Shown: piece by piece, positions 1 to 64,000 of the stretch
Numbering within the stretch: the first letter of the stretch is position 1
How the letters are laid out: the number at the start of each line of letters is the position of its first letter
Origin: Giardia intestinalis
Lineage: Eukaryota
Length of the DNA: 64,000 nt
Reading direction: 5' to 3' (one strand)
Assembly: GCA_000002435.2 (NCBI GenBank)
Contig: CM018790.1
Program-made: the position numbers and the translations under genes
Notes under the pieces: generated by a model
What the model saw: only the letters and a program-made list of their open reading frames with translations
What the model was told of the DNA's origin: nothing
Database searches by the model: none

Positions 1-843
1 TATAAAGGATTTGTATATAACATGCACCAGTACTTGCACTTTAGTGATCCACGCTATCTTTCATACGACAGGCCGATCGTCTATTTTGCTCGAGTGGGGT
101 ACCTGTCCCTCGACATCGTCAATTTCACAAAGCTGAGCTCAGAGCATGACGCTAAGAGCATCCTTCGGTTCCTTGGAGACCTGTTTTCTGAATTTGACAA
201 GAGGATTGATCGCGCGCCGCAGCTGAAACAGATAAAGTCTATTGGTGATGCGTATGAGGTAATGGGGCTTCCAGGCATACTGAAGAAGTATGGTAATGCA
301 GGAAAGAGGAGGAACAAAGACTCATATGGGCAAAAGGAGGACGATAGAATTCTCCAGCTCTATGATGGTCTGCTTTTGCTGGTCATGGCGGGCTTTGGAT
401 TCATTGAGGATTGCATAGATGTCAGTAGGAAGCACTTCAGTGACAAGGTAGATTACTTGGGGTTGCGTGTCGGGGTTTGCACGGGCGTGGCCTTTGGTTC
501 ACTCCTTGGCAGCAAGCAATTCAGATTCGACGTCTTTGGCAACGTCCCCGAAGAGGCGGATTTGATTCAGAGCGAGGCCTCCATTAACGCTATCTTCATA
601 TCATCGGATGTAAAGAAGATTTTGGAAGAGGGAGAGAGCAAGTGGAAGTCGCGATTCCATGAGTACCAGGTAGAGCAGGAGGCGTTGGGAGTGCAGGCGC
701 TCGACATCCAACACGAGCACCTTTCCTTTACATTTGTTAAGCACGTGAAGGACTCTGTCACTATGTACGAGGTACAGTCCATTAATGAATCACAGAAGCT
801 CGATCATCTATATTTTCTTTCAAAACCACTCGATCTATCGTAA
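1..843 (+). CDS. C-terminal part of a class III nucleotidyl (adenylyl/guanylyl) cyclase homology-domain protein; the 5' end lies upstream of the window
   Basis: The frame is open from position 1; the ORF track begins it at M22. Cyclase-homology-domain motifs are visible: SLDIVNFT (compare FSDIVGFT, the first metal-binding Asp), QIKSIGDAYEVMGLPG (compare KIKTIGDAYM, the second metal-binding Asp), and GLRVGVCTGVAFGSLLGSKQFRFDVFGNVPEEADLIQSEA (compare RIGIHSGxVVAGVIGxKRFRYDVWGDTVNxASRMES). Confidence 0.55.
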   Translation, partial: YKGFVYNMHQYLHFSDPRYLSYDRPIVYFARVGYLSLDIVNFTKLSSEHDAKSILRFLGDLFSEFDKRIDRAPQLKQIKSIGDAYEVMGLPGILKKYGNAGKRRNKDSYGQKEDDRILQLYDGLLLLVMAGFGFIEDCIDVSRKHFSDKVDYLGLRVGVCTGVAFGSLLGSKQFRFDVFGNVPEEADLIQSEASINAIFISSDVKKILEEGESKWKSRFHEYQVEQEALGVQALDIQHEHLSFTFVKHVKDSVTMYEVQSINESQKLDHLYFLSKPLDLS

Positions 844-848
844 AAATT

Positions 849-2783
849 ATGACGAGTAAGTCTTCGTTTCGAGCTGAGTGTCTGTTAGACACGCGGGACT
901 TTCAGGCCATAGCGCATCGCCAGGCAGTGGTGCTGGGCGAGCCCATCCCTTCCTTAGATGAAGGTCTCGAGCGCATTAAAGCAAACATTTTTTTGAATAC
1001 CGAGAAGCCGTCAGAGATCCCCACAGAGAGGCTCATCCGCTACCTCTCTGACGTGTCGCAATGCCTTCAGGCCTTTGTTACTAACTCTACACGGGCTCCA
1101 CAGGTTCTTGCCGGGACGGTAAGACACGTTGACTTCTTTGATAAACTCTATGCATTTCTGCGACTCTTGACTGAGAATGGCCGATATCATGAGCTCCTTG
1201 AAGTTGATGCCGATTCCACGTGTTCTTTCCTGCTTTCTGTTGCCGCTTTTCAGAGTGCATTTGCTCGTGAGCCCATCCTTGGCAATCCGGTGACTAGGAG
1301 TTCTTTCTTGTTTAGTGCACAGTCCTTCTTGCTTACTATCTCTTCTGTCTTGTGCCATTTTCCGCTCAATGTGGACCAGCCCATGTCACACATTAGTGTC
1401 ATCATTGGGGATGGAACCGGAAAACTGGAGGTGGCGCACGTGTTAGTTGAGCATGTGCTTATAGTTTCGTCTGCGTTCAATCTATCTGACTCTGTCTCCG
1501 TACCTGCGCAGTTTTTCCAATGGCTTAACAGAGTACTAGTCCACGTAACACCTCTCTGGTCTGTCGAGAACCTGGAGCACCTTCAGCTATGGCACCAATC
1601 AAGACAGTCCGCGGCGGAGGCTTCGTCCCCAGCGGTACACTTGACAGATGCCTTTCCGTGCATGCTTTTCTCGAGCTTACTGCGCGTCTCCCTGTTTCTG
1701 TATAGTCGGCGAGCTGTGGGCTTGAGCACAGAGACCATTGCGCTCACCATATCTAGTGCTTGTGACCTGGTAGCACAGGTTCTGAACACGATTCAAGCGC
1801 TTCGTAATTTGGCCGCTGACGCGCTGGGTTCTGTCGAGCCTGGACGACGCTCAGCTTGTTCTAGATTGTCTCCAGTTAGCTTTCTTGAAGATGCACAGCT
1901 CTTTTCATTTTTCAGCAAGCTCTGTCTGTGGTGTGTGCGACTGTTGGATTGTCTCATCTCACAGATTTTCAAGCCAGATGGGTTCTCTGCGTGCACATAC
2001 ACAGGTCCACACGGTGATGAGTCACCAAAAGCAAGCGACGCTCCCAGACTTGGCTTGGACGTCTTTACGGAGATGTTCTTCCAGCACAATGGTTGGTCTC
2101 TTCTGATGCAGCTCTTGCACTACACAACTGACGGCATTCTTGACGATCATATGGAACCGCCCGTCACTGAGCTCCTTAGTCAGATTACGCACTGTGCTGA
2201 TATGGGTTGGATCAAAGATCACGGCTACCTCTGCTCAGGCTTTTCAACAAGGCTGGCATATATCCTTGTCAAGAGCCATAGCCGAAATGCAAAGCTTGCA
2301 GCGTTCTACACCCTTTGCAACCTCGTCATCGACCAGGGATATGCGTTCGTGGCGGTAGAGCACGTTATAAGCGCATGTATTAAGAACTTCAAATCCACAA
2401 TTTTGACCGTTGTTTACGAAGCGAACCGCCTCCTTGTGCTTCTGCTCCAACTGGGCAAAGTGGAGGACAGGGATGTCTATCAGACTGCCCTCCTACACAT
2501 GATCAACCAAAAGATAACTTCAAAGCTCATTCGATCTTTCATGATGACTGCCCAGTCTGCACAAACCCATCAGACCCTTCCCAAGGAGTTGCGGAAGCTG
2601 GCATCGATGCAGCTCAAGCTTTTCTCCGAACTCATAGAGTGTGGGAAAGAACACGAAGAGTTTATTACACCTATATTCGAGACGAGAGACGAGCTTTCTA
2701 TAGCAATCGAAGAGCTTGACGTGCGAGGTCCAGAAAGTCTCTCCGTTAGTTGCAGACAGCTCATTGATTTAATTTATATGTGA
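849..2783 (+). CDS. hypothetical protein, 644 aa, no recognisable domain
   Basis: Long ORF starting 5 bp after the previous stop in an A-rich context (cgtaaaaattATG). Its last 23 bp overlap the 3' end of the convergent gene at 2761-8043. Confidence 0.55.
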   Translation: MTSKSSFRAECLLDTRDFQAIAHRQAVVLGEPIPSLDEGLERIKANIFLNTEKPSEIPTERLIRYLSDVSQCLQAFVTNSTRAPQVLAGTVRHVDFFDKLYAFLRLLTENGRYHELLEVDADSTCSFLLSVAAFQSAFAREPILGNPVTRSSFLFSAQSFLLTISSVLCHFPLNVDQPMSHISVIIGDGTGKLEVAHVLVEHVLIVSSAFNLSDSVSVPAQFFQWLNRVLVHVTPLWSVENLEHLQLWHQSRQSAAEASSPAVHLTDAFPCMLFSSLLRVSLFLYSRRAVGLSTETIALTISSACDLVAQVLNTIQALRNLAADALGSVEPGRRSACSRLSPVSFLEDAQLFSFFSKLCLWCVRLLDCLISQIFKPDGFSACTYTGPHGDESPKASDAPRLGLDVFTEMFFQHNGWSLLMQLLHYTTDGILDDHMEPPVTELLSQITHCADMGWIKDHGYLCSGFSTRLAYILVKSHSRNAKLAAFYTLCNLVIDQGYAFVAVEHVISACIKNFKSTILTVVYEANRLLVLLLQLGKVEDRDVYQTALLHMINQKITSKLIRSFMMTAQSAQTHQTLPKELRKLASMQLKLFSELIECGKEHEEFITPIFETRDELSIAIEELDVRGPESLSVSCRQLIDLIYM

Positions 2784-5700
2784 GAATGTTTGATAGCTCG
2801 TCTGCCAGACCATTGCAATCGTAGACAGAAGGCCGGGGGTGTTTTTCCATCAGTATCTTACTTGTGTATTTACGCTTAACAAAACAGTCGTATCCAAGCG
2901 AGATTTTATCGGACTGTAGTTTCGATATGACGCCTGCTTGGAGAATCGCTAGATGGATTGGTTGAATCATGGCACTCTGAGTTGAGACGCCCAACACAGA
3001 ATTAGACACAGCCTCAAACGCAGAGCATGCGTTAAGTAAAGCATTATTTCCTAGCATATAGCTTGTTATGAGGCTGGAGTTGACTGAATAAATTATTGAT
3101 CTGAGGAGAGTACAGAACTGGGGAAACGGATTGCCGTTCATGTCAATCTCTTTAACGATGGAGGTGAGGTAATTGTGATGTCTGGAGGGAGATGTGTCCT
3201 CCTCAGGCCTTAGAGGAGTGCTGTGTGCCTCTCGAAGTGTTGAAAAAGTTGAGATGTCGGGAAAAGTGACCTGCTCGTAAGAGCTTCCATAGTCGGATCC
3301 AGATAGTTGTGTCGACACATAGGTCGTTGACTCTTCTATTCTCCTGCTCTTTCCAATCTTTTCATAAAGCTGCGGCCCCGCGTATAATCCTGTAACTGTA
3401 TTGTGTCCACCACTTCCCTCTGCTGATCCGCAAATATCCACAGGACGCTCAGCGGAGCCCTCAACTGGAGATGTTGGAGAGAGATCCTTGCGGAGTTCTT
3501 CGAGCGTCTTCTGCATGACAGGGTTATCAATGTCTAAACCGGCTGGAGAATCTGCTGCAAGAAGAGAGATTGAAATAGCTTCAGGAGAGAGTTGTATCGG
3601 CCCAGGTATAGAGTTCGATCGTCGAATACGCGGACAAAGCGATTCCAAGAACATGCTATCGTCCATGGAAAGCTCGTCGCTGTTCCCATGGTCAAGAAGG
3701 TTTGCTCCAGGCGAGTCGCTAGCTTTGTTCGCTGTTGGGATATCGTAATTCTCTTGTAGCTGGGAGCAAAGAGGAAATAGCGCATCAATTGTCTTCATTA
3801 GTGTGCACACAGTGGGGTAAAATGCTGGATCAGGTGCGCCATTGATCCCCCCTATTTCTCTGAGAAGTGTTGCAGGCATCAGATAGTCGTCAGAAAGAGC
3901 CGTGCTTGGTGCGCAAGATTCTCGGCCACCTTGGTCACAAATGTGAAAGAGTCCTATGTAGTCCTCTATATTTGGGGTTTTCTTAGTCCGGATTTCGTAT
4001 TCAGGAGGTAATATGACACGCCCTTGGGTACCGTCCGGGGGTTCACAGATAGTCTCAAATGTTTCGTTCTGATTGAGTGGAAGGTGAGTGTTTAGTATGC
4101 GTGTGATGGACGGTAGAACAAGTGGGACGCCTTTGTGAACGGGTAGAACAATGTCCTCCATCCGCTTGTCACGAGATGGGTTTGGACTTCCTTGTCCTGA
4201 GGTGGACCCTGATCCAGGCGGGTTAGTTTGGCCAATGCATGTCTTACTCAACTTCTTGATAAAGCCTCCAATGATAGAGTCGTGATCGTATAGATCTCCG
4301 TCGCCCCTCTCGATGTTACTAGCGTCAGAGCTCATATCTATGATAGATTGCATCCCTGGTAGAGTATATGGCTTGATAGCAACAGATGCTGTTTTGTTAC
4401 TCAGATACGTGTCCAGAGTATTGACGTCCTCGCGTAGCATCGTCTCTGGAACGTACGGGCGGACCTCAATTGGTTGGTGAGAAACAGCATCAAAGGTGCC
4501 TTTGTAGCACATAGAATCGTCAATCAATCCAACAGCAGATGCTTCTGAATCGTGCTGAAGTAGGGCCAAGAGCAGATCTGACTGCTGAGTGTTGTGATAT
4601 GCACTTGGTAGCGAGCCGCTGGGCTCTGCAAAACTGCTCTCTACCCCGTCACTGCCAGGGATCGGTGTGTCTGCAGACCCTTTATAGGATAACATGGCCA
4701 GGGAGCCTCTCTGTATCTTGTCTTCGTAGCCCAAGTGTACACTCAATTTAGAGGAAGGGTCTTTCGAATCCACACTTTCTGCATGCGACTTTTCGTGTGT
4801 CTGAATAATGCTTTCGGTCATCGCTTCTAGATTGCGAGATTGTGTGTCAACCTTAGTAGATGAGGAGAGCGAATTGAGATCCATCTGCTCGGTTTCATTC
4901 TCCTTGCAGCTCTCTTGCATATCTGAAAATATCTTAATGTTGAGACTGTTCTGAGCGGACGGCGGGAGCTTGTAGAATGATTTCGCAAGGTAACGATAGA
5001 TCTCGATAAATGCGTCATCCAATGGTTCAAAGGCCTCAAGTGGGTCTTGCTCCGCTGACTCGGCGTCATCACTTATCCCGAAAGCCCCGGATCGCCGTTC
5101 CTGCTGCATGATATTCTTATAAATATCACCTACCTGAAAGTATCCGTAACGAAAGTTGAGAGATTCTCTAACGAAATCCTGATAAAATGTGTACATGACG
5201 GTATCGTATGCAGAGAAGCTATCATAGTGGTGCATCTTGTTTGTATTTTGAAATATGTATTCATCTATGAGCTCACTTTGAAAATTATCTCCAAGAGTAG
5301 TATCACACAGCAGCTTTCCCATTCCTGCCGCTTCTGGAGCCTGTAGCTCAGTGGACTGCATCGAAATGTCCAGAAGTGAACCGTCTCTAGAGACCGGTGT
5401 TGAACACATGTAGTTGTTCATGAGCTCATGCCGAATGTCGTAAAGCGGTTTATAAAGTACCCTATCAGGAATGAGATCTTCAATGCCTCGGAAGGGAACC
5501 TTTATGGGCGCTACAAGGTCTATTTTCCCCTGGAGATCAGTTAGCACATGGGCTGGGAAGAAGTCAGCTGCAGCATCTTGAAGGATTTCGGTTGCTCGAA
5601 TGCAGTTGCTGAACCCAATGGATGAAAAGGTAGCTTGCATGAGCAGATCACAGTACGATTGGAAGGACTTCTGCGTGTATTCTAACGAGGAAACATGTTT

Positions 5701-8043
5701 GACAGACACGGAACTCAAAGGACTCTTGACCACGGGCTTTTGGGCCCGTAGAAACGCACCGGTCCCATTAACAATCGCCCCCATCATTCCTATTGTCCCA
5801 GCATCAATATTAGTATCGGCACCGGCGCCAGGAGTCAGTGTGTCGCCATAGTACTCGATTGACTTAATCAGAGTCTCATGGAATGCATGCTGCTGTGTCC
5901 GGAAGATACGCTCTCGCCAGGTAGTAAACGAGGAGGTGCGACAGGTTGGGCTGCTACTGCGAGGGAGGTCATACGGATCCACCTGGATGCGGCTTCCCAT
6001 CGCGCTCAGGCACTCGTTGAGCTTTTCTGCCACCACATCATATGGCTTCTGTTCGCGAGTGACAATAAACATGATTATGTTGGCGAGCTGTCTGTGCATC
6101 GACACCTTGTATTCCGAAAGGGTCATGGAGTTTTGAAGAGGCCTGTATATGTTGAGTCCGCATAATAGTTCGCGATACTTCTCTATATGCACATGGGATC
6201 GTACGTGATCGAAGTAGTTCATATAGTTGACGCCACAAACGGCACACTTGCCTCGTGACCTGTCCTCTTGAAGGCCCTCGTCGTTATCCTCTGGTTCGCT
6301 AATCTGGCGCCGATGGGATGCGCTATTCGTATAATCTGCAAGGAAGCGCAGAGGTATTCCGAACTTGTTCAGCGAGGCCACTGAGGAAGCCATTGAGCGC
6401 CGTTTCGAAGATGCCACAAGACCCTCAGAGCTACTTCGTGTCATCTTGTTAATTCTGTGCATGTTTTTGCAGAGATATGTAACAGCATTGATGAGTTGGA
6501 AGGTGGTAAAGGGACGGCCGTTCCGAGGAACAGCGATCACCTTGTCGGGGCAGCGTGCTGGTCGTATAACAATTACATCGTCTGAGTCTCTTGCACGCAG
6601 GCGGGCTATCTCAGACTCGACGCGGTTCTCTGTGGTATCGAAGATAGAGGTGGTGTAGGGTGTCTGTGCGAAGTATGGCAAGGACAATAGCTGATCAGCA
6701 TCTTGCTTGTTGGCTGAGTAGTAGTCATCTAAGAAATAGGATCCTAGCGGAGAGGCCACCAAAGGCGCTCGACTGTCCCACGAGGACCATGTCCTCTTTG
6801 TCCTGGAAAACTCTAATAGGCGGTATCCAAAAACAAGCCCTAGCTCGTCGTAATCCATGATAAGGTCCGGATAGACGCTGGCTATGTCCGGCGTAATAGG
6901 GAGCTTTGAAAAGTCCACATCCGGAAATCCAGATTGATCCTTTTCGACAACCTTTTTATCACAGCAAAAGTCGCGTGGCTTGACTGAGGCTGTACGGGTG
7001 GCTTTAACGTTGGCTAAACTGTCCTTGATTAGCTCCAGGGCGTAGCGCGCCTCATGTATAGCATTGTAATAGATTTTAGCCAGCATGGCAACCGATGCTT
7101 TTACCGTGTTTTCATAGAACGCATACCCTCTGGTCAGTTCTCCCGACAGTTTGATAACGCTTTCTCCTTTATGGATTGCTAGCTCAATGTTTGGCATAAT
7201 CTGAGGAACGGCGACTTGCGGGCGGATGAAAAGCCTGGGAAGCGGAATGTTCGGGATACAGTTGTCTAAATAAAGTCCTACGGGCCGACAATCGTTGACA
7301 TAGTACAGGACCGATGAGGGGTTGTCGCATAGCATAGGAAGCATCTGGATTGGAGTGTACGATTGGTTATTAAGAAAGGTCGGTGGCACGACGGCAGAGA
7401 CGCCGAGGGGGACGTCGCACTTGACAGAATCAGAGAACTGGGGGGCATACAGATGATACATGTCCTGAATGGCAAAGACCATAGAGAGAACCTGTGCACT
7501 ATCTCCACGCATGGCGCTTACGAAAGACATTCCATTGGTTGACGCTGTCTGCACGGTGTGCTGGATCATGGCGATATTGTTTCCAAAAGAGCCTGCAGCT
7601 GACGATGAGTTTGTCCAGCCATTGATAAGCGGTGCCTGAGAAACGTAAGATATGGGCAGACCCAGGCGATTTGCAACGATCTCATTGAACTTCAGCTGGG
7701 CTTTAACGCAGCTATCTATGAGGCTCTCAATAAAGAAATCGGGGACTATCATAAAGGCATAGCCTACAAGCTGCCTCTGCAGCGATTCAGAGATCGTTCC
7801 TTTGCCACTACGAACCACAAAAATCGACCGCGTCGGAAAACAACGCCGGACCGCAGCATCGTCCAGATCGGCTGATGTAATAACAGAAAGGTTAAGTTGA
7901 TGGCACTTTTTGGCCAATTTTGTGCGCTGGAGTGATTGCATATCGTCCGTGAACAAGATAGAATAGTCGACCGCCAGATCAGTTAAGCACCGCGGCGTAA
8001 AATCGCGCGGTGCAGGATTGCAATTGCTGGACGCAATGGTCAT
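2761..8043 (-). CDS. large hypothetical protein, 1760 aa; contains one C2H2-like Cys2His2 spacing (CAVCGVNYMNYFDHVRSHVH)
   Basis: Uninterrupted 5.3-kb ORF with an A/T-rich region upstream of the ATG on the minus strand. No kinase, P-loop or other signature recognised by eye. Confidence 0.7.
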   Translation of the reverse strand: MTIASSNCNPAPRDFTPRCLTDLAVDYSILFTDDMQSLQRTKLAKKCHQLNLSVITSADLDDAAVRRCFPTRSIFVVRSGKGTISESLQRQLVGYAFMIVPDFFIESLIDSCVKAQLKFNEIVANRLGLPISYVSQAPLINGWTNSSSAAGSFGNNIAMIQHTVQTASTNGMSFVSAMRGDSAQVLSMVFAIQDMYHLYAPQFSDSVKCDVPLGVSAVVPPTFLNNQSYTPIQMLPMLCDNPSSVLYYVNDCRPVGLYLDNCIPNIPLPRLFIRPQVAVPQIMPNIELAIHKGESVIKLSGELTRGYAFYENTVKASVAMLAKIYYNAIHEARYALELIKDSLANVKATRTASVKPRDFCCDKKVVEKDQSGFPDVDFSKLPITPDIASVYPDLIMDYDELGLVFGYRLLEFSRTKRTWSSWDSRAPLVASPLGSYFLDDYYSANKQDADQLLSLPYFAQTPYTTSIFDTTENRVESEIARLRARDSDDVIVIRPARCPDKVIAVPRNGRPFTTFQLINAVTYLCKNMHRINKMTRSSSEGLVASSKRRSMASSVASLNKFGIPLRFLADYTNSASHRRQISEPEDNDEGLQEDRSRGKCAVCGVNYMNYFDHVRSHVHIEKYRELLCGLNIYRPLQNSMTLSEYKVSMHRQLANIIMFIVTREQKPYDVVAEKLNECLSAMGSRIQVDPYDLPRSSSPTCRTSSFTTWRERIFRTQQHAFHETLIKSIEYYGDTLTPGAGADTNIDAGTIGMMGAIVNGTGAFLRAQKPVVKSPLSSVSVKHVSSLEYTQKSFQSYCDLLMQATFSSIGFSNCIRATEILQDAAADFFPAHVLTDLQGKIDLVAPIKVPFRGIEDLIPDRVLYKPLYDIRHELMNNYMCSTPVSRDGSLLDISMQSTELQAPEAAGMGKLLCDTTLGDNFQSELIDEYIFQNTNKMHHYDSFSAYDTVMYTFYQDFVRESLNFRYGYFQVGDIYKNIMQQERRSGAFGISDDAESAEQDPLEAFEPLDDAFIEIYRYLAKSFYKLPPSAQNSLNIKIFSDMQESCKENETEQMDLNSLSSSTKVDTQSRNLEAMTESIIQTHEKSHAESVDSKDPSSKLSVHLGYEDKIQRGSLAMLSYKGSADTPIPGSDGVESSFAEPSGSLPSAYHNTQQSDLLLALLQHDSEASAVGLIDDSMCYKGTFDAVSHQPIEVRPYVPETMLREDVNTLDTYLSNKTASVAIKPYTLPGMQSIIDMSSDASNIERGDGDLYDHDSIIGGFIKKLSKTCIGQTNPPGSGSTSGQGSPNPSRDKRMEDIVLPVHKGVPLVLPSITRILNTHLPLNQNETFETICEPPDGTQGRVILPPEYEIRTKKTPNIEDYIGLFHICDQGGRESCAPSTALSDDYLMPATLLREIGGINGAPDPAFYPTVCTLMKTIDALFPLCSQLQENYDIPTANKASDSPGANLLDHGNSDELSMDDSMFLESLCPRIRRSNSIPGPIQLSPEAISISLLAADSPAGLDIDNPVMQKTLEELRKDLSPTSPVEGSAERPVDICGSAEGSGGHNTVTGLYAGPQLYEKIGKSRRIEESTTYVSTQLSGSDYGSSYEQVTFPDISTFSTLREAHSTPLRPEEDTSPSRHHNYLTSIVKEIDMNGNPFPQFCTLLRSIIYSVNSSLITSYMLGNNALLNACSAFEAVSNSVLGVSTQSAMIQPIHLAILQAGVISKLQSDKISLGYDCFVKRKYTSKILMEKHPRPSVYDCNGLADELSNILTYKLNQ

Positions 8044-8087
8044 TGGGCTGCTCTCCTGTTTCCTATTAAATTGTTTTAGTCCTTTCT

Positions 8088-8735
8088 ATGTTCATAAGCC
8101 TACAAGTAATTGACACAGTCCGGGTGCCCCCGTCGTCACAAACACGGTACTTAGAAAGCAAGCTTCTGGAAATTCTTACAGCCAGCTTCTGTGGACGCGT
8201 CTTGGCCAATTGTGGCATATGCCTACTCATCGAAAGAATCACTAATCTCAGCGAGCAGAGGATTGTGCATAATGATTGCAACACATACGTGACTGTTTGC
8301 TTTTCAATCATCGCGTTTCGGCCCTACATTGGGGAAATCTTTACAGCATTTCTTGTCAGTCAACACCCTATGCACGGACTTGCCCTCAGCACTGGGTTCT
8401 GTGACACGATCATTGTACCACCTTCCAACCTTCCAGAATATCTTATGTGGAATAATGAGCGTCAGGGCTTTACTAACTTACCCGACTTCGAATCAGAACT
8501 AGACTTTGAACTCGGGGGTGAAATTAAGATCAAAGTGGTGGACGTCATCTTCAGAACGAATGAGGATACTACCAGCATGGGGCTTGGGAATGCTCTAGAG
8601 GGGGAGGAGCTGTCCCAGGACCTTATCGGCTCGTGGGGAGCAATAGTTAATAGCAAGAGTAAGTTTATAGTAGTAGGGAGCTGTACGGGGCCTGGGCTGG
8701 GTGATGTTCGATGGTGGCGAGAAGATGCAAATTAA
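8088..8735 (+). CDS. possible small hypothetical protein, 215 aa, uncertain
   Basis: The only sizeable ORF in an unusually long 700-bp divergent spacer. There is no recognisable domain, and an 81-aa antisense ORF overlaps its start. Confidence 0.25.
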   Translation: MFISLQVIDTVRVPPSSQTRYLESKLLEILTASFCGRVLANCGICLLIERITNLSEQRIVHNDCNTYVTVCFSIIAFRPYIGEIFTAFLVSQHPMHGLALSTGFCDTIIVPPSNLPEYLMWNNERQGFTNLPDFESELDFELGGEIKIKVVDVIFRTNEDTTSMGLGNALEGEELSQDLIGSWGAIVNSKSKFIVVGSCTGPGLGDVRWWREDAN

Positions 8736-8745
8736 TTGAATTTCT

Positions 8746-11094
8746 ATGCAGCCGGGTCAGGGGACTACCCCGCATAATAGACGGCCAACCAAACCCGAGA
8801 TGAAGCACGAAGGCTCCAAGAAGGTGCCATGGAAGAAACCGGCGGGCGGAGCTCCAAGGAAGCCAGGCAAACCAGGAAGTGGTCCTGGCAAGCCTTCAGC
8901 CAATTGGGCCGCCAAAAAAGGCTCTCATCCATATAAGCGTCGTGAAATACCTACTAAGAATAACATGACACATGATGAGGTCATAGCGATATGGGAGAAG
9001 ATGCGTGTCAAGAAGCTGCCGCCTCCCGAGAGACTGCGCTACATCAATTCTATTATAGGCTACTTTGTTGATAACGTCGTCACTTTCTCACGCAAGCCTG
9101 TTGAAGTGCGTATCCTCAGGTTTATAGTGAAGCACGGAACAGATGATTACCGAAGCATGATTCTCAAAGAGGTCAGCGGGCACGTACAGGAGCTTATTGT
9201 CGACAAGTACGCCACGAAGCTGATAGAGCGCCTCGGGGGAAGCTATAGATGGGACAAGGAGACGGCCCTTGCCATTGTTGAGAGCATCCTCCCAAACCTC
9301 CAAAAGCTTTGTCTCAACACAACAGGTGCAACTACCATAAGCTATATTTATCAAACCGTGCCTCTGAAGGTGCAGAACAAGATGCTTATAGCGCTGGTTG
9401 GACCTGCTGTGGACATAACGGATACAGCGCTTATTGCCCGCGAAGCGTTTATCCTCAAAGAGGCTCTCTACGTCCCCGGTCGCTTCAATGCAGTATTTTC
9501 TGAGTGCATGAAAATCCTTCACAAAGGGTTGGAGAAGAACCTTCTTGGCTGCACACTATTAACTAAGCTGGCTGCTGACACGCTCCGAATGATCTTTGGG
9601 TGCTTTGGGAGTACAACTGGTCCACATCTCGGACACGGTTCTGCAACTGATGAAGACTCTGGTGCCAAGGATGGAGCACTAGAGCCCGCACCTAAAAAGA
9701 CCAGTGTTTTGAGAAATGTCAACGAGAAGACCATTCAATTTGTTTCTGAATTGACGGATGCGCTAATAGAGGAAAATGCGTTTTTGTCTCTGCTCGATAC
9801 AGCTGACTCTGTTTTCGTGTCTTCCTTTGTTCTCCAATTCTGCACTCCTAAACGCAGGAAAGATGTAATAAAGGCTGTGCGCCCAAACGTTGTTCAGTTT
9901 GCGGGCGATCCTATGGCCTTCATTCTTCTTTGCAAATTGTTTGCGGTCACTGACGACACTGTTACCACCACATCCTCGCTCATCTCAGGAGAGGGCGGAA
10001 TTGGTGCCTCACTCAATACAATTCTTCGCACTAGAGCGGGGATCAGAACCGTACATTTTCTCCTATTTGGTTTGAAAGAGCTTGATGCTTCGGGTAGAGG
10101 CACTACTCCTATCTTCGCCAAGTGGATATCGGAGATTCTCCGTCAGACTGATCTGAAAGTTATTTTCCCCGAAGCCAGCGTAGATCAGTTTCCGGGCCTC
10201 TGTAAAAAAGATGGAGCAACAAAGCAGGCAGAATTACGCGCTGGGATAATGCCGTATTTACTGAATGCATTGACAAACGAGGATTTATTGGTGTCTCTCC
10301 TTGGGAGCTGTGAGGTAGGGAGCCAGATGCTTTGTGAGCTCATTGCCTATCTTTCTACCAGCACCGATGAGGTCACTAAAACAGAGAAGTCGCTGAAGAC
10401 TAAGGCAAGCAAGAAGAGCAACGCAGACTCACAACCCGTTCTAGACGATAAGCTGCAACCCATTCTTAGGACGATTGCGAACGCGGCCTGCAAACTGGTC
10501 GACCCTACCGTGCGGGGCATCCGACAGACAGACAAGGACCTACTACACCAGGGAAGCGCAAGCAATATCATGAAAATGATAGCCAAGCAGCAGAAGAAGG
10601 CTATTGAGCTAGCCAAAAAGGAGCAAGAACGGGCGGCTGGAGAGGAGGCGGCTCATACGACAGATGAAGACGATGACAGTGGCTCTGAGGCATCCAGTAA
10701 TAATGAGGAGCATCCAAAGGAGGGTGATGAGCCGCCAAAGAAGAACCGAGCCGAGAGAGACAAGCCCAAGAGAAATGCTCCGTACGTGCCATGCGCCCCA
10801 GAGGATAGACAGCCGCTGTTCAGGCATGACGTGGGTTACTTCAGCGTTCGGCGTATTTTGACGAATCATCCACCGTTTGGAGAACTTCTTTTGTCAGCAT
10901 TTGAGGCCCAAAGTGTACCGGGTCGCTTTTTCGCTGATAAGCGAGGGGCATTCATGCTCGAGCATATAGCCAAGATAAGCGACAAGAACAATACCCTGGT
11001 TAGAGAATTTGTCTCCCGGCACAATTTAACTAAGACCGTCGCCGCGAAGGGCTGCAAAGGGAGCGAGGCGCTTTGCACAGTTTTGGGCCTGTGA
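8746..11094 (+). CDS. hypothetical protein, 782 aa, with a basic Pro/Lys-rich N-terminus, an acidic Ser/Asp/Glu C-terminal tract, and weak resemblance to Puf-A/PUM3-type helical-repeat nucleolar proteins
   Basis: A/T-rich start context (aattaattgaatttctATG). Segments such as RILRFIVKHGTDDYRSMILKEVSGHVQELIVDKYATKLIERL resemble Pumilio-like helical repeats. The assignment is weak. Confidence 0.6.
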   Translation: MQPGQGTTPHNRRPTKPEMKHEGSKKVPWKKPAGGAPRKPGKPGSGPGKPSANWAAKKGSHPYKRREIPTKNNMTHDEVIAIWEKMRVKKLPPPERLRYINSIIGYFVDNVVTFSRKPVEVRILRFIVKHGTDDYRSMILKEVSGHVQELIVDKYATKLIERLGGSYRWDKETALAIVESILPNLQKLCLNTTGATTISYIYQTVPLKVQNKMLIALVGPAVDITDTALIAREAFILKEALYVPGRFNAVFSECMKILHKGLEKNLLGCTLLTKLAADTLRMIFGCFGSTTGPHLGHGSATDEDSGAKDGALEPAPKKTSVLRNVNEKTIQFVSELTDALIEENAFLSLLDTADSVFVSSFVLQFCTPKRRKDVIKAVRPNVVQFAGDPMAFILLCKLFAVTDDTVTTTSSLISGEGGIGASLNTILRTRAGIRTVHFLLFGLKELDASGRGTTPIFAKWISEILRQTDLKVIFPEASVDQFPGLCKKDGATKQAELRAGIMPYLLNALTNEDLLVSLLGSCEVGSQMLCELIAYLSTSTDEVTKTEKSLKTKASKKSNADSQPVLDDKLQPILRTIANAACKLVDPTVRGIRQTDKDLLHQGSASNIMKMIAKQQKKAIELAKKEQERAAGEEAAHTTDEDDDSGSEASSNNEEHPKEGDEPPKKNRAERDKPKRNAPYVPCAPEDRQPLFRHDVGYFSVRRILTNHPPFGELLLSAFEAQSVPGRFFADKRGAFMLEHIAKISDKNNTLVREFVSRHNLTKTVAAKGCKGSEALCTVLGL

Positions 11095-11095
11095 A

Positions 11096-11102
11096 TTTAC
11101 TG
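11096..11102 (-). promoter_or_regulatory. AGTAAAT polyadenylation-signal motif for the cyclin gene, located between the two convergent stop codons
   Basis: The reverse complement of atttact at 11096-11102 is AGTAAAT, lying 4 nt after the cyclin stop (11106-11108). Confidence 0.5.
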
Positions 11103-11105
11103 AGA

Positions 11106-12131
11106 TTACTTTGCTTCCTTTGTATTAAGAGTTAGCGCCTGCGTTACCACAGTCTCAATCATCAAGGACACCCCGTAGAAGCGATCCTCTTGCGAGTATT
11201 TGCGCCTTATGTATCTGGCCTTCGGGTTACAAGCGTATTTCTTCATGATCGTAGAAATCTCCGCCATAACCTTTTTTGTATCGCTCTCAGTGTATCCAGA
11301 ATACTTTTCGAGGGTTTCGTCCCAAGTCGGCTTCCGAGTCAATCTACGGGACATCGCAATGCAGCCTGCCGCAATCTCGCTAGGCTTAAATTTGAAGATA
11401 CTTGTCGTCAGACACGAGAGTTCAGAGATATAAAATGCAATGTAACGGTCTCGATTCTTCATTTCCGAAATTCTGGCATACCTTCGTAGGAATGTGAGAA
11501 TTGTGGGCATAGCCAGCTGGAAATCCAGCGTATGCAGGATAGATTCTTCCGTATCTATTATAGCTTCGCGACTGCACCTGTAGCACGGTCCCGAACGGTT
11601 ACCCTCGCACTTACAATTGACGAGGAATTCCGGGTCGACCTGGGTCAGCGCCTCCACAAAATGCCTAAGTGAAGGAATATAGCTTTGCTCGTACTTTGCT
11701 GCAATGAAAAGACAGCAAATGCCAACAAGTCTGTTAGAGGCCTTGGGTACTACCACGCGAGAAAGATAACTGTCAAAAATCGCTATGCAATGAAAGAAGC
11801 TCTCGTTGGCCAAATTGAAGCGTGTGTGACACCTAGAGATCCAGTCAACAAGTAGCGTGCGGTCCTCTGCATCAAAGTCTATCTGGTTCGACAAAAAGTC
11901 CGAACCAAGCATGTACTTACCCTCAGACTGAAGTAGGTACTCATATATCTCTCTTACGTATTCTGCGCACGCCTGGATATCATCCTTATCAATCAAATCG
12001 ATGTCGAGAATGTCCGTTTCTTTATCGGGGTTGGCGTGCCTGAAGTTAATCAAGGCCTGTGGCATCTCCTCGACATTGTCTACCGGCTGCTCGAATGTGT
12101 GAACGCTCTGGGATTCGTCGTCTAATGGCAT
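11106..12131 (-). CDS. A/B-type (mitotic) cyclin, 341 aa
   Basis: Cyclin box with RTLLVDWISRCHTRFNLANESFFHCIAIFDSYLS...NRLVGICCLFIAAKYEQSYIPSLRHF, matching the consensus MRxILVDWLVEV...ETLxLAVxxxDRFL...LQLVGxxxLxIAxKYEE. A second fold includes EESILHTLDFQL. The N-terminus has no obvious RxxL destruction box. Confidence 0.85.
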   Translation of the reverse strand: MPLDDESQSVHTFEQPVDNVEEMPQALINFRHANPDKETDILDIDLIDKDDIQACAEYVREIYEYLLQSEGKYMLGSDFLSNQIDFDAEDRTLLVDWISRCHTRFNLANESFFHCIAIFDSYLSRVVVPKASNRLVGICCLFIAAKYEQSYIPSLRHFVEALTQVDPEFLVNCKCEGNRSGPCYRCSREAIIDTEESILHTLDFQLAMPTILTFLRRYARISEMKNRDRYIAFYISELSCLTTSIFKFKPSEIAAGCIAMSRRLTRKPTWDETLEKYSGYTESDTKKVMAEISTIMKKYACNPKARYIRRKYSQEDRFYGVSLMIETVVTQALTLNTKEAK

Positions 12132-12315
12132 TGTTATAGTTTCAAATTTTGAATTCTAAGGACCGAATCTGCTTTCCAAGAACTTTTCGAAGATCTAATC
12201 TTGCTTGCTAGAGTGTCAGAATCATATAGCAGGAGGTGAGGCTTAATAATTGCTGGGATAGGTTCGTAAATCGATACTCGGCAGAGAGAGAAATTCCCCC
12301 AACCAATAAAAAGTT

Positions 12316-12792
12316 ATGGAAAACCGTTTACGAAATGAGTATCGAAACGTCAACAAAATGAAGGATGCGCTAGCCAAGGAGGGAATAACCATATTTCCTA
12401 CGGCCAGTGACAACCTTTCTGCTTGGACCATTTCTATTCTAACGAAAGATAAGGACTCCCCCTATTCGGGTCAGACGCACACAATCTCTGTCAAGATACC
12501 CAGAGACTACCCCCTTTCTCCGCCCGAGTGCAACTTCACGACACCCATGTTCCACCCTAACGTGAAGTTTGCGAACGGTGAGATCTGTCTCAACATCCTC
12601 ACAAAGGACGACTGGTCTCCGGCAATTTCCCTTATCTCTCTTGCACAAAGCATTGCAGGCCTTTGCAGTGCCCCAAACACAGACAGCCCTCTCAATTGTG
12701 ACGCCTCCAATCTCGTTAAGAACGGTGACGTCCGGGCCGTCCGGTGCATCTGCCAGTATTACTACAAGGGGGAGTACACCAAGGTCAAGTAG
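12316..12792 (+). CDS. ubiquitin-conjugating enzyme E2 (UBC fold), 158 aa
   Basis: Canonical UBC active site HPNVKFANGEICLNILTKDDWSPAISL, matching HPN[IV]..G.ICLDIL...WSP with the catalytic Cys. A/T-rich start (aaccaataaaaagttATG). Stop TAG at 12790-12792 is followed by AGTAAAT at 12801-12807. Confidence 0.9.
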   Translation: MENRLRNEYRNVNKMKDALAKEGITIFPTASDNLSAWTISILTKDKDSPYSGQTHTISVKIPRDYPLSPPECNFTTPMFHPNVKFANGEICLNILTKDDWSPAISLISLAQSIAGLCSAPNTDSPLNCDASNLVKNGDVRAVRCICQYYYKGEYTKVK

Positions 12793-12874
12793 GCCCGGGC
12801 AGTAAATTTGTCGAGATACATGCCTCGGCCGCGCGTCCCCCTGGCGCCCCGCCTCGCAGAGCTCTATGCCGCAG
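12736..12874 (+). repeat. Copy A of a 139-bp perfect inverted repeat, covering the last 19 codons of the E2 gene plus 82 bp of 3' flank including AGTAAAT
   Basis: By eye, base-for-base identical to the reverse complement of 53923-54062. Confidence 0.85.
12801..12807 (+). promoter_or_regulatory. AGTAAAT polyadenylation-signal motif of the E2 gene
   Basis: Consensus AGTRAAY lies 9 nt after the stop codon. Confidence 0.55.
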
Positions 12875-12924
12875 GGACTTCTCGCGTAGGGAAGTGGTGG
12901 AAAACCATGGACCATGTTCACATA

Positions 12925-15900
12925 TTAAACCGCGGCACTACCATCGGATCCTTCCTCTAGCTCTGCCAGTCCCATGGCCTCGTTTGCGTTACGACCGCGG
13001 AAGTTTGCATAAGATATGAGTGCTATGGCAGACCTTTCCCGCCTGCCTCGTCGCTTCGTGGGTATATCGAGAGGATGCTTGGGCTTCTTGTTCTTACAAC
13101 AGAACCGCCACGAGAGGAACCCAATGAGACCTGCAAGCACGCTGAGGACAAGAACTCCGACGACAATTGGAACGTAGGGTTGAATGGCTGTTCTTGCTAC
13201 GTCGGCCTCGCATGCAAAACTGTCCTTTAGTGTGTAACCTGGATAGCATCTACAGACAGGTACTCTCCCATTATCCGAGAGACAACGGCCATGTCCACTG
13301 CAGACCAGGTTAACGCCACCCGTAGTGGATATGCAGTCTTTGTGGACGCATATGCTATCAACGGTGCTCTGATAGTTGTCATTGCATGTACAAACGCCCC
13401 CTTTGACCACCGTACATCGGCCGTTACCGTTGCACACCGTCCCAAGAGTAAGGCACCCTAGGGGGTAGCATACCGTGCCTGACGGCCCCCAGTAGGAATC
13501 GCAGATGCAGTAACCCTTATCTCCTTCCTCTTCAACACACCTGCCAGCCCCGTTGCAAACAACGTCTTCAAAGCCCGGCTCGGAACTGAAGCAATCTTTG
13601 ACATAGCAGGTTCTGGAGCTTCTGTCCCTTGTGTACCCACTCGAACAATTCTCACACTTTTCCCCGTAGTGGCCATTCTTACAGACACACTTCTTCTCTG
13701 CAGAACATACCCCTCCGCTGTGACAAACAGTTTCTGCCCCGTCCGATTCTTGCGTAATGCACTCCGTTGCCACACACGGATACACGACGCCTCGGAAGGT
13801 GATTGTCTTATATCCAGACTTGCATGTGCAGAAATAGCTATCGCCAGACCTTGTACAGCTTCCGTTGCCTCCGCATTCCTCGTACTTATTAAAGTCAATG
13901 AGGCCAGCACACTCCTTAGGAATGCATCTTCCGGTAAAGAGCTGGACAGCAACATCTTTATCACAAGAGCAATAAGACTTATTGCCCACTAGATCCATAA
14001 CGCATGTACCAAACTCATGTCCTCCGCAAACAGTGTCGACGTCGTGACCATTGGCAGACCTTGGGAAGACGCACTCCTGTGGAGCACACTGTCTGCCGAT
14101 TTGCCTGTACTTATTGTCTGTCGTATTTATACATTTGCATATATATCCATTCAGCGCAGTGTTTGGAAGCTCAGAAACTACACAGGAGGCAACAGTCGGG
14201 CCTCCACACACAGACTGGACTGTATGCAAACCGCTTGCTACAGGGACAATGCAGCGCGGGCTGGCACACGTTCCATTGACTGCAAAGTAGCCGATATCAC
14301 AAACACACTTTCCATGCACGCATTCACCGACACCACCACAGATCAGAGGATTCTGATCAACGTAATTGATGCAATCTTCTTGGACGCACGTGCTCTTAAG
14401 GACCCCTGTGATGTCGCGAAGCGTTACTTCGGTAGTGTTGTCTGTGCAGCTACACCTCCTTTCAGAAAGGGGGGTTCCAGCCTGGCCAAAGCAAGTGCCG
14501 AATCCTCCGCACACCTTTGGCTCAGCGAGAGTCGAGTGCACATAGATGCACTTCCTCGGGACACATTGCTCTCCTGTGCTCACAGCGAGAAAGCCTTCGG
14601 AACAAGCACATCCAAACCTCTGCTGCTCCGGTTTGTACACGCAGCCGGCCAGAGCGTCTCCTCCGCAGTACACGTTGTCGCGAAGACAATCTTGGTGGAT
14701 GCATCTCTTATTGAGCAGCGTGAATGGCCCTGAGCAGGCGCATTCGTGGCCACCACCGGCACTCTTCATGCGACACTCGACGAACGGCGAAAGAGCCCCG
14801 CACTCAGAGTATTGCAATTTGCCTCCAACGTACGTCAGAACAGCGCACCCTGTGTGGGTGCAGTAGCCTCCGTAGCTTTCGGTTTCGTCGGGACACTTAC
14901 AGCCATAAGAGTTAGTGGTCTCAGTGTATATGCACGACCCTATTCCAGAACATACGTGGCTCAGTCTGTATTCCCCAGGAATATGATTGCTTGGCAGGCA
15001 ATTCACGCTATAGCAGAAACCGCCTATCTTCACAAAGTTCTTGGAACATATGCACGCGTTTGTTGTAGCATCCAAAGCGCCAGCTCCTGGGCCACCACAA
15101 AATCCTATTGATCTGTGTGCACTTTCATCGGCATACGCAGTCGATAGGACACATGTAGAGACGTAGGTTGTGAGCAGGCCGCTGCATTGGCAACTCCAGT
15201 CGCCGCTTTCCCTCAACAAGCAGCTTTCGCTTCTATTTGTAGCCACATCGTTTGTGACACAATACGTATTGGGCACTATGCTAGGGCCAGCTAAAGTCTT
15301 CTTTAACATGCAAGAGTCTGCGACACAACGCTTACTTGCCGTATCCCATCTTGCCTCGCTGCCACAGTCACAATGGTAGTTTGAGGCACTAGCCTCCTTT
15401 ACGCAATCTCCTATTCCTCCACAATAATTATCTTGCTCACGACCGCTTGAGTTGTCGTGGCAGTCCTTGTGAATGCACGTTGTCTTACCCTTGTTGGGGC
15501 CCGAGGTAAATGTTACAGTGTGGAAGTTGTCCTGACAGGTACACACCTTTCCTGAGGCACCAGATTTGTCTGAACATTTTGGTGCACCACTAGACTCTAT
15601 ACCATCAGAAAGGCCATCATGTAGTCCACAGTAAAAGACCCTAGTCTTATTTATTTGACTGACGTGGGTGCACTCCTCATCAGCGAGGTATGTGTTATTG
15701 TATGCAATTACCCTTGTTGATGTGTCTGACACACACGTAATATATGGGGCGGTTGAGTCGCCAAACACGGTATACTTTGCGTTCTGACAAACACCAGACA
15801 TATCCCCAGTGTTGGCGGGCGTCGGTGATTGTGTAATACAGCTCTTGGCAATGCATTGACTACCTATCATCTCGGCAGTGGGGTTACTTCCCTTTGTATT

Positions 15901-17280
15901 GCATTCAGAGCAGTTTTCTCCAGTGTATATGTGTGAGCATGAGCATAGGAAGCTTGATACTCCACCAACCATGGCTACTTTAAGAACACCATTGTCACTG
16001 CAAACAGCTCCATTAGCAATCAGCTTACTGGGCACACAGCGTCCTGGATATATGTACGTATAGCCTTGTTCGCAGATACACGCACTTTGACTTGTGAGGC
16101 TATTCGAGCATGCGCCATAGCCAGAGCAAATAGTGCCAAAGTGCTCATCAATACAGTCACGCAACACACACTCGCCATGCCTCTCAATAAACGAGTCTGG
16201 ACAGCGGCAGTGATAAGTCCCTTCATACTTAACACACGGGCCACCATTCTTACATATTGACCCATCACTTGACACACAAGTTAGAGGAACACAGCGATTT
16301 TCCACCACCTGCGAGGCCCCCAGTATGCACTTCTCACAAAGAGAGCCGGCTGCAACATCGCCACAATCACAGGAGTAGGACCTGCCATTTCTCTTACAGA
16401 TACCAACTCCGCCGCACACGGTCATAGCTTTGCTATCAGTGCACCCAACGGGGGCGCACTCTCCGTTGATGCTGACCATGTCGGCATCACATTCACATCG
16501 ATACAGGCCAGTTGTCATGACGCATTTGCCAAACCCTCCGCAGATAATCGGAATACCAGAGTGATACGCTACACAACTTGTCGGCACGCACGACTGGCCC
16601 ACATGCGTGCAGTCCTTGTTGCACGCACATCTGAAGTTGTAGTCTCTGCCAGTAGAACCCACGTCTGGTACGCACTCTCCCTTCCCAGAACAGATCTGCC
16701 CGCTTTCATCTATACACGATCGAGGAACACACTTCAGCTCGTCTTTAGTGGATAGGTCAACGGCTGCTGCCTCATTGCACGCAGCGCAAAACTTCCCACT
16801 GTACAGAGAGTAGCACGAACACAAGTAATCATCCGAAGTGGCTATGTGTGCTTTGCCAACATCTTTTAGAACACATCGGCCGCGCCCGTTACAAGGGACA
16901 TTGGAGCTGTGAAGGAGAGTCCCTTGTTCGTAGCAATTCTTCGAGGTGCAAACTCCTTCAAAAGAAACAAACCCTTCTGGACATTGCTCACAGCGGTACG
17001 CACCGTCATAATGAGAGCATTTCATAGAATCATTGCATTCTTTTCCATTGATGAGACAACGATGACTGACCGCAATCTCTAAATTCCCACCCGAAGAGTC
17101 AGCCCCGGTTCGAAGTATCCGGAAACCAGGCTTTGCAGCGTCACAGGCGCTCCCAGACCATCCGCGTTGGCACTGGCAGAAAAGAGATCCGTCTGTCTGC
17201 ACACAATTCCCATGGACACACTCTCTCCCCACTCCACAACTGGCAGATAAGGATAGAGTCAACGTCGTTACCAGAATCAT
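12925..17280 (-). CDS. high-cysteine membrane protein (VSP-like, EGF-like, CxxC/CxC-rich), 1451 aa, type I topology
   Basis: N-terminal signal peptide MILVTTLTLSLSASC. There are dozens of CxxC, CxC and CGG[x]G[x]C modules, for example CGGFGKC, CGGVGIC, CGGIGDC and CGGVGEC. A single C-terminal TM helix, IVVGVLVLSVLAGLIGFLSW, is followed by a basic ~60-aa cytoplasmic tail. The tail is not the CRGKA ending of true VSPs. Confidence 0.85.
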   Translation of the reverse strand: MILVTTLTLSLSASCGVGRECVHGNCVQTDGSLFCQCQRGWSGSACDAAKPGFRILRTGADSSGGNLEIAVSHRCLINGKECNDSMKCSHYDGAYRCEQCPEGFVSFEGVCTSKNCYEQGTLLHSSNVPCNGRGRCVLKDVGKAHIATSDDYLCSCYSLYSGKFCAACNEAAAVDLSTKDELKCVPRSCIDESGQICSGKGECVPDVGSTGRDYNFRCACNKDCTHVGQSCVPTSCVAYHSGIPIICGGFGKCVMTTGLYRCECDADMVSINGECAPVGCTDSKAMTVCGGVGICKRNGRSYSCDCGDVAAGSLCEKCILGASQVVENRCVPLTCVSSDGSICKNGGPCVKYEGTYHCRCPDSFIERHGECVLRDCIDEHFGTICSGYGACSNSLTSQSACICEQGYTYIYPGRCVPSKLIANGAVCSDNGVLKVAMVGGVSSFLCSCSHIYTGENCSECNTKGSNPTAEMIGSQCIAKSCITQSPTPANTGDMSGVCQNAKYTVFGDSTAPYITCVSDTSTRVIAYNNTYLADEECTHVSQINKTRVFYCGLHDGLSDGIESSGAPKCSDKSGASGKVCTCQDNFHTVTFTSGPNKGKTTCIHKDCHDNSSGREQDNYCGGIGDCVKEASASNYHCDCGSEARWDTASKRCVADSCMLKKTLAGPSIVPNTYCVTNDVATNRSESCLLRESGDWSCQCSGLLTTYVSTCVLSTAYADESAHRSIGFCGGPGAGALDATTNACICSKNFVKIGGFCYSVNCLPSNHIPGEYRLSHVCSGIGSCIYTETTNSYGCKCPDETESYGGYCTHTGCAVLTYVGGKLQYSECGALSPFVECRMKSAGGGHECACSGPFTLLNKRCIHQDCLRDNVYCGGDALAGCVYKPEQQRFGCACSEGFLAVSTGEQCVPRKCIYVHSTLAEPKVCGGFGTCFGQAGTPLSERRCSCTDNTTEVTLRDITGVLKSTCVQEDCINYVDQNPLICGGVGECVHGKCVCDIGYFAVNGTCASPRCIVPVASGLHTVQSVCGGPTVASCVVSELPNTALNGYICKCINTTDNKYRQIGRQCAPQECVFPRSANGHDVDTVCGGHEFGTCVMDLVGNKSYCSCDKDVAVQLFTGRCIPKECAGLIDFNKYEECGGNGSCTRSGDSYFCTCKSGYKTITFRGVVYPCVATECITQESDGAETVCHSGGVCSAEKKCVCKNGHYGEKCENCSSGYTRDRSSRTCYVKDCFSSEPGFEDVVCNGAGRCVEEEGDKGYCICDSYWGPSGTVCYPLGCLTLGTVCNGNGRCTVVKGGVCTCNDNYQSTVDSICVHKDCISTTGGVNLVCSGHGRCLSDNGRVPVCRCYPGYTLKDSFACEADVARTAIQPYVPIVVGVLVLSVLAGLIGFLSWRFCCKNKKPKHPLDIPTKRRGRRERSAIALISYANFRGRNANEAMGLAELEEGSDGSAAV

Positions 17281-17429
17281 AGACAGTGATTTACAGGTCT
17301 TGGTGTAGTGTATAGTATATTAAACGGGGTTAAAGAACTACAAGTATCTACGTCACCTTAACGCGGAGATTAACATAGGGAAATTCTACAGGGCTTGTAG
17401 CACCATTTCCTTTGTGATTAGACAAAGGC

Positions 17430-20400
17430 TCATGGCAAATTATAGTGGCTAAATGCTGACGGAGGCAGGTCAAAACAGTGTGCCAAAATGCGAGATATGC
17501 TTCCCAAAGCATTGATCTTCATTTCCGTTTCGGTTTTTCCTTCGGGAAGTGAAAGAACGTGTCTGACTATCGCCTCTGTCAGGGGTGAGCTATACCGTTT
17601 TGTCAGTGTCTCTCTATCTATTTGCGATAGAGACTGGATTTGTAGGGCGCGGATAACTTCCAGCAATATGAGCGCAGCGGGTACCTCATACATTGGCCCA
17701 GAGGCCACCAGGACTGTAAGGATCCTCACAGCCTCGTCTGTGTGTAAGGAGCGAACTCCTTCTTTCAGCAGGCTCTGGGTAGAAACCTCGACAAGGTGCC
17801 GAGCAGTGGGCAGTTGAGTGCGTAGCTTGCTCTTTCTTTCCAAGAAGTCGTCGGGAAGGTTCGAGAGAGACTCGACTGCAAGTAGCGCAGTGACAACACC
17901 TTGGAAAGCAGTGTTATAGAGAACGTCAATGAAGTCCCCAAAGAGCTCCATAAAAGAAAGCTCACACTTCGCTCGAAGAAAGATAATTCGCAAGATCTCC
18001 ACGGAATAGATGACACTACGCAGGAACACCTCGTTATGAGACGGAGATGGACCCCACAGATATAAGATAGGATGGTTCAGCGGAAGCACCTTCTGGCTTT
18101 CAGGGGAAGTATTGATTGGCAGGTTAAGCCTGTCTTTAGGGTTCACAAGGGCCGTGAATGCATCAATACAGGTGCACATCTCTATTATGTAGGTGTACTC
18201 ATCGTCATAGTAGTACACATCACGAATGCAACGCGAGACGACCTCTTCTGATAACAGCGACGCAGAGTAGCTAGTGCTAGGGAACTCAATCCTCTGGACA
18301 TTGCACTGTATCTCAGAATTATCTGGGTCAGAAGAAAAGCCTTGAATCAGCGAAATGTATTGAGCGTTCAGTTTTGGAGCCGAAGGGTGGCTTTGGAGCA
18401 GCTCGTGCACTATTGCATAGGCATCGTCTTGGATCCTCTCAAATGTATTAGTATACACCTTCTCATACTGTAAGCACTTGTTTGGCATCAGCGTTGGATG
18501 AATATGGCCATTGGTTTGCGCATAGACCTTCCAGGACACAGAGTGAGATCGTCTAGCACCGGAGAAATCACTCACGGTGATAGCGAGTGTGTGCGTAACA
18601 ATATTGAAGAGAAGACGAGACAGAAGCCTTTTGCGCTCCTTATTACCAACTGTCTTTCTCGATATATGAACAACCGTGCTTGTGATGGCCTTTGGAACGC
18701 TTTCGGTCTCCGTCAGCGATAGACTAGAGCGGCCCTGAAGCATCTCTATCTTCCCATCCTGCTCCAACCAAAGAAGAAGCGAGCGCACCACGCGTATAAG
18801 GGAGTTGAAGTACTGTTTTCCAGTAGGTGGAAAGTGGGAAGCCAAGCGGTGACAGGAGCCGAGGAGAAAGAATCCTGAATAGAGTAGGGTGCGGATATCT
18901 AGAAGTAGGAGACTCGCAATGACCTTTCCTATGGTTACAATGGTTAGACGGCCGTGACTCTTACCCATTGGCGTACACATACTGACAGGTGCGTGATGTT
19001 CTAATATCAGATATGTATAAAATGCCACAATGCACTGCTGCATCAGCACGTTTCGAGACTTCTCCAACGCCTCCCAAGCGGTGTTGATTGACGTTTCCCG
19101 AACCAGAATTGCTGAGTTGACCAGAAGACAGAGCAAATGGTCGACAGCTTTTATTTCATTGAAGTGTGTGCTTAGTAAGAAGTTAAAGTGATTAGTATAA
19201 TAAAATCTATCCCTTGGCGAGGCATTTGTCAGGAGCCTCGACGTTGCAATTCCATCATTTTCGACCCCGTCAACGCTGGTGGGTAGCTTGTACTTGCTTT
19301 GAAGGGTTGAAGAAATAAAAGAGACGAATCTGTCAATGATGTACCTGAGTAAGGGCAACTGCGCATATATTGCAGGCGAGATGACGTGCGTAAGAACGGA
19401 GTCGCGTGCTTCAATAGATTTGATGCTGTATATGTTGAAACACAGAGGATTCGGTAAGTCTAGCTCCGGTAGCGTGTGTGTCATGTTGACGCTGATGCTG
19501 CTAGGGCAAGTGAGGTCCATAGATTGCTGCTTGGTATTGGTGGAAGAGGCCTGCCCTTCACAGACAGTGCCCATTGTGGATGACGTCTTATCATCCACGA
19601 AAACAACATCAGCAAGGGCTCTACTTTTACGGGCGCCTTTTGCCGGAATATTTGACTCAGAGCCGGCAAAGTAACCTGATTGAGGAACAACCGGCTTTCG
19701 GCTGATGCTATTATTTCGTTTCTGGGGGTTCACGCAGGGGGGACTGCTACCGGCATAGTTCAGGGGCAAGGAGCAATCTAGCGCTAACACACAAGCGGAA
19801 AGAATTAGGCGATTAATGAACTCACTGTCCAGATATCTGAAGCCGAGGACCTTATAAATCTCTACACAAAGGTCTTGACGCTGTACCTTATTGGTGTTTT
19901 GCCTATCCAACTTACGTGTGTCAATGATGTACTCCAATAGCTTATCTATTTTATTGCTAAACTCGGTACGTTGATATTCCACTATTTTGGTGTGCAGCAA
20001 ATCTGTGCTCGTAAGACCGTGCTGAATGAGAAATGATAGAGCATGCCGGCGAGCGTCCTTAGCCGCCGGTGCCTGAGGATCCTGCTGCACACCGTTGTAC
20101 AGCAATGAGTAGAGGGCTGGGAGAGACGCTGCGTTAGCCGTGGACACAAACTGCAGCGCGTTAGTCATAAATGCATCTTGATCGAGAAGATAATCACTCA
20201 CCACAGAGGCAGGAAGCTGACTGTGAAGATTGACATAGAGTAGCTGACTAATCATCTTCCTTGTTTCGATGTCGTCACTTTCATCCGCTTGATAATCTTG
20301 GATCTTGATCGATTGATTGCTTGAGGGGTTCCCGGAAAGAACACTGTGTGTGTCCGCAATAGCTGAGCTTCCCAGGCCCTTTGGGTCCATATAAATGAGT

Positions 20401-23400
20401 GAAGCCAGTTGCATGGAGTGGTGATCTTGAGGTGCGTAAGTGGCCAAGTTTTCGGTCTGTGAACCAAGAGAGGGTGATACAAGGTTATCACGCGTCAAAC
20501 TTACCCCGAGCTCATGCAGATTTTGTACCATTGTAGTTGCAGACAGTGGGCAATCACAAATGACAGTGTTCGAAGAGAAAGGAAATAGGGGACGTTGGGA
20601 TATCTGAGTCCAGTGAGATCCAGACTCACTTAGGTCAACAGAACCGTCGGTGATATCAGGTAGCTCTGGAGAAAGAAGGATAGAATGAGAGGGCTTATCC
20701 TGGGCATCAGCCTCAAAGGTCATACCCTCGGAACGCTTTACAATGAAGTATGGAGACGTGGGGCTCACCAATACCATCGCAGGTGATATAAAAAGAAAGA
20801 CTATGGATTCAACTATATAACCTAAACAGGCGTTATCCCAAGAATGCCCAGTTTCACCGTCGTGGCATTTCCGAGACAGGTGCACATAGGTATCAAAGCT
20901 GGATGCAGAGTCGCAGTTCAGTGAAGCATTAGACCCAGCAAAAGCACCCCAGCGAGAGCATGTCGCATCAACGCCGTAACTATCTTGCTTGTCGTTCCAA
21001 AGGTCTGGCAGTCGCCGTCCGCACACCTTAAGTTGTTTGTATTTTTTCTTAGGAAAGTGGTTGATGGGTAATCCCAGGCCTGTCGCCCTAGAATCAGTGA
21101 GGTATTCTAGAGAGTCGTAAGTCTCCCTGTAAGAGTCTTTGTATTCGGTGCTAAGAGCGTTAGCAAAAAAATCTTTCGCAGCATAGCATAAGGAATATTG
21201 CACAGGATAAGTCGTGAAGATCAGTGGGGATTGGGACAAGGTGCTCCTAATACCCAAGTATCTGGGGCTGTATATTGAGATGTAGCGTCTTAATTCCTTG
21301 AATATGCTCTTGGAGTAGTTTTTCGAGAGTACTTTGAAGATCCGAAAGAAAATATCAGCGGATATCTCAATCATGGCGTCATATGCTGTGAGAAAATTGT
21401 TGTCTTCATCGACCTCTGAGACCTCTGCGGTAAACTTAGGGATGTTACTGATAATGTTGACGGGAAGACTGTCCTGTGATAGCTGCAGGCCCGACGTATC
21501 TCCAGAAGTGAAGAGCTGCCCAAGTGTTTCAACAGCGGTCCTGCAAAGCGCTTGGCGATGGGCAGAAAAATCAGGGAGCCAATCTGTGGATGTTATGCCC
21601 AAGAGGCGACGCATTGTGGGCTTCATTAGCTCTCCCTGGGAAAACGATAGATGAGCCTCAATAAGCAGAAAGTCAGCGGACAAATTCTTCGTAAATCTAT
21701 CGTTAAGCTTCCACTGACCCAGATTGTTAAGGTGTACATCTTTAGCAACCGCAGAGCTGATTGCGCTATAGACCTTGGAAAACTCGCTCCGACGCTCGGT
21801 GAAGCGCACTAGGGTGTTATAGTGGTTGCTCTTGATGCAAAGAGAAAACAGCCGTGTGATGATTGGGACTATGTAAAACTTGTTGATGTTTGAACTAAAC
21901 GACTGGACAAGGTCAGGCATATTATTCGCTAGCTTTAACAGTTCTGTTAGAAAGATGACTGATAGCTCATAGTTCTGACGAGGCTTAACACCGGCGTCTT
22001 CGGTGTACTCAAGGAGGACCTGGGGGACTTGCGTGTTCATATCAGTAGTGTGTGCACGCACTGGTGCTGTCTCAGAGAAGTATCTATAAAAGATAGAAGC
22101 ATAGCAAAGGCTGGGGGTAATCGGTCTGTTGCATATCATTGCTAAGAAGTTGCCTGTTTCCCCATAGACATCTGCCAGTTTTATTAGAAAGAAATCAGAA
22201 TTGAACTTAGCGCAGATTTCACGGAGAGGAAGCATCAGTAGGTTCTTTTGAAGGGATATGCTCTGGATGCTTCCCGTTATGATCTTAAGTAGTCCCGGTG
22301 CCATGAAAGCGGCTCTGTGCACTATGTTGGAGCAGAACTTTTTAAAGAATTGGGAGTATAGCCCTTCAGACAGAGAGCTGGTCTGAGTGGCGCCGAGCGA
22401 GAAGGACGTTGAAGACTGAAGCATGCGAGACTTTAAGATCTTGGCCCATTGATGTGTTAGGCTGTTATTCTGGCCACGGGTCATCAGAAGTGCCAGGTAC
22501 TGACCTATATCTTTGTACAGGAATGATGGCGACTGCATTAGAATAACAACAAGGATCCAAAGCACGCAGATACTAGAGTAAGAGAGCTGAGAGGATCTGC
22601 TAAAATTCATAATACTACTGCAAAACTTGTGTGGCTCAAACGCCCTCTTCTCTAGTTCACGATAGACAGTCATATTACAATGGGCCGAAAAGAGCTTTTG
22701 GAAAATAGCCAAATCATCAAAGAAGCACGTTACCCTCACCTCGTCTCCTTGCTTGGATAACTTGGAAGATGAGGCTTGTTTCTGTGTGGATGCCGATAAA
22801 GGAGAGTGTCGTGTTTCTAAGGCGTGGGCCGATTTCGCTCCAGCTTCTAGTGCCACAGTACTTGTTCCTTCCTCGGTCATAGCAACGCCCAGAAAGTTTG
22901 AAATTACTCGGCGATGGGTTCTCAGTTTAGATTTCTGTCCTTGGATTTGGGAAGAAACAGACGGCATTTCAGCGCGTTTGGCAAAACTCTGTTCAGCTAT
23001 AAGGAGAGCTGATGGATCGTTATGAAGCCCAGAAGTAGACAGCTGCGTTGAATCGCAGTGTGATTGTACGCTATAATTACGATCATTCTGGCTATCGGCC
23101 GATGGGCCTGGTGTTCTGGTTGAAAGGACCAACCTTCTGAGATCACCCATCTGACACTCCAAGAGGACGCTAGGATTCTTAAATGCAGGACACGTGTCGC
23201 TTCCAAGGGAAGAAGCCAGTCCCAGCAGAAGAATCGTACACGTCATGCTGTCTGCTAACTTGCTGATTCTGGAAACCTGGCAGCTCAGGTTCTGCTGCTG
23301 TTGCGCATTGGTAGATTCAAGTCGCATGGAGTATGCCTGCTCCTCGTGAGAGTTGGTTTCTTCTGAGACGGTGCAGCTTTCTTGATCATGGTCGTTCCCT

Positions 23401-26400
23401 ACTGACATCACCACAGTGGTGGTTGATTCATCTAAAGTAAGATCGACTGGCTGCGATGTCCTGGTGAGACCATCTTCAGGGGCCTGAACCTCCGCCCCAA
23501 GAAAGACAGAGCCAGTATCATTTTTGAAAGAACCCCGCACTGTCTGATTAATTGGGCTATCAAACAAAGACGGAGATGAATCCTGCGAAGTCTTTTGCGG
23601 CATATAATGCGACATGAAGTAGCTCAGTGTGCTGTACTGTGCACATTTCTCGCTTTCCTCCCTGGTGCCAATATTGTAGTAACCGTTGGAGGAGATGAAG
23701 GGAGACAGATTTCCTACGGTGTTGAGCTTGCTGAGGATGTAATTTAGAATGGTCTTGATGGAGTCTATCAAACGAAGCGAAGAAATGAAGCAAGTAACGT
23801 GCTCAATTAGATATGAAAGTTTCAGATTAAAAGCAACGTGGTCGCTCTTAGCGCTGCACATAGAGATCATCATAGAGTCAAGGGCCTCCCAAGATCTTAG
23901 CTGGTCAGCCTTGAGATTATCTTGATTGTGAATATCGTAGTAGTTGGTAGAGCCAAGAGCGTGCGTTGACATGGTCATCTCACCTCTGAGACTGCTAGGT
24001 CGCAGTCCGGCTTCATGGGAAGGACCCTTTTGAGAAGTCAGTAGGATCGCATCAGTAGTTGTAGGATATCTCAAGGGATTTGATTCCGGTATTTTCTCAA
24101 AATAATGATAGATGTTCCTAATAGCCTGATTGAGTTCAGCAAGAAAGACAGTTAGTTTGGCATCAGGTGAGGCTTTGTACAATGACGGGGTGGATTCTAG
24201 ATAATTGAAAAGTGTTTCTGACTCTTCAAAGAGCAGATCAACCGCTGCGTTGGTATTCTTAATTATAGACTCAGGTGTATCTGTGCCGGGAGACACAGAC
24301 CTTGAATTAGATTCCAGGGCCTGCTGAGAGTCGGAATTACTAGATGATGTGTTAAGGACGCTATCTGATGTAGTAGAGTCCTGCTCTGCCGCGTCTATGA
24401 GGTTGCGGTGCTCGTAGATAGAGTGGAGAGGCTGATGTGTAGCAAAGCTGTGATCCACGTGATCCCTGAAGTAGCGGCAAAATCCGAAGACGTTGTACGC
24501 CATATACAAGTCCATTAGGAGCCCGTTGGAGACGACATAAATATCAGGTGAGCACTGCTTATAAAGAGAGGCCTTCTGCGCTTCGATGAATGCATTATAG
24601 ATGGTCTCTCTTCTGTGGACTAGGTCTGCGAGGGGCTTGGTCGATGCAACCAACCGTCTTGGGAGGAGCCGAAGGTGTGTCTTGCTTTCGTCTTGAGGAA
24701 GCTCCTGGTCCAGGATTTGCTTTAGAAGGTTACCATGAAAGACTCTCCTTTCAGTAGAGAGCTTATGATGAAGGAGATATGAGTTAGAGAACTGGAGCAG
24801 AAGCGACTGGGTGTTTAGTTTGGTTAGTAGGAACGAGACAGACTCTTGTGCCCGAAGTGCATTGTCAATGGTCGTTTTTAGTCGCGTCATTAATTCTATG
24901 ACATATTGAATAGAGTGAATGTCTACAATAAGGGTTCTGTTTTCACTGGGAGATGAGCTGATTAGCTTGATAGAGTCCTCAATGACGGCCGTCAAGCGTT
25001 CATGTATAGTTTTAACAATGTGTAAAAAATCCTTTCTACATAAAAAGCGTAAGGTGTAGGCCGCACGTTTCTTGAAGGCAAGGTATGAGAAGGGCTTTTC
25101 CCTCGTTGTCATTAGATTGAAAAATTCAGTCTTTGAAGGTGTGCTCTGTAATTCAGCCGCATCAAATGCGCGCAGAAGCTGGGCAGTTAAACGGGGCATA
25201 AACGAGAGGCTAGGATCCACGACGTTGTAGTCTAGAAGGGGAGATAAAAAAGATGAATCGCATGCAGAGTGCTTGTCCTGTTGAGCATATGTTCTACAGA
25301 TTGTGGAGATGACACAGCTCCTAATGGTGCTATCACTGATTGGATCGTCGGCCTGTATACCCTCCGTCCCCAACTCATCAAACAATTCATCAAACTGGGA
25401 GATGAAAAGAGGAACTGCTACCCACAACGATAGAATGCGCTCTAATACAAGGAGTAGGGGAATTGCCAACTTACGTTCTATGAGCTTATAAGGCTCCATG
25501 AGCTCGGTAACCATAAAAGCTATGATGCAGTAAAATATGGTTGGTGAGCCAAAGGTCTTCAAGTAGAGAACGAAGTTAGTGAGTGGGAGTTGAGTCTTTC
25601 CTTGTGAGATCTGGTCCTTAGAAATTATGGTGGATACTGTTCTAAGGGCACCCAAGCTATTCTGAGTCACTCTTGTCGAAAGCGGGCAAGAAGCTTCCAC
25701 AAATGGAATGTGGGCCAATAACGGAGAGAGATCCAACTTAGTTCTTTCAAACAAGGGAGTTACCATTGGAGCGGGTTGGTAAATGTTAGCAGAGGACGTT
25801 TTAGAGTTCAAGGGCTCGTCCTTCTGCAAGGACGGGGTCAATCTATTATTGATTACCAGTAACTCAGTTATAAAATCTGCTTCTCCTTTACAAAGGATGG
25901 GCGTTGAAGGCTCTAGATGGTTGTTGAGCTCAGGGGGCATTTCTGATATGCATCGCCTTGCAATCTCTTCTGATGTGAGGCTAAAGTTAGCGTCCAGAGA
26001 TGGCTGAATGGTCCAAGCAGCTAGAAGCAACAGCTCTGGTGTAATGAGGCTACCATACATTTGCAGAATACTCGAGGAACAATCTGGCAGTGACCCAAAG
26101 TCTCCCGGGATGGAAGTATTGTTGCTGGTTCGGGTAATGGGTAACTTTCCAGAAGCAGTTGGGATGTTGCCGTGATCTGATAGTGTACGGTGATGCATGA
26201 CTGTCTTTTCCCCAAAAGATGCGTTGGGAAAAACGGAGATCGGTACAGTTGTATGTTGCGAGTGCAGAGCGCTGGCAGCCGATTGCTCCGGGACAGATTC
26301 AATGGGACGGGTAGCTAGGACAGTGGCACGAGTTGAAGGTTTTTCAAGTGCGCTGGCAAAGTGGTCTGTTATATAGTTCAGCATGATCTCATCATAAGGG

Positions 26401-29400
26401 GTGCTACACAAAGAAGACATGTCAAGCGTTGCAAACAAAGGATTCAGGGGTTTAATGTCCAGGGTATGAGCCAGGGCATCTACGGGATGAGTGAAGAGGG
26501 TTGCGAGCGGATTCAGTGAAGCGGCAAGAGTGTTCTGTATAACAGTGCCGGCATCATCTTCTGACTTGGAAAAAGAGGAAAGAAGCCTGGTGCAAGCCAT
26601 TTCCAAACTCTCTAAGAACGCAGACCCAGAGGCAGTGCGACTGCAACTCAAGGCCTGCATCAATGATGACTTTATCTGCTTAAATACGTCGATGGCATCG
26701 GTTGGAGAGTGTATTTTCGCAGTAGTTAAAGGACAATTTGCTATACTGGTAGAAGTGCTGCTGAAGTCGGAGTGTAAGGTCTTGAAAAAGTACACAGATA
26801 GAAGCTCATGATAGTCTAGAGTTCTTAGCTGATTGGCCATGTATAAGACGTGTTTATGATACTCTAATTCATGGAAGTTGAGATAGTCCAGGGCAATGCC
26901 TTTAGGGCAATAAAGACAAGATAGTGCAAAGTGGTCTATCCCCAGGAAGCCATGCACACTAGTACTGGTATCAGTCGGCAACATGCATAGCATGGTGCTG
27001 TGTAGAGATAAAAACATCCCATAGGCCTGTAGCGGAAAATAGGTGACAAATGCTCGCGCATGTAATTTGTCCAGTACAGACCAGACGAGCTGGCGAAGTA
27101 TCTCCGCTCCCTTCAAGGTTAGCTGCGCAGTTCTGAAGAATCTCATTAGGTGAGCTACTCCTTTAAAGTCGCGCGATAATAACCTTGTGTGCAGATGCTC
27201 AGGGCTAGTGTTAACGGTCTCCATCTCCTCTAATGCCCTGTAGGCCCTGATATAGTCGTCCATGAAGTACTCGAAAATGGGCTGATACCGGTAGTGGTTA
27301 GATGTTTGGGTCTGATGTTGAGGAGATGGTAGAAATTTTCGTGTGCTCAGCTGTTGATCTGGCCCCGGCTTCATATAGGAATCTACGGGCATTACGGAGT
27401 TGTTGGGTAGTGATCGCAAAGAGTCGTAAATAACGATGCGGATCTGACGCAGAAACTTGAGAATATAATGTGCCTGATACGGAATTGTGACGAGGTAGAG
27501 ACAGAGTGCGCCCTCTAGAAAACCAAGAGCTTGTAGTATTTGGTCATTGGAGCAAAGCATAAACAGGTTTCTTGTTATGAGGGCTTCAAGCTTTGTCAGG
27601 AGTGCCTTCAGCTTTATCGCGAAGTAAAGAAATCGGTCGCTATACCGTTTTGGAGTTACCAAGATCCGTTTCCCCACCACATGAAACATAGGCACATTGG
27701 ACAAGGGATCGATAGATTGGTCAAAAAATAGGTATGGTTGGTGTGAGAGGACAGGCACAAGAATGTCGGTGTATTGTGGCGTGGTAGCCGGAAAGGGAGG
27801 GGAGAGTAGGGGAGGGCAGGGTGTATCGTTATTATCAACAACAATTAAACTGGTATACATGTCTCTTGGATTGTTGGCAGTTACATTTCCGACGCTTATC
27901 CGCTGCACCTCGTGAAGCCCCGATGTGCTGTCCATTCCGTACGCATTACTCAGCTCAGGCTCGAGATCAGTTGTAACGGGGTCATGAGGGGATACTGCAT
28001 TGCCCCCCGTAGCAAACTCAGTAGGGTTGTACTGTGAAAAGGACCGTACAGAGGGGCACTCACGGCTCAAATCTGGAGCATCAGAAGCATCATGATTCGA
28101 TGATTTGGAAGACGGATTTGTTCCATTTGAGGCCATAGCTGCCCGAGAAGTGTCAGTCTTAAACAAGTAGGCGTTAGAATGACTCGGTATTTGAAGCGCA
28201 TGTTCATGCTCATTCGTATTCGTATTCGGCCACATCATCTTCATAAAAGCATCCTGTTCATCTTTGATGAGCTGGTGAATAAGATATAGATAGGACGACC
28301 GCATCGTCATAAGAATAAGAAGGGCAGTATCAATGAGAAGGCATATCTTGCGGGGAAGAGAGGGAGCTTCCTGGTCAATCTGAATCAAGGCCTGTTCAGC
28401 GTCAGTGACTGCAAATCCATCGTTGCTGACCAAATCACTCAAAAGCCGAATCTTTCCTTCCTTGTGCTTTTCAAACCAAAAGATGTACTCTATGCAATCA
28501 ATGAATGCAGAATGAGTTATGTAGGAAAAGTTTGTGCTCCGTGGACCACAGAGATGATCGTCGGGCCTGGAGGCTAAGGGTGCACTTGCCTTGTTGCGTG
28601 CCTTGATATACTCATCAAAATAATATACACCTTCATACGTATCAGTACTAGGAAGTGAGTCGTCCTGAACTGTGTATTCAGTGCTGCCAGAAAGCATATA
28701 GTGCGCAACAGAGGACACTTGGTGGCCATTATAGTATCCATTGGTGATCGTAATCTGTCGCCTAAACCGCATCATGTACCCGGTAAGGCCCGGCAAAATG
28801 ATCTCCTCCAGGACCTTCAGATTGAAGCAGCGCCGCGTGTAGAAGAAGAGAATAACATTTAGGTTTTGGGGAGAAAGAAGATACACCCTTATGAGCCTGT
28901 AGAGATGTGGGTCTATATATGGCGGGAGAAAATAAAGAGGTGACGTCCGCTCCTGTTTGTAGTAGGACGACACGGCAATCATAATAAGAAGATATATCCG
29001 AGTGCCACTAATATTAGCGTCTCCAAGGGCACCACTATCAAGGTTAGAGCTGGAGCTGGAGCTGGAGGAGGCAATGGCTTTCTCAATGCGCTTAGTTGCC
29101 TTGTTGATTGCATGCCGCAGCTCAAAAAGTCTCTCAGTTGAGCCAGTTCCCTCAGGAATCCTCGTTCCACTCGAGTCGTGGTCGCCATGTCCAAATCCAG
29201 TGGCGGGTACTGCACCGCTCGAACTGCCTGAAAGAGCGGCTCCAGGGGGCTCGTCGAGCAGAAGCTCAGGGTAGATGACATCTCTCATGACATAGGGAAC
29301 ACAGTTCGAGATTTGCAGTTCTTTGCAGAGAAGGTACGAGCTCAATCTACGAGGAAGCAAGGAGAAGAAGCATCGAATGAAGCATAGGGATTCCTGGGTT

Positions 29401-31115
29401 AAGGACATCACCAAGTGCTTGTGCGCTGAATCTAAGCAACCTAGTGTCATGAAGTACACTGATCTCAGATAGCGTGGATTAAGGTATGGGTATTGACGAT
29501 AGAGGCTCATATACTCCTTTGTTTTGGCTGAAATAGCGAAGATATAATAGTCTGCCTCAGACTTCATAGAGACGGTATCCGAATTACTTGATGCTTGATT
29601 CATTTTGTCCAACTTTTCAAGGAGCTCCTTAACTGTTGGAGTGGGGGTGGAAAACGGAGGGTACATGGTACTTTTGCGCTTAGCTGCGGCAGAAGATAAG
29701 AGAATAGGGGACATGACTTCAGTAAGCTTTTTCACATCTGCATCAGAAAAGTACAATTGTGGAAAGCAATCTGTATTAAAAAAGTAGTCTCCAAGGCTCT
29801 TGCAGTGGTCAATGCAATTATTAGATGCGTCAAACTTTAAGTTGTGCCACAGACTAATAAACCAATCCATGTTTCTGTTGGACAGGTGAAAGAGATCTCC
29901 GTAGTCAGTAGAGTGCGTGTCCATAGAATTGATAAATTGAAGGATATTGTCATAAAGGATATCAACATGAAGGTACCGTGACGTCAGTATCCGTATAGCA
30001 TATATTATGTTAATGCATTTGTCGTTGGACTCCTTAACAAGGCTGTCTTTGAATGCCTTTCCATCCGAAGAGGACCTAAAGGCCTCCGAGCAACAATACA
30101 CCTCCGTGAACAGGCAGACAACACACCGGAAGTGTTGCCGAAGCCTGCTCTCATACAGTTTAAAGACGCTCAAGTTTTTAAGAATCAGATTGATAATTTG
30201 GGAGAGGGTATCGTGGTGCTTTTTATTGGAGAGAATAGAGATTGTGCGAGATAGAGTGTCACAGATTGATACGCAAAGAGCCTCCGTAGGGGTAATGTCT
30301 AGCAATCTGAAATAAGTAAACACAAAAAGGACACACTCAGGAAACAAGTACAGAGACTCCAGCAGCACAGCAGCGTCCTTCTGGTTGCTTGAGCGCTTGA
30401 TGGAGTTGAAGTCTAAGTGCAGAAAAAGCATTCTGAAATAATTGCGGGTAGTAGTAACAAGGGGGCGCAGTTCCTGGATCTTGGTTAGAAACTGCTCGAG
30501 GCGTTGCTGATTTGGGCCTGAGATAGACTGTAGCTTCTGTGCAAACTGAGCTGGCGGCGATCTATCTGAATCCACAGAAAGATGCCGTGATGTATAGACT
30601 GGATTTTCAGATGCCTCGCAATCAATGAAGAATCTGAACAGGTAGCGCATCCGCAGCCTAACAACCGGGTGAGAGTAGGCGGAGAAGCACTTTTCCACAA
30701 ACTTTAATGTAAGAGAGGGTACTGAAACTATAAATGAGCTGATCGTCTCTGGGAAGAATTCGCAGAGCTTGTAGAATAGTAAGGAATGGAAGTAGTCTGC
30801 TGGCTCTGGAAAGGCCTGACTATCGTTAGCGGAAGCCTTTTTAGAGGTGCTTGAGGTTATTCCAAAGTGCCTGGTAACGCTGTCCATGCGCTCGTAATCT
30901 TCCCAATTTTCAAAGAGTTCTCTACAAACAGTGGATGGGGGGCCGGATGCGACCAGCTGCAGGACATATTTGTCCAATTGGCGGTACACACCACGCAAAT
31001 CCATCTTCCTTACATTATGTCTTCCAACGCCACCCGACACATAACGTGGCAAGCCGAGTGACATCCCTGCGAATCTGATGGCCTCATTAGCTTGATCGAA
31101 CAGGCCGGGGTGCAT
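17430..31115 (-). CDS. giant hypothetical protein, 4561 aa (13.7-kb single ORF), no recognisable domain
   Basis: Uninterrupted ORF on the minus strand. Its ATG (31113-31115) lies only 11 nt downstream of the stop of the upstream Nek gene. The protein is Ser/Leu-rich with scattered low-complexity tracts (SSSSSSSS, ELELELEE). Confidence 0.75.
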   Translation of the reverse strand: MHPGLFDQANEAIRFAGMSLGLPRYVSGGVGRHNVRKMDLRGVYRQLDKYVLQLVASGPPSTVCRELFENWEDYERMDSVTRHFGITSSTSKKASANDSQAFPEPADYFHSLLFYKLCEFFPETISSFIVSVPSLTLKFVEKCFSAYSHPVVRLRMRYLFRFFIDCEASENPVYTSRHLSVDSDRSPPAQFAQKLQSISGPNQQRLEQFLTKIQELRPLVTTTRNYFRMLFLHLDFNSIKRSSNQKDAAVLLESLYLFPECVLFVFTYFRLLDITPTEALCVSICDTLSRTISILSNKKHHDTLSQIINLILKNLSVFKLYESRLRQHFRCVVCLFTEVYCCSEAFRSSSDGKAFKDSLVKESNDKCINIIYAIRILTSRYLHVDILYDNILQFINSMDTHSTDYGDLFHLSNRNMDWFISLWHNLKFDASNNCIDHCKSLGDYFFNTDCFPQLYFSDADVKKLTEVMSPILLSSAAAKRKSTMYPPFSTPTPTVKELLEKLDKMNQASSNSDTVSMKSEADYYIFAISAKTKEYMSLYRQYPYLNPRYLRSVYFMTLGCLDSAHKHLVMSLTQESLCFIRCFFSLLPRRLSSYLLCKELQISNCVPYVMRDVIYPELLLDEPPGAALSGSSSGAVPATGFGHGDHDSSGTRIPEGTGSTERLFELRHAINKATKRIEKAIASSSSSSSSNLDSGALGDANISGTRIYLLIMIAVSSYYKQERTSPLYFLPPYIDPHLYRLIRVYLLSPQNLNVILFFYTRRCFNLKVLEEIILPGLTGYMMRFRRQITITNGYYNGHQVSSVAHYMLSGSTEYTVQDDSLPSTDTYEGVYYFDEYIKARNKASAPLASRPDDHLCGPRSTNFSYITHSAFIDCIEYIFWFEKHKEGKIRLLSDLVSNDGFAVTDAEQALIQIDQEAPSLPRKICLLIDTALLILMTMRSSYLYLIHQLIKDEQDAFMKMMWPNTNTNEHEHALQIPSHSNAYLFKTDTSRAAMASNGTNPSSKSSNHDASDAPDLSRECPSVRSFSQYNPTEFATGGNAVSPHDPVTTDLEPELSNAYGMDSTSGLHEVQRISVGNVTANNPRDMYTSLIVVDNNDTPCPPLLSPPFPATTPQYTDILVPVLSHQPYLFFDQSIDPLSNVPMFHVVGKRILVTPKRYSDRFLYFAIKLKALLTKLEALITRNLFMLCSNDQILQALGFLEGALCLYLVTIPYQAHYILKFLRQIRIVIYDSLRSLPNNSVMPVDSYMKPGPDQQLSTRKFLPSPQHQTQTSNHYRYQPIFEYFMDDYIRAYRALEEMETVNTSPEHLHTRLLSRDFKGVAHLMRFFRTAQLTLKGAEILRQLVWSVLDKLHARAFVTYFPLQAYGMFLSLHSTMLCMLPTDTSTSVHGFLGIDHFALSCLYCPKGIALDYLNFHELEYHKHVLYMANQLRTLDYHELLSVYFFKTLHSDFSSTSTSIANCPLTTAKIHSPTDAIDVFKQIKSSLMQALSCSRTASGSAFLESLEMACTRLLSSFSKSEDDAGTVIQNTLAASLNPLATLFTHPVDALAHTLDIKPLNPLFATLDMSSLCSTPYDEIMLNYITDHFASALEKPSTRATVLATRPIESVPEQSAASALHSQHTTVPISVFPNASFGEKTVMHHRTLSDHGNIPTASGKLPITRTSNNTSIPGDFGSLPDCSSSILQMYGSLITPELLLLAAWTIQPSLDANFSLTSEEIARRCISEMPPELNNHLEPSTPILCKGEADFITELLVINNRLTPSLQKDEPLNSKTSSANIYQPAPMVTPLFERTKLDLSPLLAHIPFVEASCPLSTRVTQNSLGALRTVSTIISKDQISQGKTQLPLTNFVLYLKTFGSPTIFYCIIAFMVTELMEPYKLIERKLAIPLLLVLERILSLWVAVPLFISQFDELFDELGTEGIQADDPISDSTIRSCVISTICRTYAQQDKHSACDSSFLSPLLDYNVVDPSLSFMPRLTAQLLRAFDAAELQSTPSKTEFFNLMTTREKPFSYLAFKKRAAYTLRFLCRKDFLHIVKTIHERLTAVIEDSIKLISSSPSENRTLIVDIHSIQYVIELMTRLKTTIDNALRAQESVSFLLTKLNTQSLLLQFSNSYLLHHKLSTERRVFHGNLLKQILDQELPQDESKTHLRLLPRRLVASTKPLADLVHRRETIYNAFIEAQKASLYKQCSPDIYVVSNGLLMDLYMAYNVFGFCRYFRDHVDHSFATHQPLHSIYEHRNLIDAAEQDSTTSDSVLNTSSSNSDSQQALESNSRSVSPGTDTPESIIKNTNAAVDLLFEESETLFNYLESTPSLYKASPDAKLTVFLAELNQAIRNIYHYFEKIPESNPLRYPTTTDAILLTSQKGPSHEAGLRPSSLRGEMTMSTHALGSTNYYDIHNQDNLKADQLRSWEALDSMMISMCSAKSDHVAFNLKLSYLIEHVTCFISSLRLIDSIKTILNYILSKLNTVGNLSPFISSNGYYNIGTREESEKCAQYSTLSYFMSHYMPQKTSQDSSPSLFDSPINQTVRGSFKNDTGSVFLGAEVQAPEDGLTRTSQPVDLTLDESTTTVVMSVGNDHDQESCTVSEETNSHEEQAYSMRLESTNAQQQQNLSCQVSRISKLADSMTCTILLLGLASSLGSDTCPAFKNPSVLLECQMGDLRRLVLSTRTPGPSADSQNDRNYSVQSHCDSTQLSTSGLHNDPSALLIAEQSFAKRAEMPSVSSQIQGQKSKLRTHRRVISNFLGVAMTEEGTSTVALEAGAKSAHALETRHSPLSASTQKQASSSKLSKQGDEVRVTCFFDDLAIFQKLFSAHCNMTVYRELEKRAFEPHKFCSSIMNFSRSSQLSYSSICVLWILVVILMQSPSFLYKDIGQYLALLMTRGQNNSLTHQWAKILKSRMLQSSTSFSLGATQTSSLSEGLYSQFFKKFCSNIVHRAAFMAPGLLKIITGSIQSISLQKNLLMLPLREICAKFNSDFFLIKLADVYGETGNFLAMICNRPITPSLCYASIFYRYFSETAPVRAHTTDMNTQVPQVLLEYTEDAGVKPRQNYELSVIFLTELLKLANNMPDLVQSFSSNINKFYIVPIITRLFSLCIKSNHYNTLVRFTERRSEFSKVYSAISSAVAKDVHLNNLGQWKLNDRFTKNLSADFLLIEAHLSFSQGELMKPTMRRLLGITSTDWLPDFSAHRQALCRTAVETLGQLFTSGDTSGLQLSQDSLPVNIISNIPKFTAEVSEVDEDNNFLTAYDAMIEISADIFFRIFKVLSKNYSKSIFKELRRYISIYSPRYLGIRSTLSQSPLIFTTYPVQYSLCYAAKDFFANALSTEYKDSYRETYDSLEYLTDSRATGLGLPINHFPKKKYKQLKVCGRRLPDLWNDKQDSYGVDATCSRWGAFAGSNASLNCDSASSFDTYVHLSRKCHDGETGHSWDNACLGYIVESIVFLFISPAMVLVSPTSPYFIVKRSEGMTFEADAQDKPSHSILLSPELPDITDGSVDLSESGSHWTQISQRPLFPFSSNTVICDCPLSATTMVQNLHELGVSLTRDNLVSPSLGSQTENLATYAPQDHHSMQLASLIYMDPKGLGSSAIADTHSVLSGNPSSNQSIKIQDYQADESDDIETRKMISQLLYVNLHSQLPASVVSDYLLDQDAFMTNALQFVSTANAASLPALYSLLYNGVQQDPQAPAAKDARRHALSFLIQHGLTSTDLLHTKIVEYQRTEFSNKIDKLLEYIIDTRKLDRQNTNKVQRQDLCVEIYKVLGFRYLDSEFINRLILSACVLALDCSLPLNYAGSSPPCVNPQKRNNSISRKPVVPQSGYFAGSESNIPAKGARKSRALADVVFVDDKTSSTMGTVCEGQASSTNTKQQSMDLTCPSSISVNMTHTLPELDLPNPLCFNIYSIKSIEARDSVLTHVISPAIYAQLPLLRYIIDRFVSFISSTLQSKYKLPTSVDGVENDGIATSRLLTNASPRDRFYYTNHFNFLLSTHFNEIKAVDHLLCLLVNSAILVRETSINTAWEALEKSRNVLMQQCIVAFYTYLILEHHAPVSMCTPMGKSHGRLTIVTIGKVIASLLLLDIRTLLYSGFFLLGSCHRLASHFPPTGKQYFNSLIRVVRSLLLWLEQDGKIEMLQGRSSLSLTETESVPKAITSTVVHISRKTVGNKERKRLLSRLLFNIVTHTLAITVSDFSGARRSHSVSWKVYAQTNGHIHPTLMPNKCLQYEKVYTNTFERIQDDAYAIVHELLQSHPSAPKLNAQYISLIQGFSSDPDNSEIQCNVQRIEFPSTSYSASLLSEEVVSRCIRDVYYYDDEYTYIIEMCTCIDAFTALVNPKDRLNLPINTSPESQKVLPLNHPILYLWGPSPSHNEVFLRSVIYSVEILRIIFLRAKCELSFMELFGDFIDVLYNTAFQGVVTALLAVESLSNLPDDFLERKSKLRTQLPTARHLVEVSTQSLLKEGVRSLHTDEAVRILTVLVASGPMYEVPAALILLEVIRALQIQSLSQIDRETLTKRYSSPLTEAIVRHVLSLPEGKTETEMKINALGSISRILAHCFDLPPSAFSHYNLP

Positions 31116-31126
31116 CCAACTGAGAA

Positions 31127-34100
31127 TTAAAATTTATTGAGAATAGAGACCAGGTTGGATCCGAGGCCTCCATCGCTATCTATGCCTGTCTGACGCAGAA
31201 CCTTTAGGGCAAGCTTCCCACTGATAGGACCCTCCTTCTCAGCAAGCCCAGCAGCGCAGTCTAAGTGCCCCAACGAGCAAGCGAAAACAAGTGCGGTCCA
31301 GCCTCCGTATGTGGGGTTACTTGCAGGGACTGATATACCACACTCTGCACGGAGCGCCTTAAGACACTGAAAATCGCCGCTCCGCGCAGCCAGCATTAGG
31401 GCTGTGACACCTTCTCCCAGCTCATGGGCTTTGGTAGTAGCAAGGCCGATTTCCGTCAAGGATCGAGACGATTCTATGGCAATATCCTTCTCGGAAGCAG
31501 AGAGCAGTGTCCGTACCACGTTGTAGTGGCCTGCTTGAGCTGCAAGCATTGTGGCTGTGCTGCCATCGAAGGCTTGATGCCCCAATTCGTAGGGGGCTAG
31601 AGCAGCAACAGACTCAGTAGACCCCCGCTTGGCTGCAAACATAAGGGCGGTGTATCCACCCACGCTGTCGGATATTCCTGCCTCCTTCTCTGCGAGCTCA
31701 GCGACACACTCCGAGGCCCCTGATGCAGCCGCATACATTAGGGCAGTGACGTTGTTGCACAATAACCCACAAATGGAGAGAGTTGTGGGAGAATGCTGCA
31801 AGGCCCTGTTCTCTGCATCCTTAAGAAGTTGAACAGCCTCAACGAATCCATTCCCTGCCGCGATCATAAGCGCCGTCCGCCCCTCGCTATTTTCAAGGCC
31901 TGCCTGTGCCTTGAATTTATTCACAGTGCGATAGTCCATGCGGTCGCATCCCAGCATAAGTTGCGTATTCTTAGTATCATCAAGTATGACGTGATTTCCC
32001 GCAATAGCAATAGCATACGCACAATTATAGTGTTTCAGCTCCAAGGCGCGCTGATAGGCCGTCTTACCCTCGTTAGTCTTCAGGTCCTGTTCCTTGATAA
32101 GCAGACGGACACAATGGACATGATTCTTTTCAACCGCTAAATACAGCGCAAATGTGCCGTCGGTGTTTTGAAGTCTTCGTTGTGACCGCAAGCATCTAAC
32201 CGCTCCGATATCATCATTCTCTGCTGCAACCATGAGCTCTGTCTTTCTGTTGCCTAAGCTGGAATACTGAGATTGATCAATGGATTCCCACTTGAGTAGA
32301 AGTCTAACAGCCTCCTCGTTTTCGCAGATGCATGCATAAGACAAGGCAGTGTAGTTTCTATTGCAGCGCATATTCGCCTCCAGTTCTGCTAGAAACTCTA
32401 TGCATCTACACTTGTTGAGAATAGCTGCATGCATGAGGGCTGTGCGGCCTTTAGAGTCGGTGATTCGTGCTTGAGTTTGCAACAGACAGTAAACCTTGAA
32501 CAGATTGTCCTCGTGAACCGCCTTAATAAGAGGTGGAAAGTCCTCGTCCTCTGCCACTTCATACTCACGAATGAAGCTAATGCTCTTACTCAATGATCTG
32601 CTAAGGTCGCTGTCGAGACTACGTGTCGGGGTATCCCTAAGAGATTTTGCCATGCTCCGACTGTAAGACAGTGGGTCTGATATGCGCTGAGACTCCGTGG
32701 AGGTGAGGCCTATCGTCCTAGCCCCGTACATGCTGGCGCATGCAGTTTCTCCCAGTGTCGTATTGTGCGGGTGCGCTGGATATATACGCAAAGAATTGTA
32801 ACCGTCGTTGACACTGCTTGCCATGCTGTTGCCACCTAGATGTCTTCCAGCTTCTTCGCTAATGTTAACGCCTTCGTAAGGCATAAGCACGTTGACAATT
32901 TCCAGGTGGAGCATTTCAAAGGCGATCTCAATGGCCAGTTTCGAGTCATTGGAAAGGATGCCTGTCTCCTTTCCCAGGAAAAAGGGAACCAGATCAGCGT
33001 AGTCGTGAAGACATGCGTATTGCAGGGCCGTTATTCCGTCGCCATTCTTGAAGCCCGCCTCATAGTTAACAAGGAGCTTGACAAGCTTAGGTAGGTGTAA
33101 CCGCGTGGCAATATGGAGTGCTGTTTCTCCACGGATATTGCGCATGGTCTTCTCCCTATCTAGCAAGAGCTCCACCATTGCTAAGTCACCCTTTTCAACG
33201 CTGATGTGTAAGGCTGTGGCCCGCATGCTGTCAATCATGCCGGCCTCCTGCGTCACGAGCAGCTGAGCGACATTGTAGTTGCCATGCTCAATAGCGCGCA
33301 TCAGTGCTGTTTTCCCTACCTTGTCCTGCAGCCCTGCTTCTTGCTCAATTAACAGAAGAGCTGTCTCTGGGAAGTTGCGATCGATGGCCATCATCAGGGC
33401 TGAGGTCTGATGCACATCCACAAACCCAACTTCGTGGGCGACGAGCATGCGGGCAATACTATCATGCTTGTTCATAATAGCTAGCATGAGGGCTGTCTGA
33501 CCATAAAGATCCTGGGCGCCAGCCTCTAGACCCATAAGAGCTTGAACCATGTGTGAGTCCCCTGCTATTGCGGCACGCATGAGAACGGTCTTCCCATATT
33601 CTGTGGTGAGATAGCGTTCTGCAGCAGCAATGGCTGCAGCAGTATCGATCTTGCCCTCGTTAAATGCAACGCCGAGCGCTGTCTCTCCGTAACGAGTGCA
33701 GCGTCCATACTCCGTGGCAGCTATTTTATCAAGAAGAGTACTATCTGTGCGTAGGGTAGCAAAGTCTGCGGTAGCACCCTTAACCCCACCGGTCAGTTCA
33801 AGGATATGCGCGTTAAGAAGCGTATTGTACTCAGTGATACCTGCAGCAGAAATAGCTCCGGAAGGACACGCCTCTGATTGAAGCACCATTCGAAGACCAG
33901 CCTCGCGAGGAAGAAGGGCCTCGGCAATATCTGTCAGCCCTGTTTGCGCACAGTACATGAGAGCAGACATGCCTGTAGAGGTAACAACACCGACATCAGC
34001 AGAAGATAACAGCTTCTTAGCTGTATTCCGGTCTCCCTTAATGCAAGCCTTCATTAATCCCGTAGGACTGGAGACGATCTTGGCTGGTATGTTAGGTGGT

Positions 34101-35386
34101 AGCACGGGCGGGAGAGCCATCACCCGTGCAACTGCCGCAGGCCGTGGCTCTACGGCATCAACAGTGCTTGGGCGTTGGCAGTGACTGCATCGGCATTTCA
34201 TGGGTCCAGGTGAGCCTGGAGTCCCTGGGGCTGATCCATGGTGTCCGCTGCCTGTGAATGTGCGCGTTGGACTTGCACCGAACTGCAATCCAAGACGAGA
34301 ACTACACCGCGAGCAGTAGTAGGACTCAGCGTGAAGTCCACCCAGACGCTCAGCAGCTTCCCGGGGGCCATCAAGCTCCAAGAGCAACGAAGGAGACTTG
34401 CGCGTGGCGGGGTTCCAGCGCAGTGTCTTGGACAAGAACGTGATAACATCGTTTGTGTATCCTTTACAGAGCTTTATCCCAACATTCTTCCGGAAAAACT
34501 CCTTCATATCTCTGTTCTCTGTTACAAACTTTGGCTTGCACAAGTTACAGAGCTCAAGCAGCAAGCATGCAAGGCTCCACGTGTCTGCAGATGGTCCATC
34601 ATAGCTTACGTCTATGCGAGGGATAAAATCATTGGGCTGAACACTCGTAGTGCTCAGAGCTGGGCTAGTAAACCCAGGGTCACTCTCCACGGGAGTCTCC
34701 CTCCCCTTCGACTGTTGAGCCATGACTTCTTTGTATATGCGAGAAATCTCTAGCAGTTCGGGAGGATGGTGGGCCATTTGATAAAGGCAATATGAAAGAT
34801 CATGAGAATACACGTCTGCTGGGAAGCGCAAAAAGCCGTAGTCCGAGAGTTTGATGCAACGAATCACGTGGTCGGCTGGGCGCTCGTCTTGGCCTGCATC
34901 AACCCTACTCATCAAGAGGATATTGCTCGACTTTATATTCTGGAATATAGCTCCCACGTTCATCGCGCGTCTGTTCTGCCTGCTGGTCATGTTTTGAAGA
35001 TAGATGACGGCGTCGATAACCTGAACCATAACGTCCCAGATGAGAGACTCAGAATAGTGGTCTTTGTAGTCCCGTCGGAAATTGATTTCATCGCGCAAAG
35101 AACCGCCCGTAATGTACTCCATCACAAGGAAGACGCAATTCTGGTCCGCATCGTGAATAACGTCGTAATACTTGATAAGGTTGGGGTGATCATAGTCCGG
35201 CAAGTGAGAGAGATCGTCTAGCAACGTGGCGCGGACTTCGTCGTTGGAAATATGTGTGAGTGGAAATTCTTTCACGGCCACCACTTGCCCGTCAGACTTG
35301 CGAGACGCCAGGTAGACCTCGCCATGGGGCCACTTTGCAATGGACTTAATCCAAGTGTAAGCCTCAGGGAGGCGATAATTGGGCAT
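31127..35386 (-). CDS. Nek-like protein kinase domain fused to a long ankyrin-repeat array, 1419 aa; predicted pseudokinase
   Basis: N-terminal kinase fold with VAVKEF (VAIK Lys present), HPNLIKYYDV, LVMEYITGGSL and SADTWSLACLLLEL. The catalytic loop reads IFQNIKSSNILL (HRD replaced by FQN, no catalytic Asp), DFG reads DYG, and there is no GxGxxG loop. More than 15 ankyrin repeats follow (TALMxAxxxGHxxxVxLL). Confidence 0.85.
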   Translation of the reverse strand: MPNYRLPEAYTWIKSIAKWPHGEVYLASRKSDGQVVAVKEFPLTHISNDEVRATLLDDLSHLPDYDHPNLIKYYDVIHDADQNCVFLVMEYITGGSLRDEINFRRDYKDHYSESLIWDVMVQVIDAVIYLQNMTSRQNRRAMNVGAIFQNIKSSNILLMSRVDAGQDERPADHVIRCIKLSDYGFLRFPADVYSHDLSYCLYQMAHHPPELLEISRIYKEVMAQQSKGRETPVESDPGFTSPALSTTSVQPNDFIPRIDVSYDGPSADTWSLACLLLELCNLCKPKFVTENRDMKEFFRKNVGIKLCKGYTNDVITFLSKTLRWNPATRKSPSLLLELDGPREAAERLGGLHAESYYCSRCSSRLGLQFGASPTRTFTGSGHHGSAPGTPGSPGPMKCRCSHCQRPSTVDAVEPRPAAVARVMALPPVLPPNIPAKIVSSPTGLMKACIKGDRNTAKKLLSSADVGVVTSTGMSALMYCAQTGLTDIAEALLPREAGLRMVLQSEACPSGAISAAGITEYNTLLNAHILELTGGVKGATADFATLRTDSTLLDKIAATEYGRCTRYGETALGVAFNEGKIDTAAAIAAAERYLTTEYGKTVLMRAAIAGDSHMVQALMGLEAGAQDLYGQTALMLAIMNKHDSIARMLVAHEVGFVDVHQTSALMMAIDRNFPETALLLIEQEAGLQDKVGKTALMRAIEHGNYNVAQLLVTQEAGMIDSMRATALHISVEKGDLAMVELLLDREKTMRNIRGETALHIATRLHLPKLVKLLVNYEAGFKNGDGITALQYACLHDYADLVPFFLGKETGILSNDSKLAIEIAFEMLHLEIVNVLMPYEGVNISEEAGRHLGGNSMASSVNDGYNSLRIYPAHPHNTTLGETACASMYGARTIGLTSTESQRISDPLSYSRSMAKSLRDTPTRSLDSDLSRSLSKSISFIREYEVAEDEDFPPLIKAVHEDNLFKVYCLLQTQARITDSKGRTALMHAAILNKCRCIEFLAELEANMRCNRNYTALSYACICENEEAVRLLLKWESIDQSQYSSLGNRKTELMVAAENDDIGAVRCLRSQRRLQNTDGTFALYLAVEKNHVHCVRLLIKEQDLKTNEGKTAYQRALELKHYNCAYAIAIAGNHVILDDTKNTQLMLGCDRMDYRTVNKFKAQAGLENSEGRTALMIAAGNGFVEAVQLLKDAENRALQHSPTTLSICGLLCNNVTALMYAAASGASECVAELAEKEAGISDSVGGYTALMFAAKRGSTESVAALAPYELGHQAFDGSTATMLAAQAGHYNVVRTLLSASEKDIAIESSRSLTEIGLATTKAHELGEGVTALMLAARSGDFQCLKALRAECGISVPASNPTYGGWTALVFACSLGHLDCAAGLAEKEGPISGKLALKVLRQTGIDSDGGLGSNLVSILNKF

Positions 35387-35422
35387 TTTTTACTCTCGCT
35401 TGGATTTTGATTTGCACAACGT

Positions 35423-36178
35423 TTAATTACATATTCTATTGAACGTGAGGCCATAGTTAACCTTATTCGGATATGAGACGCGCTTCATGCAGCCCGGGTC
35501 TCCATGGACAGAAGATCCGCAACAAGACCATTGTTGTTCGCTTGTTACAGGATTACACTTAAATACGCCAGTATGGAAGCGCTCTACTTCCGTTTTCTCG
35601 CGAAAAGCATGGACATACGTTTTCTCCGTCCCTGGAGATATGTAGGATGGCTTGCTGGAGACATAAGGTTTTCTTGCAAATCCCGGGAGTTCAACCATTT
35701 GGGAACTTTGTCCCGTAGAACTGGATCTCAGTTGTGAGCGTGTCTTCGTGCAACTTGGTTGTTCTCGGACGCTGGGGCCTTTGTAGCCTTCCGCTCCTAT
35801 GTATGCCAGAGTGTCCATGCGATCTACAAGCATCTCGGCAAGCTCTTCATTATAGTATCCACGTCTGTAATACGACGGTCCATAATGAGAGCGTACGTTC
35901 CTGTTGCGTCTGCTTGTATTCGCAAGGCTATTCCGGAGGGTTTCGTGATAGATTACCTTGTTAAGCTCCTCATCTGGGGTCATTGAAAGATTCATGAGAT
36001 CCGTGCGATAGGTGTCTGTGCTCTTAGTGGTGGGGAATCCATCCTTAGTTAGAGGAAGGGGAGAGCGATAGTCGAAATCTGCCAAGCTGTCTATAGTAGT
36101 ATGCCGCTGGAGAGACCGCTCGCGCCTATCGAAGCACGGGGCCTCCCGTATCCCCTGAGGGTTGAAGATGCTGTTCAT
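35423..36178 (-). CDS. hypothetical protein, 251 aa
   Basis: Longest ORF in this interval. It diverges from the gene at 36261 across an A/T-rich 82-bp spacer. No recognisable domain. Confidence 0.45.
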   Translation of the reverse strand: MNSIFNPQGIREAPCFDRRERSLQRHTTIDSLADFDYRSPLPLTKDGFPTTKSTDTYRTDLMNLSMTPDEELNKVIYHETLRNSLANTSRRNRNVRSHYGPSYYRRGYYNEELAEMLVDRMDTLAYIGAEGYKGPSVREQPSCTKTRSQLRSSSTGQSSQMVELPGFARKPYVSSKPSYISPGTEKTYVHAFREKTEVERFHTGVFKCNPVTSEQQWSCCGSSVHGDPGCMKRVSYPNKVNYGLTFNRICN

Positions 36179-36260
36179 GGCACAGGATTATAAAATCAGG
36201 GTAAATTTTCAGGTCTTGCTCCTGTTTTAGCTAAGATAAAGCTCTGGGTGTGGCCCGCAT

Positions 36261-38024
36261 ATGAGCATCCAGGACATGGCGCACGGCATCATACGGGAGT
36301 ATCTGAAGCTCCATGACTACACGGAGGCCTACGAAGCCTTTGAACGCGAAGCTATACATCGCGGAATCCCAAAGCTCTTCAGTAAGCGACTGGAGATACT
36401 CGAGGCTGTTGGGATCACTTCACAGTTCAGAGAGGAATTTGAGAAGAAGAAAAGGGGCGTCCCACATCTAGAAACCTCTTTGGAAGTGCTCATAAAGAGT
36501 TACAAAGAGGCGTCTGCAAGTGAAGAAAAGGAAGTGGCGCAAGCTCGCCGCGTCCGCCGTAAGCGGCCGCAAGGCATACATCGCACGATAGAAGAGACAG
36601 CAACGTCACAGCCAGAGGCACCACAGTTAGAAACTTTACTTTCCAAATATCAACCTTCTGAGGAGCCCGGTGAGCTCATCTCTCCACATCCTATTGTCTC
36701 AGTTAAGGATCACATTGCCGCTAATGGTGGCTTCCCGCTTTTCAAATCAGTCCTTTTCGGGGCCAAAAGACAAGCTACTATTCCAGATACTTGGTATCAA
36801 TCGCTCTTTTGTCTTTCGCTCTCACCAAAAACAAAGCCAAAGAAGACGAGCTTTTCTGTTTTGCATCCAAAGTCGTGGGCCATTCACCAGCGTGAGGGAG
36901 GTCCGTGCGGAGTCATTGCAGTTATTCAAGCGCGTGCGGCTAAATACCTATTTCATGGCGCAAAACCACGTGTTTTGGCCTCTGCTACCTTGATTCAAGC
37001 CCTAACCATTGGATTGCAAAACTTAGCAGCCGAGGATGTACCGGTCCCGTTTATCGAAGCAGTTCTGTCTGCCATTTATGACACTTTAGAACTGGTCCTG
37101 AAGCAGAGCCCTACAGGTCGTGCGTACTTAGTTGTTCCAGCTACTCACAGGGCATTTGCTAGAGATCTTCTGCAGCAGCTTTCGAGCGTAGCACCCTCAG
37201 ACACAGTTGCGCGGCAACAGTTACTGGGAGACATTCATGGTCGGCTAGGCCTGGCGCGAATAGTTGAAGAGATGGATGACTTTGAAGTCATTACAGCATC
37301 TTCCCCGGCGGAAATCCATGGTATTCTCTCTTCTCTCTTCTACCAGTTCTATGCAATTACAGCTTTCCCGTCTTCCTTTATCCCAGCCCTCGTTGTTTCG
37401 GTGATACTCACGAGAACGCTTCGTGAAATCGCAGTCACAGACTTTGATTCTTCAAATAATGGCAGCCATGGGCCTAGTACTGGGCTATCATCGGACAGCC
37501 TATTCACAAACATGAACAATGCGTCCATGGAATTGGTGAATCTTTTCATCCACGGGAAGGCAGTGGCTGGCACCCACGATGGGGTCGTTACCTGCGATGG
37601 TTTTACTCTAAAGGGCATTGACACACCAACAGATGTAGGCTTGCTTAGCATCTATGAATATTACAACTACCTCACGATAGGCGACAATCTGAAGTGGGGG
37701 GTTCTCTGTCCATGCTTTGTTTTATTCAACGAAGCACACTATACATCCCTCTTTCCTATTGACAAAGCAGCCATGGATACTATCTCTACTGGACTAGCAG
37801 ATCGCATGTTTGGTTCCAGAAAAGAGGTAGATGTGATTTATTCCGACTCCTTGGACGACCAATCGGAAGCTGTACGGCTTACGTTAACACTAGAGGGCCC
37901 TGTAACGTGCAAGAGAGAGGAGGACGGCATCAGGGACAAAAGCTTTGTCAACCAACTAATATACACGTTATTCGGCACGTCTATAGTCTCTATATCGTGG
38001 AACGGGGCAGAACCATACCTTTAA
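36261..38024 (+). CDS. MINDY-3/FAM188A-family (DUF4205) deubiquitinase-like cysteine protease, 587 aa, with a LisH-like N-terminal helix pair
   Basis: REGGPCGVIAVIQARAAKYLF matches the FAM188A catalytic-Cys region EGGPCAVIAPVQAFLLKKLLF. FIHGKAVAGTHDG...LKWGVLCPCFVLFNEAHYTSLF aligns to LLTGHAVSNVWDG...LKSPKFPIWIVGSETHLTVFF (the catalytic His region). N-terminal HGIIREYLKLHDYTEAYEAF resembles a LisH motif. Confidence 0.7.
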   Translation: MSIQDMAHGIIREYLKLHDYTEAYEAFEREAIHRGIPKLFSKRLEILEAVGITSQFREEFEKKKRGVPHLETSLEVLIKSYKEASASEEKEVAQARRVRRKRPQGIHRTIEETATSQPEAPQLETLLSKYQPSEEPGELISPHPIVSVKDHIAANGGFPLFKSVLFGAKRQATIPDTWYQSLFCLSLSPKTKPKKTSFSVLHPKSWAIHQREGGPCGVIAVIQARAAKYLFHGAKPRVLASATLIQALTIGLQNLAAEDVPVPFIEAVLSAIYDTLELVLKQSPTGRAYLVVPATHRAFARDLLQQLSSVAPSDTVARQQLLGDIHGRLGLARIVEEMDDFEVITASSPAEIHGILSSLFYQFYAITAFPSSFIPALVVSVILTRTLREIAVTDFDSSNNGSHGPSTGLSSDSLFTNMNNASMELVNLFIHGKAVAGTHDGVVTCDGFTLKGIDTPTDVGLLSIYEYYNYLTIGDNLKWGVLCPCFVLFNEAHYTSLFPIDKAAMDTISTGLADRMFGSRKEVDVIYSDSLDDQSEAVRLTLTLEGPVTCKREEDGIRDKSFVNQLIYTLFGTSIVSISWNGAEPYL

Positions 38025-38045
38025 TGGCACTGTGATTAGCAAGGC

Positions 38046-41000
38046 TTAGGAAACACACAAAGCAGGAATTCCAAAGCAATATGCTGTGTATATTTGCTCA
38101 CAGATAAGATCGGTTATCTCTAGCCTCTTGAAGTACTCGTACAATCTCAGTCGGCGGAGAACGCCGGACGACGGGCGCTCTTTATCTACACCAGAAAACG
38201 CTTCAACATGCTTGTGGACAAAGTACTTCAATATGCACATGATAGCTTCCATCGTCTCATACTGGTCAAAGTATTTTCGCTCGCACATGTCGATGATGTC
38301 CTTCATAAATATGCGGGACTTATAAAAGTAAATATTGAGTGTTTCGGTCGTTGGTTTCAATAGTTTTGGCAATTCCAGTGGCGTATACGCAAGCAGGCTT
38401 GGATCTTTTATAGTTTTGATGGAGTTAGAATGAGTCGAGGACACTTCCGATGAGCACAATAGAGGAGAAGAAACCCTGGAGGAGACCTTAGAGGACGTTA
38501 TGACAAGGCGCTTTCGTTCAAAGAAGGTCTTGAGCCCGCTGTCTATTCCCCCCACGCCCAGCATGCTACTCCTTCTGCTGTGGACGACAGACGCAGGAGC
38601 GGACAGGGATGTATCATCAAAGGATTCCAGATGATGCTCTGTGTACGCGTTACCCTCACGTGCGTCGTGTTTAGGGTGATGCACCTCTATGGAAGTAAGA
38701 TCCTCTAGAACATACCGGTCAACTTGCGAGTATAGATTGTCTCCTAGCGCGTGCGACAAGAACCTGTCGATCACCATCTGATACTTTCTCAGGTGAACGT
38801 GAATAGTGTTATAGATAATCACAGAAGCGTTGTGTGCAAGAACTTTGAGCTCCACTGTAGTAAAGTCCTTGTTATAAGGTTTTAGCTTCATGGGAAGCAG
38901 AAACCGGCCTAGAGAACAGATGGCAAGCACGTGTTTAAAGTAAAATGAGAGGTGAATGGCAAGCGTCACCAATTTAATGGAGAGGGAGTGCTGGATGTTC
39001 GTCTTGATTATGTGCAACAGGACTAAGATGAAGGGCTCAAAACGTGTCTTAAAGGCTGCGGTAGCTAGCTTTTCAATCCGTGCCCGCGACTTGACGTCCA
39101 CCTGGTACGACTTGCGCGAAAAACCCCCGACAGCCCTGATCACGAGGCTTTCAAATGCCAGATCAGACGGAAGCTTCTCGTTCCAATCAAACCCGTCCTC
39201 CTTCTTAAACAGGACAGTGGTTCCTTTGTGATAAGGAGTGAATTTGACCAGTGGGGCCATGTACGAGCTTTGAGAAAAGGGCAGAAGCTTTTCTATGATG
39301 GGAGTGGTTTTAGAAAGCTTCTCTGACCTCATAGACATCTCCTCCATATCCAGGGCAGACAACATATTGATGTACGTAAAACTTATCTTTATAGGAGAAG
39401 GCAAACTAATCAGCGTGCGCTCGTTAAGTGAAAACTTCGATTTAATGAGATGGTTCGGTCGAACAAAGGGCGATATGAGGTCGCCTGCCGTACAGAGGAC
39501 GGTCACATCAGTGACTGAATCGCAAATGGCACCGCCAGCATAATGCGCGAAATGGGACGCGGCAGAGTGGATGACATTCGAGTTAGACTTCGTTAATAGT
39601 TCATCGTTCAAGTGCGCAACAAGCCTGGCATAGTGTGCATTGATATCTATCAACGGAGTTGGGGCGGGAAAGTCAGCACTCGGGCCCGTTATCATTAGTC
39701 CGTGCGGCGTCTCGTGTAAGATGAGCCCCTTCAGCATCTTTCTGTTGGCAAACCAATAGTGGGAGATCTCGTTGAGTCGCTCAATGACCAAGTCGAGCTG
39801 ATGAAAACGGTTCTTGAAGCGGATCGCAGCACTTAACAACGTCAGGTAGATGTTATCTGACAAAAGAAGTGGACTGATCTCCCTGGCGTACAAGACCCCG
39901 TCCATGAGGATGAGAAAGACATAGAGGGCCTCTGGATCTTTGATTATAGTCATAAGTATTTCATAGGCCTCGTTATACACCACGCTCCTGGGTTTCACCA
40001 AGTACACCTTGTTATGAGTCTTTAGAAGCTGACGGAGTTTGTGGGGAGCAGAATCCGCCTCGCCCAGATCTGGGGAAAGGCTGGAGAGAAGCTGATCTTC
40101 TGTGATAACTGTGAAGTTGTTAGATTCAATATATTCCTCCAGTGACTGAACCGCATGGCTTACTGATAACTCTCCGCTTCCACCACAGGGCGCTTTATTC
40201 GAAAGGGTAGGGCAAACATGAGACCCCAGCATTACTATTTCCGAACCGCTGCTGCGGAAAGATGTCAAGGAAAAGTGGCGTAGCAGGCGCTGCAGCGTAT
40301 CGGAAATGTTCGTCATGTCCATGTAAATGCTCGTCCTGAAGTCGCCGGGCTCGGAAGCTGTAAAGATATAAAGTAGATTGACCAGTAGGGAGGACAGCGA
40401 AGCTATCAGTATCTTTTGTGCGTGGGGGTAGTAATATGAAAACATAGGATTGGATTCTAGGGACGATAGCAGGGAATATGCAAGCTGGGTGGTGTACGAG
40501 TCCTCCGAGTCCTCGATGAGACTGAGCTGCTCCTTTAAGAACTGAAGAAGATATATGCTTGTAATGATGCACGGATGGTAGATCGACTCATTGGCAAACG
40601 CCTCATCTAAGCGGTGTCTCTGTGTCTCGGGCGGGGGGATATACGAAGAGAGGAAGACGTCTTTGGTATCTGTAGAAGCTATGGAGTTGTAGGCTTCAAT
40701 TAGTCCCATAATGTGTTTGTAGTATCTCAATACAAGATCGTTGTAAGAAACAAACTTCAGCACATTCGAGGACGTAATAGCATCTGCACCGTCAAAGGAC
40801 GACCGAGTCCAGTCACACTCGACCATGATCGCTCGTTCAACGAAGACTTGGAGCACCTCGACAAGCTTCTTGAAGGCCTTGGTCTTCAGGAGAGCCACAA
40901 ATTGAGAACGATCGTTTTCAGTCTCCGTAGTGTACGAGTAACCATTTGCAATGAATGTCTCGGGCTTCTGAAGAAGGTATCCATACTTGTTGAGGCTCTG

Positions 41001-42665
41001 CTTAAAGTGGACCCCGATAAGCTGAATAAAAGAAAGGCACTGATTGTCACCATAGATTGCCCTGCCGGTCCTCGCGCGGGCGACCTTATCACGGAAGTCG
41101 CTGATACGGCTGGGCGTCTGCTGTATCTGCTTTATATGAATGTTAGAAAGGACGTCACCGATGAGCGCAGAAGTGAAGGATATCCGCCGTGAGTTGACAT
41201 AATTCTCGTAAATAGTTTGTGAGAAGAATGGAGATATCAAGTCGTCCAGATCTACGTCGTACAAATGATAAGGATAGGTCAAGTTTCCTGTGTAGTGAGC
41301 GGCAAACTGCTTCGTAAGTTGGCAGTGCAATCGAAAGTTGTGTATTTCCTGATTATAGGACCCGTCTGGATTGTAAATCTTCAGTGCCTTAAAGAACCGG
41401 AGGGGATCGATACTGCAGCACTTTATGAGAAAAGACCGAAGCTTACTGTATGGCTTGGCGAGCGCACGGATGCATTCACCAATAGGTACTAACTCCAAAA
41501 CAATCTCGTGAGGAAACCGGCCATTAGGATGAACTGTGGGTTGATATCGCGAATCCATGTCGGCGTAGTCACACTGGAAAAGCTCTCCTAACGTGTCTAT
41601 GCCTGAAAGCCCTGCAGACTGGTTGTTGTTCTCACCAGGCGCAATGTTTCCGCTGTTTGGCAGGGCAGATGTAAGTGGGTTGTCTGGTGCGGTAGGAGTA
41701 TTCATTGAAGGAGCTCCTGGAGTGCCCTCAGGCCAATAAACGTGATCGAGCGCTTCGATAGACATATCCTCCATAGGAGTTATAGAATCCATCTTGGACT
41801 CTAAAGCTAGCTCACGCAGGTCGGGGGTTGGCGGAGCAACAGTGACAGGAGTTGCGAGCCGAACCCCGATATCTTGAAGGCTCACTGAGAGTGACAGATG
41901 TGGGGACCCTTTCGAGGCGCCCATAGTTGTCCCTATAAGTGTGGCTTTGGCCTTAGATTGCAATATAGTAGACTGAGAGGGTCTGTCAAAAGACGTTTTC
42001 ATGCGATAAATTCTCAAACGCACGGAAGAATACAGCTTGATATAATATTCTAATATCCTCTGGTAGTGGCTTCGTGCAACTTTTTGTTCGCCTGATTCAT
42101 CCTTCTCCAGCCTGCAGCAATAGCCGGAAGAAAACTCAAGCAGCTCCTCCACAAGCTTCTCACAGAGGAAGCGCTGCATTTGGCGCGAGTAGCAGTGGAG
42201 AAACTCAATGAAAACGTAAGGACTGTTGTGCTCAAAGAAGAGCATAGAGATCTGGTGGCAGGGCATAGACCCGTGATTACGAAGGTAGATCCTGATAGAG
42301 TCGTTAAACCGCGGAAGATCCAGAGGAGGAATCGGCTTGACGAAGATACCGTCCACAGCGGGTGGCATAAATGTCTCAATGGGGAACACGTACGACTTTC
42401 TTTTGCTCTTCCCATGTATAACCTTGTAGAGACGATTAGTGCGCAGGTAGTGACGCGCAGTTTTTGAGACGAGGGGATTGTCCGATGTGACAAGGGCAGA
42501 AAGACCCTCGATGTCTCTCGCATCAGACATACACTTCAGAACGCGCTGGATCAGTGCGGGTTCAGCATCACCTGTCTGCACGAGCAGCAAATCGTCAATG
42601 TTGTAGGGCGCTGGTCGACTCATGAGCAAAATAGTTTTTTCGTTCGCTTCGGCCACTTTCACCAT
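38046..42665 (-). CDS. large hypothetical protein, 1539 aa, no recognisable domain
   Basis: Uninterrupted 4.6-kb ORF. It converges on the previous gene with a 21-bp spacer. A 45-bp A/T-rich divergent spacer separates its ATG from the ORF at 42711. Confidence 0.7.
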   Translation of the reverse strand: MVKVAEANEKTILLMSRPAPYNIDDLLLVQTGDAEPALIQRVLKCMSDARDIEGLSALVTSDNPLVSKTARHYLRTNRLYKVIHGKSKRKSYVFPIETFMPPAVDGIFVKPIPPLDLPRFNDSIRIYLRNHGSMPCHQISMLFFEHNSPYVFIEFLHCYSRQMQRFLCEKLVEELLEFSSGYCCRLEKDESGEQKVARSHYQRILEYYIKLYSSVRLRIYRMKTSFDRPSQSTILQSKAKATLIGTTMGASKGSPHLSLSVSLQDIGVRLATPVTVAPPTPDLRELALESKMDSITPMEDMSIEALDHVYWPEGTPGAPSMNTPTAPDNPLTSALPNSGNIAPGENNNQSAGLSGIDTLGELFQCDYADMDSRYQPTVHPNGRFPHEIVLELVPIGECIRALAKPYSKLRSFLIKCCSIDPLRFFKALKIYNPDGSYNQEIHNFRLHCQLTKQFAAHYTGNLTYPYHLYDVDLDDLISPFFSQTIYENYVNSRRISFTSALIGDVLSNIHIKQIQQTPSRISDFRDKVARARTGRAIYGDNQCLSFIQLIGVHFKQSLNKYGYLLQKPETFIANGYSYTTETENDRSQFVALLKTKAFKKLVEVLQVFVERAIMVECDWTRSSFDGADAITSSNVLKFVSYNDLVLRYYKHIMGLIEAYNSIASTDTKDVFLSSYIPPPETQRHRLDEAFANESIYHPCIITSIYLLQFLKEQLSLIEDSEDSYTTQLAYSLLSSLESNPMFSYYYPHAQKILIASLSSLLVNLLYIFTASEPGDFRTSIYMDMTNISDTLQRLLRHFSLTSFRSSGSEIVMLGSHVCPTLSNKAPCGGSGELSVSHAVQSLEEYIESNNFTVITEDQLLSSLSPDLGEADSAPHKLRQLLKTHNKVYLVKPRSVVYNEAYEILMTIIKDPEALYVFLILMDGVLYAREISPLLLSDNIYLTLLSAAIRFKNRFHQLDLVIERLNEISHYWFANRKMLKGLILHETPHGLMITGPSADFPAPTPLIDINAHYARLVAHLNDELLTKSNSNVIHSAASHFAHYAGGAICDSVTDVTVLCTAGDLISPFVRPNHLIKSKFSLNERTLISLPSPIKISFTYINMLSALDMEEMSMRSEKLSKTTPIIEKLLPFSQSSYMAPLVKFTPYHKGTTVLFKKEDGFDWNEKLPSDLAFESLVIRAVGGFSRKSYQVDVKSRARIEKLATAAFKTRFEPFILVLLHIIKTNIQHSLSIKLVTLAIHLSFYFKHVLAICSLGRFLLPMKLKPYNKDFTTVELKVLAHNASVIIYNTIHVHLRKYQMVIDRFLSHALGDNLYSQVDRYVLEDLTSIEVHHPKHDAREGNAYTEHHLESFDDTSLSAPASVVHSRRSSMLGVGGIDSGLKTFFERKRLVITSSKVSSRVSSPLLCSSEVSSTHSNSIKTIKDPSLLAYTPLELPKLLKPTTETLNIYFYKSRIFMKDIIDMCERKYFDQYETMEAIMCILKYFVHKHVEAFSGVDKERPSSGVLRRLRLYEYFKRLEITDLICEQIYTAYCFGIPALCVS

Positions 42666-42710
42666 TCCTGTCCTGCTATTTTTAATAAAGATACGCTAAA
42701 GCAAAATTTA

Positions 42711-42899
42711 ATGTCTACTCCGGAGAACCCGGAACAGCTTGCCGAGTCGATCCAGACGCTGCTACTAAACATAAAGCACCAGCAGGAGCAGGCTACAGTT
42801 CGCGTGAGCTCCGCTTTGGACGACATTTTGAGTCGTATTGACGCTCTCGATCAAAATATATCCCATCTTCTTGAAACAGTGAGCGCAGATGGAAAGTAA
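42711..42899 (+). CDS. possible small coiled-coil protein, 62 aa
   Basis: Start context gcaaaatttaATG. Its stop TAA (42897-42899) is embedded in AGTAAAT (42895-42901). The sequence is amphipathic-helix-like (LAESIQTLLLNIKHQQEQATV...LDDILSRIDALDQNISHLLE). It overlaps the next ORF by 11 bp in the +1 frame. Confidence 0.3.
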   Translation: MSTPENPEQLAESIQTLLLNIKHQQEQATVRVSSALDDILSRIDALDQNISHLLETVSADGK

Positions 42900-43665
42900 A
42901 TGCCGGCAGGCACTTCTTGACGGCGTATACAACGTGGGGTACGCAACACCTGCCAGTATAGCCACGGCGACGGGGTCCACAGAGGCTGCTGCGTATGCGG
43001 TTCTCTCTGCAGCCACTTCTCCCAAGGAATATTCCCTGCTGATAATTTCGTCGGAGTGCGGGGAGCATGGGATGGTGCTTCGACTTTCGCTTTATCCTTC
43101 AATGAAGGACTCGGGGATCTCAGAGGAAGCCGCCCCCCGTGCTCTTGCGGCAGTGTCTCACTCGTTCATAAGACTTTACGATGAGGAACCGTCAAATGTA
43201 TGGAGCGCAATTGTGACGAAAGAGTGCGGAGAAATGATGACAGATCCTACCTATGGGATGCTGTATGCGAGAATCACAACAGACGAAATAAGAAGCGCCA
43301 TGGAGGCCCGCAATGAACGGCTCCAGCTGACAGATAACGATCTTGTTCGCTACTCTCGTGAGCTTTTCTATGCAGTGGTCAACTCGGATGCACGTCGCGA
43401 AGCACACGCTGAAGAAGCACAGCCTCACTTTTGTTCGTCTACAGAGCCCCTTACATCGATAGATGAACCGCTAATCAAGAAGACGGCCTTGCAGGGAATC
43501 TCACCTACTGTAGTTTCAAGCTTGGCTATTACTGAAGATGGGTCATTGGAAACTGTGCACAAAGAGGTGGTTGTATCTCACTGTGCTAAGCCAAAGGTGA
43601 AGGCAAAGCAAAAGCCCGCTGCGTGCGACATAATGTCATTTGTGAAGAGGCGAGATCCCAACTGA
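42889..43665 (+). CDS. hypothetical protein, 258 aa
   Basis: ORF beginning ATGGAAAGTAAATGC. No recognisable domain. Several short antisense ORFs overlap it and are judged spurious. Confidence 0.5.
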   Translation: MESKCRQALLDGVYNVGYATPASIATATGSTEAAAYAVLSAATSPKEYSLLIISSECGEHGMVLRLSLYPSMKDSGISEEAAPRALAAVSHSFIRLYDEEPSNVWSAIVTKECGEMMTDPTYGMLYARITTDEIRSAMEARNERLQLTDNDLVRYSRELFYAVVNSDARREAHAEEAQPHFCSSTEPLTSIDEPLIKKTALQGISPTVVSSLAITEDGSLETVHKEVVVSHCAKPKVKAKQKPAACDIMSFVKRRDPN

Positions 43666-43708
43666 TGACCTTATTAAGACTGTAAATAGGCAATCTAGTG
43701 ATTTATCG

Positions 43709-44311
43709 ATGAGCCTTGCACGTCAGATCACAGAGATAAAGCGCGAGGGCCAGTTTCTTATGCAGCTCTCGAGCCACTATGAACACATCGTTGCCCATAT
43801 GACATACGAATGCATCTTCTTCATGGCTTTACTGTTTGACGCATATATCGTCATTACGGAATCAAAGCTAATAACGACCGCCGTGCGTTACTATTTCCCG
43901 ATCCACATTCTCATATTCAACGCTCTGATTTCATTTTCCTCAGGGGTCTACCTTAGCTTTTCGTCCATGCTGATTATTCGAGCCAAAGGTCCCGAGGAGA
44001 TGATTCTCTCACTCAGGAACTACATTATCACCACTGTCCTGCTTCAGCACACAAAGTATCCACTCGTGCTCCTTGCAGGAAGCATGCTGTGGGGGTTTGT
44101 TACATGGAAATATCTACACGTAGCACTCGGACTCAGCCTTATAATTGCCATTGTGATCACCCTGTGCTCTTACGCCTTGGGAGTTCTCTGTGCGCTCTTG
44201 TTTGTTATTCCAGGTGACCAATGGGAAGAGTATACAAAAAGCATCGTAACTTTCTTGAAGCAGGTGTGGAAGAAGATCAGAAGACGGTGTAGAAGGTGCA
44301 CAAGGCGCTGA
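43709..44311 (+). CDS. small polytopic membrane protein, 200 aa, with 4-5 predicted TM helices and a basic RRRCRRCTRR C-terminus
   Basis: Hydrophobic stretches FFMALLFDAYIVI, FPIHILIFNALISFSSGVYLSFSSMLII, YPLVLLAGSMLWGFVTW and LGLSLIIAIVITLCSYALGVLCALLFVIPG. Confidence 0.5.
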   Translation: MSLARQITEIKREGQFLMQLSSHYEHIVAHMTYECIFFMALLFDAYIVITESKLITTAVRYYFPIHILIFNALISFSSGVYLSFSSMLIIRAKGPEEMILSLRNYIITTVLLQHTKYPLVLLAGSMLWGFVTWKYLHVALGLSLIIAIVITLCSYALGVLCALLFVIPGDQWEEYTKSIVTFLKQVWKKIRRRCRRCTRR

Positions 44312-44351
44312 GCTGTTGTGGAATAATCGCGGAACAGAACGTAAACTAAAA

Positions 44352-46325
44352 ATGGATAGAGACGCAATAGAGTGGTTTAAGGCAGTAAAGTACAGCAACA
44401 TAAACTATATAACGAAGCACCTAAATGAAATGTACGATGTGCGGGATGAAAATGGCAACACAGGCCTTATGCACGCAGCCTTCTATGGTAATGTGGCCGT
44501 GGTTCAGCTCTTGGTAGAGAAGAGTGCTAGGCTGCTTAATCTCGCCAGAAAGACGGCCCTGATGCAATGCGTGTGCTCCGATTACAGCTTAGGCAGAGCT
44601 TCAATCCCTGACATCGTGAACATCCTTCGGAGACTGGAAGCCGGCATTTCCGATGAACGTGGGTGCACGGCATTAATGATGGCTGCAGAACGTGGCGACG
44701 TGAGATCTGTCGCCGCTCTGGTCGAGTATGAGCATGGCCAGAAGGACTCCCGAGGTCGCACGGCGTTGATGTACGCAGCATCTTTTGGAAAGGCAGAGTG
44801 CATCCCAGCTCTTTTGGTTGAAACAGCAGAAATAGATAATAAAGGCATGACAGCTTTGATGTTTGCTGCCTATGGAAATAGTGTCCCGATAATCCGGCAA
44901 CTGATTCGGTACGAAGCGCGAAGAAAAAACAAGAATAACGAGACTGCCCTTATAATCGCCATTCGCCAAGGACGTGAAGAAGCGGTCTCAGAGCTTGCTG
45001 CGCATGAAAAGGACATTTACTACGGCTCGATATCTCCGTACCAATTTGCCGTTAATTCCCAACAACTTGCGTCTGCAGATATTCTTAGGCCCCACAACGT
45101 GCCCGTTCCAACCTTTATGTCAACTACTAGGCCTCTCCAGGGATCGACAGTGACCGAGAAAACAAGTGTGGGGGAAGGTGCTTTAGAATTGACGACTCGT
45201 CCCAACCTACAGCAATCAGATCAAACCGAAGCCTTAGAGAACCTCCAGCTCCATATTAATACGCTGCGGCAAAAGGTTGATGCAATAATAATAGAAATGA
45301 CTCGGTCCACACCCCCTTCTGCAAACACTGACAGTTCTCAGAAAGGTATCTTCCTTCAGCGACAGTTATCGGAACAAGATAGAGACATCGGGCAACTTAA
45401 GGCGGCTTTAGAGCGCTCTCAAATGGAGATACAGGCTTTAACAGACTCCCATGCAACTCTCATGAAACGGATAGCAGAGGCAGAAAAGAGCGCAGCAGGT
45501 GCACAGATCCAACTCGCACTCGGCGCGGCTGGAGAGCAAACAAACAGCAATCTCATAGGTCATCTAGGGGTACTTAGCGAATCTATAAGTAGCATGGACA
45601 CTAAAAATAGAGAAGAGCACAGAGACTTTGCAGCAAAATTGGGTTCACTCCACGCAAGCCTGACTCAGGCTGTGCAAGTATCATCGAGTCAGGCCGAAGA
45701 AATAGCGTCTCTGCGAGACCGTCTCACCTGTCTTCAGGAGGAAGTGCTTAAGCTATCCATTAATACGCACGATGCTGCAACGAAGATCTCAGGCTATTCG
45801 AAGGCTCTGGAAATGAAGATTCTCAATTTGGAGGCACGACTGGGTCAGAGCAATGTGTCCTCTTTTTCCACAGCCCACTTACATACAGAGTCATCTATAA
45901 GCAGGGCCATCAACCATTTGCATGAAGAGCTTCAGGTAATCAAAAGATCCATAGAGAATGTCTCACAGACCCTTATTACATCCCATGGGATCACCATACA
46001 AAACTTAGATACCTTGTCGTCAACGCATTCTATGTTTGTTGCTAACTATCCAATCCACAAAAGCATGCAGAATGAGGCAAAGCTATTTGAAGAGTTGCAG
46101 AACAAGATTGTGCGAATTGAGCATTATATGGAGGACATGATGCGTGAGGACAGACTATCGGCCATTATGACGGGCTTTATAGAGCTCAACAGCCGGGTCG
46201 ATCAACTTGTCATAGACCAGGCCAAGAGCCACTCTGCAAATTTGCCCGGAAGGGTAGACGAGGTAGAGCGTACGCTGGATGCCATCTTAACCGTGTTGAA
46301 TCTTGCTCCTGAAGAGGCGTCCTAG
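44352..46325 (+). CDS. ankyrin-repeat protein with a C-terminal coiled coil (Protein 21.1-like), about 657 aa
   Basis: ANK repeats such as GNTGLMHAAFYGNVAVVQLLV, GCTALMMAAERGDVRSVAALV and GRTALMYAASFGKAECIPALL. The C-terminal half is a heptad-rich coiled coil. ATG 44352 was chosen for its aaactaaaaATG context. The alternative ATG at 44316 lies 4 bp after the upstream stop. Confidence 0.8.
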   Translation: MDRDAIEWFKAVKYSNINYITKHLNEMYDVRDENGNTGLMHAAFYGNVAVVQLLVEKSARLLNLARKTALMQCVCSDYSLGRASIPDIVNILRRLEAGISDERGCTALMMAAERGDVRSVAALVEYEHGQKDSRGRTALMYAASFGKAECIPALLVETAEIDNKGMTALMFAAYGNSVPIIRQLIRYEARRKNKNNETALIIAIRQGREEAVSELAAHEKDIYYGSISPYQFAVNSQQLASADILRPHNVPVPTFMSTTRPLQGSTVTEKTSVGEGALELTTRPNLQQSDQTEALENLQLHINTLRQKVDAIIIEMTRSTPPSANTDSSQKGIFLQRQLSEQDRDIGQLKAALERSQMEIQALTDSHATLMKRIAEAEKSAAGAQIQLALGAAGEQTNSNLIGHLGVLSESISSMDTKNREEHRDFAAKLGSLHASLTQAVQVSSSQAEEIASLRDRLTCLQEEVLKLSINTHDAATKISGYSKALEMKILNLEARLGQSNVSSFSTAHLHTESSISRAINHLHEELQVIKRSIENVSQTLITSHGITIQNLDTLSSTHSMFVANYPIHKSMQNEAKLFEELQNKIVRIEHYMEDMMREDRLSAIMTGFIELNSRVDQLVIDQAKSHSANLPGRVDEVERTLDAILTVLNLAPEEAS

Positions 46326-46362
46326 CGTCTTGGGGACTCGGCGGAAAAACAAAAAAAGACAG

Positions 46363-47721
46363 ATGGGCACAACAGAGCTGATGATGGCCCTCAAAGCGGA
46401 GGATTTCGACCGCGCCCGCCGTCTTCTAAGCACGGCTATGGGGCAACAAGATGACGAGGGCTTTACGGCGCTTATGTACGCGCTACGCGCCCATGCTCCG
46501 GAGCTAGCCGAACAGCTTGTCGAGGCTGAAAAGGGGAAGATTACGCGACGGGGTATCACAGCATTGATGCTAGCCGCTGAGCATGGCTACAAGGATGTTG
46601 CTGCGCGACTTATCGAAGCTGAGGCAGGCAACATGGACCTGCAAGGCTGGACAGCCCTGATGTACGCATCCAAAAATGGACACAAGGAGGTCGCTTCCAT
46701 GCTGATCGATAAAGAGGCCGGCATGTGCAATATAGATGGCTCTGCAGCCATTCACTGGGCTGCTGAGCAAGGCCACCTCTGTATTGTCGAAGAGCTGGTA
46801 AACGCAGAGGTTAACCTAACCAACAAGGACGGCTGGACAGCGCTAATGAGTGCCGCCCACAATGGGAGCGAAGAAATCGTTAGGTATCTTGTCAAAGCGC
46901 TTGCAGGAAAACAGACGAAAACAGGGTGGACAGCGCTCATGGCTGCTGCTGCACGTGGTCACTATCGCATTGCAGAGATCCTGCTCAGTAAGGAGGCCGG
47001 CAAACGTACCCATGATAGCTGGTCTGCGCTCATGTCGGCCGCGCAAAACGGATTCGTGAACATTGTGAAGCTTCTTTGCCCATTCGAGGAGAAGATTATT
47101 ACAGATAAGGGTGTGACAGCGCTAATGCTTGCAGCCCAAAGAGGTCGCACAGAGGTGGCACCCATTCTCATACCAAAGCAGAGCTGCTTGCAGGATGCTC
47201 AGGGCTTGACTGCGCTGATGTATGCAGCTGACCAAGGCCACTACGAGATAGCAGAACTGCTGGCTAAATATGAATTCGGGATGCGCGATAACGAGGGTCG
47301 TAGTGCATACATATACGCGTCGACTGGCGATCACGTGCGCATCATGGAGCTCCTTCAGGAGGAGGAGATTTACTCTATGCGATCAGCAATAGAGAAGACT
47401 GTCTCCATGCGTTTGCAGCACAACTCCCCAGACAGTCCTGATATGCGCTCGGCCATAAATAGGCTCGAGCTTAAGATAGATTCATTGATGAGGGATAACG
47501 CAGGCATCCGTTCCATGCTTCATACAGGTGGAAGCTCTCCCCAGTCTAAGCTACCTGACCTAGGCAGCGGTGCAAACGAGCTTATCATTGGAAGCGCCCA
47601 ACACGCCTATTTCCTGCTTCCCTGTCGCCATGTAGTATACTCTGATAAGGAGGACTTCACATTTGATGTTTGTACCAGGTGTGGTGGCCTAGTATCTGAA
47701 TTCTATAAGATTGAGCTGTAG
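46363..47721 (+). CDS. ankyrin-repeat protein (Protein 21.1-like), about 452 aa, with a C-terminal Cys-pair motif
   Basis: More than 10 ANK repeats (GFTALMYAL..., GWTALMYASKNGHKEVASMLI, and so on). C-terminal CRHVVYSDKEDFTFDVCTRCGG. Start chosen at MGTTELM for its context aaaaacaaaaaaagacagATG. The ORF-track start at 46303 overlaps the previous gene. Stop TAG is embedded in AGTAAAT at 47720-47726. Confidence 0.8.
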   Translation: MGTTELMMALKAEDFDRARRLLSTAMGQQDDEGFTALMYALRAHAPELAEQLVEAEKGKITRRGITALMLAAEHGYKDVAARLIEAEAGNMDLQGWTALMYASKNGHKEVASMLIDKEAGMCNIDGSAAIHWAAEQGHLCIVEELVNAEVNLTNKDGWTALMSAAHNGSEEIVRYLVKALAGKQTKTGWTALMAAAARGHYRIAEILLSKEAGKRTHDSWSALMSAAQNGFVNIVKLLCPFEEKIITDKGVTALMLAAQRGRTEVAPILIPKQSCLQDAQGLTALMYAADQGHYEIAELLAKYEFGMRDNEGRSAYIYASTGDHVRIMELLQEEEIYSMRSAIEKTVSMRLQHNSPDSPDMRSAINRLELKIDSLMRDNAGIRSMLHTGGSSPQSKLPDLGSGANELIIGSAQHAYFLLPCRHVVYSDKEDFTFDVCTRCGGLVSEFYKIEL

Positions 47722-47825
47722 TAAATGGGAATTTTAGAACAGTGCATTATTCAGCGGAGGCAGTTTCTACTTGCAGGCTGTGATTGTGTGTGATTGTGTC
47801 CTGACGGTTTGAGATTAATTAAGAA

Positions 47826-49439
47826 ATGTTGCCAGAACAGTATAGTAGCAGTGACGCAATCTCTAATGCTATAGACCAACACCTCTCTTCATTCAAGTAT
47901 CTGTCTCTCTATACTCTCAAGGGAACGGACAAGTTCATGGCCGAGGAGATTGATGCCGAGATACAGGGTGAAGGTGAGCGTGCCACGCTGGATATGCTGT
48001 ACGCAGAGTACGCCTCTGCACAGCTTCTGGCACACTCCAACATTATCAGGTATCATGGTCTCTTTGTACACGCATATTACGTCTATAATGTCACTCAGTT
48101 CTGTGCCACCCCGCTGAGTGCCGTGAAATTTTACAATAAAGATTGCGGCTTGTCCGTCAGCGATGTACTTAAGTTCACAGCCCAGACGGCACTTGCCCTA
48201 GCCTACCTCCACAGTCCATATAAGGTCGGTCCGCAACACATAAGCACGTTTTGTCTTCCACGGGTGCATGGATGGATGTCCTTAGACTCCGTAGTTATTG
48301 ACGCCGCCTCCTCCAGATATGTGGTCATGGACCTGGTACCTACTTTGAGGAGACTTCGGGTAAAGTCGAAGAGAACCCCCATGTCGAGACGGTATTTTTC
48401 GCCCGAAAAGCTCTTGCGTGGGGACGACTCTCCTGGATTCCCTCAGGATGATGCCTGGAGTCTTGGCATCATTCTGTATGAGTGTATCACAAATCAGAAA
48501 TTTAACTGCCCCGATAAAGAACACTATGCTACAGAAGAGCAGTGGACTGAATTCATGGGGAAACATATTGACTTAATTCAAGACGTTTGGCTCCGAAATC
48601 TTGTTATGCAGCTTCTTGCCTTCAATCCAGCTGAGCGTTTGACAGTGGAGGAGCTTCTGATGGACCCACGGATTGCTCAGGCAGCAGCAGACAACGAGGC
48701 GAGGCTTGTGTCTCACATGGAGCTTTCTTTCCTAGGAGACAAGAGAATGCAGTGCCTATACCCAGAGATCGTTCAAGCAAACAAGGATCTGCACTCTAAC
48801 CTGGATCAGTTACTCTCGGAAATAAGTGGTGAAGAAAGGAGAAGCTTTGAGTTGAAGGAGCAATGCGAAGATCTAACGACTCAGCAAGAAAGCCTCCTCT
48901 CTGAGATAGCTATGCAACAAGCAGCCGTCAGCTCTATGAAAGATCTTGCAAATGATATCAATCCAAACTATGACCAGCTTAAGGCCGAACTTGAGGAACT
49001 CGCTAGGTATCTAGACATCGATATTAATCAGGAAAACACACTTTCCATGCTAAATGGTGCAGATCAGGCAATCCAAGACATGATGAATGCGATACAACAA
49101 CTACAAGAGCTAGTCTCGATATATAATGACCACAAGGAGCGCATTAGAGATCCAAATCAATTGAATAGAGAAGCTGATGCAATGTTAGTAGATCTAAAGA
49201 GCACTATCTATTCTACTGCGCAGTTCATTGCTCGCTTAAGTAAGGATGCTTGCGTTGATCTTCTGGACAGTGACATTCCCACGTGCTCTGTATGCCTAGG
49301 AAGTTTATCTAATATAGTATTTTATCGGTGCAACCATATTGCGTGCTGTAATGTCTGTTTGGAGCACATATTAAATAGTACGCGCACGTGTCCCATCTGC
49401 AGGACAGAGATAACTCAGTACAAGGAGGTAACTTGGTAA
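47826..49439 (+). CDS. degenerate protein-kinase-like domain (pseudokinase) + coiled coil + C-terminal C3HC4 RING finger, 537 aa; putative E3 ligase
   Basis: Kinase subdomain remnants: HSNIIRYHG, ALALAYLHS, YFSPEKL (the APE region), DAWSLGIILYECIT and NPAERLTVEELLMDP. There is no GxGxxG, VAIK, HRD or DFG. RING: CSVCLGSLSNIVFYRCNHIACCNVCLEHILNSTRTCPICRTEI, with C-x2-C...C-x-H-x2-C-x2-C...C-x2-C spacing. Confidence 0.8.
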   Translation: MLPEQYSSSDAISNAIDQHLSSFKYLSLYTLKGTDKFMAEEIDAEIQGEGERATLDMLYAEYASAQLLAHSNIIRYHGLFVHAYYVYNVTQFCATPLSAVKFYNKDCGLSVSDVLKFTAQTALALAYLHSPYKVGPQHISTFCLPRVHGWMSLDSVVIDAASSRYVVMDLVPTLRRLRVKSKRTPMSRRYFSPEKLLRGDDSPGFPQDDAWSLGIILYECITNQKFNCPDKEHYATEEQWTEFMGKHIDLIQDVWLRNLVMQLLAFNPAERLTVEELLMDPRIAQAAADNEARLVSHMELSFLGDKRMQCLYPEIVQANKDLHSNLDQLLSEISGEERRSFELKEQCEDLTTQQESLLSEIAMQQAAVSSMKDLANDINPNYDQLKAELEELARYLDIDINQENTLSMLNGADQAIQDMMNAIQQLQELVSIYNDHKERIRDPNQLNREADAMLVDLKSTIYSTAQFIARLSKDACVDLLDSDIPTCSVCLGSLSNIVFYRCNHIACCNVCLEHILNSTRTCPICRTEITQYKEVTW

Positions 49440-49524
49440 GTTGCCAGTTGTAAATAATTATATCTTTCACGTGATGGGCAGCGCGCTGATCTAAAGCTTG
49501 ATCTAAAGGGGTCAAAAAATAAAA

Positions 49525-50910
49525 ATGTCTCAGCAGTTCATTCTCGTGGTGGGGGACATCAACATCCCGACAAAAGCCTTCCAAATCCCCATTCAGTTCC
49601 GGGAAATCTTCCACCCCAGGCGCATATCCCATGTGATTCTGACCGGGAACGTTACATCAGCAGGCACTGTCTCGTTTCTCAAGACTATCAAGTCTGATCT
49701 ACACGCAGTTCGAGGACCTTACGATGAGACAAGCTACCCCGACGTGGACACGCGCAACTACTGCGGCTACAACATCTCTGTAATGAATGGAAGCCAATGC
49801 ATGCCGATGGGGGACTCAGCACAGCTTTCTAAGTTTGCAAAGGTATACGACAGCGAGATCATTTGTTCCGGATGTGGCTGGCGCCCGTTCGTTGGAATGG
49901 TTGATAACGTTCTGGTGGTTAAGCCCGGGAGCCTGACTGGCAGTATTAAGGAACATGAGCCCGGTTACGCCGATGACTCATCTTACTGCTTTAGCCAGAG
50001 CTCACAACCAGGAGAGGATGCAAGCTCTCTTACGGACTCTGATGGAATGAAGACATATGTGCCTAACCCATCGAAGGTTTATCCATATGTTCGCTATACC
50101 AGCGAACCGTCGTTTGTCCTACTGGGAGTATCGAAGGGTTCACCACTTGTTAATGTCTTCACATACATCATCCGTGATACCCAGCTGGTTGTCTCATCAT
50201 CGAAGTTTATGGTTCCTAAACTTCATGAACTACCAGAGCCTCAAGTAGAGATGTTTATGCATCACAGATCCTCACAAGAGCAACAGTCACAAGAACCTGT
50301 CGCTTTTGGAGGCCTAGGTAATCCGCCGCAAACAGCACTGCCTCCGTCATCACAGCAGTTTAACCCCTATTCACCTTCTACAATTAATGCACAGATAGGA
50401 GCGCCGTCTCAGGCGTGGCAGGTACCACCGTCCTTCCAAGGTGGAGAGGGTCTGCCGGGCCAGCAGTTTTCTAGTCAGTCATCATGGGCCTCTCAGCAGG
50501 TATCTGCCCCTGCCCCTACCCTAGTGCAGCCTACCCCCATTGCTGCCCCAGTGCAGCCTACCCCCATTGCTGCCCCAGTGCAGCCTACCCCCATTGCTGC
50601 CCCAGTGCAGCCTACCCCCATTGCTGCCCCAGTGCAGCCTGTTGAAGACTCTGCTTCTTCTGTTACTACGTCAGCTGTGTCAGCAGCTCCACCGGCGCCC
50701 ACTAAAGCGAATCCTTATTTGCAAGCTAAGGCGTCTCCTGGCACAAATCCTTACCTTGCTAGCTCTGCTACTAAGCCTGCTAACCCCTATCTTAAGGCAA
50801 CGAATCCTGGCACCTCTCCGACCAGTCCCCCAACAACAAATCCATACCTCAAAATGGCGGGAGGAACGAGTGAAACGTCCCCATATCTTAAGAAGTTTGA
50901 AGATTCTTAG
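49525..50910 (+). CDS. Vps29-like (retromer, calcineurin-like phosphoesterase fold) N-terminal domain with a long Pro/Gln/Ser-rich C-terminal extension containing tandem repeats, 461 aa
   Basis: MSQQFILVVGDINIPTKAFQIPIQFREIFHPRRISHVILTGNV...FLKTIKSDLHAVRGPYDE aligns with human VPS29 [40 protein letters not shown]...YLKTLAGDVHIVRGDFDE. The downstream region NGSQCMPMGD...SEIICSGCG aligns with IHGHQVIPWGD...DILISGHTH but has lost the metal-ligand His residues. The C-terminal half contains (VQPTPIAAP)x4 and NPYL repeats. Confidence 0.65.
   Translation: MSQQFILVVGDINIPTKAFQIPIQFREIFHPRRISHVILTGNVTSAGTVSFLKTIKSDLHAVRGPYDETSYPDVDTRNYCGYNISVMNGSQCMPMGDSAQLSKFAKVYDSEIICSGCGWRPFVGMVDNVLVVKPGSLTGSIKEHEPGYADDSSYCFSQSSQPGEDASSLTDSDGMKTYVPNPSKVYPYVRYTSEPSFVLLGVSKGSPLVNVFTYIIRDTQLVVSSSKFMVPKLHELPEPQVEMFMHHRSSQEQQSQEPVAFGGLGNPPQTALPPSSQQFNPYSPSTINAQIGAPSQAWQVPPSFQGGEGLPGQQFSSQSSWASQQVSAPAPTLVQPTPIAAPVQPTPIAAPVQPTPIAAPVQPTPIAAPVQPVEDSASSVTTSAVSAAPPAPTKANPYLQAKASPGTNPYLASSATKPANPYLKATNPGTSPTSPPTTNPYLKMAGGTSETSPYLKKFEDS
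50524..50640 (+). repeat. perfect 27-bp tandem repeat (gtgcagcctacccccattgctgcccca), 4 copies plus a 9-bp partial, in-frame within the Vps29-like CDS
   Basis: Read directly from the sequence: units at 50524-50550, 50551-50577, 50578-50604 and 50605-50631, with a partial unit at 50632-50640. Encodes VQPTPIAAP x4. Confidence 0.9.
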
Positions 50911-50960
50911 TAATGTTGGCTCATTCAGTGCGACTGTAAATAATGCTGCTTCTAGACTGT

Positions 50961-53148
50961 TTACTGCACACTAGACCTGTCATTTAGGGCTTTCAGCAAC
51001 GGATCTTGCAAAGATGTTGCAGATAGAAGCAGTGTTTCCCGGTCGTGAGAAAGCTTTGTAAGACAGAGGCGCTTTATAAAGCTGTCACAGAAATCGTTTC
51101 CTAGTGCAGAAAATTCAGAAACTAGCTGCTCCACGCTTTCTACCTGGTGAGAGGCTGCGACAGTCCTCAACGTCGCAATTAAAATATCCACACTGTTCTT
51201 TTGGCTTCTGGACAGAGTGGCGCTAATTGTGCTATATGTTTTCGAGGCTTCTAGCTTGCTGCTGGTAATAAAGGAAGGTGGAGGAGGCGTCTTGTAACCT
51301 GGCGGATCGCTTGAGTTGAAGCTCAATTTTCGAAGTTCGCTACGTGAGGAGGGTCCGGGACTGGTTAAGCTGTACTTATCTGTGCGATGCCTGGCAGAGA
51401 GGCTTACACTATCTGAAAAAGCGGGAGCGGGAGGAATGGCGGGGATCTGTGGGACCTGAGGAACCTTAAGTGCATCGGTGATTTGCGCACCAGGTATGTG
51501 AATTTGGGTTTTCTGACTGGGATCCTGTGAGAGGACTGAGTGTAGTTTAACGGCGGTAGTCGGTCTATTAACGGTATCCTTCAATGGGGTAGCATTAGAT
51601 AGATCTTTGTGAACTAGCTCTGACGGATGTATAGTCGGCGATGGCTCATTTGACTCATCAGTAGAAACTCGGGCACATCCACCCCCTTGCAAAGAGTCAG
51701 TGAAGCCATCAGCAACGCTTTGCAGGGGTAGGATAACATCTTGGCCGTTTATATCTTCTCCTGTAGCGCTTAGCTGGCCGACATTCTGCTCTAGGTGAGG
51801 TGGTGGTGGTGATGTTAATTTGGAATGTTGGGGAGAGTTCTCGGATGTGTCACTAGAAAAGCTCCAATCTTCTTGTTTCTTGGTCGGCTGAATCTTCTCG
51901 TGGTCTAATTGATTTAAATAGGGATCTTCTGGAGAGAATGTGACATTTATCTCGGAGCCCGCATTGGCTCTTGCCCGGGAAGCAGCAGCTTGTTTAACTG
52001 GAACAAATTCTTCCTCGGCAGAACCCTGTTCTTCGGGAAGCCAAATATAGCCCAGATCATCTTGTTTTGTTTGTATGGCAAAGGGGTCGTGTAAGCGATC
52101 CTGCTCTCGTCTATTGAAGTCACGAAAGTATTTCTCCATAATGGGGGCTAGAACATCGCGTGCAGAGACCTTCTGGATGGTTTTGAACCACTTGTGGGTC
52201 AAGAGCTTACTTGCAGGCCATCGATTAGTCTTGTCTCTGTCCAAACAGCAGGCAGCAAAGTCTCTGCACGTCTTGGAGATCTCAACCTTGTCATCAAACA
52301 GTGATGTGCTGGACGAATTTCTCGCTATTTCAATCATGGCCTTCGTGGGAGAGAGTTTGTGGTGAGGTGGGTGGCCAAAAATAAGCTCATAGAGGCAGAT
52401 TCCAACTGCCCAGATATCAGAAAAAGAATCGCACTCATTTTTGGTAATAGCCTCTGGGGAAAGCCAATAAGGTGTGCCAACAAACGAGCATCTTTTGGAC
52501 ATGGTCGAAGAAATTGTCGTCGAGACACCAAAATCGCAGAGCTTGATTCCCAATGATAAGGCAGCTGCAGAGTCAGAATTTGGCCGAGGAGAAAAAGAGC
52601 GAGCAATAGTCGAGATGTAACTTCCATGAGAGCTCCTCGGCCTGGAGGTTTCAGAAAAGAGACCTGGAGAAACAGGTTTGCCCAGTATTAAGTCAATTAG
52701 CCGCTTTGCCAAGCCATCAGGCTGCTGTGCCACGGTTGAAGACGTGCTGTCATCGGTCACAAGGATATTGGCACACTTTAAATCTCTGTGTATGACCTTG
52801 GATTCATGAAGATACGCAACCCCCTTAACCAAGTGGTACATAATGAAGCACGCAGTAGCTTCGTTGAGGGGTCCGACTATGCTCAGTATATCTGCCACAG
52901 AGCAGAGGCCAGCCTCCATGGCTATGTTCAAGGTGCTCTCTGTGCACCACGACCTATAGTAACGGATAGTGTAGTTAGACATCAACCTAGTCATGAGGGT
53001 AACCTCTTTCTGGACCACATCCAGCTCTGAAAGTGACTGCTCTAAATCTACTGTCTTGATAGCCACGTAGGTCATTGTCTTTTCATCTAGCGCCAAGTAC
53101 ACTGAACCGAAGCCACCGGAACCCAGTATCTTTAGTAGCTTGTATCCC
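50961..53148 (-). CDS. active Ser/Thr protein kinase (STE20/GCK-like), about 729 aa, with a ~70-aa insertion between the catalytic loop and DFG
   Basis: LGSGGFGSVYLA, YVAIKTV, VIHRDLKCANILV, KLCDFGVS and GTPYWLSPE are all present. Start chosen at MGYKLLKILGSG (ATG 53146-53148, context gcaaaatttgttaacaacccATG). The ORF-track upstream extension to 53384 is hydrophobic and non-kinase, and is probably not translated. Confidence 0.8.
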
Positions 53149-53207
53149 ATCGGGTTGTTAACAAATTTTGCCAGCAGAGTGAAATTGGATAACGAAAAAA
53201 CTCGCAA

Positions 53208-53711
53208 TTGATGACAAGCGAACCTACCCAGGAAGTAACCAAATGTGGTCCAAATGAAAAGGACTACTTCCGCATCAGAGCAAAGGTATACCGTTTTGCA
53301 GATGACGAATGGAAGGAGCGTGGTCAAGGTGAGGTCTTGATCGCGGAGGATCCCAAAGAGAAGAAATACAGGCTTCTTCTCCATCGAGATCAGACCCTAA
53401 AGTGCGCAGTGAACCTCCCCTTGATTGAGGGCGTGGCAGTGAAGCCGCTCGGAAACTCTGACAAAGCTGTTACTGTTGCCGGTCTCGACTTTTCAGACAA
53501 CGAGAAGAAACAAACCGTTTTTGCAGTCAAGTTTACCGAGGCATGGATGTGCAAGAACTTTCAAACTGCTGTAGAGCATGCCCTGGCGGGGAAAGAGTTG
53601 ACCGAGGCCGATCTGATCAAAAAGCCTGACTCCGAAGAACCCAAGAATGATAAACCTGCTGAGGCGAAAGCTTCTGAAAAAGATGTTGAAGAAGTGGGTG
53701 ACAAAAAGTGA
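53208..53711 (+). CDS. RanBP1-like Ran-binding-domain protein, 167 aa
   Basis: RanBD signature: RIRAKVYRFADDEWKERGQGEVLIAEDPKEKKYRLLLHRDQTLKCAVNLPL...LKPLGNSDKAVTVAGLDFSD...TVFAVKFTEAWMCKNF. Compare RanBP1 RAKLFRF...EWKERGTGDVKLLKH...RLLMRRDKTLKICANH...L.PNAGSDRAWVW..DF.DE...E.LAIRF. Stop TGA is embedded in AGTGAAC at 53707-53713. Confidence 0.85.
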   Translation: MMTSEPTQEVTKCGPNEKDYFRIRAKVYRFADDEWKERGQGEVLIAEDPKEKKYRLLLHRDQTLKCAVNLPLIEGVAVKPLGNSDKAVTVAGLDFSDNEKKQTVFAVKFTEAWMCKNFQTAVEHALAGKELTEADLIKKPDSEEPKNDKPAEAKASEKDVEEVGDKK

Positions 53712-53922
53712 ACCTAAAGGCTACTGTTTTGAGGGTTTACCCAGGCACTTATTCGCGTCCAGAGCGCAGAGTAGCTCCAGCCACGTTTCCTGTTCAGGGA
53801 CCCAGAGTTTCTAAAGTCATCAAGGTGCTCGTAGACGTGTTGCTCTGTCAGACGAAGAACGAGGAGTGCTTCCTCATACTGGTGGACCAGCGTATCTGCA
53901 AGTTGACGGTGCCGGGGGTGTA

Positions 53923-54062
53923 CTGCGGCATAGAGCTCTGCGAGGCGGGGCGCCAGGGGGACGCGCGGCCGAGGCATGTATCTCGACAAATTTACTGCCC
54001 GGGCCTACTTGACCTTGGTGTACTCCCCCTTGTAGTAATACTGGCAGATGCACCGGACGGCC
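53923..54062 (-). repeat. Copy B, inverted, of the 139-bp perfect repeat of the E2 3' end and flank
   Basis: Reverse complement of 53923-54062 equals 12736-12874. This also explains the otherwise odd conservation of the antisense ORFs 12439-12921(-) and 53708-54121(+). Confidence 0.85.
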
Positions 54063-54120
54063 AGAAGATTCTGCTGTCTATTAAACGACGCATCGAATTG
54101 CCGGTCAGAGTAGATGTATA
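53923..54120 (-). pseudogene. decayed fragment of an E2 C-terminus (YIYSDRQFDASFNRQQNLL-AVRCICQYYYKGEYTKVK*) lying directly downstream of the 2423-aa gene's stop; its distal 139 bp is identical to the functional E2 3' end
   Basis: On the minus strand, 54120-54063 reads yIYSDRQFDASFNRQQNLL with an in-frame TAA just upstream. Residual similarity to E2 ...CDASNLVKNGDVR continues, followed by the perfect copy of 12736-12874 including stop and AGTAAAT (minus-strand signal at 53990-53996). Confidence 0.6.
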
Positions 54121-54147
54121 GCTTTTAGCTTGCACCCACGCGAGAGC

Positions 54148-57100
54148 TCATCCCAAGGACGCCAAGCGCAGTGCCTGCACCAGTCGAAAGACCATTATAA
54201 CTAGGACAGGATCGTAGCAGCAACCTTTCAGGGACGCGCTGATTGCAAACGGATCGGTAGCGTCGAGATTCCGAAGCTTTGAGAGAATGACATGAAGTGC
54301 AGTGGAGTGGCTCTCACAGCCAAAGCAGCTTGCTGGGCAGAATTGTTCTCCCTTCCGACCTTCAGTGTCGGGGGAAAACGGAACGGCACACGCACGAGTG
54401 GTGAAGTTTCCTGCTCCGAGCATGCCTTCTGTTATGCAAAACGTTCGCAGTGAAAGACCGTTGTTCTGGAGAGCAGAGTAAAAGTCGCACGTGACTGTAT
54501 CGTACGGCTTCGTCTGAGTCACCCGAGGTTCCAGGAAGTAGTTCTGCTCTTCAGCCTGATCATCTTCTTCTACCACCTTCTTAGAGCGTTTTCCTTTCTT
54601 TCCTTTTTTGTGCTTCGCGTTGTACTTTTCGATGTCTTCCACTGCTTTAGTATATTCGGGCGGGTGAGGCTTTGGCGCCGGCTCCTTGATCAGGCCGTAG
54701 ATGGTCTTCGAAAACTCGTGGAGGGTCATGCCCTTGGAAATGAGATTTGTCAGGGCTTGGTCCCGGACGTCGCTTGTCTGTGAGAGTAACTCGGCACGCT
54801 CGTCGCTGGTCATGTAGGCTGTAGAAACAGGCCTTACGGCAAACACCGACGAAACGTCGATCATGCCGCCTTGGCCGTCGTCCACGAGCACGGGGGGCGC
54901 GGGCTTTCCACGAGCGCTGGCAGCAGATTTTGGAGTGGTGAGAGATAGAACGCTTCCTGCTGAAGAAGTCTGCCTGTCGTTCAAAGAATTAGTAGAGGAC
55001 GACGGGGGTAAAGTCATGTCCACGGCAGAAACACTGCATCCCACTACAAAGCATGCAGAATGGTCATATGAAACAGCCTGAATCGGAAAAATGCTCTTCA
55101 AGTATTCGCTCATATATACCTTCAAGTCCGCTACTGCGTTTGCACGGATGTCTACAGTAAGCTTGGTAAACCCGTAGGTGCCTGGGCCGAGAGGTTCCGG
55201 CATTCCCTTTTCAATCTTCTGTTCAACCTTCTTCGGGGGAGGAACAGTTGATCCAGGCTTTTTAGCTTCTTGTTCTAGTCTTTTCTTCTCAGCACGTTCT
55301 CTCTTCCTCTCAGCCTTCTCGTGCTCACGAAGCTCTAGTTCTGAAAGCCAGCCCCTGCTCCTCTTCAGTGACTCGACAAACTTCTCCTCTGTGATCTGGA
55401 ACTGGTTTTGCGGTGGAGGAAGAATTGGCTCATTGGGGAGGCGTCTGTTCCAGGGGCTCGCTCCTATAACCTGAACCAGAGGCATAGTTGAGGCAGAAAG
55501 GTTAACGCATGATAAGACAGCGAGTTGCCGCGCCATCTCTACATCGATATTTCGGTTCTTTGGGCGTAGATTTGCCTGTAGAATATCATGGTCCGATGTG
55601 TGCGAAAGGAAGATTCCAGATCGCGTCAAGGCCGAGAATAGCTCTGTTGTGGAGGGGAAGATCACGTTTCTAAACGCACGCGGGCATCGTATGTGCGCAT
55701 GTGCTTCAAACGTCGACTTGGCCACGGCCAGCTCTGCTGCCTGCCGGGCACGTGCAGCTGCTCCCTTGGTGCGGCTGATATTGCCTAATGATTGCGACAT
55801 TGTCTGAGTAGTTGTAAGGTGGGATATGTTCAGTACGGAGCATAGCTGTTGCTGGGGCAAGTAGTCATTGGCTCGTAAGTTATCGACAAAGTTTGTAAAC
55901 CCTGGGATCTCGGTAAATCCTACTATCTCGTAGCCCTCCGGTAGAATACGTAGATAAAGCAGGATACCGGATGGTAGTGCCAACTTCATCAGCACCGAGT
56001 GCACTACAACACCCGATTGCTTATAAAGGCGGATAGAACGTTCTGTCAATTTTGGCACTGGAATCTTATTGCCAGTTGCTCCCTGGTGGTAGTACGTAAC
56101 CCTTCCTCTGCTGGCAACGTTACTGATGGATGTTAACTGAGCATTCTTGGAGTTCTGTCCATTTTGAGAGGTGATCGAGGCCATAGGACCACGTGCATTC
56201 GATTTTCTGGTATCCATTAAGTCATCACAGTATGAATTACTCAGTCCTGTTTTTGTCAGACTGGCACCGCTTTCAAGCATGCCCGTGGTCGGGTCGTAAA
56301 TATAATTTCCAAGCAAGTCAGCGCATTCATCTATGTTAAGATTGTCCCCTCGGTCTAAGCACGGAGTGAGGCTCCAAGCACGATAGGGAAGTGATGAATA
56401 TTTCAGGGCAACGATTGAAAGGGGGCCTGTTTTCAGCAACTTCACAACAACAGTCCTCTTCTCGGGCTTATAGACGACAGACTGTATGCCATCGACATCC
56501 CATGAATTAATAGCGATATTCCATATGCCAACAAAATACACCCCAAGTAAAGAAGTCTGATCATGTGACAGCATAGCTTTCTGAAGGCTATAGACTGCCT
56601 CTTCTGCAGTAAGAATGCGCGCAACATACAGCTCCGGAGGGAGAACAAACTCAAGTGTTATGGGCTCTATTTGCTCCTTTTGTGGTTCGGGACCACCTGG
56701 TAAAGCCCCTGGAAGTGCATTTGCTGGTGCAGGATCCGACTGTGCTTGGTCGCCTTCTTCCGGTTTGGGGTCCTGGGGCTGTCTATCCCCTTGCTGATCA
56801 TCTCCTGGAGCACTTGGATCTGGATGTTCATCGTCTACATTAAGCGTCTCTTCTAGCTCACCATTTTCATCCAACAGTTCCTTAGTGAGCGTTGACTGAG
56901 TATAGTTAAAGATGTTTGGTATCCAGCTCCATAGAGTCACAGAATCAAATGCCAGGAGAGCAGCTCGCTCTTTAGCAATCTCAGAGCAGCGGAGGATGGT
57001 GCATCCAGGATAAATAGGAATAATTTGCGTGGTTATTGGGTATGGAAGATGCTCGACGTACGTCAGAGTAAAGATCAGATCGCGAGTGTTTGTCTGCCGC

Positions 57101-60100
57101 TTTTTGTTGCGCGGCTTCTTCTGCCCGTCCCGCACAGGTGAAGAGGCGTCGTCATCCACCTCGCCGATTGAGTCATCAAATCGAAAATGTGTATCAGCAT
57201 AATCACGATCAACTGTGTTAGAGACAAGGCGTCTTTCAAGAGAGATAGGCTGGTAGCGCTCTGCATGTGTGGCAACAAACTGTGTGTCATTCTCAGGCAT
57301 GGCCTTGTAGTTTAAGTTTTGTGCTACGTCTGTAAGAAAATCGTGATCTAAGCCGTCTGTCAGCTTAGCTTGATGAGCCTCTTCAACGCTCGTGTGAGTT
57401 AGTGGTAGAACTAGCCAATTATTCGCTTCTGTCAACTGGGGCGGAATACGAATGATGTTAAGGAAGTACATCTCTCCGACAGGAAGTAACTCTGGAATAA
57501 GAGGAGTGTCAGGGGGATCTTCAAAAGCAGCGTCATAGTCGTCCTGAATCCTGTCAGAGGACATTTGGCGTACAATCCTCTCCTTCTTCTTTAGTTCTTC
57601 CTCCGAGAGTTCGTCCTCTTCCAATATGTGCTGCCTGGTAGTAGAGTGATGGACGTTCCGCGACTGGGCCCTGGACTTCTTAAGTACTATCTCAGCACAT
57701 TCAGAGTCGGTGAGATCGGTTTCACTAGATGACATGTCATCTGGGGATGTTATTTTTGCCAGCATGTCCTTCACTGTTTCATCCATGGTTGGAAATGCCG
57801 TTTTGTCTAGCTTGGGACCCTTCTTTGAAGCGGTGTTCGGTCTTGATCCTTCGGCCTCGGGGACAAAAACGGCTGGAAGCAGGCTATTGTTCTTCTCCCA
57901 ATGCAAAATGTCATCTCGTGTGACCATTTCTATTAGAGACGGCCGCTCATCGGCCTTTCCCTTGTCCTTCTTTCCCTTCTTTCCTCGCTTCTTAGCTGCT
58001 TCTGAGATAAGGATCTCTTCTTCGACTATCTTAACGATAAGGTGCCGCATAAGGCAGTTATTTCGCTCATCCTCTGAGATGAGGAGCTCTAACATGCAGA
58101 TATTACGGACGATGAGGTTGATGCAATTTATCTTGAAGAGGTAGGCGATGTTAGTGAGACACATGTCTTTGAGTGTTTCAAGTAGGTTAGTGTGGATGAT
58201 CTTATATAGAGCATGAAGCTTCTGTTTGTGTCCAACTAATGTGCGTATATTAATATGCGTGATTGCTTTCTCTAGCAGTTCCGGGGGGATTGCTAGGTTG
58301 TAGACAGCCAGTGCTTTGTTGAGATCGAACCCCAGCTCTGTAAGCATGGAAAGAGTGTCGGTCATCCACAGATCACTAGAAGCCGTCTCGGTTTCAATGT
58401 AATTGAGCTGACTCTGCTGTGGAACAATTATTTTCGAGATGTACGTGTCAATACAGAATGAAACAATATCTGGATACGCAACGTGTGCAAGAGATGACAT
58501 TGCAGGTCGGTTTTTGTTTAGCTTGGCAGTTTTGGAAAATTCGTACATTCTAAGATTGCGATTGTCAACATACTTCTGAAGCGACATGTATGAGAGCCCC
58601 TCTGCTTTATATCCAACTAGATCAATAGGTGTTACACAAAGCCGCACAGCGACATTGGAGAGGCAGAGACTGTTAGGAAGAACCAGCTTCAAAGCAGGTG
58701 TAAAGCGGACGTTCCTAAAGCGAGGATTCTTTGCTGTATTAATCCAGACATGAAGGGCATGATTCAGGGGCTTCTTCTCCATAAAATTCAGCCTCTTGCC
58801 AAAGTAATAAAGGTACTTATTCACGAGTTCGACAGTTAGCATATTACTACTGAGTGGCTCTAACGCATGCCTAGTAGAACCATGAGACATCGCTTGTAGA
58901 CTTGGGGTAACATTCTTCCTCGTCGTTGACTGGGATTCCTTGTCACCTCTTTCTGTGCTGCTCAGTTGGGCTGCTCTAAACCCACCATCACGAGATTTAG
59001 AAAGCTTGTCCCTAGCAGCAATGCTCTCCCGTGAAACAACCCTACTATTGGGAGTAGAAGTCTCACCAGCCTGCTCTTTCGGAGCTGTCAGATTACTTGC
59101 AACATTCTTCTGAGATGTGCTACTCGTAGGACGGCTTGATGATTTAAGACTTCCGGCAATAGTCGGTCCCAGCTTGATATCGCACGGAGATGCGTTGTCT
59201 GATGCTCTTGTCGGCTCCGCGTCTATCATAGTGCTGCGACAGCCGATATACCTAGTATTGGACGGATCTAAAACGGAAAGGGGTATCGTGCTAATAAACG
59301 TTTCGTCATGCTTAATATCACGCTTTGAGATCTGGGAGAGAATCAGAGGAACATATGGCCCGTGTGCGTTTGCTCTGTTTTGATGGATAATGTCAGTGTT
59401 GGTTATCTTCTTGACAACACCGTCAAAATTAAGCGTCATCTGGTCTTTTGTCCTTGTTGAAGCCTTGCTTCCAGGATGCATCTGGAGAGGAGAATCACTT
59501 GGCGCATTCTCCTGCTCCTGAAGCTTGGCGGCTATGGCGGCGTTATGCGCTTCCAATGCAGAGAGTGAGATCCCACCCTTCGCCTTACTCGGCTTTGGAG
59601 CAGCTTCCTTTATATCGGGATCAAGAATATTATCCCGGTCAGACACGTTGGAGTCCAGATCTTCTGACGCCTTATCTGTTCTGGTATCCGACGACTCTGA
59701 CTCTCCTATATCATCGTACTCCTCGAGAGAGAAGAGATCAGCAGGAGCAGACAGCTTGATCGGCTCAGCTGTCGGCGGGAGGTAGTCATCAGAGTGATCA
59801 AGAAGATACTTGGAGCACATATCGTGCAGTGTAAAGAGAATTGAGCGAAGCTGAACACGCTGGGCTTGAAGCGTAGCTATGTGCGCCAGTTTCTCAAGCT
59901 GGCTTCTTGGGATATATTGCTGATTTTGCATAGTTCGTAAGAGGAGCGTGGGCGTGGTTATGTATGTCATATATTGATCATATTTTGTCGCGTTTTTAAT
60001 ATCTATACCCTTGTCTAGCTGTGCATCAAACTGGACACCGCCCTGGGAAATTTGACCTCCCGGCAAGGGTGAAGTAGACCCAGAAGACGAGCTTCTAATA

Positions 60101-61419
60101 CGAGCTGCAGATGTATCAGTCGTTGTTATTGTCCCACTCTTCATACGGGAAAATCCTCTCTTCTCTTTTTCTGTGAGATTCGGCGGAACGCTGGCCGGAG
60201 TCGGATTAGGAGGCAGAACCCCACAGCTAATCGAGTCAAAATTATAGATTCTGTTATCGCTATACATGATGAAGGACTTGACTTGCTCGTCTGGAAACTC
60301 CTGCTCAGCAACAGCTTCTTGGGTTTTGCCCTTCTTCTTTCCTTTTCCTTGCTTGCCAGCCTCATCACTAGGAGACGCTGTGCGTGTCTTATCCCCGCCT
60401 GGAGATTTCTCCGCCGCCTGTTGTATCTTCTTGGCTGACTGGGCGCGACTTAAATCACCTTGAGCACGTCGTCCCACTGTTATGGGCCTTATGTATGTCT
60501 TTCTGAGGGTAGCATCAACGATATCTGGGAGCGATTGCTTTGGCTGAAAAATAGGTCTAGCAATCAGAGGATTTTGAGGATCATAAAGAGTCGGATCGCA
60601 CAGCTCTTGCTGGGCAGTTTGATCTGTTCCACGATTGCCAGGTACATCTGTCAAAATCAAAGGAATGTCACTCTCATTCGCAGCGTGTTCCTCCTGAGAC
60701 AGTAAAGAGGTGGGGATCAAAGATGGGCTGTCTTGGTGAGCAAGATGGGGCCCAGGACCATCGTGGTCTGGCCTATGGTCCCCATCTTCCAGGGTGCGTG
60801 CCGGCTGATGTTCGCCTAGGTCGTGTGCTGCGTCTTCCTTTCGAAGTTGAGACATTCCAAAATCAGGACTATGTCTAATAGTCTTCTCTAGAGAGGCCAG
60901 GACATTAGAAACTTCACAGGCGATTGCAACGTAGATGTCAAAAAGTGTCGCTTTGTCCTCGATAAAGCGACGTACTGATGAAATGCCGGAGAGGTTTTGC
61001 CGGAGCGAGTGCGTCGTACTATCGGGGTGTATGTGCTTCAAAAGCAGCTCGACCTCTGCGATCAGTATCTCTGTTTGGGCCAGCACGCTTTTCTCAGTGG
61101 AGTTTTTCCCAAGATAAATTTGCCAATTGCGTTCTTGCTCTATTTCTAGCATGTCATCTGCGGCCTGCATCCCACAGGTCTGTAGAAGGTTGAGCATTTC
61201 ATGAGACTCGGCAGCTATCCGCTCCTTTTCCAGGTTATCTGCTTTTTGGATGAAAAGACACACATGATTCCAATATTCAAGAAGCATGTCGCGAATTACC
61301 TGATATCGCTTGAACTCTTCCCGATATATAATCATTTCTTGGCGTTGCTTTTCCTCAAGCGCCTTATTGTACGCCTTTAGCTCTTGCTCCTCGGCAGGGT
61401 CCTTGGGCGGCATTGCCAA
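54148..61419 (-). CDS. giant hypothetical protein, 2423 aa, with N-terminal coiled-coil-like segments, several Lys/Gly basic patches (KKGKKGK) and Asp/Glu-rich tracts
   Basis: Uninterrupted 7.3-kb ORF. Stop TGA at 54145-54147 (minus strand). No recognisable catalytic domain. Confidence 0.75.
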   Translation of the reverse strand: MAMPPKDPAEEQELKAYNKALEEKQRQEMIIYREEFKRYQVIRDMLLEYWNHVCLFIQKADNLEKERIAAESHEMLNLLQTCGMQAADDMLEIEQERNWQIYLGKNSTEKSVLAQTEILIAEVELLLKHIHPDSTTHSLRQNLSGISSVRRFIEDKATLFDIYVAIACEVSNVLASLEKTIRHSPDFGMSQLRKEDAAHDLGEHQPARTLEDGDHRPDHDGPGPHLAHQDSPSLIPTSLLSQEEHAANESDIPLILTDVPGNRGTDQTAQQELCDPTLYDPQNPLIARPIFQPKQSLPDIVDATLRKTYIRPITVGRRAQGDLSRAQSAKKIQQAAEKSPGGDKTRTASPSDEAGKQGKGKKKGKTQEAVAEQEFPDEQVKSFIMYSDNRIYNFDSISCGVLPPNPTPASVPPNLTEKEKRGFSRMKSGTITTTDTSAARIRSSSSGSTSPLPGGQISQGGVQFDAQLDKGIDIKNATKYDQYMTYITTPTLLLRTMQNQQYIPRSQLEKLAHIATLQAQRVQLRSILFTLHDMCSKYLLDHSDDYLPPTAEPIKLSAPADLFSLEEYDDIGESESSDTRTDKASEDLDSNVSDRDNILDPDIKEAAPKPSKAKGGISLSALEAHNAAIAAKLQEQENAPSDSPLQMHPGSKASTRTKDQMTLNFDGVVKKITNTDIIHQNRANAHGPYVPLILSQISKRDIKHDETFISTIPLSVLDPSNTRYIGCRSTMIDAEPTRASDNASPCDIKLGPTIAGSLKSSSRPTSSTSQKNVASNLTAPKEQAGETSTPNSRVVSRESIAARDKLSKSRDGGFRAAQLSSTERGDKESQSTTRKNVTPSLQAMSHGSTRHALEPLSSNMLTVELVNKYLYYFGKRLNFMEKKPLNHALHVWINTAKNPRFRNVRFTPALKLVLPNSLCLSNVAVRLCVTPIDLVGYKAEGLSYMSLQKYVDNRNLRMYEFSKTAKLNKNRPAMSSLAHVAYPDIVSFCIDTYISKIIVPQQSQLNYIETETASSDLWMTDTLSMLTELGFDLNKALAVYNLAIPPELLEKAITHINIRTLVGHKQKLHALYKIIHTNLLETLKDMCLTNIAYLFKINCINLIVRNICMLELLISEDERNNCLMRHLIVKIVEEEILISEAAKKRGKKGKKDKGKADERPSLIEMVTRDDILHWEKNNSLLPAVFVPEAEGSRPNTASKKGPKLDKTAFPTMDETVKDMLAKITSPDDMSSSETDLTDSECAEIVLKKSRAQSRNVHHSTTRQHILEEDELSEEELKKKERIVRQMSSDRIQDDYDAAFEDPPDTPLIPELLPVGEMYFLNIIRIPPQLTEANNWLVLPLTHTSVEEAHQAKLTDGLDHDFLTDVAQNLNYKAMPENDTQFVATHAERYQPISLERRLVSNTVDRDYADTHFRFDDSIGEVDDDASSPVRDGQKKPRNKKRQTNTRDLIFTLTYVEHLPYPITTQIIPIYPGCTILRCSEIAKERAALLAFDSVTLWSWIPNIFNYTQSTLTKELLDENGELEETLNVDDEHPDPSAPGDDQQGDRQPQDPKPEEGDQAQSDPAPANALPGALPGGPEPQKEQIEPITLEFVLPPELYVARILTAEEAVYSLQKAMLSHDQTSLLGVYFVGIWNIAINSWDVDGIQSVVYKPEKRTVVVKLLKTGPLSIVALKYSSLPYRAWSLTPCLDRGDNLNIDECADLLGNYIYDPTTGMLESGASLTKTGLSNSYCDDLMDTRKSNARGPMASITSQNGQNSKNAQLTSISNVASRGRVTYYHQGATGNKIPVPKLTERSIRLYKQSGVVVHSVLMKLALPSGILLYLRILPEGYEIVGFTEIPGFTNFVDNLRANDYLPQQQLCSVLNISHLTTTQTMSQSLGNISRTKGAAARARQAAELAVAKSTFEAHAHIRCPRAFRNVIFPSTTELFSALTRSGIFLSHTSDHDILQANLRPKNRNIDVEMARQLAVLSCVNLSASTMPLVQVIGASPWNRRLPNEPILPPPQNQFQITEEKFVESLKRSRGWLSELELREHEKAERKRERAEKKRLEQEAKKPGSTVPPPKKVEQKIEKGMPEPLGPGTYGFTKLTVDIRANAVADLKVYMSEYLKSIFPIQAVSYDHSACFVVGCSVSAVDMTLPPSSSTNSLNDRQTSSAGSVLSLTTPKSAASARGKPAPPVLVDDGQGGMIDVSSVFAVRPVSTAYMTSDERAELLSQTSDVRDQALTNLISKGMTLHEFSKTIYGLIKEPAPKPHPPEYTKAVEDIEKYNAKHKKGKKGKRSKKVVEEDDQAEEQNYFLEPRVTQTKPYDTVTCDFYSALQNNGLSLRTFCITEGMLGAGNFTTRACAVPFSPDTEGRKGEQFCPASCFGCESHSTALHVILSKLRNLDATDPFAISASLKGCCYDPVLVIMVFRLVQALRLASLG
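54427..54908 (-). repeat. Copy C of an inverted segmental duplication of at least 482 bp (3' coding end of the 2423-aa gene)
   Basis: The reverse complement of 54427-54908 matches 63519-64000. Several 40-80-bp stretches were spot-checked and all were identical. Confidence 0.8.
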
Positions 61420-61505
61420 TCAGATTTTGTTTTTTGATGGATCTTAAGAAAACCCAGGCGCTAACGTTTACAGATGGGTAAAACGAAGACAACTAGCTAA
61501 CTTAA

Positions 61506-63332
61506 TCACTCAGAGGTACCGAAAGATCCCCTCAACTTAGCGTAGGCAAAGTTACAATAGTCGTGGAGGAAAATGAATTGATCTACCGTCTGAACGCAAA
61601 GCGGATTACGCTGTACGCGAAGTATCTCAGTCATTTCAAGAATAGATGGCTTAAAGCTTCGCCAGACCTTTCCTTCTCTTACGTCCTCCTTCTTCACGAA
61701 TTCTTGCCCGGGCTTGAAGTTATTGATGAGCATGTTCGTAATAACGATGCAGATAGCGAAGGTTGAGGAGCGCCCCACGCCAGCGCTACAGTGGATACAC
61801 AAAGGACCCCGATTCTTGTAGCGTAGAGCCTCGACGGAGAACAGAAAGATGATCTCGAAATTATCTGGAATAGAATAGTCTGTCCACAGTCCGTAGTAGT
61901 ATAACTTGCTGTAGTGTACTTCCTTGCTACACTTAATACCTACTTTATATCCGATAAATTGATCTCTGTAGCGCTTCATCGCAACGCAGCCCAGAGTGAT
62001 TTGCTGGTTAATCGTAGTAGTCCGCGAAGCCCCGTCGGGCTGGCTATTTCCTTTCTCTGAAGAGGCAAGCTTTGTACTCCCGGCACGTAGAGGCGAAGAG
62101 AGCAAGTTCACATTTCCGCCGGACAAATTGGTAGAAAGAGGGTCGTCCCCTTCGTCGTCTTCGACCTCTGCAGCATCTATCGGTTCGCTAGAAAATCCTA
62201 TTGCGTCTGATTTTGCTATTGCATCCTCGCTTATAACAGCGTTGATGTGAAGCTTCATTCGCGTGCAGTTCCAGAATAGAGAGTCCTCCGGAATTTCTTC
62301 TTGGACGGTCTTTATATATGCGATGAATTGCTTGAACATTTGCCCAGCACGGGGGTTGTTTGTATCCTGCGCTTTCTGGTACGCATAATGCATATATGAC
62401 CCTGTGACAGAGTCGGTATAAATCGGGTCGTGCTCCTTGCTCTTGTATAACGGCCAGTAGCGGATGGCCTTGGGTCGCTCATCATCAATGAACCTAGTGA
62501 GGTTGGCAATAAAGACCACCTTTAGACGGAATACTACATACCAGAAGTCAGCCATGGACGCGATTGTGGGCGCCTGAGTGATTAGAAATGTGAAGTTGTT
62601 CAGAGAGACAATGTTCCCATTAAAGTAGCGGATCATTAAGTTGGTTCTTGAAAGCCGTAGGTAGATCTGCTCTGTTTCTTGCTCCTCGGGAGAAAGGGCC
62701 TTTGCTGTGCATGGAGTCGGAGGGATAAGTGACATGTCTTCTGGTTGGCGGGGGCTTCCCAACTGGTTTTGCTTTGGCACCACCATGGGAAAGCCACACG
62801 TACGCAATATTGAAGTGCCGGCGGAAGGGCTCTTGGACTCAGTGTTTGCCTCATTGTCGTTGATGTAGCTAATTGACTGTCGATAAGATGACATGTTTGT
62901 AAAGCTGTTACTATCATCTAAAAACGTCCCATTGCTAGCCAAGGAACTATCCGTGCTTTCGTTGGAGACCGTCGAGCTGTTTATCATAAACTTATCCGTA
63001 TAGAGCGCAATTGGCTGGGTGCGCAGATATGGAAAGATGTTGGTGTAGCGGTTTTTAAGGGGAAACCGCGTTGCTAAAACATTATCATAGCGCTGCTTCA
63101 GTGCTCCGAGTCGCACGTTGGTAAGGGTCGCCATGGATGACTCGTAATATTTGTGGGCGTCTTCTAAGTTGTCATATGGAAGCTTTACAAATGCTTCCGC
63201 CCTAAATAGGCTGGATCTAGAGCGTACCGGTTCAGTGTGTTTTGATGGTTCGGGTACAGATATTGAAAGGGGTTTCATAACCCGGCTGAGTCTTCTGCCT
63301 TTTCCCGAGTCCTGAGTCGCTAGCTCAGTCAT
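61506..63332 (-). CDS. classical protein-tyrosine phosphatase (PTP) domain protein, 608 aa
   Basis: PTP motif 1 KNRYTNIFPY and the active-site P-loop IHCSAGVGRSSTF (VHCSAGxGR[ST]G). The catalytic domain occupies the C-terminal half. The N-terminal ~200 aa is Ser/Asn-rich low complexity. Confidence 0.8.
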   Translation of the reverse strand: MTELATQDSGKGRRLSRVMKPLSISVPEPSKHTEPVRSRSSLFRAEAFVKLPYDNLEDAHKYYESSMATLTNVRLGALKQRYDNVLATRFPLKNRYTNIFPYLRTQPIALYTDKFMINSSTVSNESTDSSLASNGTFLDDSNSFTNMSSYRQSISYINDNEANTESKSPSAGTSILRTCGFPMVVPKQNQLGSPRQPEDMSLIPPTPCTAKALSPEEQETEQIYLRLSRTNLMIRYFNGNIVSLNNFTFLITQAPTIASMADFWYVVFRLKVVFIANLTRFIDDERPKAIRYWPLYKSKEHDPIYTDSVTGSYMHYAYQKAQDTNNPRAGQMFKQFIAYIKTVQEEIPEDSLFWNCTRMKLHINAVISEDAIAKSDAIGFSSEPIDAAEVEDDEGDDPLSTNLSGGNVNLLSSPLRAGSTKLASSEKGNSQPDGASRTTTINQQITLGCVAMKRYRDQFIGYKVGIKCSKEVHYSKLYYYGLWTDYSIPDNFEIIFLFSVEALRYKNRGPLCIHCSAGVGRSSTFAICIVITNMLINNFKPGQEFVKKEDVREGKVWRSFKPSILEMTEILRVQRNPLCVQTVDQFIFLHDYCNFAYAKLRGSFGTSE

Positions 63333-63518
63333 AGCTTTTTTTGACTATTGCTAAACATTTTTTGGGAAATACGGTTATAAAAACACCATGATAGTAGGCA
63401 GATAGGGCTAGAAATTCTCGTGTTCTTGGCTACGGTGTTCTTAGAATCGTTGTGGAACTCGCTATATGTAAACTAAACCTTAACAAGGTATTCTATTCAA
63501 AAAAGTACAAACTAATTT

Positions 63519-64000
63519 GAAAGCCCGCGCCCCCCGTGCTCGTGGACGACGGCCAAGGCGGCATGATCGACGTTTCGTCGGTGTTTGCCGTAAGGCCTGT
63601 TTCTACAGCCTACATGACCAGCGACGAGCGCGCCGAGTTACTCTCACAGACAAGCGACGTCCGGGACCAAGCCCTGACAAATCTCATTTCCAAGGGCATG
63701 ACCCTCCACGAGTTTTCGAAGACCATCTACGGCCTGATCAAGGAGCCGGCGCCAAAGCCTCACCCGCCCGAATATACTAAAGCAGTGGAAGACATCGAAA
63801 AGTACAACGCGAAGCACAAAAAAGGAAAGAAAGGAAAACGCTCTAAGAAGGTGGTAGAAGAAGATGATCAGGCTGAAGAGCAGAACTACTTCCTGGAACC
63901 TCGGGTGACTCAGACGAAGCCGTACGATACAGTCACGTGCGACTTTTACTCTGCTCTCCAGAACAACGGTCTTTCACTGCGAACGTTTTGCATAACAGAA
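63519..64000 (+). pseudogene. Copy D: truncated inverted duplicate of the 3' end of the 2423-aa gene. It begins abruptly after an in-frame TGA and runs off the window edge; a possible gene fragment or truncated paralog
   Basis: The + strand translates, in the parental frame, to KPAPPVLVDDGQGGMIDVSSVFAVRPVS...KKGKKGKRSKKVVEEDDQAEEQNYFLEPRVTQ...TFCITE, identical to the C-terminus of the 54148-61419 product. The junction at 63518/63519 follows A/T-rich intergenic DNA. Confidence 0.55.

Follow-up and report, generated by a model that had tools for sequence, protein, structure and literature searches.

Introduction

Arm-to-arm gene conversion is known in the palindromes of the human Y chromosome and in the inverted repeats of plastids. 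In Drosophila, inverted duplications at inversion breakpoints are accounted for by a staggered-break model. Giardia is a tetraploid, binucleate parasite, and its sexual or recombinational life is still debated. In Giardia WB, duplicated VSP genes are arranged in inverted pairs (-> <- or <- ->) (PMC7000408). The poly(A) signal of Giardia is AGURAA, with cleavage expected ~11 nt past the signal and a median 3' UTR of <100 nt, and dual stop/poly(A) signals have been reported (PMC9014877).

Here we describe a short inverted repeat in the window (the whole 64-kb stretch of Giardia DNA that was analyzed), composed of the 3' end of an E2 ubiquitin-conjugating enzyme gene (R) and a distant inverted copy of this end (R'). 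Similarly to the Y-chromosome palindromes and plastid repeats, there are two inverted copies per molecule, which are near-identical within a genome, diverged between lineages and bounded sharply. By contrast to these systems, the arms of R/R' are 123-141 bp in length and not kilobases to megabases, the spacer is ~300 times the arm, R lies in a functional gene while R' is a non-coding fragment, and inversion isomers of R/R' are unproven. The VSP pairs are found in the same organism and are likewise duplicates in inverted orientation; however, they consist of whole genes of a multigene family, whereas R/R' stems from a single-copy housekeeping gene, of which only a 140-bp fragment is duplicated, and its position is conserved across assemblages. 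The Drosophila breakpoint duplications resemble R/R' in that short inverted duplicates of unique sequence are present at the two ends of a segment, but the segment bounded by R/R' is not inverted compared to assemblages B and E, nor to G. muris at the E2 junction. With regard to the AGURAA module (PMC9014877), both copies have AGTAAA and an identical downstream stretch, and the 9-nt spacing of the E2 gene is typical; what differs is that the candidate signal of the gene facing R', which encodes a 2421-aa hypothetical protein, is borrowed from the tail of another gene and lies 152 nt past the stop codon. The literature on Giardia gene conversion and inverted repeats and the supplements of PMC9014877 were searched, and no description of the R/R' element was found. 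Thus, the conversion mechanism is known, and what is unusual here is the combination of short arms (123-141 bp), a 41-kb spacer, an arm within a housekeeping gene and persistence across assemblages.

Materials and Methods

Repeats were identified by a repeat search and by BLAST self-comparison of the 64-kb window. The orthologous loci compared were those of isolate DH (A2), with the E2 locus on contig L001 and the RanBP1 locus on L025; of P15 (assemblage E), with the two loci (L026 and L024) on one contig ~40.8 kb apart; and of GS_B (assemblage B), with the two loci (L013 and L023) also on one contig. Several assemblage-B metagenome contigs were included. Differences between copies were tabulated as a matrix for the first 101 nt of the repeat, using R and R' from WB, DH, P15 and assemblage B.

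Results and Discussion

Extent and content of the repeat pair. By repeat search and BLAST self-comparison, R and R' were found to form an inverted repeat of 140 nt that is 100% complementary, with a spacing between the arms of 41,048 nt (Table 1). A perfect match of this length within 64 kb cannot have arisen by chance. The initial annotation had recorded positions 12736-12874 (139 bp) as identical to the reverse complement of 53923-54062, with the arms 41 kb apart; the distance and the perfect identity were borne out, as no mismatch was detected over the 140 nt in the BLAST alignment, but the E2-side interval had been drawn one base short. The 5' edge of R is the third base of codon 140 of the E2 ORF. 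From this edge R comprises codons 141-158 (AVRCICQYYYKGEYTKVK), TAG (12790-12792), AGTAAAT (12801-12807) and a further 67 nt. The stop codon and AGTAAAT had been described correctly, whereas the 19 codons and 60 bp given for the remainder are corrected here to 18 sense codons and 67 nt. A conserved 17-mer of the repeat, GCAGTAAATTTGTCGAG, occurs in the window only at these two sites, even with up to 3 mismatches allowed, and besides R/R' the window holds a single repeat of at least 30 nt, termed I1.

Table 1. Features of the window that bear on the R/R' repeat pair.
Feature	Coordinates	Strand	Remarks
Cyclin gene	11106..12131	-	
E2 ubiquitin-conjugating enzyme gene	12316..12792	+	158 aa, PF00179; identical to WB XP_001708758.1 / KAE8302336.1
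R, source copy	12735..12874	+	E2 gene 3' end; repeat search, BLAST self-comparison
E2 poly(A) signal AGTAAA	12801..12806	+	begins 9 nt past stop codon
HCMP gene (high-cysteine, EGF-like membrane protein)	12925..17280	-	1451 aa; convergent with E2; in DH and P15, not at this position in assemblage B
4561-aa gene	17430..31115	-	
Kinase gene (longest ORF)	50961..53384	-	
RanBP1 gene	53211..53711	+	166 aa; XP_001708738.1 / KAE8302351.1 (identical protein); convergent with 2421-aa gene
F1 spacer, RanBP1 stop to R'	53712..53922	.	211 nt; continuous coverage in RNA-seq-like contigs
R', derived inverted copy	53923..54062	-	non-coding; in convergent spacer of RanBP1 and 2421-aa gene; same site in DH, P15, GS_B
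AGTAAA inside R'	53991..53996	-	first AGTRAA past 2421-aa gene stop, +152
F4 spacer, 2421-aa gene stop to R'	54063..54147	-	85 nt
2421-aa hypothetical gene (bigORF)	54148..61413	-	GS orthologue GL50581_1989; 3' end faces R'
I1 left arm	54427..54908	-	part of 2421-aa gene 3' portion; one mismatch at 54796
Tyrosine phosphatase gene	61506..63332	-	
I1 right arm	63519..64000	+	truncated inverted copy of 2421-aa gene 3' end (GL50803_16970, 238 aa); runs off window

The two copies and their neighborhoods. The C-terminal peptide encoded by R is retained in the assemblage B E2 protein, with one residue different, and in the E2 protein of a more distant Giardia. Because the E2 C-terminus is conserved in orthologues, the E2 copy (R) was taken to be the native, original one. 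Within R', the E2 frame lacks a start codon and does not match the frame of the 2421-aa gene (offset, 86 nt). R' is in the same orientation as that gene.

Downstream of E2, assemblage B differs from assemblages A and E. Where A and E have the HCMP gene, the assemblage B contigs L012, L013 and L014 (10478-12620) carry ~2.1 kb of mostly unrelated sequence, in which a remnant-like 90-nt match was detected (L013:11992-12081 to window 14434-14523). This replacement also cut the E2-side repeat of assemblage B to 123 nt. On the RanBP1 side, the longest kinase ORF (807 aa) runs ~170 nt over the RanBP1 start (53211-53384), while the kinase calls in Logan, DH and assemblage-B contigs are 747-748 aa and extend to the RanBP1 ATG or fall a few bases short of it; by these shorter calls, kinase and RanBP1 are divergent genes with almost no spacer. 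Farther out, a 27-bp tandem repeat (PTPIAAPVQ units) is present at 50489-50650 within the gene for a 461-aa Metallophos_2 protein (49525..50910). This gene is 81 nt (3 units) shorter in Logan contigs L003 and L004 than in the window, and its product is 494 aa in DH and 474 aa in assemblage B, which suggests copy-number polymorphism or collapse by the assembler.

Both copies are real and occupy fixed sites. A 140-bp piece that was collapsed or misplaced during assembly would mimic a repeat pair, and short-read contigs indeed break at the repeat or pass through it inconsistently. Such an origin is nonetheless hardly credible here. Both copies are found with both of their unique flanks in the independent assemblies of DH (AHGT01), GS_B (AHHH01) and P15 (ACVC01). 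Assemblage-B metagenome contigs also show both loci, and some of these contigs have k141 names that imply a k-mer of 141, longer than the 123-bp repeat of assemblage B. In addition, most Logan contigs that are identical to WB end precisely 30 nt inside the repeat, the behavior expected of a true two-copy repeat. The assembly collapse that had been raised as a possibility is thus excluded by the presence of both copies in the assemblies of four isolates (WB, DH, P15 and GS_B) and in several Illumina metagenome contigs. The window itself belongs to Giardia intestinalis assemblage A and is WB-like: DH was 98.3% identical to it, and several Logan short-read contigs were 100% identical.

In WB, DH, P15 and GS_B, and also in the assemblage-B metagenome contigs, the second copy was found to occupy one common site, flanked by RanBP1 and the 2421-aa gene. 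The 5' boundary of R' (…|GGCCGTCCGG) is identical in assemblages A, E and B, and the 3' boundary agrees between A and E within 1 nt. In assemblage B, the E2-side copy and R' share only 123 nt; R' of this assemblage, however, retains an A/E-like 3' tail that the E2 locus of B has lost. The shared site and boundaries, together with this retained tail, indicate that the duplication occurred before assemblages A, B and E separated. A search of the 10 kb on either side of the G. muris E2 gene detected no inverted copy of its tail.

These results bear on the proposal that the duplication is very recent in this strain, with too little time for the copies to diverge. The 100% identity of the copies in the window would be accounted for by this proposal. 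It is, however, highly improbable, since DH, P15 and assemblage B have a copy at the very same site, lineage-specific sequence is common to both copies, and the A/E-like tail that is gone from the E2 locus of assemblage B is kept in its R'. The initial annotation had suggested either a very recent duplication or ongoing gene conversion. The former is refuted by the common site and 5' boundary in assemblages A (WB and DH), E (P15) and B, and the latter is strongly supported by the clustering of copies by lineage and by the common lineage-specific substitutions and indels, as detailed below.

The copies evolve in concert. Over the first 101 nt of the repeat, R and R' were found to differ at 0 positions in WB and in P15, at 0-1 positions in assemblage B and at 1 position in DH (3 over the 140 nt). 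The three DH differences are either real or due to sequencing errors. By contrast, comparison between lineages over the same 101 nt revealed 8 differences for WB vs P15, 12-13 for WB vs B and 15-16 for P15 vs B. In P15, the identity of the copies extends to the 3' boundary (~141 nt; BLAST 143/144 with one flanking base included). A 2-bp insertion after TAG is present in both copies of P15, and a 15-nt indel is present in both copies of assemblage B. The lineage-specific changes are found at synonymous, amino-acid and non-coding sites, the last in the UTR and in the downstream part. Thus, the copies group with others of their lineage rather than with those at the same locus, and this grouping, together with the shared substitutions and indels, argues for recurrent ectopic gene conversion.

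The level of constraint was estimated from the sequence surrounding the copies. R' is 90.8% identical between assemblages A and E and 80.6% between A and B; for the unconstrained spacers beside the copies the corresponding values are 76-78% and 53-57% (77.6% and 57% for the F4 spacer). Between lineages, the divergence of the non-coding part of R is close to that of the surrounding region, so that constraint does not account for the identity of the copies within a genome. Parallel selection was excluded as the cause of copy identity.

Retroposition would be another route to a second copy, and R' does consist solely of the 3' terminal part of a transcription unit, with the poly(A) signal included. 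A processed retrocopy of the E2 mRNA 3' end would, however, be expected to stop at the cleavage site. R' instead reaches 67 nt past AGTAAAT, ~55 nt beyond the expected site of cleavage, and no A-tract is present at its end. This extension and the missing A-tract identify R' as a duplicate made at the DNA level, and we give a retrocopy virtually no credence.

Taken together, the comparisons are best explained by R/R' being an ancient duplicate that is in concerted evolution by ectopic conversion, a reading to which we assign a probability of roughly 0.8 on the basis of comparative sequence data. According to this reading, the terminal 140 bp of the E2 transcription unit would have been duplicated at the DNA level, and the inverted copy, R', would have entered the convergent spacer of RanBP1 and the 2421-aa gene ahead of the divergence of assemblages A, B and E. 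Recurrent non-crossover ectopic conversion across 41 kb of one chromosome would then have overwritten one copy repeatedly with the other. In this reading, purifying selection acts on the coding part and poly(A) signal of the E2 copy, and conversion would also stop the decay of R'. Two points count against this best explanation: arms of 140 bp are short for ectopic conversion to be efficient across 41 kb, and the DH copies differ at three positions.

A second inverted repeat lies close to R'. I1 extends over 482 nt within the window, with 1 mismatch between the WB arms. Its right arm, GL50803_16970, corresponds to the last 238 residues of the 2421-aa protein and reaches at least the stop codon of this copy. 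Over 192 nt, the P15 arms of I1 differ from each other by 1 mismatch and 1 gap, yet they are only ~90% identical to WB, which points again to concerted evolution. Crossover between the I1 arms would invert 8.6 kb and leave the 2421-aa ORF intact.

Next to the right arm of I1, contigs L027, L028 and L029, from three runs, begin at or near position 63478, two of them directly after an Illumina adapter. This suggests a defined transcript 5' end ~146 nt upstream of the phosphatase ATG; a 5' UTR of ~146 nt would be unusually long for Giardia. The motif TGTAAAC is present at 63467 on the + strand, near these contig starts (region 63467-63478).

Gene order and the question of inversion. The copies could also stem from staggered breaks formed when the 41-kb segment was inverted, or be homogenized by crossover in a flip-flop inversion. 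In both P15 and GS_B, E2 and RanBP1 are on one contig and the neighbors at both loci are as in the window. G. muris likewise has the 4561-aa gene orthologue (-) downstream of E2(+), as in the window. With a gene order equal to that of P15 and GS_B and an E2 junction equal to that of G. muris, the segment between the copies has undergone no net inversion. Local rearrangements between the two species are indicated by differences among the G. muris neighbors: Mpp10 and a 198-aa gene are located between E2 and the 4561-aa orthologue (L020; CM016925.1, 1211546-1232007), and the orthologue of the window gene 35423..36178 is upstream of E2.

Several contigs carry the junctions that an inverted segment would create. 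L002 and L005 link the RanBP1 flank via R to the E2 body at 100% identity, and the assemblage-B metagenome scaffold L037 has the reciprocal junction, in which the spacer of the 2421-aa gene is connected via R to the E2 downstream flank. The nearby I1, in which the 3' end of a gene is likewise repeated in inverted orientation, is also in keeping with inversion. Against this stand the match of the window order to P15 and GS_B and the E2/4561-aa adjacency kept in G. muris, and the contigs themselves are doubtful witnesses. The run series of L002 and L005 includes adapter-capped contigs that start at 63478 and cross the I1 arm unbranched. Adapter-capped starts, variable ends and unbranched passage through the two-copy I1 are the behavior of RNA-seq, and in RNA-seq graphs weakly covered branches are pruned, which gives rise to chimeric paths through repeats. 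The metagenome contigs L036 and L037 are short and also cross the longer I1, a repeat that a short-read assembler is unable to resolve. Thus, the contigs with the wrong flank are most likely transcriptome or low-coverage chimeras, and inversion is an unlikely source of the copies or of their identity.

The L002/L005 junction had been considered as proof of inversion and was downgraded, as the sister runs behave like RNA-seq.

Poly(A) signals and a possible terminator role of R'. In WB, P15 and the assemblage-B contigs L036 and L037, the first AGTRAA after the 2421-aa gene is found at +152/153, inside R', and no AGTRAA is present between the stop codon and R' in any of these four sequences. The F4 spacer is 84-85 nt in length in WB, P15 and the same two assemblage-B contigs, despite its sequence divergence. 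RNA-seq-like contigs run 74-115 nt past the stop codon of the 2421-aa gene, two of the three into R', with no poly(A) tract. Near the start of R', at 54074 and 54041, the coverage of two RNA-seq-like contigs falls away.

Use of the R' AGUAAA by the 2421-aa gene would result in a 3' UTR of ~165-170 nt, and such a borrowed signal could explain the persistence of R' and of the 84-85-nt distance to the stop codon of the 2421-aa gene. On the other side, a 3' UTR of ~165 nt exceeds the Giardia median, and the fading of contig coverage near R' is likewise an argument against a terminator role. As judged from motif position and spacing, R' may tentatively be considered the 3'-end signal of the 2421-aa gene, at odds that do not quite reach even. 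The terminator function of a "transferable terminator cassette", as the initial annotation had phrased it, is plausible in one respect: in WB, P15 and assemblage B, the AGTAAA of R' is the first canonical signal past the 2421-aa gene. Its transferability found no support, in that only two copies were found in the window, in fixed positions and with no sign of mobility. As regards features of a mobile element, the two copies in the window keep to fixed orthologous positions in every lineage and have no terminal structures. Two scans for the conserved R core in JGI metagenome contigs found nothing.

Many genes in the window are without any strict AGTRAA, which also counts against the terminator role of R'. 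At the RanBP1 locus, AGTGAAC overlaps the stop codon (53707-53713). AGTGAAC or AGTAAAY lies over the stop codons of RanBP1, of the kinase (50961 region) and of a 472-aa gene (47721 region), which matches the dual stop/poly(A) signals reported for Giardia (PMC9014877).

Transcription through R' from the opposite side was also considered. Read-through of RanBP1 into R' on the + strand would generate 140 nt of RNA that is perfectly antisense to the 3' end of the E2 mRNA, with an effect by pairing or RNAi and with perfect complementarity as the selected property. Giardia has the RNAi machinery that this would call for. RNA-seq-like contigs (L002, L005 and L009-L011) cover RanBP1, the F1 spacer and all of R' continuously. 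L002 and L005 have no junction to the spacer of the 2421-aa gene (absent or pruned), a structure compatible with entry from the RanBP1 side. However, the AGTGAAC at the RanBP1 stop codon predicts cleavage ~200 nt before R', and covariation of the copies requires gene conversion whatever the function. Moreover, R has no special RNA fold on either strand and no Rfam match: the Rfam search of the window yielded no match, and comparison of the R fold to shuffled sequence gave z-scores of +0.35 and -0.94 for the two strands, i.e., no signal. A hidden structured RNA is unlikely based on these two results, and an antisense function of R' is very doubtful.

Conclusions

That R/R' serves as a functional recombination or regulatory device, whether (a) a flip-flop switch or (b) a source of antisense RNA by RanBP1 read-through, is decidedly improbable. 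If (a) were true, the 41-kb segment would invert in a fraction of nuclei and, with I1, would constitute a nested invertible locus in a eukaryote. If (b) were true, a 140-nt antisense RNA would couple the expression of E2 to that of RanBP1 via the RNAi machinery, and gene conversion would keep the complementarity over millions of years. Should the terminator role prove true, a gene can live on a borrowed 3'-end signal, with conversion from the selected copy providing maintenance free of charge.

For ectopic conversion itself, the pair has been fixed in position since before the A/B/E split and yet is identical, or nearly so, in each genome, which points to continuous homology-directed copying. 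Such copying in Giardia would act between sequences that are short, distant and inverted. The R/R' locus would thereby offer a simple natural reporter for ectopic conversion, and possibly for inversion, that requires two PCR amplicons and for which the DH differences are informative.

Follow-up and report, generated by a model that had tools for sequence, protein, structure and literature searches.

Can a protein kinase fold that no longer phosphorylates be used by a ubiquitin ligase for choosing its targets? The question is raised by one gene in the window analysed here, a stretch of 64,000 nucleotides from Giardia intestinalis WB:

47826..49439, + strand: complete ORF of GL50803_7356 (GK268, XP_001708742.1), with an ATG start and 537 aa plus a stop codon

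The translation is identical to XP_001708742.1, which is named 'Kinase, NEK' (P0003), and the orthologues in two further Giardia lineages are intact, colinear and gap-free. A sequence-only reading of this ORF had proposed a dead kinase, a coiled coil and a RING in one chain, in an organism with a hugely expanded and mostly inactive Nek family. The organism is indeed of that kind, and the architecture is borne out by Pfam, AlphaFold2 (AF2), Foldseek and alignments: it is close to certain that GL50803_7356 is a three-part protein consisting of a dead Nek-like kinase domain, a helical stalk and a C-terminal RING.

This architecture is neither new nor overlooked. It was published in 2011, and the value of the locus therefore lies in experiments and not in discovery. 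Manning et al. 2011 listed the gene as GK268, a dead Nek 'missing K72, D166', filed as 'Nek-Unclassified', without ankyrin repeats, with a C-terminal zf-C3HC4 and with a 'trace of SMC domain' in the middle (PMC3218828, Additional file 1). Their main text describes coiled coils and C-terminal RINGs in some Neks and 21.1 proteins, and a further dead Nek that ends in a RING and has the same architecture, GK190 (GL50803_14934), is in their catalogue (PMC3218828). A ubiquitin inventory of 2020 counted GL50803_7356 as a RING E3 (PMC7029713), and a re-annotation of 2025 termed dead Nek plus RING proteins Int-ncPsK (PMC12538575). Our literature search found no functional, partner or localisation data on this protein. 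Added here are the finding that the DFG Asp is kept, an assignment of the RING subtype and its E2-activating residues, a conservation map, the evolutionary rate and a third orthologue.

Kinase fold and catalytic residues

The N-terminus of GL50803_7356 has a eukaryotic protein kinase fold:

47826..48695, + strand: Nek-like pseudokinase domain, aa 1-290 (Pfam Pkinase, AlphaFold2, Foldseek, paralogue similarity)

Profile HMMs and structure prediction, two of the checks proposed by the sequence-only reading, agree on this. Pfam Pkinase scores 55.8 bits (gathering cut-off 31.7) and PK_Tyr_Ser-Thr 37.8 bits (cut-off 23.1), the profile search also placing the C-terminal RING above its cut-off (see below), and residues 1-290 are modelled by AlphaFold2 at a pLDDT of ~80-94. 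The best PDB match for the kinase model in Foldseek is human NEK1 (4apc; E 1.9e-12, TM-score 0.66 target-normalised), with Aurora A, Myt1 and SLK next; the probability is 1.00 for NEK1, Aurora A and Myt1, and the lead of NEK1 over the other two is marginal. All the subdomain motifs quoted earlier are present, namely HSNIIRYHG (aa 70-78), ALALAYLHS (122-130), YFSPEKL (190-196), DAWSLGIILYECIT (aa 209-222) and NPAERLTVEELLMDP (aa 267-281). The best non-orthologous matches are ankyrin-bearing Nek-type kinases at 24-30% identity (one of them, P0035, named 'Kinase, NEK'), and an LAYLHSPxKV insert before the catalytic loop is common to GL50803_7356 and the Giardia Nek paralogues. By these sequence similarities we assign the kinase domain to the Giardia Nek expansion, and the protein as a whole is a Giardia-restricted member of the expanded Nek/21.1 gene families. 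The 2025 re-annotation doubts that all Giardia Nek-like proteins are true Neks (PMC12538575).

Catalytic positions were mapped by alignment to 27 Nek paralogues and are given in PKA numbering where indicated:

47883..47912, + strand: degenerate Gly-rich loop, aa 20-29, LSSFKYLSLY (paralogue alignment)
47943..47945, + strand: E40 at the position of the VAIK lysine (K72) (paralogue and orthologue alignment)
48267..48290, + strand: dead catalytic loop H148-G-W-M-S-L-D-S155, the equivalent of HRDLKPxN (paralogue alignment)
48330..48338, + strand: degenerate DFG, D169-L170-V171, with the Asp retained (paralogue and orthologue alignment)

The three glycine columns of the loop (G in 23/27, 25/27 and 21/27 paralogues) hold S21, F23 and L26, while the K72 column, a lysine in 25/27 paralogues, is Glu in 3/3 orthologues. 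The HRD equivalent is H148-G149-W150, with Gly at residue 150 in the other two orthologues, and the catalytic-loop K168 and N171 are replaced by S152 and S155. The Gly-loop, the VAIK lysine and the HRD Asp are thus lost, as had been claimed; the DFG Asp, which had also been listed as missing, is kept. Its column (D184, here D169) is Asp in 24/27 paralogues, and 'MDLVP' is invariant in three orthologues. A phmmer pairing to CDPK2 that put the DFG equivalent at 'VIDAAS' was rejected, since the Nek paralogue alignment places it at 'MDLV'. The pattern of losses agrees with Manning's 'missing K72, D166', and as K72, D166, N171 and the Gly-loop are all gone and D184 alone of the required set is kept, we regard the domain as a pseudokinase.

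There is very little chance that GK268 is instead an atypical active kinase, compensating in the manner of WNK or CASK and coupling phosphorylation with ubiquitylation in one chain. Such a reading can draw on the retained residues, which comprise the alphaC Glu E61, the HRD His H148, the APE Glu E194 and the subdomain XI Arg R271 in addition to D169, and on the existence elsewhere of an apparently active protein of this build: in P0158 (566 aa), as in GK268, a linker joins a kinase to a C-terminal PF13920 RING, but the catalytic motif set is intact. In GK268 five elements are lost together, namely the Gly-loop with all three of its glycines, K72 (replaced by an acidic Glu), the catalytic Asp, and both the Lys and the Asn of the catalytic loop, and the catalytic-base position is W or G depending on the lineage, which indicates that there is no constraint on it.

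Helical stalk and RING finger

The kinase domain is followed by a region for which a coiled coil of ~150 aa had been predicted:

48714..49247, + strand: helical heptad-repeat (coiled-coil-like) region, aa 297-474 (AF2 helices, heptad score)

The helical, heptad-repeat character stands, but the length had been underestimated and is ~175 aa (residues 297-474). AF2 places helices at 297-311, 313-376, 385-395, 402-441 and 443-474, the second of them at a pLDDT of 82-86, and models the stalk beyond residue 376 with low confidence. The heptad hydrophobic periodicity is 0.458 compared with 0.260 +/- 0.038 in shuffled sequences, none of 300 shuffles being as high, and weak Pfam matches in this region are to Laminin_I, Syntaxin and spectrin.

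The C-terminus carries a RING and a short tail:

49284..49403, + strand: C3HC4 RING of the IAP/MUL1/IDOL type, aa 487-526, ending in CPICR (Pfam, alignment, AF2, Foldseek)
49404..49436, + strand: C-terminal RING tail, aa 527-537, TEITQYKEVTW (AF2 strand, terminal Trp)

Kinase paralogues and RING-only proteins were aligned separately, as a joint alignment put kinase C-lobes on the RING. The RING had been called canonical, a description that holds on careful alignment. Pfam zf-C3HC4_3 (PF13920) scores 44.3 bits (cut-off 27), the eight zinc ligands (C487, C490, C502, H504, C508, C511, C522 and C525) are invariant in 43 relatives, and their spacing, C-x2-C-x11-C-x-H-x3-C-x2-C-x10-C-x2-C, fits the cross-brace rule C-x2-C-x(9-39)-C-x(1-3)-H-x(2-3)-C-x2-C-x(4-48)-C-x2-C. 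In a RING-focused AF2 run the domain is modelled at a pLDDT of 97-98; its ~40-50 in the full-length run is explained by an alignment that had no RING-only relatives.

In RING ligases, the hydrophobic residue after the first Cys contacts the E2, and an Arg after the last Cys acts as the 'linchpin' (RNF4, BIRC7). Both are found here: V489 (C-S-V-C) and R526 (C-P-I-C-R) are invariant in three orthologues and align with the equivalent residues of cIAP2, MUL1 and RNF4, the alignment of the CPICR Arg covering the active E3 RINGs MUL1, cIAP2, cIAP1, RNF4, XIAP and BIRC7. Across the 43 aligned RING sequences P523 is invariant and R526 nearly so. Foldseek matches the RING to IDOL, cIAP1/2, XIAP and MUL1 and also to MDM2-MDMX heterodimer RINGs; the nearest folds are dimeric RING E3s, several of them solved with UbcH5 (3eb6, 6hpr, 2yho, 4auq), and RNF8 is matched once the helix before the RING is included (TM-score 0.53-0.55, query-normalised). 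The tail forms a predicted beta-strand at aa 532-534 (model residues 101-103, pLDDT >90) and ends in W537, invariant in three orthologues. The closest RING relatives have a terminal aromatic residue 11-12 positions past the last Cys, usually at +11; since W537 is at +12, a role in priming ubiquitin is a guess. Judged by its residues, the RING carries the features of an active RING E3.

IAP, IDOL (MYLIP), MUL1 and LRSAM1 share with GK268 the PF13920 subtype, a helix ahead of the RING, CPxCR at the end of it and a short tail at the C-terminus. IAP/IDOL/MUL1-type RINGs are its nearest sequence and fold matches, and what they have in common reaches no further than the RING or the helix plus RING; the target-binding modules of the group are BIR, FERM, transmembrane or LRR+SAM, as opposed to a dead kinase domain in GK268. 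Human LRSAM1 was the best match for GL50803_7356 in the 2020 inventory, at 25% identity (PMC7029713). Pfam finds no LRR or SAM in GL50803_7356, even at E up to 1; the similarity is attributable to the coiled coil and RING, and the protein lacks what would identify it as an LRSAM1.

The fold matches also bear on whether this RING works by itself. It could be an interaction or heterodimerisation domain, as in MDMX or BARD1, with e.g. an ankyrin-RING 21.1 protein as its partner, or a part of a pure scaffold. MDM2-MDMX RINGs are among the Foldseek neighbours, Giardia has ~70 RING proteins of which 30 are ankyrin-RING (PMC7029713), and Manning found the RINGs nearest to that of GK268 in 21.1 proteins (PMC3218828). 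Against this, the eight ligands, the hydrophobic residue of C-x-V-C and the post-Cys Arg show no variation across three diverged lineages. E2-activating residues are typically lost from inactive partner RINGs (e.g., MDMX), and we consider a non-autonomous RING distinctly unlikely.

Conservation and evolutionary rate

Conservation is distributed unevenly along the protein, and the most conserved segment lies in the C-lobe of the dead kinase:

48387..48491, + strand: P+1 loop, SPE (APE) and alphaEF-alphaF, aa 188-222, the most conserved segment (column conservation)

Among the three orthologues, 77% of the columns in aa 188-222 are invariant, compared with 38% in the whole protein and 12-31% in the stalk, its least conserved part. 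The segment includes DDSPG(F/T)PQDD, a lineage-specific insert relative to the paralogues. Its conservation may partly reflect folding, as the P+1/alphaF region is structurally central in every kinase fold.

These figures matter for an account in which the dead kinase domain mainly localises the ligase, as a cytoskeletal tether, or autoinhibits the RING, substrates being reached by proximity or through the stalk. Other Giardia Neks are reported to be linked to microtubule structures (10.1101/719005), the 2025 re-annotation regards added ANK and RING/U-box domains as interaction modules in a generic sense (PMC12538575), and the helical stalk is long enough for binding sites of its own. A stalk that is poorly conserved beside a highly conserved P+1/alphaF segment nevertheless speaks for a specific ligand bound by the kinase domain, and we rate the localising or autoinhibitory role as rather unlikely.

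Between assemblages A and B, GL50803_7356 has a pN of 0.245 and a pS of 0.706, with identities of 65% in the kinase domain, 49% in the stalk and 49% in the RING. Synonymous divergence between the assemblages is saturated (pS ~0.70 overall, >0.75 in the RING), which makes a between-assemblage dN/dS ratio unusable, and selection was judged from raw pN and pS, a neighbouring-gene control and a within-assemblage pair. Gene order around the locus is conserved in three Giardia lineages, and within this syntenic block GL50803_7356 is the fastest-evolving gene, with 58% A-B identity versus 73-98% in its neighbours and a pN about four times that of a neighbouring gene (0.058). The adjacent gene has an Ank_2 match of 232 bits. 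The Cys/His tail of the upstream ankyrin gene was considered as a remnant half-RING and rejected (no Pfam RING match; BLASTP E = 3.0).

Such a rate could be taken to mean that GL50803_7356 is a decaying or functionless by-product of rapid Nek/21.1 turnover. This is highly improbable: despite saturated synonymous divergence the ORF is intact, colinear and gap-free in three lineages, pN is far below pS, pN/pS is 0.24 in the within-assemblage A pair, the zinc ligands are all invariant and the gene is transcribed (FPKM 17.8; PMC7029713, supplement). The gene is under purifying selection despite its rapid evolution, and its fast non-synonymous rate is consistent with adaptive change of a receptor but also with nothing more than weaker constraint.

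Proposed mechanism and related systems

The reading that we prefer, at a probability of roughly 0.55 for the full mechanism, is that GK268 is a self-contained, probably dimeric RING E3 that uses its kinase fold as a receptor. The RING would recruit and activate a ubiquitin-charged E2 through the hydrophobic residue of C-x-V-C and the Arg that follows the last Cys, the latter in the linchpin position seen in RNF4, BIRC7 and the cIAPs. The stalk and C-terminal tail would dimerise the RING, as in the structural neighbours IDOL, cIAP, XIAP, MDM2, Bre1 and RNF8; the AF2 predictions described here are of monomers. The dead kinase domain, unable to phosphorylate, would be a target-binding or localising module and would most likely contact its targets by way of the former substrate-binding surface (P+1/alphaF), where the protein is best conserved. 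Kinase-fold-directed ubiquitylation, which the sequence-only reading had also suggested, is put forward as a hypothesis, for which the intact RING with E2-activating features and the conserved substrate-binding surface are supportive but indirect.

A more specific version is possible, though we offer it tentatively: the former substrate-binding groove of the kinase domain, with the P+1 loop, alphaF and the DDSPGFPQDD insert, would be a degron receptor, GK268 would be a homodimeric, cis-fused analogue of Tribbles-COP1, and its fast evolution would reflect co-evolution with targets that themselves change rapidly. Candidates for these would be other expanding Nek/21.1 members or host-exposed proteins.

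In Tribbles-COP1 and SPA-COP1, a kinase fold without need of catalysis brings targets to a RING E3, and the SPA-COP1 partners are coupled through coiled coils. GK268 would be a single-chain counterpart of these pseudokinase-plus-RING partnerships, each of which consists of two separate proteins; the logic is shared by proposal only, as no sequence relationship of GK268 to Tribbles, SPA or COP1 was found beyond the kinase and RING superfamilies, nor any COP1-type WD40 domain. Arabidopsis KEG (Keep on Going) does combine a kinase domain and a RING in one polypeptide, as GK268 does, together with ankyrin and HERC2-like repeats (PMC3697954). Its RING is N-terminal and it carries the extra repeat domains, and GK268 does not have this KEG-type arrangement of N-terminal RING, kinase, ankyrin and HERC2-like repeats. 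KEG and P0158 are not detectable orthologues of GK268 and therefore look like independent fusions. No kinase-bearing relatives occurred among the best 120 matches of the RING-profile search, a biased sample that is no measure of how rare the architecture is across eukaryotes.

The closest comparison within Giardia is with Protein 21.1 and the ankyrin-RING (XB3-like) E3s, which like GK268 have a C-terminal zf-C3HC4_3 RING, often after a coiled coil; Protein 21.1 and the Neks form one evolutionarily dynamic super-group. Unlike Protein 21.1 with its TALM-type ankyrin arrays, GK268 has no Pfam Ank match and carries a kinase fold at its N-terminus instead.

Of the roughly 200 Nek-like kinases of Giardia, about 70% have lost catalysis, and for hardly any is a role known. 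A pseudokinase joined to a RING offers a concrete, testable idea of what a non-catalytic kinase fold may do, namely choose targets for ubiquitylation, and GK268, if it works in this way, would be a compact, parasite-specific model of pseudokinase-E3 coupling. The degron-receptor version, if true, would give the first defined biochemical role to one of Giardia's >100 pseudokinases.

Locus and neighbouring genes

The gene under study, GK268 (GL50803_7356), encodes a protein identical in translation to XP_001708742.1 (UniProt A8B916), which is annotated as 'Kinase, NEK' in Giardia intestinalis WB. The window is accordingly reference sequence of Giardia assemblage A, in keeping with its GC content of about 48%, densely packed genes, no apparent introns, and TALM-type ankyrin genes in the neighbourhood.

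Features of the window (coordinates, strand, description)
47826-49439 (+): GK268, uninterrupted ORF of 537 aa (ORF listing)
36261-38024 (+): MINDY-3/4 deubiquitinase-domain protein, 587 aa, PF13898 95.8 bits, LisH-like N-terminus
42711-42896 (+): 62-aa gene, weak HSBP1-family match
44316-46325 (+): second ankyrin-repeat protein, Ank_2 121.7 bits, long non-ankyrin C-terminal half
46303-47721 (+): TALM-type ankyrin '21.1-like' protein, listed as a TTG-start ORF of 472 aa, Ank_2 232 bits
49525-50910 (+): Metallophos_2 (calcineurin-like phosphoesterase) protein, long Pro/Gln/Ser-rich tail
50961-53384 (-): 807-aa protein, kinase domain that looks active (Pkinase 188.5 bits), then a long low-complexity tail
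17430-31115, 54148-61419, 2761-8043, 38046-42665 (all -): very large ORFs of 4561, 2423, 1760 and 1539 aa

The 46303-47721 gene probably encodes 452 aa from the ATG at 46363, since its orthologues have this length and align from there, and the TTG start of the 44316-46325 gene is doubtful, as orthologues align from about 44352. The former protein is conserved at 88-89%, and its C-terminal 'PCRHVV...CTRCGG' tail has no detectable RING kinship. A 27-bp tandem repeat (50519-50640, 4.5 copies, 98% identity) encodes PVQPTPIAA in the tail of the Metallophos_2 protein, while the Pfam match of the 807-aa protein falls in two stretches, which suggests a large insert between catalytic loop and DFG. No Pfam match was obtained for the 1539-aa ORF at E-values up to 0.1. 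Two antisense ORFs, 48282-48566 (-) (94 aa) and 49309-49632 (-) (107 aa), which run across GK268 and the intergenic region, are most likely chance ORFs. The MINDY-3/4 gene lies ~10 kb upstream of GK268, probably by coincidence; GL50803_7349 is the MINDY-4 family member of Giardia (FPKM 15.6, PMC7029713).

Dead kinase domain, helical stalk and intact RING

The kinase fold recognised by the sequence-only reading in the N-terminal part was recovered by Pfam (Pkinase 55.8 bits, cut-off 31.7) and by a full-length AlphaFold2 model, built from aligned orthologues and short Nek paralogues, in which residues 1-290 form a confident kinase domain (pLDDT about 80-94). Foldseek placed human NEK1 first (E 1.9e-12, target-normalised TM-score 0.66), followed by Aurora A, Myt1 and SLK/LOK. 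Catalytic positions were assigned by alignment with 27 Nek paralogues.

Catalytic elements of GK268
Gly-loop glycines: S21, F23, L26; lost
VAIK Lys (K72 in PKA numbering): E40; lost
HRD: H148-G149-W150, with Gly at 150 in the two other orthologues; Asp lost
Catalytic-loop Lys and Asn: S152, S155; lost
DFG Asp: D169, within an invariant MDLVP; retained
AlphaC Glu, APE Glu, subdomain XI Arg: E61, E194, R271; retained

This mapping agrees exactly with the curated literature call of 'missing K72, D166', and the active site is dead. Three of the four losses read from the sequence (Gly-loop, VAIK Lys and HRD Asp) were correct, and the fourth, that of DFG, was half right, as its Asp is kept in an otherwise degenerate motif. 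An atypical yet active kinase is poorly supported, because five catalytic elements have been lost together. Tryptophan or glycine, depending on lineage, at the position of the catalytic base is what an ancient loss of catalysis would predict.

A coiled coil had also been proposed, and residues 297-474 are indeed predicted to be helical, with a heptad periodicity far exceeding that of shuffled sequences (0/300 attained the observed score). Long helices follow the kinase domain in the model (313-376, pLDDT 82-86), with confidence dropping downstream.

The RING is intact and canonical, as read from the sequence: zf-C3HC4_3 scores 44.3 bits (cut-off 27), which places it in the RING-HC / zf-C3HC4_3 class, and the full ligand set (C487, C490, C502, H504, C508, C511, C522, C525) is invariant, together with P523, in an alignment of 43 relatives, with R526 nearly so. 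It pairs ligand for ligand with MUL1, cIAP2, cIAP1, RNF4, XIAP, BIRC7 and Bre1, including the Arg right after the last Cys (CPICR). In RNF4 and BIRC7, the E2~ubiquitin conjugate is held in place with the help of this Arg and of an aromatic residue in the tail; residues V489, R526 and W537 are unchanged across the three GK268 orthologues. Modelled from an alignment rich in RING sequences, the C-terminal 106 residues reached a pLDDT of 88.9 overall and 97-98 in the RING and tail, with a long helix leading into the RING and a short strand at the C-terminal end. The closest solved folds were IDOL, cIAP2, cIAP1, XIAP, MUL1 (rmsd 1.1 A), MEX-3C, Bre1, MDM2/MDMX and BIRC7, joined by RNF8 once the preceding helix was included. 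The majority are dimeric RING E3s whose dimer is built by a preceding helix and/or the C-terminal tail. A rival reading takes the RING of GK268 as a non-catalytic partner.

Conservation among Giardia lineages

When 1.84 billion representative proteins were scanned, just three matches fell below 1e-30, all of them GK268 orthologues or their fragments, and no other protein among the matches listed resembled it over its full length. The assemblage B orthologue is 58% identical and gap-free, that of the third lineage 50% identical, and gene order around GK268 is kept in all three lineages. The third-lineage locus (Logan run ERR3333381, 1-7756) has a GC content of 41% (WB, 48%; assemblage B, 47%), and its proteins next to the GK268 orthologue are 66-97% identical to WB. 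The 62-aa gene is the most conserved of the block (97-98% identity across the three lineages).

Between assemblages A and B, pN is 0.245 and pS 0.71, i.e., synonymous sites are saturated, and pN/pS within assemblage A is 0.24, which indicates purifying selection. A decaying gene is poorly supported, since all three lineages keep an intact ORF and pN is far below pS. GK268 is nevertheless the fastest-evolving gene of the syntenic block (A-B identity 58% vs. 73-98% in six neighbours, 42711-50910; pN 0.058 at equal pS in the adjacent ankyrin gene), reflecting either adaptive change or relaxed constraint. A-B identity is 65% in the kinase domain and 49% in both stalk and RING. Conservation peaks at residues 188-222 (77% invariant columns vs. 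38% overall), spanning the P+1 loop, SPE, alphaEF-alphaF and a lineage-specific insert, DDSPG(F/T)PQDD.

Known systems and proposed function

Manning et al. 2011 (PMC3218828, Additional file 1) entered GL50803_7356 as GK268, together with GK190 (GL50803_14934), another dead Nek that carries a RING, and noted in the main text that coiled coils and C-terminal RINGs occur in both Nek and 21.1 families. The architecture was therefore already described and is no discovery, and calling it uncommon was an overstatement for Giardia. A 2020 ubiquitin-pathway inventory (PMC7029713) counts the gene among 71 C3HC4 RING E3s, with human LRSAM1 as best match and an expression of FPKM 17.8; no functional data were found in the literature searched.

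Judged by paralogy and a shared LAYLHSPxKV insert, GK268 belongs to the Giardia Nek expansion. [quoted passage not shown] None of the 120 closest RING relatives carries a kinase domain. Kinase-RING fusions do arise elsewhere: in P0158, a 566-aa protein used for comparison, a kinase is joined through a long linker to a zf-C3HC4_3 RING of the same type at the C-terminus. P0158 is Ala/Arg-rich and its kinase domain is CAMK-like and intact (Pkinase 185 bits; HRD, DFG and APE present); the protein looks like an independent fusion with a live kinase.

The best-supported reading is that GK268 is a self-contained RING E3. The RING would bind and activate the E2~ubiquitin conjugate and would probably be dimerised by the helical stalk and tail, while target binding or localisation would fall to the dead kinase domain with its old substrate-binding face; alternatively, this domain could be a localisation or regulatory module only. 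As a self-contained E3, GK268 would operate in the manner of Tribbles-COP1 or SPA-COP1, with both functions in a single chain. The kinase-fold-directed ubiquitylation first proposed from the sequence is plausible as a hypothesis, and GK268 offers a reasonable experimental way in to the function of Giardia pseudokinases.

Follow-up and report, generated by a model that had tools for sequence, protein, structure and literature searches.

The window analysed here is a 64,000-nucleotide stretch of the Giardia intestinalis genome (assembly GCA_000002435.2, contig CM018790.1). It includes a complete gene for Vps29, a subunit of the retromer core. The translated open reading frame (ORF) agrees at 461/461 residues with XP_001708741.2, "Vacuolar protein sorting 29" of G. 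intestinalis WB (GL50803_103855), and an exact-sequence look-up returned the same match under KAE8302349.1. The A-rich AAAAAATAAAA lies directly 5' of the ATG. The gene is already known, as an annotated and experimentally tagged retromer subunit. Its product, GiVps29, combines a complete Vps29 core with two additions, a loop insert and a long C-terminal extension, and the locus is organised as follows:

49525..50910, plus strand: complete Vps29 gene, 461 codons plus stop (ORF list, exact-sequence look-up)
49525..49956, plus strand: Vps29 core part 1, residues 1-144 (phmmer against the PDB, Pfam, model pLDDT 92-97)
49957..50100, plus strand: loop insert, residues 145-192, 48 aa (alignment to vertebrate VPS29)
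50101..50220, plus strand: Vps29 core part 2, residues 193-232 (model strands, Foldseek, pocket mapping)
50221..50907, plus strand: C-terminal extension, residues 233-461, 229 aa (62% P/A/S/Q/T, without predicted stable structure)
50296..50322, plus strand: conserved island PVAFGGLGN, residues 258-266 (invariant in six G. intestinalis sequences)
50519..50640, plus strand: 27-bp tandem repeat (Tandem Repeats Finder, 4.5 copies, 98% matches)
50710..50898, plus strand: five-motif array of four NPYL copies and SPYLKKF (invariance, dN = 0)

Several lines of evidence define the identity of the gene. The order Vps29, convergent kinase, RanBP1 is common to assemblages B and E and to G. muris, and a gene from a Giardia-like organism (P0014, SRR31929897) is also syntenic with Giardia Vps29. 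The source of P0014 has 64% GC and branches outside G. intestinalis and G. muris. An exhaustive HMMER search recovered one Vps29 cluster for G. intestinalis, one for G. muris and a fragment of 85 aa that matches the query at 98% identity; P0014 aside, it returned no further close relatives of GiVps29. With the N-terminal domain as query, a word-indexed search for homologues reached G. muris only; the exhaustive HMMER search reached other Vps29 proteins. The single-copy call is drawn from the HMMER search, the annotation match and synteny. Metamonads other than Trichomonas are reported to be without an expanded retromer complement (PMC11267458). The original prediction had described an extra, Vps29-like protein; the exact match and conserved synteny instead identify it as the annotated Vps29 of G. 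intestinalis WB, and a second paralogue is ruled out on the same two grounds. An annotated Vps29 that already accounts for the gene had been named as an outcome that would count against the prediction, and XP_001708741.2 is that protein. That the ORF product is the Vps29 orthologue of G. intestinalis is virtually certain. The best explanation of the whole, to which we assign a probability of about 0.8, is that the gene encodes the sole Vps29 subunit of the Giardia retromer core Vps35-Vps26-Vps29.

Homology to Vps29, claimed from the sequence in the original prediction, is borne out by the profile check proposed with it. The Pfam Metallophos_2 profile matches residues 6-149 at 36.2 bits, above its cutoff of 27 (E = 7.8e-9), and all 18/18 phmmer matches in the PDB are VPS29 (best E = 1.6e-22, residues 2-144). 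Core part 1 contains GDINIP, TGN, RGPYDE, NGSQ and SGCGW, together with the Vps35-contact loop C92-M93-P94. The homology had been placed in the first ~130 aa, an extent that proves too short: the fold runs on past the insert into core part 2, which supplies the last three beta-strands (modelled at 196-203, 208-217 and 220-229) and carries the pocket residues F197, L199, F212, Y214 and V223. An AF2 model of residues 1-240 reached pLDDT 88.2 and pTM 0.88. In a Foldseek search of the PDB with this fold, ranks 1-34 are all VPS29, with a target-normalised TM-score up to 0.94 (human VPS29), and the best non-Vps29 E-value is nine orders of magnitude weaker than the Vps29 matches. The Vps29 fold is thus complete through residue ~232 and is interrupted by the 48-aa insert. 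The insert separates the PGSLTG strand from the PSF strand and is in part modelled at low confidence (pLDDT 49-67 at residues 151-180); at this point of the fold, 23/102 Vps29 representatives have over 40 aa. dN/dS is 0.004-0.008 for the two parts of the core together and 0.03-0.045 for the insert.

The former metal site is largely dismantled. At the seven ligand positions, where the family pattern is DHNDHHH, the alignment gives DNNPNCW, with 2/7 kept and 5/7 lost (VPS29 numbering followed by GiVps29: D8, D11; H10, N13; N39, N42; D62, P65; H86, N88; H115, C117; H117, W119). NGSQ (N88-G-S90-Q) replaces the family HGHQ and SGCGW (residues 115-119) replaces SGHTH, in agreement with the GSQ and SGCG previously read at these places. 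Other details of that reading required correction. The first motif, given as GD.HIP, reads GDINIP, so the equivalent of His10 (Asn13) is lost as well; the true ligand of the GHQ motif is the first His of HGHQ (H86), here Asn88, and Asp62 has also gone, to Pro65. The site had been said to appear fully degenerate: degenerate it is, but Asp11 and Asn42 survive. The bridging position of the metal site (human N39, here N42) holds Asn in 95/102 representatives. G. muris (DNNPNCY) and the outgroup P0014 (DNNPSSP) lack the same five ligands, which makes the loss an old one that has been tolerated.

This degeneration is less surprising than had been implied, since VPS29 is already viewed as a metal-independent scaffold, and has been shown to be rigid and to lack phosphatase activity (PMC3101248), and ligands have been lost in other Vps29 lineages too. 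Of the seven ligands that characterise active calcineurin-like metallophosphoesterases, D11 and N42 alone remain. If the protein were nevertheless an active phosphoesterase, with an atypical site built on Cys and Asn, metal could in principle be coordinated by Cys117 and Asn88 alongside the two kept residues. Such an enzyme is barely conceivable, however: among the five replacements are Pro65 and Trp119, which are unable to coordinate metal, residue 119 varies across the three lineages (W, Y, P), and mammalian VPS29, with all its ligands in place, is itself inactive (PMC3101248). The GiVps29 core is very probably a non-catalytic scaffold. Ligand loss, a conservatively substituted Vps35 loop and a retained pocket fit the established view of Vps29 as such a scaffold, and the extreme purifying selection on Vps29 across the clade (dN/dS <0.01), despite replacement of 5/7 ligands, provides natural evidence for a scaffold-only role.

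Residues 1-232 form the full Vps29 phosphoesterase-like sandwich and would act purely as a scaffold, with the former metal-site face predicted to dock on the C-terminal solenoid of Vps35. In the alignment, the human contact loop V90-I91-P92 corresponds to C92-M93-P94, and the alpha-3 helix contributes L101 and K106; all substitutions are conservative. The opposite face would leave free for a partner the hydrophobic pocket that binds Pro-Leu motif ligands in other eukaryotes. Judged from residue mapping, this pocket is retained (human followed by GiVps29: L2, F5; L26, F29; I31, I34; F150, F197; L152, L199; Y163, F212; Y165, Y214; V174, V223). Human and mouse VPS29 (PDB 1W24, 1Z2W, 2R17), which serve as scaffold in both retromer and retriever, resemble GiVps29 in fold (TM-score 0.91-0.94 over the 182-aa target), in the bridging Asn, in the Vps35 loop and in a pocket centred on Leu152. 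They differ from it in sequence (23-24% identity over the structural alignment), in the five replaced ligands, in the 48-aa insert and in the 229-aa NPYL extension.

Tagged Giardia VPS29 and VPS35 localise to cortical puncta, both were found in a screen for interactors of Giardia actin, and VPS29 is co-precipitated with that actin (PMC8552679). Giardia reportedly lacks FAM21 and the WASH complex as well as the BAR-domain sorting nexins of retromer's other subcomplex, and how its retromer is coupled to actin and membranes was left as an explicit question (PMC8552679).

The C-terminal extension, rich in Pro, Gln, Ala and Ser, is non-canonical. The original prediction of a low-complexity, repeat-rich tail with NPYL motifs that canonical Vps29 lacks is sound, except for its length, which is 229 aa (residues 233-461) and not ~300. 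Among the 102 Vps29 representatives, the median tail length is 6 aa, and unrelated tails of more than 50 aa occur in 18/102, from other lineages. The composition suggests that the tail is intrinsically disordered; a full-length AF2 model from a 7-sequence alignment reached only pLDDT 31 and is thus uninformative on tail disorder or docking in cis. Outside the motifs dN/dS is 0.16-0.36, and invariance across six G. intestinalis sequences is concentrated in aromatic residues (12/14 of the aromatic positions against 89/215 of the others). The single 27-bp array given by Tandem Repeats Finder encodes VQPTPIAAP four times, as previously proposed, plus a partial copy. In assemblage E it reads VQPAPIAAP x4. 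Copy number varies: one strain has models of both 452 aa and 461 aa, Logan short-read assemblies give 434-438 aa, and the repeat is probably a length-variable spacer. A literature search on Vps29 C-terminal extensions turned up no account of such tails; Miras et al. 2013 might comment on the tail or the metal residues.

Downstream of the repeat, NPYL occurs at residues 396, 408, 420 and 439, and SPYLKKF at 452-458, with spacings of 12, 12, 19 and 13 residues, which upholds the earlier observation of multiple NPYL motifs. An additional NPYS at residue 280 stands outside this five-motif array. Across the six G. intestinalis sequences, 20/20 motif residues are invariant compared with 21/46 spacer residues (Fisher p = 1.2e-5). 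The motif codons carry 6-11 synonymous differences in each comparison and no nonsynonymous ones (dN = 0, dS saturated), and adjacent spacers accumulated 13-15 nonsynonymous changes. Codon usage differs among the five copies, which are hence not recent DNA duplicates. A scan of the window's other ORFs of 150 aa or longer (21,437 aa) found no NPY, so its clustering here is not chance. Searched against a protein database, the 79-aa NPYL region returned zero matches and missed even Giardia proteins, which renders the search uninformative about other proteins with NPYL, and a literature search on NPYL retrieved unrelated uses only.

The orthologues show both recurrence and loss of the motif. G. muris Vps29 (P0006, 282 aa) and P0014 (557 aa) share with GiVps29 an insert at the same loop and Pro/Gln/Tyr-rich C-termini. 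The P0014 insert is longer (176 aa), and its 203-aa tail is unalignable and contains eight NPY motifs, NPYG or NPYE, 8 residues apart in the densest stretch, in contrast to NPYL every 12-19 residues in GiVps29. The G. muris tail is 52 aa long and lacks NPY, and the following gene begins 17 bp beyond its stop; at least one Giardia species can thus do without the array.

The tail is most likely a multivalent docking array, a putative role in which [N/S]PYL x5 and the other conserved aromatic islands would act as short linear motifs. These motifs would provide multivalent, low-affinity binding to a partner located at peripheral endocytic compartments or the cell cortex. A functional motif array in the tail is somewhat favoured on balance, and it may operate through motif-mediated partner binding. 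Any particular named partner, on the other hand, would be an improbable choice.

The main competitor holds that the tail is neutral low-complexity sequence that lengthened through slippage during replication in a compact, rapidly evolving parasite genome, with NPYL as remnants of an old degenerate repeat. In its favour, the repeat copies are near-identical (98%) and vary in number, tail evolution outside the motifs is 20-90 times faster than that of the core, G. muris gets by with its short NPY-free tail, and other lineages have acquired long tails of their own. Neutrality nonetheless appears unlikely, as it does not account for the motif codons, with no nonsynonymous changes beside heavily substituted spacers, for the invariance of every motif residue, for a conservation that favours aromatic residues, for the recurrence of NPY x8 in the unalignable P0014 tail, or for a tail dN/dS well under 1. 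The tail might alternatively fold back into the hydrophobic pocket of its own core as a pseudo-ligand in cis, auto-inhibiting Vps29 or replacing Pro-Leu ligands such as TBC1D5, VARP, FAM21 and Vps5. The pocket residues are kept, FAM21 and WASH are reportedly missing from Giardia, and characterised ligands of the pocket are all short motifs in disordered regions (PMC12000511; PMC11331091). Yet all known ligands have a contiguous Pro-Leu dipeptide; the sole PL of GiVps29 lies at residue 207, within the folded core, whereas in NPYL a Tyr parts Pro from Leu. The full-length model, at pLDDT 31, shows no confident docking, and we regard this reading as quite doubtful.

The idea put forward in the original prediction, that the NPYL and YL motifs are sorting signals, fares worse still. 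They would be NPxY- or YxxPhi-type signals read by adaptor complexes or FERM/PTB domains, with a retromer subunit sorted like cargo. The motifs do include Asn-Pro and Tyr-Leu, and Giardia has AP-1 and AP-2, with retromer subunits also present in AP-2 pull-downs (bioRxiv 10.1101/2025.10.20.683495). But N-P-x-Y occurs nowhere in the protein, and only one of the five motif tyrosines, Y441 (YLKM), fits YxxPhi. GiVps29 also has no transmembrane-grade segment (maximum Kyte-Doolittle 19-residue mean 1.40), so the geometry of a membrane-anchored cytosolic tail is absent. A sorting-signal role is accordingly very improbable.

For the docking array, two known systems offer points of comparison. Arrays of NPF that bind EH domains in endocytic proteins are Asn-Pro-aromatic repeats in disordered Pro/Gln-rich regions. 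The GiVps29 motifs resemble them in their Asn-Pro-aromatic repeats, but every copy has Tyr for Phe, and the NPF tripeptide is found nowhere in the protein. The FAM21 tail of the WASH complex, with 21 LFa repeats, is likewise a long disordered arm with multivalent short motifs within the retromer system (PMC11331091). The two are unrelated in sequence, an acidic Leu-Phe motif in FAM21 against Asn-Pro-Tyr-Leu in GiVps29, and the arm sits on a retromer partner in one case and on a retromer subunit itself in the other; the analogy is offered as functional speculation only. A broader and tentative proposal, which we consider unlikely as it stands, is that the NPY(L) array is a hitherto undescribed short-linear-motif system ancestral to the Giardia lineage, a multivalent arm on the retromer core that links it to divergent actin or peripheral-endocytic-compartment machinery. 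If this were true, the core itself would bear the kind of arm that is found in other eukaryotes on separate accessory proteins, for example in the FAM21 tail or at the Vps5 N-terminus. The conserved array offers a concrete, mutable handle on the linkage of retromer to actin and membranes in Giardia, which lacks FAM21 and WASH and, reportedly, the retromer sorting nexins as well.

Two minor observations concern the repeat region. A cis-intron candidate in GiVps29 from RNA-seq was dropped; it would stem from reads split across the 27-bp tandem repeat, and the sole validated novel intron was in a gene where it sits 5' of the annotated ORF (PMC3610916). Two further ORFs overlap the locus, at 50540-50974 (plus strand) and 50493-50702 (minus strand); in our reading they are by-products of the repeat, and conservation tracks the Vps29 frame.

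The ORF at 49525-50910 (+) encodes a protein of 461 aa that an exact-sequence look-up found identical, over its full length, to KAE8302349.1/XP_001708741.2, annotated as "Vacuolar protein sorting 29" in Giardia intestinalis WB ATCC 50803. This is accordingly an annotated gene that was already known, GL50803_103855 in the literature (PMC8552679), rather than a Vps29-like protein that might be a second paralog. The window belongs to G. intestinalis assemblage A. With about 48% GC and long ORFs placed back to back, it resembles a compact eukaryotic genome with few introns. An expanded retromer complement is reported to be absent from metamonads other than Trichomonas (PMC11267458).

Profile evidence bears out the Vps29 assignment. 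Pfam Metallophos_2 matches residues 6-149 at 36.2 bits (gathering score 27), and every one of the 18 PDB sequence matches is a VPS29 (lowest E 1.6e-22). Homology had been placed in the first ~130 aa only, but it extends to residue 232. Alignment of 102 Vps29 representatives matches residues 193-232 (EPSFVLLGVSKGSPLVNVFTYIIRDTQLVVSSSKFMVPK) to the C-terminal strands of vertebrate VPS29, with a 48-aa insert before them. The AF2 model of residues 1-240, built from 74 sequences (pLDDT 88.2, pTM 0.88), places strands at 196-203, 208-217, and 220-229, with low confidence confined to ~151-180. Foldseek matches of this core model are VPS29 chains throughout the first 34 ranks (target-normalised TM-score up to 0.94), and a phosphoesterase other than Vps29 is first reached at rank 35. 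Alignment, model, and Foldseek together support the following architecture, in which the tail is shorter than the ~300 aa proposed earlier:

Residues 1-144, core part 1
Residues 145-192, loop insert
Residues 193-232, core part 2
Residues 233-461, C-terminal tail of 229 aa

The insert-bearing loop is a hot spot for insertions in Vps29 generally, holding more than 40 aa in 23 of the 102 representatives.

Residue mapping to human VPS29 indicates that five of the seven metal ligands are lost in the Giardia protein:

D8 (human) to D11, kept
H10 (human) to N13
N39 (human) to N42, kept
D62 (human) to P65
H86 (human) to N88
H115 (human) to C117
H117 (human) to W119

The stretch originally read as GD.HIP is GDINIP, so the degeneration is worse than first reported. 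The family pattern DHNDHHH occurs exactly in 44/102 representatives, and the majority of the rest deviate from it at a single position; because the set was ordered by similarity to the Giardia sequence, it may over-represent degenerate forms. Equal degeneracy occurs in a handful of unrelated lineages (homologues P0054, P0065, P0067, and P0133). The same five positions are lost in G. muris (DNNPNCY) and in P0014 (DNNPSSP), a homologue from a sequencing-read contig, and core dN/dS is 0.004-0.008 between G. intestinalis lineages; hence, the ligands were lost long ago, and their loss is consistent with a fully functional protein. This agrees with the published view of VPS29 as a rigid scaffold and not an active metallophosphatase (PMC3101248). 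A degenerate metal site is the expectation for such a protein, and the Giardia protein is the retromer Vps29 scaffold.

In other eukaryotes, a hydrophobic surface of VPS29 that faces away from the Vps35 interface binds Pro-Leu motif ligands, namely TBC1D5, VARP, RidL, FAM21 repeat 21, and fungal Vps5 (PMC3101248, PMC12000511, PMC11331091). Judged from human-to-Giardia mapping, this surface is conservatively retained (L152 to L199, F150 to F197, Y163 to F212, Y165 to Y214, V174 to V223, I31 to I34, and L26 to F29). The Vps35-contact loop V90-I91-P92 corresponds to C92-M93-P94.

The tail is 62% Pro/Ala/Ser/Gln/Thr, has a net charge of -3, and comprises two very different parts, a 27-bp repeat array and the C-terminal 66 residues:

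50519-50640, 27-bp tandem repeat, 4.5 copies, 98% identical, encoding VQPTPIAAP
Residues 396, 408, 420, and 439, NPYL motifs, within the C-terminal 66 residues
Residues 452-458, SPYLKKF, within the C-terminal 66 residues

The (VQPTPIAAP)x4 repeat noted previously corresponds to this array. Copy number varies between assemblies of one strain and among related sequences; an older WB gene model has 452 aa, one 9-aa unit fewer than the 461-aa model, and the two differ by exactly that unit. The four units read VQPTPIAAP in WB and VQPAPIAAP throughout in assemblage E (P15, locus L003), so the array is homogenised within lineages and only weakly constrained in sequence. Its behaviour is that of a spacer, and homogenisation together with the one-unit model difference suggests concerted evolution or assembly collapse. 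In an RNA-seq study, RT-PCR was used to test putative cis-introns, with GL50803_103855 among the candidates; the single novel intron validated there sits 5' of the annotated ORF of its gene (PMC3610916). The GL50803_103855 candidate probably arose from reads split over the 27-bp repeat. Two out-of-frame ORFs overlap the tail, at 50540-50974 (+; 144 aa) and 50493-50702 (-; 69 aa). Their repeat-derived sequence, rich in Leu/Pro or Gly/Ala, makes them look like tandem-repeat by-products rather than genes.

The reported multiple NPYL motifs are present and conserved. Across six G. intestinalis sequences (77-94% identical overall to the query), motif residues are invariant at 20/20 positions versus 21/46 intervening ones (Fisher p = 1.2e-5). 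Pairwise comparisons each give dN = 0 and 6-11 synonymous differences for the motif codons; the adjoining spacers carry 13-15 nonsynonymous differences in each. The five copies use different codons (e.g., AAT CCT TAT TTG versus AAC CCC TAT CTT), indicating maintenance of the protein sequence rather than recent duplication. In the same six sequences, 12/14 tail aromatics are invariant versus 89/215 other positions, and further invariant islands read LHELPEP and PVAFGGLGN. No NPY was found outside Vps29 in 21,437 aa of window ORFs. This array of conserved NPY(L) motifs is genuine and apparently undescribed.

An exhaustive HMMER search recovered P0014, a 557-aa Vps29 on a 75.8-kb Logan contig of SRR31929897 (gene at 10001-11674 on this contig, L001). 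The surrounding locus has 64% GC, is densely packed with genes, and is syntenic with the Giardia one: RanBP1 lies downstream of Vps29, and the upstream genes are ribosomal L15e and Nop16, which G. muris has there too. P0014 is as far from G. intestinalis as from G. muris (Vps29 N-core identity 49-50%, RanBP1 58%), whereas these two share 70-72% in both; P0014 would thus branch outside both species, and its organism is possibly a Giardia-like diplomonad not yet sequenced. P0014 itself carries a 176-aa insert at the loop matching the G. intestinalis insert and a 203-aa tail rich in Pro/Gln/Gly/Tyr with eight NPY, mostly NPYGAP. The Pro/Gln/Tyr-rich G. muris tail has only 52 aa, in which no NPY was found, and 17 bp separate the stop codon from the following gene. 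Most simply, an ancestral tail carried NPY and was shortened in G. muris, although convergence between the tails of P0014 and G. intestinalis is possible.

As to function, the NPYL motifs had been taken for sorting signals. A sequence scan of Giardia Vps29 found no N-P-x-Y, a single Tyr fitting YxxPhi, and no membrane anchor, all of which argue otherwise. Possibly, the tail serves in cis as a pseudo-ligand for the protein's own hydrophobic pocket; however, it contains no Pro-Leu dipeptide, which every characterised pocket ligand uses (PMC12000511, PMC11331091). The evidence best supports a disordered arm that would present a multivalent array of short linear motifs to a putative partner. In Giardia, tagged VPS29 and VPS35 form cortical puncta and VPS29 co-precipitates with actin; the same authors report that Giardia lacks FAM21, WASH, and the sorting nexins of retromer's other subcomplex (PMC8552679). 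Purification with ARF-system baits at peripheral endocytic compartments also recovers the retromer subunits Vps35 and Vps26 (bioRxiv 10.1101/2025.10.20.683495). Overall, the initial observation is confirmed with corrections, for a gene that was already known.

Tails of 63-190 aa also occur in unrelated Vps29 of other eukaryotes (P0097, P0073, P0085, P0158, P0046, and P0067), with acidic-aromatic ends (...ERWDEV, ...ERWDDV, ...VVPNDV, ...DIFEDVE, ...EFADD, and ...EKFDD). The extreme C-terminal W-x-x-V in such tails resembles an Atg8-interacting motif core; the Giardia terminus reads ...KKFEDS.

Upstream, the 537-aa neighbour at 47826-49439 (+) carries a C3HC4 RING finger at its C-terminus (486-531), fused to a kinase-like domain for which only pieces match (residues 55-130 and 185-281), and the same gene also precedes Vps29 in the compared locus L002. 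The convergent downstream neighbour at 50961-53384 (-) encodes an 807-aa protein kinase, with a Pfam Pkinase match in two stretches and a long Ser/Pro-rich C-terminal region. Its stop lies just 50 bp from that of Vps29, so the 3' ends of both genes must nearly abut. The corresponding gene calls in assemblages B and E encode 747 and 728 aa, respectively, and the greater length here probably reflects start-codon choice.

Follow-up and report, generated by a model that had tools for sequence, protein, structure and literature searches.

Features of the window and its inverted repeat

The window, that is the whole 64,000-nt stretch of DNA analysed, is from Giardia intestinalis WB, and a repeat search across it identified an inverted pair, 54427-54908 and 63519-64000, with copies of 482 nt and 8610 nt between them. 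Just one other inverted pair of at least 40 nt is present in the whole window. The inverted repeat originally predicted is real, as 481 of the 482 bases match when 54427-54908 is compared base by base with the reverse complement of 63519-64000, and a 482-nt match at 99.8% cannot be of chance origin. The inner edge is sharp, with the 30 bases past it matching at chance level only. Every stretch spot-checked for the prediction was said to be identical, which is very nearly so, the exception being one synonymous mismatch (CGT versus CGC, both Arg) located 112 nt from the inner edge. The T allele is joined to the 5′-part of the 2421-aa gene, here termed the giant gene, in contigs L001-L003 and the C allele is present in contig L028. 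The features within and between the visible copies are as follows.

54427-54908, minus strand: part of the left arm that has its partner within the window, the feature first reported, complementary to 63519-64000 at 481 of 482 positions
54796, minus strand: the sole arm-to-arm difference, pairing with 63631; the base is T on the sense strand of the giant gene and C in the right copy
54148-61413, minus strand: giant gene from the ORF list, 2421 aa, the terminal 761 bp of which, stop codon included, lie in the left arm
54909-63518, no strand: unique spacer, 8610 bp; Logan contigs L004-L006 (8670 nt) cover 63548 to 54879
61506-63332, minus strand: protein tyrosine phosphatase (PTP) gene, within the spacer (Pfam Y_phosphatase, 2.7e-27)
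63333-63518, no strand: AT-rich intergenic sequence, designated j, that separates PTP from the right arm and ends on the right at the novel junction with it
63519-64000, plus strand: visible part of the right arm (R′, previously copy D), located by the repeat match; the arm is predicted to end at ~64504, past the window
63563-64000, plus strand: 5′-part of ORF GL50803_16970, a hypothetical protein of 238 aa that matches XP_001708735 / KAE8302354 exactly

The spacer contains the 5′ 6.5 kb of the giant gene and the PTP gene, as predicted, together with the 186-bp AT-rich intergenic stretch. The PTP is an exact match to XP_001708736 / KAE8302353 of Giardia WB, and the genes that neighbour the spacer region encode, based on Pfam, RanBP1 and a kinase. 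A Pfam search with the giant 2421-aa protein returned no domain. This protein had been read as 2423 aa from a TTG at 61419; its start is the ATG at 61413, and the gene is also called as 2421 aa on contigs L001-L003 and on the GS and P15 contigs. Two further positions required correction at the right arm, where the in-frame TGA occupies 63518-63520, overlapping the first two bases of the repeat rather than preceding them, and the first in-frame ATG is at 63563 and not at ~63551.

Extent and content of the arms

The prediction also held that identity might continue off the window to the stop codon of the giant gene and then into a fragment derived from an E2 gene, making the duplicated unit the 3′-end of the giant gene plus an E2 tail, and all three parts of this are supported. 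The 238 aa encoded by GL50803_16970 from the ATG at 63563 are identical to the C-terminus of the giant protein (residues 2186-2423 of the TTG-start ORF), and contig L028 begins exactly at the inner edge, matches 63519-64000 at 482 of 482 positions over its first 482 nt and continues through the E2-derived sequence. The content of the right arm past its first 482 bp is based on this one Logan contig and on the protein identity; exact-pattern scans of JGI metagenome contigs for sequence past 64000 gave no match. At 986 bp, each arm would combine the terminal 761 bp of the giant gene with its 3′-flank (85 bp) and with 140 bp copied from an E2 3′-end. The E2 gene itself, for a ubiquitin-conjugating enzyme, is located at 12316-12792 (Pfam UQ_con, 7.5e-35).

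53923-54908, minus strand: complete left arm (R), 986 bp; the WB-like contig L028 (986 nt) matches 54908 to 53923 at 985 of 986 positions
54063-54147, minus strand: 85 bp flanking the giant gene on its 3′-side, from the stop codon to the E2-tail copy, present in both arms
53923-54062, minus strand: T2, the inverted copy of the E2 3′-end that forms the outer part of the left arm, complementary to 12735-12874 at 140 of 140 positions
12735-12874, plus strand: T1, the source-like E2 copy (repeat I2), comprising the final 58 bp of the E2 coding region and 82 bp downstream
12875-15294, plus strand: Y1, E2-downstream sequence within a gene for a 1451-aa protein, a direct duplicate of which would lie just past the right arm, off the window, at a predicted 64505-66924

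In assemblage B, where the arm is 953 bp (986 bp in WB), contigs read from the arm through T into Y. The right flank of these B-like contigs was at first considered to be unique sequence, a reading that was rejected as it corresponds to the E2-downstream region and is 99% identical to contigs L029-L031. In WB, two DNA contigs (L036 and L042) start with 30 nt identical to 15265-15294 that are followed by a gene for a 138-aa protein and by GL50803_89535 (KAE8302357), which is three accessions past GL50803_16970.

Comparison across assemblages and age of the duplication

The junction of j with the arm, together with an orthologous AT-rich flank, is also present in GS (NCBI ACGJ01002250), in P15 (ACVC01000074) and in four B-like metagenome/Logan contigs, and the arm boundary is orthologous to within 6-7 nt across WB, P15, GS and the B-like contigs. 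Within each lineage the two arms are almost the same, with 985/986 positions identical in WB, 983/984 in P15 and 165/165 in GS (all ≥99.8%), of which the P15 and GS values, obtained from draft assemblies, may be partly inflated by read pooling. Arms that differed by more than a few percent would still assemble apart despite such pooling. Between lineages, 10-22% of the same sites differ, with arm identities of ~90% for assemblages A and E and 78-82% for A or E versus B. When WB is compared with GS, third codon positions in the arm have an identity of 0.51-0.58, equal to that elsewhere in the giant gene, so slow evolution alone does not explain the arms.

The prediction had linked near-identity of the copies to a recent duplication. 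Assemblages A, B and E, which differ by 10-22%, share this junction, so the duplication is old, and the arms are near-identical only within a lineage. On these sequence comparisons, the locus is very probably an old palindrome that originated once, before the A/B/E split, and whose arms have since been homogenised by recurrent intrachromosomal gene conversion, an example of concerted evolution. The few differences between the arms cluster near the inner edge, and arm identity begins 6-7 nt later in B than in A and E, both of which fit conversion tracts that seldom extend to the ends of the arms. The E2-tail copies are likewise homogenised within lineages, with T1 and T2 identical at 140/140 positions in WB and 123/123 in B and ~90% identical between lineages. 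In the three lineages, the GC content at third codon positions is 0.615, 0.544 and 0.500 in the arm versus 0.477, 0.405 and 0.437 in the rest of the gene, and in each the arm is the highest 252-codon window of the gene (0 of 192 windows reach its value). This is consistent with GC-biased conversion, the observation being from a single region in lineages that share ancestry and so are not independent.

Proposed origin

Junction logic, combined with the staggered-break model of Ranz et al. 2007 (PMC1885836) that explains inverted duplications at inversion breakpoints, leads us to infer an origin in two steps. A direct duplication would first have brought the E2 tail, along with the sequence downstream of it, to a position after the giant gene. 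The segment containing PTP and the giant gene would then have been inverted through staggered breaks, leaving an inverted duplicate of the giant-gene 3′-end with its E2 tail. As this model requires, the same unit of giant-gene 3′-end, flank and E2 tail is located at both ends of the PTP-giant segment. The duplication is present in each of the three assemblages examined.

Possible inversion of the spacer

Because the giant gene can be completed by either arm, inverting the spacer through an arm-to-arm crossover would break no gene and would leave PTP and the giant gene intact in either orientation, so that inversion would be tolerated. Spacer inversion is mechanically plausible, though unproven, and a few contigs hint at a flipped adjacency. 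The B-like contig L011 joins PTP, j and the arm to the flank with RanBP1 and the kinase, the arrangement that inversion would generate, and the left end of the P15 contig has the same adjacency for 286 nt past the arm. An arm of 986 bp does not accommodate these 286 nt of RanBP1 flank, which would have to be an assembly artefact, the product of a flipped isomer or an extension specific to the P15 lineage. Gene conversion also implies that the arms pair often, and Nanopore data predicted 162 intra-isolate inversions in WB (PMC7048089). Against this, no structural variation was reported in the PacBio-based WB assembly, which was evaluated by split alignment (PMC7000408), and the B-like contigs that leave the arm from j divide 4:1 between the two outer flanks, a ratio compatible with arbitrary traversal of the repeat. 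The assemblies compared here were built without reads that span an arm of 953-986 bp, and the same data sets contain other non-reference repeat paths (L014/L017 and L031) that are most simply artefacts, so that phasing the orientation of the spacer from contigs is unreliable and was abandoned. The single WB mismatch is also uninformative on orientation as, at 112 nt from the inner edge, it would move with the spacer in most crossovers. An active flip-flop, in which arm crossovers invert the 8.6-kb spacer so that its two orientations are both found in the four genome copies or across isolates, is in our estimation possible but unlikely, and slightly less weight is given to the wider proposal of a naturally reversible segment with both orientations present among the four genome copies or between isolates. 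If it does occur, flipping would swap the arm that completes the giant gene and alter the DNA beyond the arm that follows the upstream region of PTP.

The truncated ORF in the right arm

The right arm abuts AT-rich intergenic DNA and so opens at an internal Met codon, which generates GL50803_16970. This ORF could be a functional truncated paralogue, transcribed from the AT-rich block at the edge of the arm to yield a free 238-aa C-terminal domain that is partly maintained by selection. WB and three of the four B-like copies retain an intact reading frame, the AT-rich block lies immediately next to the arm and is maintained across the three assemblages, and the C-terminal region has 93-100% amino acid identity between WB and GS. 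The identity of the arms extends, however, to synonymous sites, which indicates conversion rather than selection, and a B-like contig (L027) has a frameshifting 7-nt deletion in the right-arm ORF. The AT block is located ~45 nt upstream of the ATG at 63563 and the AT content from -20 to -1 of this ATG is 0.25, the lowest among the 21 genes of the window, so that it is without the AT-rich context of the other 20. Contigs L001-L003 and L025 pass the giant-side edge of the arm unbranched and, if these are RNA-derived, little RNA crosses the junction of j and the arm. For the 238-aa protein, a Pfam search gave no match even at E values up to 1, comparison with PDB sequences gave a chance-level match only and a single-sequence AlphaFold model, with a mean pLDDT of 39.6, was set aside as unconfident. 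A literature search on GL50803_16970 identified no paper. A functional paralogue is therefore improbable in our view, and GL50803_16970 is most likely a by-product of the duplication and not an independently selected gene.

Improbable alternatives: recent duplication and assembly artefact

That the palindrome is instead a recent, lineage-specific inverted duplication with arms that are alike as the copy is young would explain the 99.8% identity and the single synonymous difference, but the orthology of both the junction and its AT-rich flank in lineages with arms so diverged would then require three independent events to the same nucleotide, and we regard this as very improbable. The GS, P15 and metagenome contigs are excluded, by their mutual divergence, as contaminants of, or chimeras with, one another.

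Least credible of all is an assembly artefact, either one copy placed twice or a collapsed repeat that was mis-joined: the repeat does run past the end of the window and short-read assemblers do mishandle the locus, with L011, L014/L017 and L031 following paths that differ from the reference, but both inner junctions are branch points in at least 20 independent read sets, the junction of j with the arm was assembled independently in GS, P15 and four metagenomes, and GL50803_16970 adjoins PTP on a 1,539,535-bp record in both the 2007 and the 2020 PacBio-based WB annotations (PMC7000408). The possibility raised with the original prediction, of a single copy that was mis-assembled, is excluded by these observations. 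Contigs L004-L006 end exactly 30 nt (k-1) inside each arm, and breaks at the inner edge of both arms were found in at least 20 samples (L005 in at least 20). One of these samples, SRR3177919, is whole-genome DNA from a divergent assemblage A genotype and is the contig source with an established DNA sample type, most contigs being without a run accession.

Comparison with known systems

The locus has inverted arms around a unique spacer, orthologous boundaries and an identity within lineages that far exceeds that between lineages, features of a palindromic segmental duplication with concerted evolution between its arms. These features are shared with the palindromes P1-P8 of the human and ape Y chromosomes, reportedly described by Rozen et al. 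in 2003, which are likewise said to be of old origin and homogenised by intrachromosomal gene conversion; their raised arm GC may have its counterpart in the third-position GC of the Giardia arms. The Y-chromosome arms, at 9 kb to 1.45 Mb, are reportedly far longer and contain whole multi-copy genes, whereas the Giardia arms are ~1 kb and hold a gene fragment. Giardia is, in addition, a tetraploid binucleate protist in which, to our knowledge, meiosis has never been demonstrated, and conversion at this locus is read from sequence comparison. Plastid inverted repeats and those of the yeast 2-micron plasmid are also homogenised by recombination and flank a spacer that flip-flops between two orientations. 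The Giardia spacer could similarly take two orientations without gene loss, but this is a nuclear chromosomal locus with no dedicated recombinase, and its isomers are only hypothesised.

As in the staggered-break inversions of Ranz et al. 2007 (PMC1885836), a segment, here PTP plus the giant gene, is flanked by inverted copies of sequence that adjoined one breakpoint, the junctions are sharp and there is no transposon. In contrast to those cases, the origin is here proposed from assemblages that all have the duplication, and the duplicates have been kept identical long afterwards. For the same Giardia WB genome, Xu et al. 2020 (PMC7000408) described 38 VSP genes that occur in duplicated pairs, head-to-head or tail-to-tail, at spacings of 2.6-12 kb, and put the duplicated fraction of the genome at 6.9%. 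The repeat described here was considered and rejected as such a pair, as the copy is not a complete VSP gene from a multigene family but a 3′-fragment of a single-copy, non-VSP 2421-aa gene joined to an E2 fragment. Our literature search found no paper on Giardia inverted repeats with gene conversion, and cross-assemblage conservation or concerted evolution of this arm pair was not found in the literature searched.

Two further classes were discarded. A site-specific invertible switch does not fit as there is no recombinase among the annotated genes, the spacer containing PTP and the 5′-part of the giant gene with RanBP1 and a kinase as neighbours. A DNA transposon with terminal inverted repeats does not fit as Pfam gave no transposase domain and the arm sequence comes from the host itself, from the 3′-end of a conserved gene and part of an E2 gene.

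Implications

The palindrome accounts for the breaks and mis-joins in short-read Giardia assemblies at this locus, and for GL50803_16970 being an exact copy of the tail of another gene. It also cautions that near-identity of repeat copies is no proof of recent duplication. Recombination and sex in Giardia are debated, and the long-standing questions that this locus touches are how the four genome copies stay so alike and whether recombination occurs at all. A repeat of ~1 kb that is at least 99.8% identical within each of three lineages that are 10-22% apart argues for efficient ectopic gene conversion over evolutionary time, making the locus a small natural archive of homologous recombination. 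It would also lend itself to a simple assay, in which PCR or long reads spanning each arm measure the frequencies of conversion and inversion. If the spacer is indeed reversible, the locus could act as a reporter of mitotic homologous recombination or even as a regulator working through it.

Inverted repeats in the window

A search of the whole window for inverted repeats of at least 40 nt returned exactly two, I1 and I2.

Inverted repeats identified by the repeat search
I1: 54427-54908 and 63519-64000; inverted, 482 nt per arm, 8610 nt between the arms
I2: 12735-12874 and 53923-54062; inverted, 140 nt per arm, 41048 nt (41 kb) between the arms, 100% identical

I1 is the inverted duplication originally noticed, and base-by-base comparison bears it out and extends it: 481 of the 482 bases match, identity stops sharply at the inner edge and the right copy continues beyond the window end. 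The sole mismatch (54796/63631) is in the third position of an arginine codon, for which the giant gene has CGT and the right copy CGC. The anatomy first described for the locus is also correct. The left arm contains the 3′-end of the giant gene (2421 aa, start ATG at 61413), in which a Pfam search found no domain, and the spacer contains a protein tyrosine phosphatase (PTP) ORF (61506-63332, minus strand; Pfam Y_phosphatase) that exactly matches Giardia intestinalis WB XP_001708736/KAE8302353. The E2 gene (12316-12792), the tail of which is repeated in I2, matches Pfam UQ_con (7.5e-35). Elsewhere in the window, a 27-nt tandem repeat (50489-50650) lies within a 461-aa metallophosphoesterase gene (49525-50910); in two Logan contigs (L015 and L016) this gene is 81 nt (three units) shorter and encodes 434 aa, reflecting either copy-number variation or short-read collapse.

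Extent of the arms and presence in genomic DNA

The duplication is real in DNA. Short-read Logan contigs (k=31) were retrieved by PTP protein look-up, and the commonest PTP contig, 8670 nt long and present in at least 20 samples, runs from 63548 to 54879 and so comprises the spacer and precisely 30 nt (k-1) of either arm. Ends of this kind mark a branch in the assembly graph, here at both inner edges. The samples include SRR3177919, a whole-genome data set from a divergent assemblage A genotype, in which the contig shares 99.47% identity with the window and has unchanged end points. A 986-nt contig (L028) starts at the first repeat base, bears the right-copy allele and agrees with the left arm (54908 to 53923) at 985 of 986 positions, so the WB arm is ~986 bp. 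Of this, 761 bp are giant-gene 3′-end and 85 bp are flank; next to the flank, on the outer side of the palindrome, lies the 140-bp I2 copy of E2 (54062-53923), made up of the last 58 bp of the gene and 82 bp downstream. The suggestion that the duplicated unit was the giant-gene 3′-end plus the E2 tail was thus correct. In two contigs, Illumina adapter sequence (L001 1-20, L003 1-21) is fused at 63478 and 63464, respectively, 40-55 nt upstream of the right arm, hinting that fragments or transcripts have discrete ends close to the AT-rich block at the junction.

The truncated ORF

The 238-aa product that begins at an ATG at 63563 and ends with the giant-gene C-terminus is, verbatim, GL50803_16970 (hypothetical protein, XP_001708735/KAE8302354), located on a 1,539,535-bp NCBI record. 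Arm identity therefore runs on to the stop codon, and the ORF leaving the window is this annotated gene. Its ATG corresponds to an internal methionine codon in the giant gene. Of the 20 bases preceding it, 25% are A or T, the lowest share among 21 window genes (typically 60-80%); an AT-rich block lies ~45 nt upstream, at the junction. In one assemblage B-like metagenome contig (L027, ~450-460), a 7-nt deletion causes a frameshift that divides the 238-codon ORF into 124 and 91 codons; the other B-like copies do not have this deletion. Pfam and PDB searches with the truncated ORF gave no match, and a single-sequence structure model was unusable. We regard the truncated ORF as a by-product of the duplication that may be expressed at a low level.

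An old duplication shared by assemblages A, B and E

Alignment of all copies revealed that the junction between the AT-rich intergenic stretch and the arm, together with its flank, is orthologous in all lineages, with the edge conserved to within 6-7 nt. In A and E the intergenic side reads ...CAAACTAATTT and the arm begins GAAAGCCCGCG; in B, ...TAAATTAATTTGAAAAGGT is followed by CTGCACC. In GS (assemblage B), NCBI contig ACGJ01002250 starts within the right arm, the initial 165 nt being fully complementary (100%) to the copy in the giant gene, at a distance of 8.6 kb. The AT-rich stretch followed by the truncated copy is also present in four B-like contigs (L010, L012, L013, L027), each from a different metagenome or read set, and both arms are on contig ACVC01000074 of P15 (assemblage E). 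The duplication is old; the recent origin originally implied is wrong, as the junction is orthologous in A, B and E and the arms are alike only within a lineage. In P15 contig L026 (8-1278 versus 9890-11160), the PTP-side copy matches the other arm for ~1265 nt, 286 nt longer than in WB and into the RanBP1 3′-end, where the contig stops in a low-quality tip. Possible explanations are an arm of greater length, a flipped isomer or an artefact of assembly.

Wider structure and origin

In assemblage B, the right arm is followed by the E2-downstream region, 99% identical to contigs L029-L031. Long B contigs have the order E2, ~2.1 kb of non-coding DNA and a 4540-aa gene; L031 departs from the E2-downstream stretch after ~2.05 kb, leading to two genes of 138 and 910 aa. 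In WB, the larger of these has the orthologue GL50803_89535 (KAE8302357), three accessions past GL50803_16970 on the same chromosome. WB DNA contigs containing it (L036, L042) begin with 30 nt identical to window 15265-15294, followed by TAAAAATG, which leads into the 138-aa gene. From these sequences, the WB right arm would be succeeded, beyond the window end, by ~12875-15294 copied in direct orientation and then by the 138-aa gene. The 1451-aa gene downstream of E2 (12925-17280; weak EGF_2 match) is intact in WB, with its 3′ 2.4 kb seemingly duplicated past the right end of the window; in assemblage B (L029/L030 6478-8610) ~2.1 kb of non-coding DNA with no more than patchy, collinear similarity replaces it.

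In the simplest history, a direct duplication would first have brought the E2 tail, together with the sequence downstream of it, to a position behind the giant gene. The segment containing PTP and the giant gene would then have been inverted via staggered breaks, so that the giant-gene 3′-end and the E2 tail (its first 123-140 bp) were left as inverted copies. Inversions with staggered breaks that leave inverted duplicates have been described in Drosophila (PMC1885836).

Inversion of the spacer

Recombination by crossover between the two arms would turn the spacer round and still yield a complete giant gene, PTP and a truncated copy, so flipping should be neutral. The flipped adjacency, PTP, AT-rich stretch, arm and RanBP1, is present in two contigs, L011 (B-like, MEGAHIT) and, at its left end, the P15 contig; neither assembly drew on reads that span an arm. 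Other non-reference paths also occur in these data sets, from the RanBP1 flank via the 140-nt E2 tail into the E2 body and cyclin (L014 and L017; SRR10368409, SRR10368399) and from E2 through the downstream stretch to the genes beyond the right arm (L031; ERZ27287561), and are either assembly artefacts or recombination isomers. The hints of flipping are, therefore, inseparable from artefact. From nanopore data, numerous inversions within Giardia isolates have been predicted (PMC7048089); no structural variation was reported in the paper on the PacBio reference (PMC7000408).

Concerted evolution of the arms

Duplications in Giardia, including inverted VSP pairs, are already known (PMC7000408); this locus and its concerted evolution across assemblages were not found in the literature searched. 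Within a lineage the arms are almost identical (985/986 in WB, 983/984 plus two homopolymer gaps in P15, 165/165 in GS), but between lineages arm identity falls to ~90% (A versus E) and 78-82% (A/E versus B). At third codon positions, WB and GS share 0.51-0.58 identity in the arm, which does not exceed that in the remainder of the gene; the arms have thus diverged between lineages at a normal rate, but not from each other. As judged by sequence comparison, this is the pattern of concerted evolution. The few differences between arms are near the inner edge, at 112 nt (WB) and 33 nt (P15), and in B identity begins a few bases later. In WB, GS and P15 alike, no other 252-codon window of the giant gene has a GC3 as high as the arm codons; the markedly raised region is 54148-54906 relative to the remainder of 54148-61413. 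Likewise, each E2-tail copy matches the tail of the functional E2 gene of its own lineage base for base (140/140 in WB, 123/123 in B), and between lineages identity is only ~90%. To our knowledge, recurrent gene conversion is the only process that gives concerted evolution between two inverted copies, and homogenisation of palindromes by gene conversion is well known in other systems. The edge-located differences, high arm GC3 and homogenised E2 tails are all consistent with recurrent gene conversion at this Giardia locus.
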